A stretch of DNA of 64,000 bases. Origin: Eledone cirrhosa. Taxonomy: Eukaryota. The translations under genes and the position numbers were made by a program. The first letter of the stretch is position 1. Each line of letters begins with the position of its first letter. The stretch covers positions 379,502,001-379,566,000 of the forward strand of contig OZ024741.1 in NCBI GenBank assembly GCA_964016885.1, in the 5' to 3' direction. Shown here one piece after another: positions 1 to 64,000 of this stretch. The notes below the pieces were generated by a model. It made no database searches and was not told the DNA's origin. It saw only the letters and a program-made list of their open reading frames with translations.

Positions 1-650
1 ACAATTCTCTAAGCCGAGGCATTTTAAAGAACATAATGAAAAGTTTTATTATCTTGTGATTCTTGCTTCAATAATTCTTCTTGTATAAAATATTTGTTCG
101 CGGTTAATTTCGTATACAGCATAAATATGTTGCTGGTGGCAATTCATATTCACCAATGAACAGTTACTTTTGCGGCATTGCAAAAGTTGTAACTTTTCGA
201 GTTTTACAGACAACATTTCAAACTGTCTCATATTCAGTAATGAAATATCTATATACTTAGTCCAGATCTCTGAATCTTTGAAACACAGGTGTCGGTGTTC
301 TTCCAGAGTGAAGGTGGTTTAGGGGATTCAGCTAACTAACGTTCCTCAACATTGCAGGTTACTACTCTCGAAATACTGTCCTCAATGTGTTCGTAAACAT
401 CGCTTAAAAAAATATGGCCTCCAATCGCAGCTCTCACACGCTACATCGGGCCTAATGGACGCCAAAAATGTTCATCGCATCATCAATCTCCCATTTCCAA
501 GGAATAAATGTCTGATATCATAACTAAGGCAGTGTATCGTACGAACCATTCTCTTGTGGAAAACAAACTCACACATACATACACACTTACACAAGCATAT
601 GCACACATACACAAAATGTGTGTGTATATACATATATATATATATATATA

Positions 651-1245
651 TCCAAAATTAAATTAAATTAAGGGTCATGTCCGAGACATGCGCCATATCC
701 ACCGTTGAATAAGCTCAAAGATTCCAATGAATAGATTCGGGCATTTTATATCAACTAGAAATGATTGACATATATATATTTAAAATAAACTCATGAAACA
801 ATCACAGGTGATAATTTGTAAAGTGCGTAAGCACACACAGCTAGGTAGGTAACTAATTAAAGTTTAACAAAAACTTCAGATATTACCTTTTAAAAATGAT
901 TAATCTTCCTTGTAAATATTTCATTAAAGAAATATATTTCACAATTAATCCGCAAACTGACAGTAATCAAATTACGAATCTTTAGCAAGGGAGAAGATTT
1001 AACTTGTTGTGTTTACATATCCAATGCAAATTGCGAATGACCTGTCGCACGTGTTGCATTTTTAAAACTACACACATCGTGCCAGCGTCAATGGGGTTAT
1101 CGACAGCTAGAAATAGCAGCCGAGTCCTTTCAAATGACAATTAATGGGCCGTGTATATATCCAAAATTAAATTGGAATCTTTTAGCTTATTCTACGGTGG
1201 ATATGGCGCATGTCTCGGACATGACCCTTAATTTAATTTAATTTG
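651..1245 (-). mobile_element. Non-coding PLE pLTR-like element (~510-nt unit, start of a tandem copy at 1161, inverted end 1173-1245)
   Basis: Abuts (AT)n; 1173-1245 is the reverse complement of 651-727; related diverged copy at 62653-63333; bulged hairpin at 713-742 (-). Confidence 0.6.
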
Positions 1246-2517
1246 GGACAGTTTGAAGGCTTCTGCGATGACGTGTCTGGACTGTTTGACGTTATTGGGC
1301 TGCTGTTTGTACCCAAGAAGTAGCGGCTATTTATAGACAGCTCCACCACAAGTTTGAAGGCTGTCCTACTCCACAATGATAACAAGTTCCCAACACTGCC
1401 ACTAGCTCATTCCGTCTGTCTGAAGTAAGATTACTGCAGTGTGAAAGTCCTCTTGGAAGCTCTGCAATACAACCAGTACGATTGGGAAATCATTGGAGAC
1501 TTCACGATGGTGGCTTTCCTGCTTGGACACCAAGGAGGCTTTATAAAATTCCTATGCTTCCTCTACCTTTGTGACAGCAGAGCTACTTCTGACCACTATA
1601 AAAGAAAGAACTGGGAGCAGCGAACAGAATTTGTAGTTGGGACCCGGAACGGCATGTGGGTGCCACTGGTTGATCCCATGATTGTGCTCATGCCGCCACT
1701 GCACATTAAGTTGGATTTGATGAAGCAGTTTGTGAAGGCTCTCAACCAAGAATCAGCCACTTTTACGTACCTTCTTGAGTTCTTCCCCAGTTATCTGAGG
1801 CCAAAATCAAAGGTGGAATTTTTGTAGGACCTCAGATAAAGAAGGTGTTTGAGTCAACCGAGTTCTTCAATAAGCTCAATAGGATTGAGAGAACATCGTG
1901 GAACTGTTTCAGCGCAGTTCTTAAGGACGTCCTGGGCAACTAGAGAGCTGAAAACTACCAGCAACTGGTGCAGGATCTGTTAAAAGCTTTTGGCGCCATG
2001 GGATGCAGGAAGTCCCTTAAACTCCATATGCTGGACGCTCACCTGGAAATATTCAAGGGCAATATGTGTTCCTACTCGGAAGAACAAGGCGAACGATTCC
2101 ACCAAGTTGTGAAAGAGATAGAGCGGTGGTACCAGGGCCACTACAATGAAACAATAATGTGGGACTATATCTAGGGCTACTGCGGGAATGCGACCTAGAC
2201 TACAACCGTAAATCCAGGAAATCCAGTCATTGCTGACGTGTATAAGTTGCTTTATAATTGTTATTTTTGTTTACTTGTTTGCTTTTGATAAGCTTGTGTA
2301 ATAAAATGAATATATACTCTGTTGATTTAATTATATGAACTGAGAAATTTTAAAAAATGTGTTTTTTTTCTTGAAAAATATGAAAATTTTGAAATATCAA
2401 ACTCCTGACCACAAACACAAATTCTGATTAAATAATAGTGTTTTTTTATAATAATGGGATATAACAAACCATGAAATTACACTTAGAACCGGGGAACAAA
2501 AAATATGTTACACGCTG
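1246..2517 (+). mobile_element. CMC-superfamily (Chapaev-like) DNA transposon 3' part with degenerate transposase
   Basis: Motifs LFIDSS..SLKAVLLHN, GDF.MV..LLG.QGG, PPLHIKL, SLKLHML..HL, SEEQGERFHQ across frameshifted ORFs 1441-1827 and 1968-2174; probable terminus ...tgttacacgctg at 2517. Confidence 0.65.
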
Positions 2518-3416
2518 ATTATCAATTCACGGTTGATTGTGCTATACAACATTATTCATAATTGCTCGCATTCCATTGCTTGGGCAATGATACGAGAGCA
2601 GAGAATCACACCTAACGCCCGACATTCACAATTATGGTCAGTTAAATACTGCGGCACACTTTACATCAGCTTGAACAACTTTCGTATTCAATGTAAGTGA
2701 ATGAGAATGGTTGTTTCTTATGCTACAACTAGCACGTTGAAGCGTTGACATGATGTCTTGCGTGAGATAATTTCATCGAAGTCCCATACATTTGAAGTCG
2801 GATGGATGCGCTCTATGAAGGACAATTTCAAGACTGTAATCACCGGACCGGAGGCCGACGAATCAGTCTCAGACATGCAGTATGAACTAAATTCATTCTT
2901 AATGCGACGACCAGATGCTGTTATGGTTGGCCACATTTGTAGACAAGAATAAATGATTTGGGTAGATATATGCGGCGTAACAAATAATTAGAAACGCACA
3001 TACAGCATACCACCTTCACATGCTATAACTGTGCGTATGAAGAACCTTCAACATTTCCAGAATGCTCTATCAGAATGATTTCTACACTCACCGTCGAGCA
3101 AGAATCAGAATTCCTTTTCACAATTAATTTTGCGAAGCAGCATAGCCAAACGCTGTCTGTGGTAGTTACCACAATTCCGGTTTGTATTTATTTCTTGATT
3201 TATTCTTAAATTGAGTCTGGCAGACCCTATTGCCCATAGTTAGTATTTTTTTTACCTTAGCGAATCTGGTCCCTTACGATTTCAACACATATATGTATAT
3301 ATCTGTGTTTATCTTTTTTTTATATTCAATTATAATATACGGCTTGGAAAAATCTCTTTCCTAGAGCAATTTTATTGTAAGAGACTATTTTGAGTATCTA
3401 ACTCAATGTATACCTT

Positions 3417-3473
<57 letters not shown>

Positions 3474-3476
<3 letters not shown>

Positions 3477-4737
3477 GGGTTGGACAAAATATTGAAAACA
3501 CCTTACAATTTCAAACAAATTTATTTTAATATGGAATAGGACCGCCTTTGGCAGTAATTACAGCTTGAATTCTAAGAGGTATGGACTCGTACAAAGTTTC
3601 CATTCTTTCCAAAGGAATTTTTGTCCATTCTTCATCTAAAACAGTCTCCAGTTCGTGTAGTGATGATAATGGAAGATATCGACTCCTTACATGTTTTTCT
3701 AAAATGCATCATAAATGTTCAATAATATTGAGATGAGAGGACTGTAGTGGCCAGATAAGATGTTCAACTTCACTAGAATATTCCTCGTGCCATTCAGTAA
3801 CAACTTTAGCTATGTAAATTAGTGCATTATCACCCTGAAAGATTGCGTTTCCATACGGAAACAGTTCCGCAACGATAGAATTTGATCAGATAAAATGCTT
3901 AAATAGTACTGACTATTAATTCTGCCATGAAGGGAAACCATTGGGCCGGCGCATTTCCTATATATAGCCCCCAGATCATTACAGATCCTCCTCCATGTTT
4001 AACAGTTGAAAGAAGGCAGTCTGGATCAAATGCTTCTTTCAGCTGTCTCCACAAGTATACTCGGCCGGTGGTCGGAAATAAGGAAAAGGATGATTCGTCC
4101 GAGAAAATTACATTTTTCAACTGCTCTAGAGACCAATTCTGTAGGTTTTTACTTCACTGTAAACGCTTTGCAGCGTTTGTTTTTGAAAGTAGTGGTTTTC
4201 TGATTGCAGCCCTTCCGTGAAATCCCGCTTTGTGCAGCTCCCAGCGAACAGTTTTTGTGGAAACTGGGTTCTTGAGGTGGTCATTAAGCTTTGCAGTAAT
4301 TTTGGGAGGTGTACTTTTGTGATCCTTTCTAACAATTCAAGTAAGAGTCCGAAGGTCCCTATCTGATAGATTTGGTTTTCTTCCGGAGTTTGTTTCGACG
4401 AGGAGGTTTTTCCATCTTTCTCAAAGGCTGCCATTACATTCGAGACGTTACTTCTTGATACACCAAATATTTCGGCTGCTTTCGTTACGCTAGCGACTGC
4501 CATACGAGCACGAACAATTGGACCTCTTTGAAAGTACGATAGATCTGTCATTTTAATGAAATTTAATTACCTTTTTCTGATATATGAAGAGAAACAGCAA
4601 TTTTAACAAAACATATTAAGCAACACTAATAATAAATAAAAAAACATAAAAATAAACAATCTTTTGACAGTTTTATAGATATTTCAATATTATGATGCTA
4701 TGATGCTAGGTATTTCCATTATTTTGTCCAACCCCTG
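3474..4737 (-). mobile_element. Tc1-family DNA transposon with degenerate transposase
   Basis: TIRs CAGGGGTTGGACAAAATA.. / ..TATTTTGTCCAACCCCTG flanked by TA; ORF pieces MTDLSYFQRG..(HTH), VIFSDES, TVKHGGGSVMIWG; frameshifts. Confidence 0.93.
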
Positions 4738-4752
4738 TATATATATATATAT

Positions 4753-6223
4753 AATGAAAAATTGAACAGGGACAGAACAGAGAGGCAGTACAATAAATGT
4801 TTATTAAATTCACGCTCAGGAGAGTGGGGGGTAGAGCATCTACGAACCTTTTGGCTGCGGCCAAGCTAACGAATGCAGATATGGGATGCAGCTTAGCACT
4901 CGATGGAGATTATTACCCCAGAGTTATAACAATACGTTTAGACAGCTTTGCAAATCAAATATAGCGACCGATAGTCTGGCCGCATTGCCATAACAACGAA
5001 AAAACTGAACTCAGGAAAAGATTTTGACTGACCTGGACCATCGCATGGACATCGTATGCAACACATAACGTATAACGAATAGCATACAATATACATCACG
5101 TACACCATACAGCATCCACGCTAGGTTTCTGTAAATCCGTGATCGACATATTCCGCTTGCAGGGGTCTGCAAGTTGATGTCCTTTGACGACAGAACAAAG
5201 GATTTACTTCGTCAACATGTCTTGCGTTCTATAGCCTCGACGGTTGTATATTCTAGCAGTAATTTTCGCTATAGACAGGTGGTTTTCCCAAAGGGAGGTA
5301 ACCTCCGTTTTGGCGCTCAATTCGAAATGTGGGACAAAGGAATGAAATTCCATTAGACAAACCGAATTAAGCACTTAACCAGAAGTTATCAAACAAACAT
5401 AAACAATTAATCAATCAATGGAATTGTCTACTTAAATTAATCAGTTAATCGTTAATTATAGGAGTTAAACATACAAATTTTAGTACAGCTTCAACGAAGC
5501 TTTTCGCTGCCGCCAAGTTACCGAATGCAGATTCAGAATCTAGCTTAGCACTCGATGGAGAATATTACCCCAGAGTTATAACAATACATTTAGACAGCTT
5601 TGCAAATCAAATATAGCGACCGACAGTCTGGTCGCATTGCCATAGCAAAGAAAAAAACTGAAATCTGGAAAAGATTTTGACTGACTTGGACCATCGCATC
5701 GACATCGTATGCAACACATAACGTATAACGAATAGCATGCAATATACATCACATATAACATACAACATCCACGCTAGGTTTCTGTAAATCCGAGATCGAC
5801 AAATTCCGCTTGCAGGTGCTGCAAGATAATGGCCTTTGACGACAGAACAAAGGATTTACTTCGTCAACATATCTTGCGTTCTATAGCCTCGACGGGCATA
5901 TTCTAGCAGTAATTTTCGCTATATACACGTGGTTTTCCCAAAGGGAGGTAACCTCCGTTTTCACGGTCATTTCGAAATTTGGGATAAAGGAATGAAATTC
6001 CCTTAGACAAACCGAATTAATCACTCAATCAGTAGTTTTCAAACAAACAAACAATTAATCAATCAATGGAATTGTCTAATTAAATTAATCAGTTAATCGT
6101 TAATTCTAGGAGTTAAAAATACTAATTTTAGTACAGCACCAACGAAGATATTGGCTACGGCCAAGCTAACGTTTGCAGATTCGGAATGTATCTTAGCACT
6201 CGATGGAGAATATTACCCCAGAG

Positions 6224-6224
<1 letters not shown>
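4753..6224 (-). mobile_element. Tandem ~650-nt non-coding PLE-pLTR/retrozyme-like array (~2.1 units)
   Basis: Motif agcactcgatggag recurs at 4895, 5547 and 6195; (AT)n on both sides; hammerhead-like core in each full unit. Confidence 0.7.
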
Positions 6225-6279
<55 letters not shown>

Positions 6280-6352
6280 TTATTTATTATGTGTGTGTGT
6301 GTGTGTGTGGAATCATTTTTGTAGAGCCTTCTGGAAATGTTGAAGGTTGTAC

Positions 6353-6385
<33 letters not shown>

Positions 6386-6407
6386 CATATATATTTATAT
6401 ATATATG

Positions 6408-6440
<33 letters not shown>

Positions 6441-6441
6441 G

Positions 6442-6529
<88 letters not shown>

Positions 6530-6959
6530 TAATTGAGGTTGGTAATGGCACATGGAATATATAAGAGACAGGATACTTTTTGTGAAAATATAATTTTATA
6601 AGGTAAGGAAAGAATAAAGGTTATAAAAATTGACCGGTTTCGATGGGTCTGCAAAAGCCATATTTTCAAATGTTGATTAATATTAAGAAAAATTAATAAT
6701 AAAAAGAGTTAAAATTTGAGATTTGAAAAGTCAAGTATAAAATTCAGTGTGAGATTTCATAGTAGTTTTCATCTTGGTAGCAGCAAGTTGACTGCTGTGT
6801 GCCTTTCTGGTAGTGAATGAGGAGTTATTTGTGGGGGGGGGGGGGGTTATAAAGGTCAGATTTAGCAATGGCCAGCTGCTGGTCAGTGAGGGGGTGGAAG
6901 CAATATACATACATATATCTCCCTGTGGTCGGTAGGAGAGGGGAGAGTGATAGAAAGGG

Positions 6960-7030
6960 ATTTAGTGCACTTACACCTATATATACACACATACCCTCAT
7001 CCACACACACATACATATACATATACATAC

Positions 7031-7065
<35 letters not shown>

Positions 7066-7575
7066 CATATACACACACATACATACACACACATACATAT
7101 ACATACACACATACACACATACACACACACACACATATACATACACACATACACACATACACACACACACACATATATATATATATACATACACATACAT
7201 CCAAATACACACATACATACACACACACATACATACACATATATATATATACATATATGTACATACACATATATACACATATATATATATATATACACAC
7301 ACACACATAGATACACACACACATATACATACACACATACAAACACACACACATATATACACATACACACACATATATATATACACACACACATATATAT
7401 ACACACACACGCATACATCCAGATACACACATACATACACACACACACAATACATACACATACATACATCCACATGCACACACATACACACACACACACA
7501 CACATACACATACATACACCCACACACATAGAGAAATGGCCTCCAAATATATATATATACATACATACACATATA
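6960..7575. repeat. Compound (CA)/(TA)/(CATA) microsatellite
   Basis: Direct reading; explains the YI/HT/CV ORFs. Confidence 0.95.
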
Positions 7576-7899
7576 TTTTTTCCATAATATAAGAAGTTAG
7601 GACAGTGAAATTAAAATACAAGTCATTCTGATCACATTGAGTTCTTCGTGTAGATTGGGCCCCGCAACCGACAGTGGTGAATTCTGTGTGCGCATATATA
7701 TATATAGATATATGTGTGTGCACGTGCAGGGTTTAATATGGATGTGGTGGTCACACAAAGACATGGTCTGTCAACGAATAAACCTGATTCTACAGAATTG
7801 GTTTCTGGTCTTTAATAGTAGTGATAATTATATACATGCACACATACACACACATATCTGTCACTCCGTGCGTATGTGTGTTTATATTTTATGACAATT

Positions 7900-10268
7900 C
7901 TATTGGGGTGATAACCCGTTTAGTTTTGGTTTAAATTTGTTAAGGAATAGATTTTCTTTGTTTATTCTTTGTTGCTGTGTGAACGAATCTGAGCACTTGT
8001 AGAAGGGGAAGATTTTAAAGTTGGGTAGTGTCATTCCTGCGCAGTTCGCAATATGGCTGCTCAAGGGGATTTTTCTTGTGTTAGCGTCCCGGATTTGTTG
8101 GCGGTGGATGGTCATTCTTTTGCGTGATGAGGTGCCCGTCTGTCCTATGTAGTTGTGTTTGCACCCACCACAAGTTATTGCGTAAATCAAGTTCTCCGAG
8201 TTGCAGGTGAAATTGTTTTTTACTGTAAATGTTTGGCCATCTTTAAATGTAAATTTTCGTCCTTCAGTGAGGTAGAGGCACGTTCCACAGTTTGTTCTAC
8301 CACATTTGGTAACTGTAGGGTTGAGGATTGGTTTGGGTATATTTGGTCCAGTGAGAATGTGTTTTAGTGATTTGGGTTGTCTTTTACTTTTAAGGATCTT
8401 GTGTGTTTCAAGAATAGACTTCATTGTTACATCTTTAAGTAGGATGGGGAGGTTTTTGTGTAGGTGATCAAACATTTCGGTATTTCTGGGGTTGAAAGTG
8501 GATACACATGGCAGGGTGTTGAGTGTGGTTTTCTGTTTTGGATTGTTAAGTTGATGGGGATTTAGGTGTTTTGCCCTGTCTATTCCATTGTTGATTATTT
8601 CAAGTGGAAAGGCTCTTAAGATAAGGGTGTCTTTTAGTTCCTTTAGTCTTTGCTCCCGTTTAGGTGGATCTGATACTATGGTACATATACGTTTGGCCAA
8701 ATTGTAAGGAATGTTAAGTTTTGTATGTTTTGGTTGACTTGATGTGAAAAAGAGGTATTGATTGGAATCTGTGGGTTTATAGAATATATCTGTATCTAAT
8801 TTCCCGTCTATTACAGAGATGAGAATATCCAAGAAGGCTATTTCCTTGGGATTGGATTCCATTGTGAATTGTATGTTATTATCTATGTTGTTTATCATGT
8901 TTTTAAACATAGTAAGTGAGTTCATGTCTTCTTGCCATAGGATAAAGCAGTCGTGTAGATATCTTTTCCAATTGGCTTTGAGGTGTATGTGGAAAGAGTC
9001 TCCAAATAAGAGAAGGGACTGACTGTATATTTGTTGTTCATGGAATCCCATGATTAGGTTGGCATATGTGGGTGCTACTTTCGTGCCCATTGCAGTACCT
9101 GATACTTGTCTGTATGTTGAACCATTGAATGTGAAGTAGTTATTTTGTAGGATAAAGCGGAGTCCGTCAGTGATAAAATCTTTGTTGATGCGTGTCGGTA
9201 TTTCTGATGGGTGTGTGTTAGGCCAGTATTGGACAGCTGTTATTCCATAGTTGTGGGGTATGTTTGTGTAGAGGTTTATTACGTCAAAGGAGACAAGAAT
9301 TGTATTTGCAATTACTGTTTCAGAATGTCAAGGTCATCTCGTATGTAGCTCTGTATATTTTGTAGAAAGGGTTTCAGTAGGATGTCCAGAAAGTTGCTAA
9401 GTCTGTGGGTTTCACATGTAGGGCCTGCTATAATTGGCCTGAGTTTTAGGTCTTCTGGTGGTGTTAGTTCAATGTAATTGTTGGTTGAGGTGTCACATGC
9501 ATCGTTTATGGGTTTACATTTGTGGAGTTTCGGTAAGCCGTAAAAAGAGCTTGTATTGCATTTGAAGTGGCTTATATAGTTAAACTCTTTTGTGGTTAAG
9601 CTGTTGCAGTATTTATTCAGTAAGGTCAAAAGGTTCCCCATTGTTTTGGTGTGTTTGTAGTTTTCTGTTTTTTCATAGTATGTGTTGTTTTCTAAAATGT
9701 TAAGTGCAAGGGTCCTATAGTAGTCCGTATTCATAATGACAACAGTACTGCCTTTATCGGCTTCTTTGATGGTTATCTCAGGGTTGTTTCTAAGTGTGAA
9801 TAATTCTTCCCATTCGTGTGTAGATAGGTTTGATTTCTTGTGTTTATTTGTAATTTTTTCATAGGGAAAGTTGGTGATGTGTTCGCAGTACGTGTCCAGT
9901 GCTTTATTTCTTCCCCTTTGTGGGCAGAAATTGCTTATATTTCTAACCAGTGATTCGTCTTCAGTGTTGGTGTCGTTGTGGAAGAATTCCGTTATTCGCA
10001 GCTTTCGGCAGTATTCTATGATGTCATCCTTCATTTCGGGGAAGTTTGGTTTACGTGGTGTAGGTGTAAATTTCAGGCCCTTACTTAAAATGATGATTTG
10101 TGTGTTGGTTAGAGGTGTCTTTGAGAGGTTGATTATTTTTGGTTTCTCCTGAGGGGGGGGGGGGGGCATCGAGTATCCTGGTATATGTATATATATATAC
10201 ATATATATATCAGGATAGGAAATAATGATTATTTTTGGTTTCTCCTGAGGGGGGGGGGGGGGGGGCAT
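7900..10268 (-). pseudogene. Penelope-like element RT + C-terminal GIY-YIG endonuclease (Neptune-like), disrupted
   Basis: LSKGLKFTPTP, ADKGSTVV, FYGLPKLHK, LRPII, MGTKVAPTYANL, RYLHD (degenerate YxDD), FLDI, C-x4-C-x2-C linker, NLIYAITC..C...YIGQT; stop and frameshift near 9310. Confidence 0.9.
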
Positions 10269-10380
10269 CGAGTATCCTGGTATATGTATATATATACATA
10301 TATATATCAGGATAGAAAATAATGTAAACTAGTCAGGAGTATTCACTATCTGAAATAGTAGAGTATGGATATATTAGAAA

Positions 10381-11725
10381 ATGTTGAGACTCGACGGCTG
10401 CGCTCTTCATATTTCAGAGTGCGCTTACATCGGAGTAGCCCAATGCTTTAGTCTCCGCGTGTGTGTCGCTGCGAGGGGGGGGGGCAAATTCTGCCTCAAC
10501 CCTCTGTCGTGCCGCCGGAGCGAAGGCCGCGTCCCACGACACACCGCTCTCAACGAAAATATTGAGAAAAAGCCTGGACGCAGTTCACTTTACATCCCAA
10601 CAGCTTGCCTAGACCACGGAGATGGCAAGTGTACGACTGATTCACCATCTTCCCATCTTCAGGTACATCCCTAATCTGGTATACCACCTGCTGCGATACT
10701 TTTTCCGCCACAAAATCTACATCGTGGTCCATCTCGCGGAAGAAAGTAAAAGAAACAAAATACCGGGGTTTGTCTTGCTGCTTCCTCCTCACACCAGTCA
10801 CCGTCGAGAATTCAGGTGTACTTGCACCCCGTACTGCCCAGCTTCTCTGAAAGATTGGAAGTTGGGTGGCTGTTGCACCGGATGTCACTGGCCATTGTCC
10901 GCGGCAATGCTCTTGCCGTCTTGTCCTAGGTCCAAAGACCAATCACCCTTCCACATCCCAATCCCTTCTCTCCAGCGACACCCGTTCCCCTTCCGGTTCT
11001 TTTACGAGTTTCTTTCTCTCTCTTTTCTCTATGATTCCCTATTCTTTCTTTCCTTTTGTCTCCCTTTTTTTATTATTGCCGTCATTGCTTGTCCGAGATG
11101 CACGCAAGGCGACGAAACTGTCCTGCCCGCTTTCGTCCAGTGTCCGAGCATTCCTAACTTCTGGGATTATTTCGAACCCCGGGTGTCGTGTGTAGGACGG
11201 ATCCGGCTATCAGCTGAGTCCATCGTGAGGATTGCCCTGCCGTCTTCCTTTAGCCAGGAAGGGCAGGCAGTTTCTCTCTGCCCGGTGGCCATGGCGAAAG
11301 TGATAGTGTGGTGGACGTGTTTGAAAGAGATGAAGAGGAGCATTTACCTCTTCCGTGATGCCGTGATTAACTTTTTCAAATTACATTTGAAAAGGAAAAT
11401 CAGGGTAGAGAGGGAAATGCTCTCTTCCCAGCATTTTGTTGAAAGATGGGTGAGAGAGGCAAACGTGGCACGAATCAATGGGCTGGTTCGAGTATACCCT
11501 TGTAAATTGAAGGTGGAAAATTATAGGAGAGGGCCCTTGCCCTGGTAATCAGGGTCACCGTGGCTTTTTTAATGGGCTTTCTCCACCAGTGTCCCTCGTA
11601 TGCCTCTCCTCTATTTTTTGTTATTTCCTTTGGGTTTTTTTACATGCAGAAATGCCGATTTGTACCGCCCTGTGCTCTCCTTAATGTTATACTTTATGTC
11701 AACCCTCGTGGTTAATAAAGAAAAC
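10381..11725 (+). mobile_element. L1/Tx1-like LINE 3' fragment (11085-11725), preceded by a probable inverted ORF1-like piece
   Basis: CPRC.QGDETV.. zinc-knuckle region homologous to 22950-23635; AATAAA then (TTA)n; minus strand near 10700 reads GPRCRFCG. Confidence 0.7.
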
Positions 11726-11746
11726 ATTATTATTAATATTATTATT

Positions 11747-13398
11747 GCTCTCTGAGTCTCATTCATTGATGTTATTTAACTGGAAAGTTTGTTGAAATGA
11801 ATATCATACCTGCACCCTCAGACATTCAGGACGTATCGGATGTTTCTTCATTTTTCCAGCAAGCATGCCTTTTGAAGTGTACCAAAAAGCGGGGCTGGAC
11901 TAAACTTCTTTAACCATCCTTGTATATTCTTTGAGATAGTACCAGTGCCCCTATGATAATCGGGACAACCTTCATTTCATGGCAGTTCCAAATCCTTTTT
12001 AACTCCCACTTTAAATCCTGGTGTCCGTTAATTTTCTCTCTCTCCTTTTCTTAGACTCTCGTATCAAATGTACAAGCTACATCTACAATCAGGCACCATC
12101 TTTTTTCCTTCTCCAAAACCACCAGGGCAGGCCTATTGTGTACTAATTTCTTGCCCGCCTGTATACGAAAATCCCATAGCACCTTCACCTGATCGACTCT
12201 GGCTTATGCTCATACCACTTCTCAGAATGTGGTAAATTGTTTACTTTGCAGAGGTGCCAGTGGATCACCCTGCCCATCACATCATGTCTCCAGCCATTAT
12301 AGTGAATATGGGCTACGTGTTCAGACGCTAATACAATGAGCCGCAGTCTCCTCTCTCTCTCCACAGATCTTACACTGTGAGCTAGCCTCCTCCTTGTCAA
12401 TATGGTGTTTAACCCACTTCGTTCTGAGGGCTTGCTCTGGCGCAGGCGTTAGCATTCCTTCTGAAGCTTGTTTAAGGTCTCCTCTTTTTAACCAGTTCCA
12501 TGGCTGTGGATCGCTAAATTCAGTTCTGTTAAAGAATGTACTACGAAGGGAATTTTCATGAAGGTTACTCTTCCTCCTTGCCGTGATTTCCTCCTTGGAC
12601 TTCCCCTGGTATATTGTCTGCTTCTTCAGTACAATTTTGAGCATTGGACCCCCTACTGTCAGTCACCTATTTGTGCAGGTTGTTTTTCTCCATCTGAACA
12701 CAGTCCTCTATGCTGATAAGACCACTTCCCCCTTCATATCTCTTTAAGTAGAGTCTATCGACATCACTCCTCTTGTGGAACATGTTGTAGATAGTCAATA
12801 ACTTCCTAGTCTTCCTATCCATTTCTTTTTGTTCAGCAATATTCCATTTCAGAATTTCCGCACTGTACCTAATAATAGACACATCTCGGGAATTCACAGC
12901 ACTTATGACATTCCTACAAATTTAGATGTGATTTTAATACGCTCCTTAATCTCCTTATATACGCAGATCTTATCAATTCCTTCATTTTTTTGTTCTTGAT
13001 GTCATCTGCCTCCAGAACACCTATATATGTGTATCCCTCTCCAGTGTCAATTTCCTTTATCATCTCATCTGTTGGTACCTGGATTCCGTTGCTTCTGCTC
13101 AATTTATCCCTCTTCATCACTAGGACTCCACAAATATTAATACCAAATTCCATACATATATCATTACTGAAAATACGGACAGTGCCAACAAGTACATCCA
13201 ACTACTTCTCACTCTTCCCAAAGAGATTAAGATCGTCCATGAAGAGGAGGTGATTGATGGTAAGCTCTCCTTTTCCCAACGTGTATGCTGCGCTCATAGT
13301 TCGCAATATAACGGTCAGGGGTATCAGGGCAAAGACAAACAGCAGAGGGGACAAACTATCTCCCTGGAAGATATCTCTCTTGATCTTCACGCCTCCCA
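11747..13398 (-). mobile_element. R4/Dong-like non-LTR retrotransposon, 5'-truncated (RT, CCHC, restriction-like endonuclease)
   Basis: IFQGDSLSPLLF, INHLLFMDDL, CKICGEREETAAH, RHDVMGRVIHW; flanked on both sides by (TTA)n. Confidence 0.82.
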
Positions 13399-13400
13399 GG

Positions 13401-13439
<39 letters not shown>

Positions 13440-15690
13440 GGCGACCTACGTAGGAAATCGTATTATCGTGAGCTCCACAAAGATTTGTTGTTTTCAGTTC
13501 TTTCAAATTGCCAGTTATGGAAAATATTTGTTTAAAGGGTTTAGCAATAGAGAAAAATAGAGCAGAGGGAGAACTAGTTAGAAAATTAGACGAGGCCCGA
13601 GTGGCGGAGGCGCGTCGTGAAAACAAAGCCACGATCCGGTCTTTTGTGTTCCACGACGGGCGTATGTGTGAAGATTTTCAGCGACACTTCGCTCAGCTGT
13701 TCGGGGGCAGCGGCGCGCCGGATCTGGTGATGGACTTTAGTGCCTACCTCGACGGACTGCCGCGACTCTCGCCCACTGAGGTGGAATGTTGCGAAAAGCC
13801 GATAACAGCCGCTGAAGTACGGGAGTCAATGACTGGCTGCACAAGGGGTAAATCGCCTGGTTTGAATGGTCTGCCGTATGAATGTATGTACAGAGGCCAG
13901 ACTTGTTCGGAGGCCTCTTAACGGACGTCTATTGCAACTGGCAACAGAACGGGAGAATTCCCAGCTCTGTAAGCCGAGGAGCGGTGGCGGTGCTGAGAAA
14001 GGATCCGAAGAAGGGGGATAACATAGATAATTTCAGACCTATAACTCTACTAAACACAGAGTTCAAGATTTTGGCCAAGATGCTAGTAAAGAGGTTGCCG
14101 CTTGTCGTTTGCTGTCTGGTGGGAGAGGCGCAGACATGCGCCATTCCCGACAGATCCATCCACGACAACTTCCACCTCATACGATACATCGTAGAGTGGG
14201 TAGCTAGGGAACCTGGCACGCGAGGGTCCTTGATCAATTTAGATCAGTCAAAAGCTTTTGATAGGGTCGACCATCGTTATCTGGCGGCATTCCTGAGGGC
14301 GGCTGGCTTTGGGCCCGTCTTCAGAGGCTGGATCGCTGCCATGCACAGCGACATCTGCTCGGTGGTGAGAGTGAACGGTCACCTTTCGGAACCGTTCAAA
14401 ATCATGAGCTCGGTCCGCCAAAGATGTCCCCTCTCGTCCTTTTTCTACTTATTGACACTCGAGCCCTTACTTAACAAACTGGAGATGTTGAGGGGGGTCC
14501 CGCGCGAACTAGGATGCGGGAGATCCGTGTCAGCATATGTGGACGATGAAACCGTAGTGGTGTCGAACGCCAAACACACCGAGGTGATCGGCACTACACT
14601 AAGAGAATACGAAGCGGTGACAGGAGCAATGATCAACCAGGAAAAGTCAGTAGGCCTGCAGCTCGGCACCTGAAGAGGCAGGACAATGCCACCCAACAGC
14701 GTCGCCAGGCGCTGGAGGGACGGACTGGGTAATTTGCTGTGGGTCTGGTTTGGTCCGAACCTCCAGACGGACAAAAACTGGGACGAGGTGACGAGCAGGA
14801 TGGCTTCTCTAACCCAGAGAGTGGAAGCTATCCCTGAAAGATCAAGCGGAGGTGGCTAACGCGTACATCGCATCCGTCATCTACTACAGCCTGACCGTCG
14901 TGCCTTGACCGAAGCCTCGACTGCGCTGGAGCGTTTGCTCTTTCGCTTTTTGTGGAAGGGACGTGCTCCGATGGTCAGGCGGTCCATCTGCTGTCAACAC
15001 CCGCTACGTGGAGGGCTGGGTTTTGCCTTGGCTGATGATGCGCAGACACGCGCTCAGGCTACGACATCTTCACCTCTTACTCGACGATGTCAGGTGTAGT
15101 CACCGTTTGGTAGACGCGTCTTTCCCCAGCTCGTCTCCTTAACGGAGCTGCAGTCCTGGATTAAGCGAATAGGGAGCGCTTGAAGACCGGAATGTCTTCA
15201 GGCGCTCACAGCCCTTGACCAATCGGGCAATGTGATCGGTGGAAACTCCAGCTTGGCGTTCTATAGAGGATTAGTGGAGGGGAAGTGCGACGACGTACTT
15301 GGGGAAACTCTAGGCGTCGACGAAAATCAACTAGCCAATGTCTTCGGAAGAAATTTCGGACCGGGGCCTATGGACAATTTCCAGAAATCCCTGGCCTGGC
15401 AGTGCTACCGAGGAGCTTTGCCAGTTCGGGATAAACTCTACAGGCATGGAGGTGTCGTAAGCCGAGCAGGTCCGAGATGCGCGCAGCGCCACGAAACCGT
15501 CCTGCACGCACTCGCCCAGTGACCGAGCATTGCTGACTTGTCGGTTTATGTCGAATACATGCTGTCGCGTGTAGGACGCATCCAGCTATCAGCTGATTCC
15601 ATCGTGAGGATTGCCCCGCCCTCTTCCTTTAGCCGGGAAGGGCAGCCACTTTTTATCTGCCATGGCAAAAGAGATTTCATGGTGGACGTG
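13440..15690 (+). mobile_element. Internally deleted L1/Tx1 LINE (5' UTR joined to ORF2 RT region)
   Basis: 13440-13535 matches the 5' end at 15958; GKSPGLNG, FRPITLLNTEFKI, DQSKAFDRV, SAYVDD; many stops. Confidence 0.88.
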
Positions 15691-15758
15691 TTATACTTTG
15701 TGTCATATCTTGTGGTTAAGAAAGGAAACATTATTATTATTTTTTTTTTTTTTGGAGG

Positions 15759-15957
15759 GGCGGTGAATTGGCAATATCGATTTAGAGTCGGACGCCATGC
15801 TTTGCAGCATAGTTACGTCCATTTACGATCTGAGTTCAAATCCCGCCGAGGTTAACTTTGCCTTTCATCCTTAAGGATCGATAAAATAAAGTACCAGTAA
15901 TGTACTGGCTAATTTGCTGGTCTTGTGCCAAAAGTAGAAACAATTATTATTATTATT
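15759..15957 (+). mobile_element. tRNA-derived SINE with Deu/Nin-like core
   Basis: A-box-like TGGCAATATCG, B-box GAGTTCAAATCCC, core GCCTTTCATCC..GATAAAATAAAGTACCAG, (TTA)n tail. Confidence 0.85.
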
Positions 15958-18900
15958 GGTTACCTACGTAGGAAATTGTATTAACGTGAACTCCACAAAA
16001 GTTTCTTCATTTCAGTTGTTTCAAATTGCCTGTTATAGAAAATTTTTGTTTTCAAGTGTTTACAGGTTCATATATGTTGGTTTCTGAAAAGGACACTCAA
16101 TGATATTGAGGACTTGACCCCAAAATTTAAACTTAATTTCTCAAACAAACATTTCTTGGAAAAAAAACAAACAAACATCGACAGCATTCGGCTACCCATA
16201 TCTGCTGACGGCAATTCTAACATAGCAACATCTCCCACCACCACCATTGTAAACTTTGCTACGGTTGCCAACACCGAAAACATTTTCGCGAACAGCAGTG
16301 GACATTATTTAGATTTGTCACGTGCAGACATGGATTTCCCGCCATAAGCAATGTCTACAGGCGTTAAAGCCGCCATCTCCACCACCACAATGTCAAAGAG
16401 TACATCCAACACCACTGATACCATCACCACCACCACCACACCAGCACCACCACATCCACAACTGAAACAAAAAACAAATTATTATCTCGTGATATCGAAA
16501 TGGATTCTCCCAAAATCGACTCTTCCACGCCGAATGCCACTGAAACCACCACCACCACCACCAGCAGCACAACAACAACTGAAACTAAAAATAATAATAA
16601 CTAAAATAACAATAAAATCAACAGCAACAACAGCAACAATAAGAATAACAACAACAGCATTAACACCAGCGCAAAACAAATTGTGTGTTTTGACAAAGCG
16701 ACAAACAAAAACCAAACGGTTGAGGTAAGCCAGCAAGAATTGAATGAAGCCAAGCGAATAGTACAGAAATATGGTTACAAGGTCATCCCCCCTCCGATCT
16801 AATACCATGGAGCATCGGCGCCTATGCACCGTATCATTTCGCACAATAAATATAAAAACACGCCGTGTGGAACGGGGATCCTAGATCCAAAACGTGTGTG
16901 GGCTCAAAAAACCCACATCAAACCTCGATAAAAATATGGAACCGTGGACGTGTACTTTGGAACCCCACAGGAAGCCAGAGAGCACTCTGTGGCCCCATTA
17001 AAATGTGACAAATTCACACTCGTCCCTAGCTATTGTGGTCAGAGTCTGGTATGGATCAAAGTGACCCAGGTTCCGTCGGCCATTGAAATTCCTTAATGGG
17101 CTAATGGCTGCCGTCCGCACCGACATAGAGGCCGACAAAAAGAAATCGAGTTGATCAAAGTAAAACAGGAGTAATGATCCGGATCTGGGATAGAGCTCCT
17201 CATCCAAGCGGACCAAAAAAACATACAGGAAATTCCAGAGGTGAAAATACCTCAATGACGGCAGCCACCTCACCGTAATCGTTAAGGGTAGAAGGCCTAG
17301 GAGTATCGTTTGTGGCGAAGTAACCCACCTAAAGGCCTTCTCTCCTCAGGCTAAATAGTTTAGGCCACCAGCAGCAGAAGTAGCAGCAACAACAGCAGCA
17401 ACTGTAGCAGCAACAGTAGCAAAACCAACACCACCACCACCACCACCACCCACCGCGCCAATTTAGCACCAGCACCTCCACCATCCACCAGACCACAACC
17501 CAAATGAACGCACGTGGAGGATTTTCCACTCCCCGACCTCTCACAACTGGAGACAGACTGTGACGACGAGGAGGAATGGGAAACTCTATCTGGAAAAAGG
17601 GAAAAAAAAGAAACCAGAAAAGAAACCACCTCCCTTCGCCCTCTCAAAATGCAGGGTGAAACAAACTAACAAAAAAGTTAAGACAACTATGCCACCACAC
17701 ACACCAGCATGAACAGCACCATCATCAATAACACCATCCCCACACCGTCATCACCAACACCACAAAAATCACCAACTAGTGAAAAAGAAACAAACCCACA
17801 ACAAACGCAAACAAAAGAAAGCAACCAAACCGATACACACTGCACAACATTAAATTTGAACAACAACCAATTATTACACTACATCCAACACAACACCAGC
17901 ATCTCAGATAAAGACTATACAACACCCCAAAAATTCTCACCACCCACACATACAAATCACTCACATCACACAGAAAACATACACAACACTAAAATTAAAA
18001 TTCCCCAAGGACATCGGAGTCTTCCGTCAAACACTTTCCAGTAGGATTTATAAAGATATCCTTCCGGTGGGGAGGGTGAAAGAGTGAGAAGGACGGAAAA
18101 AAACATCCTTCCTCTACAAGAAGTGAGGTAAGTGGTCTTTCCCAGCAGTAACAGCAGCAATAGCATTAACGAGAGAAACAACAATAACAACACTAGCAGC
18201 AGCAACAGTACAAACGAAAACAACAATGTCATAAATACCAGTAATAGTGATCTCAGCACGACCAGCAAGACCAGTAGCAGAAGTTGCGGCAGCAATAGCG
18301 GTGTCGCTGAAAAAGAGGCCACTTCGAAATGTCGAAAAAGTACTAGTCACGGAGAAGGGGATGGCAGTCGCAAGGGCCACGGTGACGAGAAATGCCAATC
18401 GTGTCTCCCTGAAACCTCCAACCGATTTTTTCAAGGACCAGCAGTTACGGGCGGTGACTTACCGCACTGTAAGCAAAATATCACATCTGGTGGAGAGGGC
18501 CACGGATACTCAAATCCAAAAGGCCTGGGCGCGCAAAACCCACATCACCGAAGCAAACTAATATACCACAGTAGACGTACATTTTGCCAGCCCCCAGAAG
18601 GCGAAGTTTCACTCTTTGATAACACTAAAGAGTGAGAAGATAGTCTTGATGCCGTCCTACTGCGGGCAGAATATTCAGAGGGTCAACGTGACCTAGGTCC
18701 CACCCGATGTGCCCATACTTTGGCTGGCCGCGTCTTTCCTTGCTAGAATCGAGGACAGGACGACCATGCTGCAAGTACAGAGAATAGGGAGGAGAACTGG
18801 TCAAGTATAGGCAAGCAAATGCTAACACAAACTGACCAGGAGTATATCGGAACTATCCCCGATATCATAGACCTCGAGGAAGGACTCCAACTCCCTATAA

Positions 18901-21900
18901 GCGTGGAAGGATGGCGCCTAAAATGCTATCTCTGTGGGTCAAAGGGTCACATCAGGGCCTTTTGCCTGCAGAAGACAACGAAGAAGAAGGCCCTCCTCCT
19001 CCCGATACAGCGGCAGCAGTGGGGGCAACACCAGTAGCTGCACCAGCAAGAAAATCGCCGGAGAGGGCTCCACTACCACCACCAAGAGCCGTAGAGCACA
19101 TACGACTCCCAGATGCCACGCAATCTGACATGGAGTCTGAGGCGGCAGTGTAGTGGCAAACGTCTGCCACAAAAAAAAAACAAAGAAATAATCCCTTAGC
19201 TTCGCCCTCCAAAAGCAAAGGCAAATGATGAGGGGTAAAGGCGACTCGAAGCAAAAGCCACAACAATGACCACCAGCATCACCACATAGCCAACAGCATT
19301 AACAAGAAAACAGTAAGAAAACCAAACCCCCCAAGAGACATTACACAGCCATAAACATGGCGAATAAAGAACTCTTAGAATATATACAGCAGCATACAGA
19401 CATTACAGGCAAATATTACTTCACTACGCCAAGATCAAGAACTTTGCTGAAAAATATAAACATTATTGAAATTAAAATAGAACATTATAAACATTTTTAA
19501 AAAAATAATTCCCCAACGCAGTTGGAGACTTCACAGGGTCGGTTGCCAAGAGGATATACACCGACATCATCTTGGAGACACCCATGACCAGCCAAAGGGA
19601 CGGTTCGACTGTCCCTTTCCCACAGGATCAGGGTAGGTGATTTTTTCTCACTTACTCCATTCCTCACCCAACATGGCCTTACTTAGAATAGCAGTATAAA
19701 TGTACGTGGCCTGTTGTCATCTTGGAAGCATCGATCCCAAGATCTCAAGTCACTAAACATAGATGTTGTGGCCATCAGCGAGATAAGAATTTCCGAAGCA
19801 CGAGATTTCGCACCGATCTTCAGCGGCTACGATGTATACGCACCTTCCAGCCATCCGGGAGCGGGGGGCCGAGTTGCTGTGCTTTTTCGGAGAGGCTTGG
19901 ATCTCTAATACGGGCGATCTTCCTGGACCCGGAAGTTAAGTCGATAGTAGTGGACGTGACAGGCAGCGAAGGCAATGCTTTCAGGCTAGTAGCCGTCTAC
20001 GCCCCAACAGGGGCAGGATGTCCAGATTTATTTAGACGTTTACAGACCTTTCTTAGAACGTCCCTCTCTTTAGTATTAGTGGGTAACTGGAACGGTATCT
20101 TAGATGCACGCTGGGATTATGTGGGGCTATTAAATAAGGGAGGAGGATGTAAAAATCTCACCAACCTGCTCAGACGTTTTCAGCTGTCTAACAGTTATCG
20201 ACTGGATTATCCGAATGTGCCAATGTGGACATGGGCAAACATCATCGGGTCATCAGGATCGAATCTATATAGGGTATTGTGTAGGGAAAAAGAAAAGAAT
20301 AGCGATGGTTGTCCATATTTGAAAGTATTCAACTACTCGGACCACACATGTGTAATCTGTGAAGTCGACTTAGATAGACTTCATAGGCAAGGACCCGGTT
20401 ATTGGAAGCTGAACGCATCTTTCTCGGTGCTCAAAGCTTACAGATCCGGATAAGCGAATTAGTTCAGCGTGCCTTGACGGGTGCGATCGTCAACAACAGG
20501 TGGAGGTTTACCCTGAAAAGAGCAATTAGAGTAGAATCGATAAAGTTTAGCAAAGGAGTAAAGATAGAGCAAAACAGAGTAGAAGGAGAGCTAGTCAGAA
20601 AGCTAGAAAAGGCGTTTAGGACAGGCATCGCAACCGACGTTCTTGCGGCGAGATTGGCACTCGACCAATTCTTCAAAGCAAAACACGAAGGCTGCGTTGT
20701 CAGAGCTAGATCGTGCGCTCTGAAACACGGGGGGACAAAAGCCATCCAATGTGCCCAGGTGGCAAAGGCGCGACGTGGCTTCAAAGCCGCAATTCGGTCT
20801 TTGTCTGACCAAAAGCGGTGCGTGTTGTTCGAACCCGAGCAGATGTGTGAAGCTTTTCAGCAGCACTTTGCCGTACTGTTCGGGAGCAGCGGCGGAGTAG
20901 GAGAGCTAGTTAGAAATCTAGAACAGGCGTTTAGGACAGGCATCGCAACAGACGTGCTTGCCCACAAGTTTCGCACTCGACCAATAATTCAATGCAACGC
21001 AGTGTGGCTGCGTTGTCAGAGCTAGAGCGCGTGCTATGAGACAAGAGGGGACACAAGCTGTCCAATGGGCCTAGGTGGTGGAGGACGACGTGGCAACAAA
21101 GCAGCAATTCAATCCTTTCCTGACCAAATCGGGCACATGTTACTCGAATCCGAGCAGATGTGTGAGACGTTTCAGCCGCACTGTGATCAACTGTTTGGGA
21201 GCGGGGGCGGTACAGATCGGAATATGAACTTTAGTGCATACCTCGAGGAACTGCCACAACTCTCGACAACGGCAGTGCAGTATTGCGAAAAGCCAATAAC
21301 AGAAGTTGAAATCCGGCAAGCGATGTTAAATGCCTCAGCGGTAAATCGCCAGGTTTGGCTGGTCTGCCATATGAGCTTTATGACTACATGCCAGACTTGT
21401 TCGGAGACCTCTTGGCAGGCATCTACTGAAACTGGCAGCAGGACGGGGGTATTCCCAGTTTTGTGAACTGGGGATCGGTGGCGCTGTTGAGAAAAGATCC
21501 GAACGAAGAGGAGGTTATAGACAACTTCAGGCCCATAACGCTGTTAAACACAGATTTCAAGATTTTAGCCTAGGTGTTAGCATCGAGATTGGCGTTTGCC
21601 GTCGGAAATCCGGTAGGAGAGGCGCAGACATGCGCCATTCCAGACAGAACCATCCACGACAACCTCTACCTCATGCGATACATCATAGATAGGGTGGTTA
21701 AGGAACCTGGAATGAGTGGGGGCCTGATAAACTTGGATCAATCCATGGTATTTGATAGGGTCGACCATCGGTACCAGGCGACATTCCCCGAGGCGGCAGG
21801 TTTCGGGCCCATTTTAAGGGGTTGGATCGCTGCGATGCACATCGACATCTGCTCATTTATGAAGGTGGACGGTCATCTGTCACATCCGTTCAGCATCATC

Positions 21901-23635
21901 CGCCAGAGTTGTCACCTCTCATCTCTCTTGTACGTATTGTCCCTAGAGCCGTTACTGCACAAATTGGAGGTGATGAGAGACGTCCCACGCGAACGGAGAT
22001 GTGGGAGGTTTGTATTGGCTTACGCCGACGACCACACCGTGGTAGTGTCAAGCACCGGACATGTCCAGATGCTCGGCACCGCTCTCAAGGAATATACAGC
22101 AGTGACAGGAGCAAAGTTAAACCAGGAAAAGTCTGTAGGATTGAAGCTCGGCACCTGGAGAGGCATGTCCATGCCGCCCGACAGTGTCGTGGGGCACTGG
22201 ACGGAAGGACCGGTTAAATTGCTAGGGGTCTGGTTCGGTCCGGACCGCCAGATGGAGGAAAACTGGAGCGAGGTGACGAACAGGGTTGCCTCTCTCACCC
22301 AGAAATGGGCTGAGAGGAAGCTGTCCTTGAAGGTCGGGTAGAGGTGGCGAATGCTTTCATCGCATCCGTCATCTTCTACCGCCTAACCGTTGTGCCTGCC
22401 CAGCACAACTCTGACAAAAAGGGAGCGCCTTCTCTTCGGCTTGTTATGGAAGGGACGTGCTCCCATGGTCAGGCGATCCATCTGCTGTCAACACCCGTTC
22501 CGAGGAGGGCTGGGCATGCCGTGGCTGATGATGTGCAAGCACGTGCTGAGGCTGCGATATTTCTGATATTTCCTTGACGGTGAACAGATGTGGTCATCGT
22601 CTGGCAGACGTATTTTTCCCTAGGTGTCTCATTAACGGTGGATCAGGTAAAGACGGAAGGATAGCGCTTGGAATCTGGAAAGTTTCCAAGCGCTCACAGC
22701 CTTCTACCAGCTATGCACTAGTATTGGTGGAACATACACCTCGGCGTTCTATAGAGAACTAGTGGAGGGAAAGTGTGGCGACGTTCTCGGAGAGAACCTG
22801 GGCGTCGAAGTCGACCAGCTGTACGCTCTTTTCAAGAGAACTTTCAGACCGGGGCCTATGGACAAGTTCTAGAAATCCCTGGCCTGGCAATGCCACCGGG
22901 GAGCGTTGCCTGTTCGAGATAAGCTCTACAGGCACCGAAGTGCCGTCAGCCGAACCTGTCCGAGATGTCCACAGGGCGACGAAACCGTTTTGCACGCACT
23001 CGTTCAGTTTCCGAGTATTGTTCACTTGTGGGGCTATGTCGAACATTTTCTGTCACGTGTAGGACGGATCCTGTTATCGACTGAGTCCATTGTGCAGATA
23101 GCCCCGCCGTCCTCCTTTAAGGGGTAGGAAGGGCAGGAAGTTTTCATCTGCCTGGTGGCCATGGCGAAAGAGATTGTATGGTGGACAAGGTTGAAAGGAT
23201 TGAAGACGGACACTTTCCTCTTCGGCTAATCCCTGATTATATTTTTCAAGTTTCACTTGAAGAGGAAAATCAGGGTGGAGATGCAAGTTTTTTCTTCTAG
23301 TAAGTTTGCTGAAAGGTGGGTGAAGGTGGCGAGTCTGGTCCGAGGAAACGGGCCCGCTCTGAATATGCGCCTGTAGACTGTGATGTGGATAGCTGAAAGA
23401 GGGCGCTTGCCCTGGTGGTCAAAGTGGTTGTGTTCTTTTGTGTGGTTTTATCCACGAATGACCCTTGGAAGTTTCCCCCTATTGAGGAATTTTTGTTCTT
23501 TGAATATTTTTGATATTTCTACCCTCATGTTATAACCTTTTTTAAACGGCCAAAATCCATTTCGCATCGTCCTGTACGGTTCTGTGCGCTCTGTATTGTT
23601 TTTCTTCATGTTAGCCCTTGTGGCCAATAAATGAA
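15958..23635 (+). mobile_element. Near full-length degenerate L1/Tx1 LINE: two ORF1-like regions, ORF2 (APE, RT, zinc knuckle)
   Basis: ORF1 knuckle RLKCYLCGSKGH; ORF2 from ~19673 with NVRGL, AVYAP, GNWN, SDH, GYWKLN, DQSMVFDRV, AYADD, CPRC..DETVLH; AATAAA plus (TTA)n. Confidence 0.9.
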
Positions 23636-23655
23636 ATCATTATTATTATTATTAT

Positions 23656-23871
23656 TGGAATGGCAGTATCAGTAGAAGGTTGGACGCCATGCTTTTCAGC
23701 ATACAATTATGACCCTTTACGGTGTGAATTCAAATCCCGCCGGTGTTAGCTTTGCCCTTCATCCCTACGCGGTCGATAAAATAAAGTACCAGTCACGCAC
23801 TGGGGTCAATTTCATCGACGTTTCCCTCCCCCAAAATTGCTGGCTTTGTGCCTATATAAGAAACTATTATT
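23656..23871 (+). mobile_element. tRNA-derived Deu/Nin-core SINE
   Basis: Homologous to 15759-15957. Confidence 0.82.
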
Positions 23872-25379
23872 ATAAATGTTGTAGTTGTTGTTATTTTAAA
23901 TTATATCATGTATATACTGTTTTTATCATAAGTAAATTATAAGTTCAAGACTTTTATCGAACAGGCCGTTTCGTCAGGGGACTGGCTTGTCCATATAAGG
24001 GCATAAGCTATCCATCTAAGTGTAAATGCTCTTCATTGGATGTTAAAGAAACGTGTTAAAAAATTCACTATATTTTATCTATACCTCTATATAAACATAT
24101 ATGCTTTTAACTCAATTTAGGGAATGGTTACGTGTGTGGGTTTGTAGCTGCACATGCGTGTGCATGTATGTGTGGGTATATGTGCACATCGCTGTCTGTA
24201 TCTGTCAGTACCTATGTGGGACTGAGTGAGTTTGTATTTATCGACTGATATATGTGGGAGATATATGTATGAGTGTTAGTAAGCATGTCATTCGGATTTT
24301 ATATGATCGAAGAAAACATAGTCGCTTCATTTCAGTCATCAGAGCCAGAGAATTGATGCCACGCCATGATGATGGAGCTGCTTGATCAAAGAATATCTCA
24401 TCGCACATTTATATTTTTTTTTATATCCTTCAACAGAAGAACCTATTGTTAAGTTATCTCAAAAGATCACAGATCAGCTGGTCGTTATTACGATTGTTGT
24501 TGTATCGCATGTGTTTTTGTTGAAATTCTTCTCGTTGAACCTGTCACTGGTTGTTAAGCTACACTTAATTTATCTTACATTACGAGCAGATGTATACATT
24601 TTTACAAACTTCTAACTGAAATGTGATTTTGTACTACGGCGTTAAATACGTGTGTGTATATATCGATGCGTATCTGTATATATCGCACATAATATACTTG
24701 ATGTATGTGTGTTTGTTCCTGCCAAGATGGGGTTTTGTGGGATGTGGTGATGATACTTTATGTATTTGTTGTGAAAGAGAGAGGTTGGGTGGAAATTGTG
24801 ATTTAATCGTTATGCAGTATAGTGCGTATGTACCTACGTGTGTTTTACTCGCGAACGATTAGTTATTGATAGATCGGTAATGACATACCTGGCTGAATGT
24901 TGGCGTTTTAATGCCATTGGTGTTGTGGTTCGAATATATTTGGGCGTTATTCTCAATGACTTACGAAGTGGATGCCCTGCTTGGGTTGTTGTGTATTGGG
25001 CTGGTTATTTGCAGGCGAGAGGTAGAGTTATGTTTATGGTCTGGAATGATGCTATCGTTATGTATACATGGGCGCGTCAACTGAGGTGTTATGAAAGCGC
25101 TGGATCTGGGTGTCTATCTGGGCGATGCCTATCGGTGAGTTTTGGGTGGTGTCATGTTCGAGTGCCCATATGTACTGTGTGGATCTAGGTGTGCGTCTGC
25201 CGGTGTGGAGGCATAATTATGTGTGCCAAAAAAAAGTGTGTGAATCTAGAGCTGCATATGCTTGTGTGTGTGTGTTCAAAATGTATTTAGGGAAAATAGT
25301 CTGGATCGTAAGAAGGTCTGAAGTTCAGTATGATTTGTAAATGCTGTGTTTGAACGAAGTCATGAGTTCATCATTATAG

Positions 25380-25678
25380 TGGATTGGCAGTATCGGTAGA
25401 GGGTCGGATCCATGCTTTGATGCATAGAGTTACGGCCCTTGCCATTCTGAGTTCAAATCCCGCCGAGATTAACTTTGCCTTTCATCCTTACTGGGTCGAT
25501 AAAATAAAGTACCAGTAATACACTGGTTAATTGCTGGCCGTGTGCCAAAAGTAGAAACAATTATTATTATTTAGTCGCCGAGGTTAACTTTGCTTTTCAT
25601 CCTTATGGGGTCGATAAAATAAAGTACCAGTAATGTAGTGGGTAATTGCTGGCCTTGTGCCTACATAGAAACAATTAT
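25380..25678 (+). mobile_element. SINE plus tandem 5'-truncated SINE copy (25575-25678)
   Basis: B-box, Deu/Nin core present twice, TTA tails. Confidence 0.82.
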
Positions 25679-26222
25679 TTAGTAGTTATTCATTGGCCAA
25701 CAAAACCCACATACACACAAGCGTATTAAATACCATATACACCCAAAATGCGTACACACCCACATGCATTTTGTCTACATAGTACGATAACTCATCTAAA
25801 TAAATATATTTAAATATAAAACCGTAGGTTAAGGTATTCTAAATAATTTGCAAAATAAAAAAAATCAACAGAGAGAACAATTACACTAACTAAAAACGCA
25901 CATTCTAACTTACATAGAAACTAACGACAACATTATGCCTTTTATATTGCAGAATAAATAAATGATAATTATGAACACCACATATCTCATTCACAAGCAA
26001 TGCAAAATATATCATCACGACCTCTCTCCCACAAACACCCGTACACTTGTAACTAGCCACAGACACACGCACATTTCTAATTAGCCACAAACCTACATAC
26101 ATACAAGCACAATAATTGCCATATACACATTTTCGAACACAGAACTTTTTCACACATACGCATTTGACTAGACATAATCTAAATTAAAAGGTTTTTTAAA
26201 TCGTATACATCTGCCCATACAA

Positions 26223-27351
26223 TCTCTCTATATATAACATTCTTTGTCTCTCTGTTTCTCTGTTTCTCTGTCTATCTGTCCGTTCCTATGCATTCTCAAA
26301 CGGCTCGACCAAATCAGATCAAATGTTACAAGGCAATAGTATTAGATTCCGGGAGTGTTAACATGTAATTTTCATTTTCATTTGGATTAAAACAATATAA
26401 CATCTTAACTAAAATAATATTTCTAAGTATAGTAAACTACCACTACAACCACCACCACGTCACATTTTGTATATGAGTGTGTATGTGTCTGTGAGTGTGT
26501 GTATGTGTTTGTGAGTTTGTTACATATGTTAGACCTCAGAGAATTAAACACACCCACACATGTCTACACATACATCTAGCCTTAGTATTTGCATACACAT
26601 AATCTTCACACACAGAGAATTAAACACACACACACACACACATACTCACATCTACACATACATGTACATACGTTTTGACAGACAAGTAATAGATGTACGT
26701 GAATGTATGTCTGTGTGTGTCTCTCTTAGTGTATGTGTGTGAGTGTATGTGAGAGTGTATGTATGTGAGTGTATGTGTGTGTGACTGTGTGTGCGAGTGT
26801 ATGTGTGTGTAAGTGTATGTGTGTGAGTGTATGTGTGATAATTTTTACATTCATTTGGATTAAAACAATAGAAAACAACACGACGACGTTACATTTTGTA
26901 TATGAATATGAATGTGTCTGTGAGTGTGTGTGTGTGTGTGCGTGTGTGTGTGTGCATCCATTAGATATGTTATTAAATACACACACACATGTAAACATAC
27001 ACAGTATATGGCAACTGACAAAAAAATGAGGTGTAAGCTATGCGTGTGTCTGAGTGGATGTATGTCTATCTTAGTATATGTATCTGAGTGTATGTGAGAG
27101 TGTATATGTGTGCGAGTGTCTAGCAACACTTTATTCATTTGGACACCAACAAAAAATGACACAATGAATATTGTTTACCTTCAAAATTCAAAGATTTTCA
27201 TTTCTAAATTAAAATTGTTTATATTTTATTTTTTTAAATATAAATATTTTGAAACAATTATAAGAATAATAAAAACATATCATCATAATTATGGTTTACT
27301 AATCTGAAAAAGAAAAGCAGCAACCCCGGCAGCGCCGGGTAATTCACCTAG
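26223..27351 (+). mobile_element. Non-autonomous Helitron/Helentron-type element
   Basis: 5' TCTCTATATATA plus tctg microsatellite; 3' hairpin CCCGGC-agc-GCCGGG followed by CTAG. Confidence 0.6.
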
Positions 27352-27419
27352 CGCAGGATAAATTAAGTGTTAGCTTAACAACCAGTAACAGATGCAACAA
27401 AAATAATTCATACTAAGAA

Positions 27420-27750
27420 CGCACCCGAAATAACAACAACGTAATACCGACCACCTGATCGGTGATCTTTTGAGATATCTAAACAATAGGTTCTGTTGAC
27501 TGATAAACACAATTTATCAATGTCTGCGTAACACACATCACACAACACACAACAACAAGATGGTGTAGGATGGAAAAAATGAATGGCATAAAATAAAAGA
27601 AAACCTGTCATTGACAAGGTCACAGAATGTGTGACGAAAGAGCTTTGACAATATATAAACAAATCAACCGGACAGTTATAGTTAATAGAAGTAAAACCAA
27701 CAGGTGTGTGTGTTCTTGTTGGTAGCATGACACTCCCAAAGTATAACAAT
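27420..27750. repeat. Dispersed non-coding repeat family (also ~41700-41900 and 52468-52975)
   Basis: Shared acacaacacac..aacaagatgg..gaatgtrtgacgaaag..ctttgacaa; terminus ..cccaa(a)gtataac next to AT. Confidence 0.6.
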
Positions 27751-27790
27751 ATATATATACAGAGAGAGGGAGAGAGAGTGAGAGAGAGAG

Positions 27791-27895
<105 letters not shown>

Positions 27896-28419
27896 ATAAT
27901 AAATTCAATCTAAAGCTTTATTTTACCATCTAATGAACAAGTTTTATACTTTGAAAGACAGCTTATACTCTTCTATGTACAAACAACGCCCATGATGAAA
28001 GCGCCAGTTGACCGTAAGCTTATTGGATAACGATGTAGAACTATCTGTTGAAAAGGCAAGGGCTCAGCCGCTGCGTCCCAACGCTTTCTAATATATATAT
28101 ATATGAATATATTTTTGTGTGTGGGTTTGTGTACGTGTGTGTGTGTGTGTGTGTGGTGGGTGCATGTGAGTGTAGGCCTATGAACGCAAGCGTTCGCGTG
28201 TGTGTATGTCTTCGTTTAGACGTGGAATTTCTGAATTGATTTAGGATCTTTTGCCGTACTTTAGTATATGATTAGAGGATACGTGCATCCTTGCGCAGAC
28301 AAAGAATGATTATCAGCATATGTTTGCTATTACATATTTTCCCCTTTATGTCTTGCTATAAGACATTTTTACGTAGTCAGAAATGGAGAGAAACATTCTA
28401 ATACAAATGTCATGTATAA

Positions 28420-28483
<64 letters not shown>

Positions 28484-28523
28484 GATATTAAATAAATGGA
28501 AACTATATTTATAAAACCATATT

Positions 28524-28590
28524 TATTTCATTATATATATTTCAGGGATATCATATTAAAAATATGGTATGCCTTCTTCAGACAAAATAC
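28524..28590 (-). ncRNA. Type I hammerhead ribozyme (PLE pLTR)
   Basis: gtattttgt-CTGAAGA-stem II-GAAA-TATATA-TA-atgaaata. Confidence 0.8.
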
Positions 28591-28858
28591 AATATAAACA
28601 GTCTTATAAATAGATAGATTTGACATACCTTACAACTTCAACTTCCATTTAAAAAGTTGATTTGGTAGTGAAAAATGTTAGGGACAGTTATAAAAAGAAA
28701 GAAAGAAAAAAAGCGAAGAAAAAGAGCGAAGAAAAAGAAGAAATGCATTCAACTAAACAGAGAGAGATAGATATAGAGAGATAGATAGAGAGAAGGAATT
28801 CATGTAAAGAAACAGAGAGAGATAGATAGAGAGAGAAAAAACACAGGGGGAGATAGAT

Positions 28859-28890
<32 letters not shown>

Positions 28891-30027
28891 AAAAATAGAG
28901 AGAGATAGATATAGATAGAGATAGAGAAAAAGAAAATAGGTAGTTGGGCACCAGTTGAATGACGTATCCATGATATATTTATTTATTTATTTATTTATTT
29001 GGTTCTAGTATTAAGGTAGAGAGAGATATATGTGGTTAGGAGAGAAAACAGCCGTTACATAGAGAGAAAAGAAAAATATCCAGAGATAAACGAGGCAGAT
29101 TTAAAACATTATGTTTCATCAACGTAAAAATATCAATTCGTATGAATTAGGTATTATAATGTAAATATCAGTATTCATGAATGAGACACGTATCAATAAT
29201 GTGTGAAAAATAATGATCATATGTCTAGTTTAAAATTCCTAGGTTTATATCAGAACTGAGTTAAAAAACTGAGATAAAAAAAACTGAGATAAAAAACTGA
29301 GATCAAAAAAAAAAAAAAAAAAAACTTCAAAAAAAAATTGAAATACATAAGTATATATGCACTTTCATGAAAAAAGAAAAAAAAGAAAAAGAAAAAGAAA
29401 ATAGAAGGTTATCCCAGATTCGATACTATAGACTTCCATATGAATTTACGTGATCAACTCTGCAAATTCCTATTTCACATGAAAACATTCTCATTGTGCT
29501 ATAAAAATTCTAGTATACATACATGTGTACATACACACAAATATATATAGAATCTACATTAATTTTAACAATACTATTCTTGTCTTTACTCTACATGATT
29601 ATCGTTCAAGCATAAATAGACAACAGATATCAATATATCAATAAAAATATCAAAAAATAAAAAAATATTAAAAATAAAACACAGTATGCCCCGCAAATCA
29701 ACCACAGAGATCAACCCTTCAAAATTAATTGACAATATATTGCCAAGTTCATTATAAGCATCAGAATCAAAAGCAAACAAAACCAAAATTATTTACCAAA
29801 TCCTGTCTAGCAGAAATCATTCCAAAAGTTTAGGATACTCATTTGATCTACAGATGTTCTTATATTTATTATAGAAGTTTATCTAGTGTAAAATTTATTC
29901 GATATATTTGGAGCATCAGCTTTTAGGGTAGTTTAATTATTCATGAAGAATGTTTAAGAAAAAAAAAAAAAAAAAAAAAAAAAAGAAATCGAAAGATTTA
30001 TCGGCGAGTTTCATAAATAATTATATA

Positions 30028-32277
30028 TCATAAGTAAATATACAACATTTTAAATTTATATTTATATTTAAAAGTTGAGTTCAATCTATGTCTGCAGCAA
30101 CTGAATAAATTTGTCCGTAAATTAAGGGAATTTTTAGATTTTAGTATAAAGAATATCTCCTCCGCGCAGAGGTCACATGTCTCAGAGGATGAATTAAAAG
30201 GAATCCCTCTTGAGACTATATTCCAAGCCGTCGAATATCCAACGTTATCATGCTTAAGTTGCCAGAGTAAGCCTGATAGTGATGTTGAAGATTTTTTGCT
30301 TGGATCTGTGAAAGAATTCTTGTGGTTATTATAGCGAAGTTTAAATTCTGTCGAAGTCGAACCAACATAGTTAAAAGAATTTAAGTCCGTTTTAACATTA
30401 CAGTTGTATATTATATTTTTAACTAAGCAATTGTTATTTAACGGACATTTAGACCTATCTCTACAGTTACATTTGTTTACTTGGATATTATTTATGCTAT
30501 TATCGGTATTTTGGCTAAGTTTTAAATTCCTATTATTTATTCTATTAATATTTTGTGCTAAATTTTTGGTGGATGAGTAAGTTAATTTTATAGTATGTCT
30601 ATTGAAAATTGAGTGATACCTATGTGTTGTAGGGAAGCGATTATCAAAAGCATTAAAAAATAGTTTAGCGATGTGGGTTTTAATGTTTAGTGAGAAGGGG
30701 GGGGGGGGGGGGGGGCAAACCATATTATATTCCTAGTTCTATTTCTTTTTTGGCTTTTGGAATTATTGTAATGCTTTCTATTATAGTTGTTAAAGTTGTT
30801 GCCGTAATTAAAATTGTTGTTATTTTGGTTAGTTTGTCTATTATTATCTATGTACATAATTTTATCACTATATCCTGCTCTAGCTAACGCTTCATTGTAA
30901 TACTGGGCTTTTTCGTCGAAAATCTTTTTATTAGATGAGATTCTAGAGATACGTTTTTGAACAGAGTTCACTATAGTATTTTTAACAGATCTGGGGTGGT
31001 TAGAGTTAAAACTGACATAGTTTAAGTTTTCATTCAACTTGTGAAATGGATAGTGAAGACATGTGTTGAGATTTAATGTTACATCTAGGAAATTGACTAT
31101 TCTATGGTTATTCTCAATTTCTATTTTTAGATTAAAGTAATTAAAAAATTGTGTAATTTGTTTTCTTTTTCTATTTAGTTCAGAGTTATTATTTTCAATA
31201 AGTAAAAGCATGTCATCTCTATATAAACCTCCGGTAGCACCGGGTATTTTCCTATGCAGCGAATTGATTATAAATAGGCCCACAAGGTCAGTTACCTGAG
31301 CTGAGTCGGATGATCCCATAGTAATGTCGAAATTGTTATCTCTATCTGCTCTGGTCCATAGTTGGTCATTAAATTCTATCAATGTTTTCCTAGCCGATAA
31401 TATAATGTGCATTTCATCGCTAGTTAGGTCTGTATGTTTGAATGCGTAATTTAGTGCCTTATTTAGTAGATTAGGGGTAATAGATGAATAATAGTTAGCA
31501 ATATCTAGTTGAATAAATGTATTATTATTGTTATATTTAATTTCTTTAAACCACTCAATAACCTCTCCAGTTCCCTTCCACAAGCTCAAGTTAGGTAAAC
31601 AATTCAAGTTTTTAATTTGCTGTATCACCCTGTCTAGAATGTTTTTGCTTAGTTTACCCAGGTCAGATTTTGATGGTGCAATCAATCTGACTGGCAGGTC
31701 ATTTTCAAAATTTCTTTTTGTGGTCTTTCATATTGATCTTCGGTTTCCTGGGCACGAAAGGTTGTGTTCTGTTCTCAATTTCCAACTCATGCATTATACA
31801 AGATGCCTCAACATTCATTTTCTCAAGCTCGGCCTTATCTGCTACCTTGTACTTTTTCCTCAGTTCTTTCAGTATGAGGCCATTATACATGTCATTTTGC
31901 ACTCCATAGAGGTTGTTGGTCTTGTCAGATTTCACCAAGATCTTCTCGGTTTTCTCTAAGCTCTCAATATTATCCTTAATGCCTTTCAGATATTCCTGGC
32001 CTTTGAAGATTCTCTTGAATTTGACTCCTTGTATGATAGAAATTATATCGTTTTCAAAGTCAAATAAAAGTTTGTTGGGGGGTGGATTTTTTTTAGATTT
32101 GAAAACTTTGTCTAGGTCCGAGACATTTTCATTTATATTAGATTTATCAAAGTGGAATGCACGCCACCCGATTCTCCTTATAAAAGAGTCCGATTTATCT
32201 ATTAATTGTTTAATAAAGTCTTTGTTTCTAGGTAGAGGTATGTCTTTTAAAGAGGAAGAAATCTTAAAGAATTCCAT
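30028..32277 (-). CDS. PLE RT-GIY-YIG polyprotein (~750 aa) split by two frameshifts in homopolymer runs
   Basis: SLKDIPLP, KSDKT, DIANYYSSI, ITMGSSDSAQ, GLYRDD, FLDVTL, SNHP, CNC..CPL...CL, IIY..YVGST, CDLC, CRH; breaks at ~31710 (A run) and ~30700 (C run). Confidence 0.85.
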
Positions 32278-32455
32278 TTTTTCAGTTATAATATAAAGCG
32301 CTCAACAGTATTGGAGCGAGATATATGCAAAGTTTTATTTAAATTGTTGGGTTACAACGAGTAAATATTTATAACTGATATAAAAGCTCTCAACAAGTAT
32401 TTGGAGTATATTTACGATATTAAATAAATGGAAACTATATTTATAAAACCATATT

Positions 32456-32522
32456 TATTTCATTACATATATTTCAGGGATATCATGTTAAAAATATGGT
32501 ATGCCTTCTTCAGACAAAATAC
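32456..32522 (-). ncRNA. Type I hammerhead ribozyme (pLTR copy)
   Basis: CTGAAGA...GAAA-TATATG-TA. Confidence 0.78.
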
Positions 32523-32749
32523 AATATAAACAGTCTTATAAATAGATAGATTTGACATACCTTACAACTTCAACTTCCATTTAAAAAGTTGATTTGGTAG
32601 TGAAAAATGTTAGGGACAGTTATAAAAAGAAAGAAATAAAAAAAGCGAAGAAAAAGAGCGAAGAAAAAGAAGAAATGCATGCAACTAAACAGAGAGAGAT
32701 AGATATAGAGAGATAGATAGAGAGAGAAAAAACACAGAGGGAGATAGAT

Positions 32750-32783
<34 letters not shown>

Positions 32784-33296
32784 AAATAGAGAGAGATAGA
32801 TATAGATAGAGATAGAGAGAAAGAAAATAGGTAGTTGGGCACCAGTTGAATGACGTATTCATGAAAGTGCATATATACTTATGTATTTCATTTTTTTATC
32901 TCAGTTTTTTTAACTCATTTTTTTAACTCAGTTTTGATATAAACCTAGGAATTTTAAACTAGACATATGATCATTATTTTTCACACATTATTGATACGTG
33001 TCTCATTCATGATTACTGATATTTACATTATAATACCTAATTCATACGAATTGATATTTTTACATTGATGAAACATAATGTTTTAAATCTGCCTCGTTTA
33101 TCTCTGGATATTTTTCTTTTCTCTCTATGTAACGGCTGTTTTCTCTCCTAACCACATATATCTCTCTCTACCTTAATACTAGAACTAAATAAATAAGTAA
33201 ATAAATAAATATATCATTGATACGTCATTCAACTGGTGCCCAACTACCTATTTTCTTTCTCTCTATCTCTATCTATATCTATCTCTCTCTATTTTT

Positions 33297-33328
<32 letters not shown>

Positions 33329-33595
33329 ATCTATCTCCCTCTGTGTTTTTTCTCTCTCTATCTCTCTCTCTCTGTTTCTTTACATGAATTCCTTCTCTCT
33401 ATCTATCTCTCTATATCTATCTCTCTCTGTTTAGTTGAATGCATTTCTTCTTTTTCTTCGCTCTTTTTCTTCGCTTTTTTTCTTTCTTTCTTTTTATAAC
33501 TGTCCCTAACATTTTCACTACCAAATCAACTTTTTAAATGGAAGTTGAAGTCGTCAAGTATTTCAAATCTATCTATTTATAAGACTGTTTATATT

Positions 33596-33662
33596 GTATT
33601 TTGTCTGAAGAAGGCATACCATATTTTTAATATGATATCCCTGAAATATATATAATGAAGTA
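33596..33662 (+). ncRNA. Type I hammerhead ribozyme (inverted pLTR copy)
   Basis: CTGAAGA-AGGCATACCATAT..ATATGATATCCCT-GAAA-TATATA-TA. Confidence 0.8.
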
Positions 33663-33788
33663 AATATGGTTTTATAAATATAGTTTCCATTTATTTAATA
33701 TCGTAAATATACTCCAAACACTTGTTGAGTGCTTTTATATCAGTTATAAATATTTACTCGTTGTAACCCAACAATTTAAATAAAACTT

Positions 33789-33850
<62 letters not shown>

Positions 33851-33852
<2 letters not shown>

Positions 33853-34062
33853 AGAAAGTATGACCACGATGGCAGAGCTCAAGCCGTTTCGACGGCTATT
33901 TCTGGACTAAAGTCTTTATTCCAGAAATAGAAATAGCCGTCGAAACGGCTTGAGCTCTGCTGTCGGGGTCATACTTTCTCCTATTACCCACTCTACTACG
34001 CTAAGTATTGAGTACTCTGGTGCGTTATGGTCCATCTGGTTCCTTACCACAACACCTCCGTT
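33851..34062. mobile_element. Inverted pLTR-end mini-insertion of the 47507-50730 PLE family
   Basis: Two opposed partial copies of GAAACGGCT..GCYGTC end; hairpin at 33990-34016; (AT)n flanks. Confidence 0.75.
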
Positions 34063-34212
34063 ATATATATATATATATATATATATGTAGGAGGTGAGTT
34101 TTATTGTAGTACAATAAAGCAATGCAGATATCGGATAAGAAGCACTCTACAGTTTGTGGGACTGGAGTATGCATAATATAAGATCAAAAGATGGTTAAAG
34201 GAGTTCAATATA

Positions 34213-34279
34213 TTTTATTATGCGCATTTCAAAAACAAACATCATCAAACAATAATATTTGTGTTTTCATCAGATAAAA
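34213..34279 (-). ncRNA. Type I hammerhead ribozyme
   Basis: Mirror copy of 34404-34470. Confidence 0.82.
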
Positions 34280-34403
34280 CAGGAGAACATGATATGAAGG
34301 CTAAAAAAACACTTGTTGATAGTGCAGTTTTAAATCAACATATGTTGATTTAAAACTGCACTATCAACAAGTGTTTTTTTAGCCTTCATATCATGTTCTC
34401 CTG

Positions 34404-34470
34404 TTTTATCTGATGAAAACACAAATATTATTGTTTGATGATGTTTGTTTTTGAAATGCGCATAATAAAA
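34404..34470 (+). ncRNA. Type I hammerhead ribozyme
   Basis: ttttat-CTGATGA-stem II-GAAA-TGCGCA-TA-ataaaa. Confidence 0.85.
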
Positions 34471-34502
34471 TATATTGAACTCCTTTAACCATCTTTTGAT
34501 CT

Positions 34503-34545
<43 letters not shown>

Positions 34546-34702
34546 AAGGTTAAACAAGGTTCAATGAATAAATCAAAGAATGAGTTTTACAATAGATTGG
34601 AAGCACTCAACAGATGGTTTTCCGGAGTTATTAATATTAATTAAATGCTAACGTTAATGAATCTTAACCATCTACTATATCAGGGTATCTCATGCATCAT
34701 AT

Positions 34703-34769
34703 TATTTTATCTGATGAGGAGGAACTGTTGAAGTTAACTCAGTACCTCTGAAATATCTATAATAAAATA
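34703..34769 (+). ncRNA. Type I hammerhead ribozyme in mini-element 34543-34812
   Basis: tattttat-CTGATGA-GGAGG..CCTCT-GAAA-TATCTA-TA-ataaaata. Confidence 0.78.
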
Positions 34770-34812
34770 TACTTGATCATAAGAATATCTATTTTGTTAA
34801 TATTTTGAATTA

Positions 34813-34843
<31 letters not shown>

Positions 34844-34981
34844 AGCAGAAAGGGTATTCAATTTGTTGGTAATTCAACAAATATAAATGTTTATAAATGA
34901 TTTCAGAGCACTCGACAGGATTTCTGGAGTATAATATTCAATGATATTAAATAAATGGAAACTATATATATAAAACCATAT

Positions 34982-35045
34982 GTATTCTATTATATATATT
35001 TCAAGGGTAACAAAAACTTTGGTACGCTTTCATCAGATAAAATAC
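34982..35045 (-). ncRNA. Type I hammerhead ribozyme in pLTR remnant starting at 34843 (relative of the 28482 family)
   Basis: gtattttat-CTGATGA-AAG..CTT-GAAA-TATATA-TA-atagaatac. Confidence 0.8.
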
Positions 35046-35593
35046 AAAGTGTGTTTTGTAAATTTTGACATAGGCAAGGAACATACCTTAACGGTTGAAG
35101 TTTCCCTTGGATACTGGATTTAAGACAGATTTTTTCAAAATTGTTAAGATGAGTATGCAAATGAATATGTAAATGAGGTTGAGGTATATGTTTGAAAAAA
35201 AAACTTATTTTAGACGCTATGGAGAATTTAGATATGTGATTGTATGTGTCGGAATGAAAGAAAAGGAAGAACAAGAAAAAGAAGAAGGAAAAAAGAAAAG
35301 AAGACCTCGTATTTACGTTAATTTGGGGGAACAAATTTGAATATTTATCTATATTATGTATATACTTATTACAATATTGTAGTAGGTTATATGTATACAT
35401 ATCTGTATATATTAATAATTGCATATGTATTAGTATTAAAGAGATATAGATAATTTATAATTATTAGTTGTATATAATATGAGTTATGAGGGAAATTGAT
35501 TTTGTGTTTTATGTAAATAAATAGGTAGTTCAAGTTATGAGAGTAGAACACTTTAAAGATTTGAATATTTTGTTCAGCATTGAAAATGTTTTC

Positions 35594-35701
35594 ATAATTG
35601 TTTCTACTTTAGGCACAAGGCCAGCAATTAACCAGTGAATTACTGGTACTTTATTTTATCGACCCCGTAAGGATGAAAGGCAAAGTCAACCTCGGCGGGA
35701 T
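35594..35701 (-). mobile_element. SINE 3' fragment
   Basis: Reverse complement of the Deu/Nin core and tail. Confidence 0.8.
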
Positions 35702-36036
35702 GTTTTCATAATGTTCTCATAATATTGTTAATTTAGCGAAGTTACGTATATAATAAGTTTACACTATTGAGAAAGGAAAGATAACTCCAATTTTGTTAGT
35801 TAATCGATAAATTTGAAGAGTTAGTGCGAGATTAATTATTTTAGTCGAAAGATATGTGAATGTTTGAAAATCAAAAAAGAGGCGATACTTACTGTGCTTA
35901 TCTAAGAAACTGTCGTGAAGAGGATACATTTTTCTAATGTCAGTTAATGATTATTAATCTACATCTAAAAAATATATCTTTAGAGGGTGTCATTAGAAAA
36001 ATAATAATGTAGGAGTTAAATATTAAAAATTAAAAT

Positions 36037-36076
<40 letters not shown>

Positions 36077-36544
36077 AATATATATATATATGTATATATT
36101 AAAAGAAATTTTTCCTCGAAAGGTAACAGTATTACAAATATTACAGATAATCACATTTAAAAATATTGAAATATTGAAAATATTAAACATTTTAAATTGT
36201 TAAAGAGGATAGGATCATTTTGAGGTTTATAGGAATATTATAAATTAAACATAGTTCTGAACGTGGAATTTTGGCGATGTCTGCAAGAAGAAAATAACTC
36301 TGTTCTGTTCTACGTACCCATCGCAGCAAGAGATGGAACTACTGCATGTTAACTTCGTACGACACGCCATAGAAATAATTATAACGAATGAATACTTTAT
36401 ATAAACACAGCGTCTTTATAAACGTTATCCATATACTGATTATCTAGCGTAACTACACAATACGAATGTAGTGAGCCTTCTCCTGCTTAATCCTCTTTTT
36501 ACCAAAGTGGCAACCCACTTCACATTTTTACTGGACACTCACAC

Positions 36545-36649
<105 letters not shown>

Positions 36650-36878
36650 ACCCACACACACACACATAATCACACAGACAGAAACACACACAGATGTCTA
36701 TACTCTTTTAGTCTTCTACCTGTTCCAGCCTTCCGGCCGAGGCCATGCTGGGGCACCGCCCTTGTTGTTACATATTCTATGTCCAGTCTGTGTTGGCCGG
36801 CCAGGGAGTTCGTACATATGTATTTGGGGAGAGAGAGAGAGACTTATATGTATATACATACATATATATATATATATA

Positions 36879-36941
<63 letters not shown>

Positions 36942-36942
36942 T

Positions 36943-39404
<2,462 letters not shown>

Positions 39405-39639
39405 TACATATATACATATATATTTGTGTGTGTATACATATATTATTTCTATCCTTTTAGCTGTGATATTGTTGGGGCTAAATTTATTACATTTGTCAAT
39501 ACGTAAAAGTATAAGAAGTAATTATGGATTTGATACATCAATTAGCTTTTCTAGAGTCATAACTCTGCAAATACCGCTGTTTTTCTTTTTCTGTTTTTGT
39601 TTTTTTTTTTGTTTTTGCTCTTTCGGTGTGCATGCAAAT

Positions 39640-40240
39640 CTATAAGTAGTCTTTTACATTGGGAGATATTATTCGCAGGCATCTCGCAATATTGCTTATA
39701 ACAGATATATCTCACTCTTAACAGATACAACTTACACCTAACAGATACATCACGACAATCTATGTGACATATATTTAGAATCTTGTGAATTTCTATTGAG
39801 GCTTTGCTATTAATAGGAGATGGTTCAGTCATCCATATATTAGTAAATGCTATGTTCCCGGTTATGGACACTGTAGAGCAAGATCTTATGGTATATGAAA
39901 CAGAAACCATTAACTGCCTGACAGTTTGCCAATCGACTGTCCAAATAATATATCCACAAAAGAAACAAAACTTTTTAAATATCACTCACCAAATACTAGA
40001 TAATCTCTCGAGATGTAACATAACAAGAAAATGTGTCGGAAACCACAAATAAAATAAAAGATACTTTGTTCGGCAAGTTAATTTGATTAATGTAAAATTT
40101 ATTCAGTCATTCGGAAGATTTGCCACTCAGATCATGGCATAATCTCTCTCGTATTATCAGAAGAAATTCCTGGAGCCTAGACTATTTAAATTCGTTATCA
40201 GTAATCCCGCTACGTCTGATGACATCTGATGGGTATCTCC
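39640..40240 (+). pseudogene. Highly degenerate PLE 3' (GIY-YIG region) remnant
   Basis: Weak translation hints (PYISKC.VPG.GHC, HQI, KFLEPRL) followed by CTGATGA. Confidence 0.3.
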
Positions 40241-40392
40241 TACATACCACACATGTATACAACATACACACATTAAATCACATATTTAAATGCATAATAC
40301 ACTATATACACACGTATATATATCTAAATATAATAGCAACGTATGTATGTAATAAACATTCATGTATACAATATTTAGAGGTGCACACAGTG

Positions 40393-40447
<55 letters not shown>

Positions 40448-40766
40448 TGTGTGTGTGGGGGGGGAGTGTGTGTGTGCGTGCGTTTGTGTGCGTGCGTGTG
40501 TGTGCGTGCGAACGGGAAATTGTATTAATGTGTACATATGTGTGCAGTGAAAGATATATGTGGCTGAATTTGGAAACGTATCACTCCCATTGTCATATCT
40601 ATCATACGTCTTAAATATCTGTTTTTACACAGGGGAGAAATAAGAAGTATGTAAAACAGAAATGTGGTGTTTGTTTAACACTTTTCCGCTCTTACACTCA
40701 TTTTCCTAACTTTCTTTATGTCTCTCTCAGCCTCTCTATCTATCCCCCTCACTCTCTCTCGCTCTC

Positions 40767-40818
<52 letters not shown>

Positions 40819-40840
40819 CATATGTATATATATACTTAAG

Positions 40841-40889
<49 letters not shown>

Positions 40890-41221
40890 TTCATAGAATT
40901 ATATATACATATATATACACATACATATCTGTATGTATGTTTGCATACAAAAATACTCCTCACAGATAAAATTTACAATCTAGAATGTGATAACTTTCGT
41001 TTCACAGAGAATTTGATTTACAATATCTCCTGGCAACTAAAGAATCACCAATCAACATTATTTTGATTAAGGTTAAAATTGTCCAATCTGCGACGGTTAT
41101 ACTTTTATTTGCTTTTAATATTGTCTGAACGAAGAGAATAAAAATTATCATGTTCATAAAGTGGATAACAATTTTCTCTAGGAAGAATTCAAGTAGACAT
41201 CATTGTACAAGATGTACCTGA

Positions 41222-41406
41222 TGAGAATTGGCAGTGTCGGTAGAGTGTTGGACGCTATGCTTTCAATTAAGTTACGTCCCATTACAGTCTGAGTTCAAAT
41301 CCCTTCGAGATTAACTTTGCCTTTCATCCTTACGCGGTCGATAAAATAAAGTAGCTTTAATGTACTGGGTAATTGCTGGCCTTGTGCCAAAAGTAGAAAC
41401 AATTAT
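41222..41406 (+). mobile_element. tRNA-derived Deu/Nin-core SINE
   Basis: Homologous to other copies. Confidence 0.82.
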
Positions 41407-41979
41407 TTCCATAATATTCCTTGTTTATTAAGCATTTCAATGGTAACTATGTAACTCAGGTGTCAGTCCCCATATACGTAAACCTCGGTAAGTATTGGCC
41501 AAGTCATTCATATTGTAATTTGGTAAGGGGAAATTACAGAGGCAGGTCCTATATATATATATATATCAAAATAGAAAACGGATTTAATGACTCACATTAA
41601 TCCTTTATAACTTAATGGGTTCAAGAAATAGATTCCACGCTCTTTATATATCAGTATATAGAGAGAAGTACGCATAGATGTATGCATTTTATCATAGGGG
41701 TTATAAAACACACCATATTGATGAACATATTTTTCTAAGTAAAGAAATGTGATTCACAGCACACAACACACAAACACAAGATGGTATAGGACAGAGAAAA
41801 GGAGAGACACAATATCAAATCCCTGTCTCTGGTGAGGTCATAGAATGTATGACGAAAGTGCTTTGACAAAATATATACAACCATCAGGTTATTAAACCGG
41901 CCAACCAACCAAAAAGTTCAAATAAATTAATATTTGAGTATGTATTTATGTTTCGCAACATATCATATCGACAATGCCC

Positions 41980-42420
41980 CTCCTAGCTCGAGCCGGGGGG
42001 GGGGGGGGGCTGGACTGAGGGGACGGCAAAAGGCCAGACGGTATGACCATCTTCCCGTTCCGATGTGGCAAACCCCTCGTCTGGGACGCCACTTGCGGTG
42101 ACACTTTCTCCAGCCACAACTTAGTGCAGTCTCTGACTAACCCATGTACTGCTACACGTCGGGCTGAGGAGGCCAAACTGTCCAAGTACCGGTCGCTCTC
42201 CGACAGGTTCGTGGTCGTGCCCTTGGCAGTGGAGACTTCTGGTGTCCTTCGTCTTAGGGCTAGCTCCCTATTCACCACCAAAGGCGCTGAGCTGGCCAGC
42301 CACTGATGTCAGCCTCGCGAGTTGGAATGGCTCTTCCAGCGCATCTCCCTTACCATTCACGCCTTCTCCATCCTGCCCACCGGGGCTGTCGAGAGGCCAG
42401 CACGTGGAACCCCATTTGCT
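41980..42420 (+). mobile_element. CRE-like non-LTR retrotransposon 3' fragment (restriction-like endonuclease)
   Basis: DGKRPDGMTIFPF..GKPLVWDATCGDT..AEEAKLSKY..PLAVETSG. Confidence 0.75.
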
Positions 42421-42781
42421 GACCCTACGGATTAACTACACTGTTTGACATCAATTTTTTTAAAATAAATGAATAAAACGTAATTTTTAAAAAATCGATA
42501 AAATAGGTACCAAGCATGAAAATATAAATACCGTGGCCCACATGTTCGTCTATATCAAGCTTTGACCTCATCATGGGTGCAATGTAATGTCTAAAACTAT
42601 TAAGATTATAAATTAGTAAATAATCCCCAGCTGGGCTTTGAATACCAAATTCTCTTATCATACAATTATCTAAACATTGTCGAAATGGAAGTACGTGTAA
42701 TGTTGAAACTGTATGTCTGAAGCTTTGTCTCGTATTAAAATAGACAGTGGGCATACATCTTAAGATTATATGTATTATGTT

Positions 42782-43794
42782 ATCAGTATATATATAAAAT
42801 TAAGTATGTGTATGTGTGTGTGTCTGTGTATTACCTATAGGGGCCTACATCTTACGGCCGATTTTCCTGAGACTTTACAGGCTCATAGATTCGTCTTCGG
42901 GGAGTGTTTTCTATATATCAACGTATTGTTTTATTTATTCCAGGGTCATTCTGCAGATAAAAATCGATAGGAGGTCACCTTTCTTTAGGTATCGAAAAAT
43001 AAGATTTTTGTCTCTAGCTCCCACATTTTGCCACCGATTTCGTTCAAATTTTAAAGCAAAATAGAATTTTTTATTACACATCCTATAATCGCTTTATATT
43101 TCGCATTTGTTGTTCGGGCACGGCGTGGCAGCCGCTTAAATATTAAAAAATAGCACTTTTAGACTCAAATTTCCACTTTTTCGGCTCTATCTCCCACATT
43201 AATCAACCTACTTTGTTCAAATGTTACACTACGCTAGATCTTATTATTTCACGTCTTAAAGTGGCTTTACATTTTGGATTTTTTGTTCAGAAATGGCGTG
43301 GCAGACGCTTAAATATTCGAAAATACCACGTTTTCGCTCAAATTTCCGCCTTTTCGGCTCTAGCTCCCACATTTTTCAACCGATTTCGTTCAAATTCGAA
43401 ACTTCGGCTCCACCTCACACATAAATCAATTTATTTGGTTCAACTTTTATACTACGATAGAACCTATCATTGCACATATTATAGATGGTCAAATGCAAAA
43501 CGATGGCCACTGACGTCGTCTGAGCTTTTAGTTGTGTATTTGAGAATTCATCGGTTTCCAATCAAATTGCGTGAGGAAATTTGGCTTAGTGTTAGAGGTC
43601 ATTACCTCGCTCCCCCAGCATGCCCCTTCGTCAGTCACCCGCGATTCTCAGTGATAGAGGTCATGACCATCCTCCCCGCATGGCCTGTGTGTTGCCATAG
43701 ATGAGTCATCCAGAAGCAGTCGCTAAGATCAATACCTTTTCATCAAAGCAGATATTATTTTACCTACCCAGGCAACGCTGGGTACTGCTGCTAG
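42782..43794 (+). mobile_element. Non-autonomous Helitron/Helentron-type element
   Basis: 5' TATATATATAAAA plus GT microsatellite; internal ~170-bp repeats; 3' hairpin ACCCAG-gcaacg-CTGGGT then CTAG-T. Confidence 0.65.
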
Positions 43795-45595
43795 TATTAT
43801 ATAAGATTAAATGGTATCACCCACTCAACACTCTACATAGAAAATGTCGTGAATGGTCACTTCAGGAATAATACTGTCAACTCACTTTCTTTCTGTAAGT
43901 GCAGATTATATATTAATCTTACCATCAGCCATCAAGTAATATATACACTACTTTCAATGATTGGTGTCACTGCGCAATCTTTAGATCTGAGAGTATATAG
44001 CGGTTAAATGAAGCATACATTCTTTAAACTTTCCATTGTTATGTTTTATATAAAATAAATTATTCTTGTATTATAATGATCTCTGAAAATAGAAAAGAAT
44101 TAGGAAGGGTTAATAAAATAACTGACATCTTCATGGTTATGATAGTGTTAAGAACATATCTTGAATCGTTTCTAGTGAGAGTTATGTTGGCTACTTTGAA
44201 TTTGAATATGAACACTATGAAATTGAACTTCGTTTTGTATTATAAACTATAACCGGTTTGACTTGTTTTGGTGTCAAAAGCGCTAAGAGGGGGCAAATGT
44301 GCATTGGATAATAAAGTTGGTGATATATAAAAGTTTGTCCATTCAATGCCGAAACTCATTTGCCTAGGGTGTAAAATACAACCACGATAAAAATAATTCA
44401 TCAGAGCAGTAAAGTTTGGTTTGATGATAATGTGGTCAATAAACCCTTATAATCAATTTACAGTCAGACACATTATTGCCTTAGCAATAAAATATGATCA
44501 GATAAATACTATATCAAACAGATAACGATTGTATGTCTCAAAGTAAATTGTGAACTTAAATAAAATTTCATTTAAAAAATAGATTTTGTTAAACATAGTT
44601 TTAAATCAAGCTTATCTGTAAACAATCTTTATCATTTATTGTTAATTAACATTTTTTCATAAATTGCTACTCTTCAGCTAGAAATTTCTAATAATATTGA
44701 AGCTAATGACTATCTTCATAATAATTTATATGCTAATTGCTGCATCACTTCTTTTTTGAAGAATTAATTTAAAATGTAGTTAAACTAATCGAGTGGATGG
44801 ACGTTTTGTTTGAACAAATACAAAATACATAATAATTTCAATAATATTGATTTTCGATATATAACTGTGAGTTTGCTTGTTAATGGAGGTGATAGTGTAT
44901 GACTCACAGAGTGGCAGAAATTATAGGATATCACAATAACAATCGCAGATAATGATGCACGGTTAATGCAATTGCTAATTTGACACACCATTTCATCGCT
45001 CCTCAGAGAACTGTTTAAGCTGAACAATTATAATAGGGCAATGTGCAATATCTACTCTGCATGCGAATAATTATATTGTTTATCAGGAATAGTTTGTGAA
45101 ACAAGTTGAGGCCACGAACATACCTATCCAAATTACCTTAGCCAGGCAAAATCAAAGCAGTCAATATTTAGATTGAATATTTTCTCATTGTCTACAGTAA
45201 CATGCATGGGCAGATAAGAATCAATGTTTTTCAAAGGGCGGTGTATGTTTAAACAGAGAGTGCAGGGTCATGAAGTCAGTCACCGCATAAATACAATCAT
45301 AAACGGGACGGAAACTACTTATGTATCGGAGAGTGTGACTTAGCGAAAGCACTAAGTAACATATTCGATAATATATAGTATTGTTTCATGTGTATTAGCA
45401 GTACTGCCCAATATATACATATATATAGATCATCTAACCCGCAAAGAATATATCATCAGAAACCGAGAATTATTGTAGATTTATAAAGCGTTTTAGATAT
45501 ACTAATGTTAGTAATGCCAAAATCTAGATGTCATGATGACGAGTTTCCTGGGTTCTAATTGACGTCTATGTGTTATTTATGTATGATATAATGCA

Positions 45596-45665
<70 letters not shown>

Positions 45666-45678
45666 TTAATATAGATGA

Positions 45679-45727
45679 GATTCTACAGGACTAGAACTGT
45701 TTCATTCTTCAGAAATCATCAGGAATC
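45679..45727 (-). ncRNA. Type I hammerhead ribozyme in mini-element 45662-46122
   Basis: gattc-CTGATGA-TTTC-tgaa-GAAT-GAAA-CAG-loop-CTG-TA-gaatc. Confidence 0.75.
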
Positions 45728-46122
45728 AAGATATCAAAAAATAAATATGGTATTTATAGGTCTCCTCAGGTGGTAGGAGAGGGTAGGGAGTGGGACGGGT
45801 GTAGGTCATTGGTTTCATAGAAAAGGGAATTCATTAAAATCTAATTCTTCAAAGCTATAGTTTATATTTAAAGTAACAAAGGCAGAAAGAATTCTATAAA
45901 CAAGATCAGAATGAGGTGCCACTCCTTATTTTTAAGTTTCTCTTAAGCTAACAATGCCTAGATTTCAGGTTTCAATAAGATCATTGGGGGTCAGTCATGG
46001 TTGATGGATTTAAATAAAAAGGGAAATCCTTTAAAAGCTAATTCCGTAAGGTTCTACTTAGTGACAAATGCCTAGAGAATTCTATAGACCAGTTCAAAAT
46101 ATTGAGTGCATATGATGCCATT

Positions 46123-46190
<68 letters not shown>

Positions 46191-46375
46191 GTTAATATGC
46201 CCGTGGGTACTAAGTACCCCTGGAAATATATAGGTTGTCTATGATTTAAGGTTGTTCTATGGTATTAATTTGACATACCAGAACTATAATATTAAGATAA
46301 GCAGAACAAGCAAAATTCAACCAATTTTTTAAAATAAATTAAATAATATAATTTAAATATTTACCTATTCTTTTG

Positions 46376-46455
46376 GCCCTTACCGATCGGTTTCGCTTTG
46401 TAAAACACCAGAAATCCAATGGATTTCTAATGGAAAATCAAAGCTCATCAGAGAA
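46376..46455 (-). ncRNA. Type I hammerhead ribozyme (inverted arm)
   Basis: Reverse complement of 46791-46872. Confidence 0.85.
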
Positions 46456-46790
46456 GCATTTTCCTTTCCTAGGGCTAAAGACCCAGGAACGATAAAATAT
46501 ATTGCATAGAACAACCTTAAATCATAGACAACCTATATATTTCCAGGGGTACTTAGTACCCACGGGCATATTAACTTCTTCTATTATTCTCTGTTATGTT
46601 GAGAACAAATCTGTTGTTTCTATTTAGCTGCTATTTTTAGTAACGAGATAGATAACACGTCTATGCTTTTCCCGCTTTCACCTCGGGCAGTTCACGTACG
46701 GGTTATTTTTCGGCCTTTTGGATCTGTGCTAGCTGGCAGATAACAATATATTTTATCGTTCCTGGGTCTTTAGCCCTAGGAAAGGAAAAT

Positions 46791-46872
46791 GCTTCTCTGA
46801 TGAGCTTTGATTTTCCATTAGAAATCCATTGGATTTCTGGTGTTTTACAAAGCGAAACCGATCGGTAAGGGC
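46791..46872 (+). ncRNA. Type I hammerhead ribozyme
   Basis: ttct-CTGATGA-GCTTTG..CAAAGC-GAAA-CCGATCGG-TA-aggg. Confidence 0.87.
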
Positions 46873-47268
46873 CAACAGAATAGGTAAATATTTAAATTAT
46901 ATTTTTTAATTTATTTTAAAAAATTGGTTGAATTTTGCTTGTTCTGCTTCCTTAATATTATAGTTCGGGTATGTCAAATTAATACCATAGAACAACCTTA
47001 AATCATAGACAACCTATATATTTCCAGGGGTACTTAGTACCCACGGGCATATTAACTTCTATTATTCTCTGTTATGTTGAGAACAAATCTGTTGTTTCTA
47101 TTTAGCTGCTATTTTGAGTGACGAGATAGACAACACGTATATGCTTTTCCCGCTTTCACCTCGGGCAGTTCACGTACGGGTCATTTTTCGGCCTTTTGGA
47201 TCTGTTCTAGCTGGCAGATAAGAATATATTTTATCGTTCCTGGGTCTTTAGCCCTAGGAAATGAAAAT

Positions 47269-47350
47269 GCTTCTCTGATGAGCTTTGATTTTCCACTAGA
47301 AATCCTTTGGATTTCTGGTGTTTTACAAAGCGAAACCGATCGGTAAGGGC
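47269..47350 (+). ncRNA. Type I hammerhead ribozyme (second unit)
   Basis: Same core as 46791-46872. Confidence 0.87.
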
Positions 47351-47430
47351 CAAAAGAATAGGTAAATATTTAAATTATATTTTTTAATTTATTTTAAAAA
47401 ATTGGTTGAATTTTGCTTGTTCTGCTTATC

Positions 47431-47506
<76 letters not shown>

Positions 47507-47507
<1 letters not shown>

Positions 47508-50500
47508 CGAAGGAAATGTGGTAAGGAACCAGATGGACCATAACGCACCAAAGTACTCAATACTTAAGGTAGTAGAGTGGGTAATAGGAACTTGTAGGAC
47601 CCCGACGGCTGAGATCGAGCCGTTTCGACGGCTAATTCTGGACTAAATGAACATTTGTATCCTGGTATATGAATAGCCGAGCTTCTCAGGGGGTAATTCC
47701 ATATATGGTAAAAGTGATTGTCACAAGGATTGGTCAACAGTTTGTTGTTGAAACATAATTATTCTATCATGGCAATTTGTGGAAGGAAGGGGTAGCTGAA
47801 CCTGTCAGTAGAAGAAAGAGGGAGAGGGGGTGGAGGAACCCAGTCGTGCGTTGATAGTGCCAACTACAGCTGGGCAGGAGGTCAAAGAAGATACTAGGGA
47901 GGGGGGAGTCGAAACAATAAGTAAAACAATATGGGGTAAATATATAGAAAAATACCGAGTGTTAAAAAGCAATTAAATGTAAAAAAAAACAATTTCTGGT
48001 TACTATAACATAAGGACAGCTATCAAGTCTCTCACTGGTACTGCTAGACTCAAGAAAGGTTTACTAGATGGGACGGAATTATAATGAGACCCTTTTAAGA
48101 GGTATAAGTATACAACCGAATATATCTTACGGTGACGGGTCAACAAGTGGGGGGCCAAAATACTAAAGAAAATACCACTAAATAATAATTCAGAGTCCCG
48201 AGACCAGTACGAAATAAAGGTTTCCGCCCCAGGCACAAGGCCAGCAACCACCCAGTGCAAAAAAAAACAAAAAAAAAACTAATACGAAATAATAATTTAG
48301 AATCGCGAAAAAGAATACTAATACTATCTAGAAGGGTGCCGCCACGATACACAAATTCAAGTGCAAACTACATAAATGCTCGTACGAGGTATATGTAAAA
48401 TTTAATACGGAAAATAATAAATACTGATATGCGAGAAATTAAAGCAAAGATACCACTAAGAAATATAGAAAGCACGGAAAAGGGGCAGCCATCGGATAAG
48501 AAGGCAAGTATCCGGGGTCTAACACATCTGCTATAAAAAGCGGAGTCGGCCAAATTTTAACTTAGAATAGGGGAAGGGGGTGGGGGTATTGAGGCTACAA
48601 AGGACCGAGGGACTGCCTCGGGTGGGTGAGAAAGTAAAAGGACGACGACAAAGAAAGAGGACTGGAGGAAGGTATGGGGGGAAGAAGGAAATATAGAGGA
48701 AGCAATAAATAGATATAAAAGAAGATCTTACGTCTACCTTTGCAAGCAGGGGTTACCCATTACACAATCGGCAAGTGGGGTGTTATAGCCCTTGTCTAAC
48801 CCCCCCCCGGTCATTATGGGGATTGAGGGCGAGGTAAGTCCTATGCAATCTGTGTTTACATGCAGTTGGTCCGTCGAAAACAGTATTTGTAATGTTTCCC
48901 CCGAGCCTAAATTGCACGGACGGCGTCCTCCCGTGTAAGAGTTGGCTCTGGACAGTAAGCTCCAAGTGAGATTATAGGTTATATTGTTATCCTTGAGCTC
49001 CCATATGTGGCCCGAAAGTGTAGTGGCGTGACGCCGGGGCGGGTTACGGAAGGTATGTCTGTGTTGGTATAGCCGGGTCTTGAAGTCACATGCGGTTAAT
49101 CCTATATAAGCTTTGTTGGAGGTGTCCGTCCTCACGTTGCGCTCGTAGATCACATTACCATCTCTGCATCTGTTGTCGAGGGGGCAAATTGATACATCAG
49201 GACAGTTAAACCTCCTGGTCGGCTCTCCACTGCTATGTAGGTTATTTCTTCCATAGGGGTTGAGTTTTTTGTTGTTAGAGGAGACGATGTTTTGTGCAAA
49301 GATAGTTGTAGTGCTGTAGGAGAGTTTGATGGTATTTTTGTTAAAGTATGTTGTGGTAGCGGTGTTGTAGTGGGAAGTGTTTTTCGATGAGCAGAAAGAA
49401 GATTTTCCCGATAGGAGTTGTCACCTCGGTGTTGTGGGGAGGATTGAACCCTGTTACGTTGCGTGACCGGCGGTGTCGCCTGCTGGTTCCGCTAATGGAA
49501 GCTGGACAGTAGGATATTTCCTCCTGGAAACCACTCCGCTTGAGGGCCTGGTTGTAATAAGGCGCATGTTCCTCGAATATTTGCTCATTAGCTGACAAAC
49601 GAGATATGCGGAGGGAGATGTTTTTAGCCAGGTTATTGGTGATGTTCCTAGAATGGTTTGACAGACGGTGGATGTAGTGCAGATTGTCGTTAGGTTTCCT
49701 GTATGGGTAGTACAGATGATTATCGAGGTCAACGGTGACGTCCAGGAAGTTTACTAGGGTCAGGGACGTTTGTAGGGTTATTTTAAATCCCCAGTCGCGG
49801 AAGAAGCTGATTAATTGTTTACGGAGTAGATCTGTACTACTGGGGTGGTAACCTTTAAGTGTAGGAGCCCATCATCACGGTACAATCCACCGCCGAATGC
49901 AGGAAACATATCGGTGAATTTTCCGTATCAAATTTTACATATACTTCCTACGAGCATTTATGTAGTTTGCACTAGAATTTTTGTATCGTGGCGGCACCTT
50001 TAGAGATAGTATTAGTATTCTTTTTCGGGATTCTGAATTATTATTTCGTATTAGTTTTTTTTTTTTTTTTTGCACTGGGTGGTTGCTGGCCTTGTGCCTG
50101 GGGTACAAACCTTTATTTCGTACTGGTCTCGGGACTCTGAATTATTATTTAGTGGTAGTTTCTTTAGTATTTTGGCCCCCCACTTGTTGACCCGTCACCG
50201 TAAGATATATTCGGTTGTTTACTAATACCTCTTAAAAGGGTCTCATTATAATTTCTTCCCACCTAGTAAACCTTTCTTTAGTCTAGCAGTACCAGTGAGA
50301 GACCTGATAGCTGTCGTTATGTTATAGAAATTGTTTTTTGACACTCTCGGTATTTTTCTATATATTTACCCCATAATGTTTTACTTATTGTTTCGACTTC
50401 CTCCCCCTCCCCCTCCCTAGTATCTTCTTTGACCTCCTGCCCAGCTGTAGTTGGTACTATCAACGCACGACTGGCTTTCCTCCACCCCCTCTCCCTCTTT

Positions 50501-50729
50501 CTTCTACTGGCAGATTCAGCTACCCCTTCCTTCCACAAATTGCCATGATAGAATAATTATGTTTCAACAACAAACTGTTGACCAATCCTTGTGACAATCA
50601 ATTTTACTATATATGGAATTACCCTCTGAGAAGCTCGGCTATTCATATACCAGGATAAACATTTTCATTTAGTCCAGAATTAGTTGTCGAAACGGCTTGA
50701 GCTCAGCCGTCGGGGTCCTACTTGTTCCT

Positions 50730-50730
<1 letters not shown>
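47507..50730 (-). mobile_element. 5'-truncated Hydra-clade-like PLE with ~830-bp pLTR and inverted 5' pLTR (49918-50730)
   Basis: GGLYRDD, NFLDVT, YYNQALKRSG, FNPP, IY..YIGLT..FKTRLYQH in 48730-49915 (-); 49918-50730 mirrors ~47586-48413. Confidence 0.88.
50621..50716 (+). ncRNA. Hammerhead-like motif with atypical CUGAGAA core (mirror at 47598-47694, -)
   Basis: accc(c/t)-CTGAGAAG-..CGGCTA..TAGYYGTC-GAAA-CGGCT-loop-AGCCG-TC-ggggt. Confidence 0.6.
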
Positions 50731-50785
<55 letters not shown>

Positions 50786-51046
50786 GGAAAAAATGAAACG
50801 AAATTTCATTTCCCTCTCTTAGTACGGCTGTTACTTAAATATAAGTATGTACACGTACATACATATATGCATACAGACGTACAGTAGTATGTATATATAT
50901 ATACATACATGCACACATATATATATGTACGTATGGATTCGCCGAACATTTATTATAATGCTCGGTATGTTTGTAAACAAATATGCCGTATTAAGCCGTA
51001 GTGTCCAGCAACCATCGTTAATCGTTTGTTCAACACTGACAAAGGA

Positions 51047-51088
51047 ACGCTGTACTAGTTTCAAGCTTATTAGCTATCGTCAGCAACG
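51047..51088 (-). ncRNA. Minimal type I hammerhead ribozyme
   Basis: Mirror of 51346-51388. Confidence 0.87.
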
Positions 51089-51345
51089 CATACCTTCCTG
51101 CCAGATTGTTGAACGTATATACTTACCTTTTGCATATTAACAGCTGAGAAGGGCAATTTGCATATCGAGTGGGTTAATCGGCCAGGTGCACCGAAAACAA
51201 TAAACGGAAAAAATGAAAAATGTTTTTCCGTTTATCGTTTTCGGTGTACCCGGCCGATTCACCCACTCGATATGCAAATTGCCCTTCTCAGCTGTTAATA
51301 TGCAAAAGGTAAGTATATACGTTCAACAATCTGGCAGGAAGGTAT

Positions 51346-51388
51346 ACGTTGCTGACGATAGCTAATAAGCTTGAAACTAGTACAGCGT
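51346..51388 (+). ncRNA. Minimal type I hammerhead ribozyme
   Basis: acgttg-CTGACGA-TAGCT-aata-AGCTT-GAAA-CTAG-TA-cagcgt. Confidence 0.88.
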
Positions 51389-51593
51389 TCTTTTGTCCGT
51401 GTTGAACAAACGAGCAACGATGGTTGCTGGACACTACGGCTTAATACGGGATCTTTGTTTACAATAACACCGAGCATTATAATAAATGTTCGGTCAAACC
51501 ATACGTACATATCTATATATATGTGCATGTATGTATATATATATATACATACTACTGTACGTCTCTATACATATATATATGTACGTGTACATA

Positions 51594-51650
<57 letters not shown>

Positions 51651-51652
<2 letters not shown>

Positions 51653-52050
51653 CGAATGAAATGTGGTAAGGAAGCAGATGGACCATAACGCACCAAAGTC
51701 CTCAATACTTAGGTTAGTAGAGTGGGTGATAGGAACGAGTAGGACCCCGACGGCTGAGCTCAAGCCGTTTCGACGGCTAATTCTGGACTAAATTTGAAAT
51801 TTTAACCTGGTAAATAAATAACCGAACATTTCAATGGGTAATTCCATATATGGGAAGATTGTAGCTGTCAGGATGATTGGTCAAAATTTGTTGCAAACAC
51901 AATTAAGTCTATCATGACAGTGGGTGGAAGGTGGGGTGGCTGAATTAGCCTGTAGTACAATGAGGGAGTGGGTAGAGCCGCTCAAGCGTTGAAAGTGAAA
52001 TCTATAAAGCAAATTCTTGAGCTCAGCCGTCGGGGTCCTACTCGTTCCTA
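51651..52050 (-). mobile_element. pLTR fragment of the 47507 family with short inverted end
   Basis: Homologous to 47507-47850; 52016-52050 inverted. Confidence 0.78.
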
Positions 52051-52467
52051 TATATATAGACAACCTTTCCCCACCCCGGAAAAAACCCCAGTTGATGGAT
52101 GTGCATCCGAAATATATAGGGACAATTAAATCTCTCCCAAGGTAACTCTCTTTCTCGTGTTGTTATTTTTATTTTATCCTTTATACTCTTTCCTTCATTC
52201 CTCTACACGTCTTATACACACCACACATCTCAACGTCACCCACTTACATCTCTCCCTCCACCACCGGATCTTGTTACCCGGAGATTTACCCATTTGCATT
52301 GTCGAGGCTTCCAAACGACTTAAAGATATTTACCTATTATTCCACAATGCTTCAAGTAAACTTCAATACTCTCATATATATATATATATTTCGTTTAGTT
52401 ATATATATATATATTTGAATTAGTTTAGCAAGATTCTTTATCTGAAAACGTGTGTTGAAACCGATAT

Positions 52468-52975
52468 TATTATACTTTTGGAGGGTCATGTTGCCAATAA
52501 GAAACACACGCACCGGTTGCTTTCACTCCAATTTATTATAAATTAAATTATACATTTATAAATTTAAAAATGTATACATTTCCGGTTGGTTGGTTGGTTC
52601 CACAACGGGACGGTTGTTCATATATTGTCAAAGTTCTTTCGTCACACATTAAGTGACCTCTTTAGTGACTGGGGATTTATTTCTTTGTTTTTGTTCTGTG
52701 CCTCTCCTTTGTTCTGTGCTACGCCATCTTGTTTTTGTGTGTGTTGTGTGCTTAGTTTGCGCATGTGTTACACCCGGGTGTCTGTGTGTGTATTATTTGT
52801 TTATTCATTTGTTTATTTACATGTTACTGGTTGTTTGTTTGTTCTATATGTGTGTGTTTTCATGTTGTCCTTAATTGTAAGTTGTGATGTTGCTATTCCG
52901 GAAATTTATAATAAATTGGAGTGGACCATACGGTGCGTGTGTTTCTTATTGGCAACATGGCTCTCCCAAGTATAA
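52468..52975. mobile_element. Non-coding element with inverted termini (27420 family)
   Basis: 52470-52545 mirrors 52903-52975. Confidence 0.6.
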
Positions 52976-52977
52976 CA

Positions 52978-53057
<80 letters not shown>

Positions 53058-53459
53058 TATATATATCATGTATATATTTAATTTTTGTTGATTTCAATTA
53101 CCTCTGTAATTTATTTACATTATTCTCATCTCTGTACGACTTCAGTTATACCATTAAACGTGGTATGGTATTTGCGTGTAATTGTCCTTTCCGCTCCACA
53201 TAATGACATAATATCTTCATTTTTTCCGTTCATTGCCAGAGAACGTCTCCACGAACCATCTAATAGAATATTAGTCTACGACTTCATTTGTACCATAAAC
53301 CTGGTTTTCTCTTTGCGTCTAATTGTTTTCACCGATCCAAATAATTACGTATTATCTTCGTTTTTTTCCCGTTCTTTGCAAGGAAATGTTTCCACGAACC
53401 AAAGTATCGTCTTCCTGTCTTCCTTCGATTGCAACGTTTTTTGAAATATTTACTTCTGC

Positions 53460-54430
53460 GTTCACAGATTGATTTTTTTAGTTTCAGAAAATCCCGTTAA
53501 GGGTGAAAGCAGCGATTCTGTGCCTAAACTTTAATCTGTTATTTTAATAAATATTTGCTCTACGGTTCTTGTATATTTGATACATATTTATCCTTATCAA
53601 GCCCTCTTTGGATATTAGTCTTCAAATTTATTATTATTACTATTTGGCTCCCTCGATTGAGCACTCTTTTGACTTATATTCATCATGCAGAAACAACATA
53701 TGAATATTTCTACAAAGAACATACCCGTACCAAGCAGGAAAACATAACTAAAACTCCTGATACAGAAAACAGACGCGGTCATTAAAAGGTTGCGTTTGCG
53801 TGCTTTTTATTTCGATAACCAGGGAAGATCGGACAACAAACAGGATAAATTTGGGTTTACAACTTACAATAACCCTCCGATAACCCAGCATTGCTACCCT
53901 TCGAAAATAATGTCTTGGAACACATACGGAGTATCAAATTTCGGAATAGGAGCAAGTCCTTCCAGCAGGACCTGAAGAAATAGAATTTGTTCTATTAAGG
54001 ATTATAAGGCCGTACACGTCCACTCCGACAAAACTGGCAAGCTATATCAAGTGGAACGCAGTACTTATAATCAACTGCTACATAATGCTGAGGATTACCG
54101 TAAAACTAATCGGAGCGTCATTAATGACATCAACGATGCTGGGTTTAAAATCACCTCTGATCTCAACATCCTGGACCGGACTGACCTTCTGGACCCGATT
54201 TCCCCCACTTTACCCTGAAGGATCACGAATCCAATTTCTCGAACAGCCCCTCTATTTGGCTTATTAACCCTACGAAGTTCGATTTAGGTAGACTTAGTAA
54301 AAGGATTTTAGATAGAATTATACCTGAAATTAGAAGTGAGGCCTCTCTTGCAGTGTGGAAACATTTTTTCGCGGTGATTGATTGGTTCAACGGCATATGC
54401 AACAAGGAACATTGCCATTTTATCCATTCT
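53460..54430 (+). pseudogene. Degenerate 5' part of a Hydra-clade-like PLE
   Basis: ATG 53685 MQKQHMNISTKNIPVP..KRLRLRAFYF, HSDKT, LINPTKFDLGRLSKRILD; decayed hammerhead ~53463-53522; hairpin 53647-53665. Confidence 0.75.
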
Positions 54431-56105
54431 ACGACTCCTAATATTGCACATAACATCACAGCTAATAGAGAAATGATTGTGCAAGTTATGTCTCCCTGAG
54501 TATCATTAATATTTCTACTGCAATATAAATATAAATTATTTCGTTCGAGAAACAATGTAATCATTAGTTCCAGTGACCTTGAATTAGTCGAGAAGAAATG
54601 TCAGATAGAAAGTAGGAAGATTCGTATGGTCCTCTCTAATGTTTACATGTATTGAATAATTCTCCCGTTTGACATCAAAAAGCCAACTGTGCCGCAAACT
54701 CTCCGAGGCATCTGAGAGCACACAACAAAGAGATATCTCCTGGGAAAATTGTCGTATGGAAAATGACCTAATAAAAAATATTCGATATTCGAAGTTCGGT
54801 TATAAGTGTCACTAATGGTTTTATTTCCAATATCAATCTCAGCCTTCCAATAAATCCATCAAACTTAAAACACAAGATTATGTTGATATATAACTCATCC
54901 AGTAATCACTGCTGTTAATTGTTACAGAAAATTTCACCAACAGAAAAAAATGTTTTATCCTCCAGAGGCAGGGAAGCTAGTTGACGAAGAAGATCAAGTC
55001 CTAAAAAATATATATTGCCATCGCTTGGTGCGTATAAAGTTATCCTGGTAGTCAGTTGATGTCACATCATATAATCTACGTGTTGAAAAACGTCTAAATG
55101 CGTACAAGTCTGGCGTATATACATAGACGTGGGAAAATGTAGAATTTTATGTAAATTTGCGGACATGCTTTCTCGAACCATAACCATATACTATACTTCA
55201 TAGTAAGTCATAGGTGTCTAGTTATATCAAAGATTACTTATCTCCAAATACACTCCCTCCTTACATAGATTTATTTGATACCGCGTATTTGACCGTACTC
55301 TCATATTCAGATAGACGCCAATAATTCTAAAGTGTTTAAAATGATATAATATATAACTGGTCAGGTGTCATTTGTACAACTTCTTGTGAACGATATCAAT
55401 TAGTCTCTACCTCTTTGATTCCATATAAATATCTAGATACATGAAACTAATAATCTGAAGATGTAGATGTTAATGGAAACAATTATATATCACAACAGAG
55501 CACATGACTACCTCTAATAGGAATATAAATATAGAGATACATATCTATATTTGGTGCGGTTTCTACTTTAAAATAATAATTCACTATTTTGATAGTGTCA
55601 TATATTCAAATTTATTTCACGCTATATGAGAAACGCCGCTATGTTACATTCAACTGTTCCTGTCAGAATTTTATTTTCATTATTCTTGAAAGTATGTTGG
55701 TGTGGGGACCTGTTCAATTGCCTATCTTAATGTCACTAAAATTTCAAATGTTTAAACCACACAAAAGTATAACTTCCAAAGAACTCGTAAAACACAAAGC
55801 GTTATGTCATTTCAGATGTTAAAATTACGAAAGTGTTTGGCACCACTATAGTCAAAATCTTGTTCTCTTCTTCCAGTAAAAATCTATAGTTTTTTTGAAA
55901 GTAGACTACACTTTACAAAATCCGAAATGTATTATGCATTAACGTGTTAGTAACAAATTGGAGACAATGCATACACATGTACAATGACATAGACACATAT
56001 CTGGTGAAAAGCCGTCAGGCTAAGGATAGGCAGAAAATGCGGATGATAACGATGATAATAGTGATGATGATGGTGATGATGTTGATAATGATGATCATGT
56101 TTTAT

Positions 56106-56148
<43 letters not shown>

Positions 56149-57065
56149 AGTGGTGATGATGATAATGTTGTTGTTTATGAGGATGATGATGACGATGATG
56201 ATGAAAACGATGTTGTTGACGATGATGATAACGTCGTTGCAAGAGAAAGTGAAAAAGTGTGCACAATGAATGGCTATGCTGATGAACATTTTTGATAGCC
56301 ATGTTAGATATAACGATAGTTATAATGAATTATCAAATAATTATAAATTGAATGATGATCATGATTGTAATGGTGATCATCAGAGCTATGAAAAATAAGA
56401 TATAAGATGAGGTTGAGGCCGAGGAAATGATTCCAAGCTGGAATGCATTAATAGTAAGTTGTATCGACACTACAAAGACTAGACATTGCACCCAAAGTGA
56501 CTTTGTATCATCCTTCATCAGCATCGCTATTAGAATATAACAATTATGTGCAGAGGAGAGGAAATATACATTTTAACGTTCCTTTCCTGGGTATACAATA
56601 TGAAGAACATATCAAGAATGAGCATGTACACGATAATCCTGCCACTCGCATATTTTATATAAGCGTGTGTGTTGTTGGACAAACTTCTATCCAAACGAGC
56701 AGTGTTACATTTAATTCAATCGACGGAAGAACCATTTGCTGAAATTAACTTTCAAGTAACTGCGTATTCCCCTGACACTTGTAGACATAATAAAGTTCTC
56801 TGGGGAATTCAGTATGACAAATTATGGCAAGGCTGGCTCTTTGATGTACAGGATTTTGGCAGATGAGGGAAATGGAGCAAGGTGAAATCATGTTTTTCGC
56901 TCAATGACACAACAGGCTGGTGTGAATTAGATTCATAACCTACGGAACATTAACTGAACAGCCTAACCAATAATCCATGAACCTTCATAATCACAAATAC
57001 AATGACAAATGTTGGATACTGTTGAGGAATATACTAGATAGAACTTATTGTCTGGTGATAGCTAG

Positions 57066-57249
57066 ATAATTGTTTCTACATTTGGCAGAAGACCAGCAAT
57101 TACACCAGTGCATAACTGTTGCTTTATTTTATCGACCCCGTAAGAATGAATGTAAAAGTTAACCTCGGTGGGATTTGAACTCATAAATGGCCGTAAATGA
57201 TGCAAAGCATGGCATCCGTGCCTCTACCGATACTGCCAATTTAGCGCCC
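57066..57249 (-). mobile_element. tRNA-derived Deu/Nin-core SINE
   Basis: Reverse complement of other copies. Confidence 0.8.
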
Positions 57250-58759
57250 AAGTGACAGCTAGATAATGGGGAATGGGTTGCGTTGTGTATTACATACAGC
57301 AACAGGCAAATTGAAAATGAGTAAAAGGGAGAAGATGATGAGATAGAAAATAGTATGGAAAATGATGATTGTGATGATGCGTATTATGATAATGATGATG
57401 TTGATGCTGATGACCAAGATAAAAGCAGCATTATATTGTAGCTAGCCCTCAGCCAAGGAAAATCTACCTGTCTTTCTATATCTCACACATTCACAAATGA
57501 ACGCACACACCCACACATACCCCCCCCCCCCAACACACACACAAACATACATACATATGCATATATATACATAAATATATATGAATTAAAAGGGACAGGA
57601 TGTTGTGTGGTTACTAATAAAAAGTGTTTAGAAATGCAAGGAAAACAAACAAAAGACAATTCCCCTCATCAGTTGTCTGTTGTGGGTCTCGGATATTTCA
57701 ACGCATTAAAGACAATACATCTATCCACAGTGCCTCCTAACTTCGGGAGGTTTTGGGTGAGGTAAAGACAAAGAGACGATAGCGAATAGAAAGAAAATAG
57801 ATAAAAGAAAAATACAAGAAAAAAAAATAGACAGAATACTGATCGAGAGGGGAAAATACCAGGCAGTAACCAAGGGGAGAGAGGAAGAAGTTAAAAAAGT
57901 TAAAATACCTTATAAACACCAAGAAAGAGAGAGCGAAGAGAAACACGTAAAGAGGGAGAAACGAAACAAAGCGGAAGTAGTAAGGCAGCAGGAAGTATGG
58001 GGGGGGGGGTACCGGTGGCAGAGAAATAATATAAGTGAGTGGGAGAGAGAAAGAGGGAGAATACATGAGCGGGAGAGAGAGAGACAAAGGAAGAGAAATA
58101 AAGACGGAGAAAGGAGGAAGGAAATGAATTGGTACCATCAAGTGAGACAGAGAGAATAGATCGAAGTTCATCTATATATATATTCATATATGTGTGTGTA
58201 TGTACGTAAATATGAATATATGAATATATGTATGATAAGAATGTATATATAAAGAAACTCTTTAGTTAAGAATTTCTGCTTCCGTTCTGAAAAAATGTTC
58301 ATTTTCTGTAGTGTTGAGGATTTAGATATTTTTAAATATATCATTTATTAAAATAAAATATTGTAAAATAAAATATTGTAAAATAAATTATTTCGTTTCT
58401 ATATTCATTATTATTTTTTTCATTTATTGATTGAATAATTTATTTGTATTTGTTTCTACGTTTATTTATTTTTTTGTTCATCCTGTTCTTCACCGATAAC
58501 AGAGTAATTATCAAATGTTCAGTCATTTGTCAATGTGAGCTTCTCACAGAAGGAAATAGCTTGTAGTCTAAAGTGTATCTCTGAGTGGTTTTACAACCTA
58601 TTATCCTCATTTGTAATTAATTCTCTTTTTCTTTTATTTGATGGGCTTTTTATGTTATTTTGTTAACGTTTTTTTTTGTATGATTTTATAATGCAGGTTA
58701 TTTTCATGACAATAAACAACGAAACAAAGGTTAACTGATGTGTTTATATTTCGATTTCT

Positions 58760-58784
58760 GTTATTATTGTTATTATTATTATTA

Positions 58785-58844
<60 letters not shown>

Positions 58845-58985
58845 TTATCATTATTATTATTATTATTATTGTCATCATCATCATCATCATCATCATCATC
58901 TTCATCATCATCATCACCACACCATCATCATCACCATCATCATCATCATCATCATCATGATCATCATCATCATCATCATCATCAT
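58760..58985. repeat. (TTA)n/(CAT)n microsatellite (similar (GAT)n tract at 56040-56230)
   Basis: Direct reading. Confidence 0.95.
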
Positions 58986-59957
58986 GGTTTTCTCCATTGT
59001 CATATGGCGGAAGAGGCAAGTGAGTGAGACAAATTTGTGAAGTTAATGCCGTGTTGTTTGTACTTTGATGATTTCTCATGATTTGTAAATGGTGAATGCA
59101 CATAGTTAGTTAATGAGTAAACGTAGCGTACAACGAATACTAAAAGTAAAGGCGTAGGTGTATGCTTGTATATATAATGTTATTTTACACTCTAATGTGT
59201 GACATATTACTTATTACTTCGCATTTAATCAGAGTTAACGGAGACTAGAAAACAGCTCTATATGTATTGACTACTTTCAATCATAGTTGTCGAGTGTAAT
59301 AGAATGCATTATTGATGGATAATATTTAGGAACCTAAAACAAAAACGGTGCAGGATGCAAGAAACGTAAATGCATGCATCAATTCCTCTGTACACAAACG
59401 AATGTGAGATGACCTTTATGTACATCAAAGATTCTTGCCCTGAGAAGATAAATACCTGCGCTCCATCATCCACTTTTCTAAAAAATAAATCATACACAAA
59501 ACGCCAAACCAACAGTTTTGCAAGAGATATCAACATGAATGGGCCTGTTATTTTTATCTAAAGACATTTCTTTCCAATTCCAGCCCGCTCATCCCCTCAA
59601 TATATCTTATTTCCCATTATTTCTTCTGATGAAAGCTTTAAGACCCTTCTTCCTGCTATATCAAGCGTTAACCTAATATATCACTGCCATATACTGTACC
59701 GATTGTGTTGTTATCCCTGTTTACCTTTTACATACATACATGCAAAACATACACACATACATACATACATACATATATATATATATTTTAATTTTAATTA
59801 TATCTCATATAAAATAATATAACTGGCTTTCCACAAAATACATATAGTTAGCACCCCAAACACAAAATTGGGATTATACTAACGTATATCCTAATGTTTG
59901 TTGAGTGAGATGGTTACCAGTCGGAGTTTAGCTTAAAGCTTTCTCTGTTATTGTATT

Positions 59958-60120
<163 letters not shown>

Positions 60121-62653
60121 AGGAAAAGGATGTTTCTCTTTGTTGAATATAAGTCACCATTTGGTTGAAGATGTAAATTCCAATTTAGCGGAGAAGTATA
60201 TTTCAGAAGTTGTAATGTTGCCACGAGGAACCAGGTTTGGTAGAAAGATATAATAGGAATATCGACAACGAATTTAAGCTTGGTTTTACATTATTTATTA
60301 ACAGAGGTTGAGCTGGCATGCCAAGAGAAATTAAACAAACGAATTAAGATTCCAGAAAGACACGGGATACAGGCTGAGAGAAGCGTTGCCAGGCCGTGGT
60401 TAAATTGTTGTGTTACATATTGGCTAGTGATTTCACGGCGCAAGAAAAATGGTTGTTTACCTTAGCACGGTCGAAGGTGCGAGTCCTAGGGTCCTCAATC
60501 TGTGCGGGCTATTTCTCCCTCAGAACGCGTAGGGATACATCCTCTTCTACTGGCGCTGATTGGTTGAGTTGATTCAAATCACGCACAGAGAATGTATGTG
60601 AGCCCGCGGAATGTAGGTCACTACATCACCTCCGGGCAGATTTTCAGCCGAAAATCGTTAACGAAGAAACCGAGGACCCTCAGATAATTGAATGAGCAAG
60701 AACAAATGCTGAAATAGCACATCAATGAAAAAATAATTGAGCAGAAAGATGCATGCAAGAATAAAAAAAATTAGGCGCGACGGGCCGTGTTGAGCCGCTG
60801 TCAAATGACTAGCTGTTTTGTAGTTTTACGTGACGAGAAAGGTCTACCAGAAAACAGATAAAGTCTGACATGGGCGAAGTTGCTGTTCTTGCATTAAATG
60901 TTAATGGTAAGCGTTGTACCAGTAGCTGTGAACGAAGCTATTATGGTAGGTTACCAGTGCTGGCGAGAAAATGATGGCCTCCCAGATGTATTGCCGAATG
61001 TGCTATGGAGCCAGGAAAAAATGGCTTGATGCTTTGATAAGAAACAAAAAAAAAAAAGTAAAAGCATGTTGAATCTGTAGGTGAGTTGCAGTTCCATGTA
61101 ATACAGCAAAGAAAATGTGTGCGTGCGGTCAATATATAATGATAGAGAGAAATGAACTTACATATAATACAGTTTAAAAAAAATAAATGTCCAAAATAAA
61201 TGCCTGAAAAAAAAGGAAGAAAGAAAGAATTGTTTCTTTGTGAACGCTCCTACGAGGGAGCTAGTAGAATTGTTGATAAAGCAAAGTCACAATGAATCTT
61301 CTGCAGAGTCGAATTCGAGCGTTGAAGAACCTAGCGTCACCGATATGGCAGTTACGTCTGACGCCATACTGGTGAGAAAACTAATGTCTTAACTTCTCGA
61401 GTCCTTGTGGTAACGAGAAAAGGTATGGTGGTTGCGTCGGTAAAGTTACAAGCCGTCTCCAGGTGTTGGTTAATATAGCCATGTGTTGCCGCTGATGGCT
61501 GTTACTTCGTTGTAGCCGTTATGAAATCTCCTCGTGGCGTAAAGTTTTGGAAATACTGCTAATTTTTTTTTCTAAAAAAAATTCTAAAGAAAATTTGAAA
61601 GTATTCTAAAGAAAAAAAAGGATTTTCCATGATGGCCGATCGAAAAATGTGTCCGTGATTAAGAAGCCGTCATGTGGCACGATGCAGCCAATCAGATGGC
61701 TGGGATCGAAGAAGACAAGCTGAAGGCGGGAAAACAAAATGTTTGAGTCTCCATTTGCAATTTCAACAGAACGTTGAAAGCAAAATTCTACATCCAGAGG
61801 AATTCTTTTTTTTTCTGTCTTTATCAAACTATGCTCGCAATAATAATTTTCAATCCAAAAGATAAATTTGTTGAGAGACGTCGAAAAAAGACGCTTTCTT
61901 TTGTGTTGTATGTTTTGGTCCGTCTGTATCCGTGAGTCAGCAGCATGTTATGACAGAAATATTGTGCAGGTCGTATGTCTCAACAAATGGAATTATGAAT
62001 TATTTGGACTTACGCTAAGCGAGTCTAGCAACCCGATTCGAATATTCCCAATGTTAAGCCACTCCATATTGCCGTTAAAACGAATGGCGAATTCAAATAG
62101 GCTGCGTTTTCATTCTTTATCGTCGAAGAGTCACCAATAAAGGAAAAGGATGTTTCTCTTTGTTGAATATAAGTCACTATTTGGTTGAAGATGTAAATTC
62201 CAATTTAGCGGAGAAGTATATTTCAGAAGTTGTAATGTTGCCACGAGGAACCAGGTTTGGTAGAAAGATATAATAGGAATATCGACAACGAATTTAAGCT
62301 TGGTTTTACATTATTTATTAACAGAGTTTGAGCTGGCATGCCAAGAGAAATTAAACAAACGAATTAAGATTCCAGAAAGACACGGGCTACAGGCTGAGAG
62401 AAGCGTTGCCAGGCCGTGGTTAAATTGTTGTGTTACATATTGGCTAGTGATTTCACGGCGCAAGAAAAATGGTTGTTTACCTTAGCACGGTCGAAGCTGC
62501 GAGTCCTAGCGTCCTCAATCTTTGCGGGCTATTTCTCCCTCAGAACGCCTAGGGATACATCCTCTTCTACTGGCACTGATTGGCTGAGCTGAGCAAAATC
62601 ACGCACAGAGAATGTATGTGAGCCCGCGGAATGTAGGTCACTACATCACCTCC
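60121..62653. repeat. ~512-bp direct repeats (60121-60632, 62141-62653) around 1.5 kb of non-coding DNA
   Basis: Near-identical copies 2020 bp apart; left end abuts (AT)n. Confidence 0.85.
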
Positions 62654-63328
62654 AAAATGAAGATAAATCAAAATGAATTTAATCTAAATCAAAATGATGA
62701 GTGTCATGCCAGAAAGGCATGCGCCATATCACCCGTAAAGTAAGCTCCAAGTTTCTAATGAATAGGTCCGAGCATTTTATAACAACTAGAAATTGATTAA
62801 CATATAAACAAACATATGAAACAATCACAAGGGATACTTTTTACAATTTAGATTAAATTTAGATTAAATTCATTTTGATTTATCTTAATTTTGGATATTT
62901 ATATAAATACGACTCCTTAATTGTAGAGCTAACTCTGTTGAAAGGACTTGACTGCTGTTTCTAGTTGTCGATAACCCTATTCACGCCACTGGTGCGAAGC
63001 TGGTATGATGTGTGTATTTTTAGTAGATACAGCACGTGTTACTGGCCAGTCGGTGATTTGAACTTAATGCGTAAACACAGATCGCTAGACTTCTTCCTTG
63101 TTTAAAATCCAAGTATCGGCCTGTGTGGTTTACCATTCGATTAATTGGTGAAATATATTTCTTTAATGGAATATATACAGGGAAGATTAATCATATTATA
63201 AGGTATCTATTTTTGAAGTTCTAGTTAACTTTATTTAGTTACCTACCTAACTATGTGTACTTACACACTTGTAAAGATTATCCCGTGATTGTTTCATATG
63301 TTTATTTATATGTTAATCAATTTCTAGT

Positions 63329-63333
<5 letters not shown>
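62653..63333. mobile_element. Inverted/tandem copy of the 651-1245 non-coding family
   Basis: gtcatg..catgcgccatatc, ctagaaa..gatt.acat and taggtaggtaacta shared; hairpins at 62744-62773 (-) and 62912-62929 (+). Confidence 0.65.
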
Positions 63334-63387
<54 letters not shown>

Positions 63388-63540
63388 AGCAAGAAAGTAA
63401 GTGTGGGTAAGATCTAGTACTTCAGTATGCGTATAGGGAGCACTCAACGAAGATATAAGTTCTGGAATTATAATATATGTCCCAAGGCTCTGATACCATC
63501 AACACTATACACACAGAGCTGGCATATCTAAGAACTGACT

Positions 63541-63597
63541 AACTGCCTGATGAGGTCATAGCCATTCAATGGCTATCATCGAAATATATATACCAGT
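63541..63597 (+). ncRNA. Type I hammerhead ribozyme in mini-element 63388-63642
   Basis: actgc-CTGATGA-GGTCATAGCCA-ttcaa-TGGCTATCATC-GAAA-TATATA-TA-ccagt. Confidence 0.78.
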
Positions 63598-63641
63598 AAA
63601 TAAAGGATTATGTGTTCATCCAATTGACTTATGTTTCGTCA

Positions 63642-63674
<33 letters not shown>

Positions 63675-64000
63675 TGTGCTTGTGTGTGTATTTGTGCGTG
63701 TGTACTCTCCTTTCTCCCAGAACCACTGGCCTTATGCCTAAATCATAAAATAGTATTTGTTCTGGCACCATACGTTTTACGTCCAAATCACTTCAAAATC
63801 AATTTTGCCTTTCCTCCTTCCGACGTTGATAAAATAAAATACTGTTTAATTAATCTTGTCGGAATTGTCGACGTTACCTTACTCTCAAATCTGCCCTTAT
63901 GCCTATGTTAGAAATATATATTTGTAGATTCGAGTAATTATGTAAAATACACCACGTTAATAGCTCTCAACAAGAAAGAAATATAGATTGGGTAGAAGTT

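Follow-up and report, generated by a model that had tools for sequence, protein, structure and literature searches.

Twin bulged hairpins as probable RNA docking sites at the insertion ends of Hydra-clade Penelope-like retroelements

Results

The focal element

The window, a 64,000-nucleotide stretch of Eledone cirrhosa DNA, contained an insertion between two (TA)n runs (28483..33791) that was composed of a main arm and an inverted arm and, judged by its sequence, is a Penelope-like retroelement (PLE) of the Hydra clade. The main arm lay on the minus strand and had its short end at 28483, 7 nt ahead of the expected start of hairpin 1 (hp1). Its 3' pLTR end (28483..28600, minus) comprised a hammerhead (core from 28581) and the short end. 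The inverted arm (32858..33791, plus) contained a pLTR copy with a hammerhead (core 33605), hp1 and a tail, and ended at site 2. The ORF for a Hydra-clade reverse transcriptase (RT) and GIY-YIG endonuclease (EN) was located at 30046..32277 (minus) in three frames, with breaks near 31727 and a C run near 30720. Intact 742-aa versions were found in copies L182 and L186, where the GIY-YIG domain was C-terminal to the RT in a single ORF, the EN motif being read by eye.

On the sense strand the pLTR was ordered as hammerhead, hp1, hairpin 2 (hp2) and ATG (32277), which agreed with the layout proposed by an earlier sequence-only reading, the hairpins being found at 33711, 32385 and 32297. The hp2 (GCTC CAATACTG TT GAGC, then GCT; 32297..32317, minus; E 7e-5) was 19 nt 5' of the ATG. 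The adjoining AU-rich patch with UA at -8 and -6 (site 2; 32318..32326, minus) was the place where long ends stopped, after 32327. The hp1 of the read-through pLTR (32385..32407, minus) had a private basal-stem change (GAGA) present in 1 of 48 copies tallied, and its patch with UA at -7 (site 1; 32408..32414, minus) was followed by the stop of short ends after 32415. An intact hp1 (ACTC CAAACACTTG TT GAGT, then GCT) was located at 33711..33733 (plus). A minimal type I hammerhead was predicted by a descriptor in the 5' pLTR (32456..32521, core 32513-32472, minus), and the predicted cores of the whole insertion were at 32513 (-), 33605 (+) and 28581 (-). No focal hammerhead was scored by Rfam in the search of the window.

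The RWK/DKT trait of the Hydra clade was represented by RWR and DKT in the intact copies and by GWR in the window copy, and among 61 homologues RWK was recorded in 48 and DKT, replacing DKG, in 60. The CxCx5C linker was CNCRDRSKC, and the CxxC and CxH motifs, which flank E and N, were CDLC and CRH; the respective frequencies in homologues were 60/61, 54/61 and 57/61. A CCHH motif was not found in the focal ORF by inspection, and the three ORF pieces of the window gave no Pfam match. The RT tree was built from fetched relatives only, and the focal protein occupied a long branch in it. Further, the focal family shared with the Hydra clade a predicted hammerhead in the pLTR and insertion into (TA)n. 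Its unit of ~3.9 kb was above the <3 kb typical of Hydra elements (a typical trait, not a strict criterion) because of a 1.5-kb 3' UTR.

Other families in the window

Hairpins had also been proposed in families with little other similarity. The sites at 33990, 34141, 34907, 39175, 46254/46963, 46588/47066, 47552, 51697, 53647 and 63439 indeed belonged to families in which insertions ended immediately upstream of a hairpin. The wording on similarity overstated the case at 34907, 34602 and 34141, where the resemblance to the focal family around the hammerhead was visible. Family D had hp1 at 33990..34013 (plus), a further copy at 47555-47578 (minus), a damaged copy at 51700-51723 (minus) and Hydra ORF pieces at 48839-49823. 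Family C hp1 was located at 34144..34168 (minus), its partner short arm ending at 34510, and family F hp1 at 34910..34930 (minus). In family K, hp1 (39175..39204, plus) carried a mismatch at the first basal pair in each of the two full copies, the Hydra ORF occupied 37091-38529 and the short arm ended near 36940. Family E, a 478-bp tandem unit bearing a hammerhead, had hp1 with a GTTC/GAAC basal stem at 46254..46284 (minus) and 46963-46993 (plus), and hp2 (TCTC/GAGA) at 47066..47082 (plus) and 46588-46604. Family B had hp2 ahead of a Hydra ORF (53647..53662, plus) and a damaged hp1 starting near 53557. The hp1 of a further family was at 63442..63468 (minus), and its short copies ended at the hairpin foot.

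The looser versions listed at 713 and 62744 fitted when read on the minus strand, the closing pair being G-U (62744..62773 and 713-742), and their family ended 7 nt before the hairpin. A hairpin of the same element at 62912-62929 (plus) likewise fitted the motif. The candidate at 34602, family G hp1 (34605..34628, minus), was matched by the models and ended 60 nt after the hairpin, but no short copy was seen. The candidates at 7625 and 46079 were rejected as motif sites, being antisense to their elements and free of any junction.

The hairpins proposed at 4895, 5547 and 6195 were genuine, but their family never ended ahead of them. This family J was a tandem array (4898..6224, minus) of a 651-bp unit without a hammerhead, in which hp1 (4898-4924, 5550-5576 and 6198-6224, minus) lacked UA and was unused as an end, and hp2, with an 80-nt loop, lay at about 5375-5465 (minus). 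Across 19 loci of the family neither a site-1 end nor an inverted arm was found. The family J test consisted of one family and was noticed after the fact.

The motif

The motif was defined as UA at -8 to -5, a GCUC-stem-U-led bulge-GAGC hairpin and a following AC, and Hydra elements had two copies, both in front of the gene. Matches to a descriptor that included the 3' trinucleotide numbered 11 in the window, whereas 20 local shuffles gave 1.05 on average and at most 4. The fold alone matched 37 times against 22.65 in shuffled sequence (max 36), barely above chance. Folding energy seldom favoured the bulged form (z of -0.27 to -2.83 for 8 folds), other registers often being lower. The UA at -8 to -5 was present in 61/64 motif copies against 29-35 in shuffled sequence; among the host sites listed it was present at 11/11 used sites and missing at the one unused site. 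As far as sequence can tell, the conserved UA is a part of the signal.

The hp2 was 13-42 nt ahead of the ATG across the copies tallied, a position that would also suit a promoter, packaging or translation signal near which ends fall only because the patch is TA-rich, and an internal promoter has been described in Penelope pLTRs (PMC2377424). Such a function is highly improbable as the explanation, given that pLTRs were AT-rich throughout whereas ends occurred at two sites only, that the UA distance was fixed, and that non-coding tandem passengers retained both hairpins.

Insertion ends and arm pairing

In the focal family, 65 of 66 free ends fell either 7 nt 5' of hp1 or 9 nt 5' of hp2, the remaining end being ~8 nt early; 34 copies were short, 32 long and 27 read-through. 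Each family had two fixed ends, 5-9 nt 5' of its two hairpins. The window junctions had been placed at 28482 before hp1 and 33793 before hp2, in accordance with the last unambiguous bases at 28483 (7 nt before hp1) and 33791 (9 nt before hp2), both junctions being blurred by TA microhomology. The expected gathering of junctions 5' of hairpins was also recorded when junctions were taken first. Averaged over 46 clusters, the fraction of read-throughs in which the descriptor began 0-14 nt 3' of a (TA)n junction was 0.235; three controls gave 0.028-0.035. No strict match was present in 30/46 clusters, some of which were damaged hairpins and others other clades.

An identical genomic footprint would be expected if the hairpins directed RNA cutting or termination at UA and ordinary target-primed reverse transcription (TPRT) then proceeded from the new RNA 3' end. 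RNA-seq read ends of the anole element do fall on its start sites (PMC11167929). The same paper reports that the RT starts inside an intact template and that 3' extensions leave the product unchanged, and RNA cutting would account neither for the match of UA to the target repeat nor for the pairing of long and short arms, so that we consider it unlikely.

Long and short arms were combined in 43 of 46 two-armed insertions from six families, and short and short in 0. A single RT start was considered, in which the first cDNA would fold back and be copied into the second arm, with a stop at the other site. Some small insertions were exact palindromes (L053), and self-priming has been suggested as the origin of Penelope palindromes in rotifers (PMC3846280). 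At least 7 insertions, however, had sequence in the short arm that was missing from the long arm, while the long arm had the tail; these were 4/17 insertions of family A and 3/10 of family D, where W, L162 and L078 were unreadable among the 10 rows. Neither arm was therefore copied from the other in these insertions, and either arm was able to carry the ORF. Hence, fold-back is refuted as a general route and is very unlikely to underlie the pairing, although it may still apply to some palindromes. When the inverted-arm template was compared in six full insertions, the three pLTR copies differed within an insertion as much as between insertions.

Distant relatives and covariation

The motif was found in 47/77 metagenomic relatives, whose protein identity was 30-38%, and also in published consensi from coral and sea cucumber. 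In distant relatives, sense-strand sequence next to the ORF had 3.0 matches per kb, compared with 0.15-0.30 elsewhere, and matches were concentrated at pLTRs, as had been anticipated. The hairpin was missing upstream in 20/53 metagenomic loci with enough upstream sequence, and by our own reading 3/14 3' pLTR ends were not in front of a hairpin. Inspected by eye, Hydra-1_Obim was without a clear motif, and the variant in Hydra-1_Crog had a purine bulge. A single-protein scan of metagenomes and a profile scan of viral contigs yielded no relatives.

The sequence-only reading had described covarying basal pairs. Covariation was present, both in distant relatives and on the RT tree, but judged from the alignments it mainly concerns the inner stem, the sequence of the basal stem hardly varying; the supposed ATTC/GAGT change depended on the rejected 7625 and 46079 and the single copy at 63439. 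Inner pairs of distant relatives were Watson-Crick in 70/77, 44/66 and 29/40 cases against permuted means of 40.7, 19.5 and 10.3, and the covariation persisted within the hp1 and hp2 classes separately. On the RT tree, hp1 pair 1 changed 8 times with both sides moving together. In inner pairs 1-3, G-U was recorded 9 times and A-C 3 times, a bias so slight that the assignment of the strand depends more on reasoning than on wobble pairs.

The fixed stem base would also fit a GIY-YIG endonuclease that reads the motif in DNA, cuts at the upstream TA and trims or resolves an intermediate. The endonuclease of D. virilis needed the tail for cleavage (cited in PMC11167929), EN-mediated resolution was suggested in PMC8557442, and 2 of 19 family J 5' junctions to (TA)n were within ~8 nt of hp1. 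The remaining junctions of family J were scattered, while both the covariation of the inner stem and the variability of the loop require single-stranded nucleic acid. Moreover, hp2 was missing from DNA ending at site 2, and hence for that end it could act only in the template. Recognition in DNA is thus quite unlikely.

The motif had been regarded as a mark of PLEs in general. Our comparisons by sequence restrict it to the Hydra clade and its passengers: it was not in the tail of one Neptune family, nor after both ends of one Poseidon-like family. Five 9-letter words of the 3' arm gave 4 in-place matches in six Hydra consensi, and the same five words gave 3 matches, all out of context, in the Naiad and Chlamys files, in a search that misses words split by line ends. 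Long and short ends were also paired in the Neptune and Poseidon-like families lacking the Hydra motif, so pairing alone does not implicate the hairpin. Twin ATATC...GATA stems are first candidates for an equivalent structure in Neptune and Poseidon.

No Rfam match reached the gathering score in the window and none fell on the focal hairpins; the 8 metagenomic loci (of 77) that were compared with Rfam gave two tRNAs and nothing else. A description of the motif was not found in the open full-text literature, most subscription papers and bioRxiv supplements being outside the search reach.

Discussion

To our knowledge, the choice of the start in PLEs and the origin of inverted arms with a one-sided tail have been an open question for two decades. 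We proposed, with a probability of roughly 70% based on sequence comparison, that the Hydra twin bulged hairpins with UA are RNA docking sites positioning the RT at insertion ends. We infer that the RT/EN protein docks on the hairpin, which would hold the RT on the RNA and likely sets where copying begins on either strand of the cut DNA. The endonuclease would nick both strands of (TA)n, and a nicked target end would pair with UA and be extended from there. Two RTs, probably forming a dimer on a single RNA, would each extend one strand, the first from site 1 and the second from site 2. Head-to-head joining of their cDNAs would then leave an inverted pLTR and an hp1-containing tail on one side only; twin starts on two strands would explain the long-known one-sided tail of insertions. 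The template would have both hairpins downstream of the ORF, being either a hammerhead-cleaved, ligated circle or a tandem transcript, and this step is the least certain.

PLEs are the sister group of telomerase RTs. A broader and tentative reading, to which we give somewhat less than even odds, is that PLEs integrate by double TPRT of a hairpin-docked dimer. Each subunit would nick one target strand and pair it with the UA before its own hairpin, both insertion ends would be first-strand cDNA, and the RNA would be single and possibly circular. The Hydra twin hairpin would then be the readable form of a ruler that every EN+ clade has in a sequence of its own; it would also be a minimal and ancestor-like equivalent of the telomerase RNA anchor and primer-alignment patch. 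A 30-nt motif with fixed spacing opens the way to direct experiments and offers a minimal RNA for structure work, and it would be a portable start signal if the system were used for RNA-templated insertion.

In stringent LINEs (L2, CR1), their SINEs and the R2 3' UTR, a small RNA structure is recognised by the RT and licenses TPRT. Such 3' stem-loops are borrowed by non-autonomous passengers, lie upstream of a single start at the RNA 3' end and are copied. The Hydra hairpin is alike in its use by passengers and in its predicted recognition by the RT, whereas it occurs twice, is situated 3' of the start and is absent from the cDNA that it would position. In telomerase RNA and hepadnaviral epsilon, the RT is anchored by an RNA structure whose distance from a short primer-pairing patch is constant, a plan similar to the one proposed for Hydra. 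Epsilon is also a bulged stem-loop, in which the bulge is the template and the primer a protein. No relation of either to the Hydra motif was found by sequence or Rfam, and Hydra elements lack repeat addition. In L1 twin priming both target strands prime on one RNA, resulting in inversion, as proposed for Hydra. In L1 this concerns a minority of insertions and the second start is a chance microhomology, whereas both Hydra starts are fixed and pairing is the rule.

The C-terminal EN+ PLEs of the Hydra clade (Craig et al. 2021, PMC8557442) share with the focal element the protein motifs, the pLTR hammerhead, (TA)n targets, partial tandems and inverted arms with a one-sided tail. Their unit is generally <3 kb and their tail 30-40 bp, against ~3.9 kb for the focal element and 50-105 nt for the families described here. 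The words hairpin and stem-loop were not found in the available text of that paper, while the motif stands unremarked in its consensus file.

The anole (Anolis) Poseidon protein nicks and extends both strands in vitro (Frangieh et al. 2024, PMC11167929). It was modelled as a dimer, depends on RNA extending to +172 despite starting at +111-118, and has two internal RT starts in an AC-rich stem loop inside the ORF, neither strand preferring one start site. The two starts, the extension of both strands, the need for RNA 3' of the start and the predicted dimer are common to Poseidon and the Hydra proposal, but the clade and sequence differ, and no conserved bulged hairpin, UA patch or pairing rule is described in the available part of the paper. 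The identity of the tail with the hp1-hp2 interval, already suggested by the sequence-only reading, was supported, although a tail bounded by two RT starts had been published for Poseidon.

Metazoan non-LTR retrozymes (PMC7229834, PMC7761336, bioRxiv 10.64898/2026.07.22.740005) are, like family E, short non-coding hammerhead repeats tied to pLTRs. According to the part of PMC7761336 available, retrozyme repeats have no conserved motif pointing to a driver, whereas family E has both hairpins and uses both ends, and the motif would be a marker tying such non-coding repeats to their driver.

Structure of the Focal Insertion

A whole Penelope-like insertion was delimited at 28483-33791, bounded by two (TA)n runs. 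Its main arm, on the minus strand, comprised a 5′ pLTR with a minimal hammerhead (core at 32513), the bulged hairpins hp1 and hp2, an ORF running from 32277 to about 30046, a 1.5-kb 3′ UTR and a second hammerhead at 28581, and ended at 28483. The inverted arm (32858-33791) held a second pLTR copy with hp1. The ORF was broken in two places, and intact copies of 742 aa were present elsewhere in the same genome. The focal protein showed RWR, DKT, CxCx5C, CxxC and CxH and no CCHH, and by comparison with the marks listed in section 11 of PMC8557442 the element is classed, on its predicted protein, as a member of the Hydra clade.

Canonical hammerhead cores were missing from the Hydra families B (53485-53530), where one base of the core was changed, and D (47600-47650), where a strong GNRA-like hairpin occupied the hammerhead position. 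Helix II of the family K hammerhead (39004-39112) was apparently unusually long (about 90 nt).

Detection of the Hairpins

The hairpins were confirmed at the places where a sequence-only reading had put them. When its descriptor was extended by the three following bases, the window yielded 11 matches where shuffles gave 1.05, and in 800 kb of other stretches the count was 44, compared with 14-22; dropping those three bases brought it near the chance level. A tight pattern matched the genome 967 times and its reversed control never. The covariance models R1 and R2 were built from metagenomic sequences only, and in the window the best matches, 12 for R1 and 11 for R2, were all sites already listed. 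Neither scan matched 713, 7625, 39175, 46079, the hairpins of the tandem-unit family E, 62912 or 63439. Of these, 39175, family E and 63439 proved on inspection to have correctly placed junctions, and 713 fitted on the minus strand, like 62744. The copies proposed at 7625 and 46079 were antisense, had no junction and were rejected.

Conservation in Distant Relatives

A profile of 61 homologues yielded 77 metagenomic loci at 30-38% identity, in which the motif was sought by sequence anchors only, with no pairing imposed. Next to the ORF its sense-strand density was 3.0/kb versus 0.15-0.30/kb elsewhere, a concentration at pLTRs that the earlier reading had anticipated. In all, 79 distinct hairpins were recovered from 47 loci; where 150 nt of upstream sequence was available (n = 53), 33 loci had a hairpin and 22 had two. 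The order was hammerhead, hp1, hp2 (55-74 nt start to start), with the ATG 13-42 nt further.

Watson-Crick pairing at inner pairs 1-3 was found in 70/77, 44/66 and 29/40 cases versus 40.7, 19.5 and 10.3 after permutation, counts reached by none of 20000 permutations, and the covariation persisted when hp1 and hp2 were taken separately. On the RT tree, hp1 pair 1 showed 8 left, 7 right and only 8 joint changes, and pair 2 showed 12, 10 and 14. A pair counter concurred (covariation of 0.29 versus 0.09, on an alignment fitted to the model), as it did when run on the 12 seeds. Covariation had been proposed for the basal pairs; it was borne out in the inner stem, whereas the basal stem was almost invariant (GCUC/GAGC, then AC) and changed in step in this host only (A-U for G-C; GTTC/GAAC and TCTC/GAGA in family E). 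Family K had a basal-stem mismatch.

Where a 3′ pLTR ran into the flank, 11 of 14 ends lay, by our reading, at most 12 nt from a hairpin's foot. Published consensi were compared by eye: in Hydra-2_Amil (coral) and Hydra-2_Ajap (sea cucumber) hp1 followed the hammerhead, Hydra-1_Ajap started with hp1-hp2-ATG and stopped before hp1, Hydra-1_Crog had a purine-bulge variant, Hydra-1_Amil a weak variant, and in Hydra-1_Obim no hairpin was seen.

Positions of the Insertion Ends

Focal-family loci were fetched with a query spanning both hairpins, with a query stopping upstream of both sites, and from random stretches. They comprised 34 short ends, just 5′ of hp1 (33, plus L187 added by inspection), 32 long ends, just 5′ of hp2, and 27 read-through copies; one short end was about 8 nt early. 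Families B, C, D, E, F and K behaved likewise.

A second test started from junctions rather than hairpins. From 864 kb it drew 743 (TA)n flanks, and 46 clusters that included two or more ends plus a read-through copy were retained. The fraction of read-throughs in which the descriptor began no more than 14 nt 3′ of the junction was 0.235, versus 0.028-0.035 in controls; the descriptor was present in most copies of 12 clusters, in any copy of 16 and in none of 30. Conversely, 80 model matches in random stretches were reduced to 53 by collapsing tandem-array copies, and 41 of these were followed 10-90 nt downstream by a (TA)n run, compared with 7.8% of random places; the remainder were mostly hp2 copies or ended in another repeat, and about three resembled chance. 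The expected clustering of junctions 5′ of the hairpins emerged from both the end tally and the junction-first test.

Of 64 metagenomic hairpins, 61 had a TA dinucleotide starting between -8 and -5, with peaks at -6 and -8; shuffled means were 29 and 35, and other 4-nt windows gave 16-30. The 11 host sites listed as used all had it there too. In family J, whose tandem unit measures 651 bp, hp1 was perfect and TA occurred only at -10, -4 and -2. Among its 19 loci none ended at hp1, 18 ended before hp2 and none had an inverted arm; this single-family observation arose post hoc.

Pairing of Long and Short Arms

Insertions with two outward-facing ends combined a long with a short end in 36 of 39 cases, the others being one long+long and two with an odd end; 7 of 7 additional pairs were long+short. 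Family D loci were fetched by a tail-bearing query, which made one arm long by design and left the partner arm free. The ORF can sit in either arm. In 4/17 family A (focal) and 3/10 family D insertions the short arm extended further 5′ than the long arm with no internal read-through copy, and therefore neither arm was copied from the other. A one-sided tail on one of two inverted pLTRs is already described in PMC3846280 and PMC8557442. The long/short rule also held in 9 of 11 insertions of a Poseidon-like family and in 5 of 7 of a Neptune family (two odd in each), and the hairpin motif was absent from both.

Neighboring Elements

In the Poseidon-like family (L069:8408-8520 and window 52416-52981) the ORF began within the pLTR, and each of two ends lay directly before ATATCG and a weak, GATA-closed stem, possibly the family's own twin signal. 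The Neptune family (3′ ends in L064, L078 and L097) had a TTGAAAA hammerhead core and two ends 65 nt apart, long paired with short, and no GCTC/GAGC hairpin in its tail. A Neptune-type PLE at 7900-10328 (minus strand), with a CxxxxCxxC linker, GIY-YIG and Pfam matches, contained one stop and one frameshift, and its 5′ end bore a 97-bp duplication.

An array of at least 12 617-bp units (L072:7750-10000 and L073:1-6640) carried both hairpins, the hp2 loop measuring 100 nt, and terminated in (TA)n just before hp2; no hammerhead was found in it. Retrozyme-like tandem arrays with hammerheads occurred in L082 (310-bp units), L098 (466-bp units) and L091, the L082 array forming a large inverted structure and ending before a reduced GCTATTTCAGAGC hairpin. 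PLE arms of differing families were chained at 33792-35100 and 46120-47510, each inserted in another's (TA)n run. A large palindromic insertion at 50783-51651, whose family is linked to Neptune in L068, had ends followed by TATCG...CGATA. Pieces of other RT elements (RVT_1 matches) lay at 13882-14673 and 21574-22341.

Proposed Mechanism and Comparison with Known Systems

The twin-hairpin signal is real and Hydra-specific, and the mechanism proposed for it is likely; directly observed are the end positions, the pairing rule, the covariation and the UA. One RT would be bound per hairpin, the nicked (TA)n end may pair with UA, the two target strands would use the two sites, and the two cDNAs would be joined head to head. 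Since hp2 is absent from the 3′ end of daughters, the template would have to be either a tandem transcript or a circle generated by the hammerhead, as PMC4209133 suggests. Folding energy alone weakly supported the bulged form, which is compatible with a protein-held structure and is not evidence for one.

No Rfam family matched the motif in the window or in 8 of the 77 metagenomic loci, and no description was found in the literature searched, a scope outside which figure S2 of PMC11167929, PMC5785218 and preprint supplements lay; within it the motif appears undescribed, as first suggested.

For anole Poseidon, PMC11167929 reports that both strands are nicked and extended, that RT starts at two internal sites with the interval between them forming the tail, that RNA situated well 3′ of the start is needed and that a dimer is predicted. 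The elements themselves belong to an established clade, and RNA structures recognised by RTs are already known; the novelty lies in a structure that is doubled, lies 3′ of the start and would set both ends.
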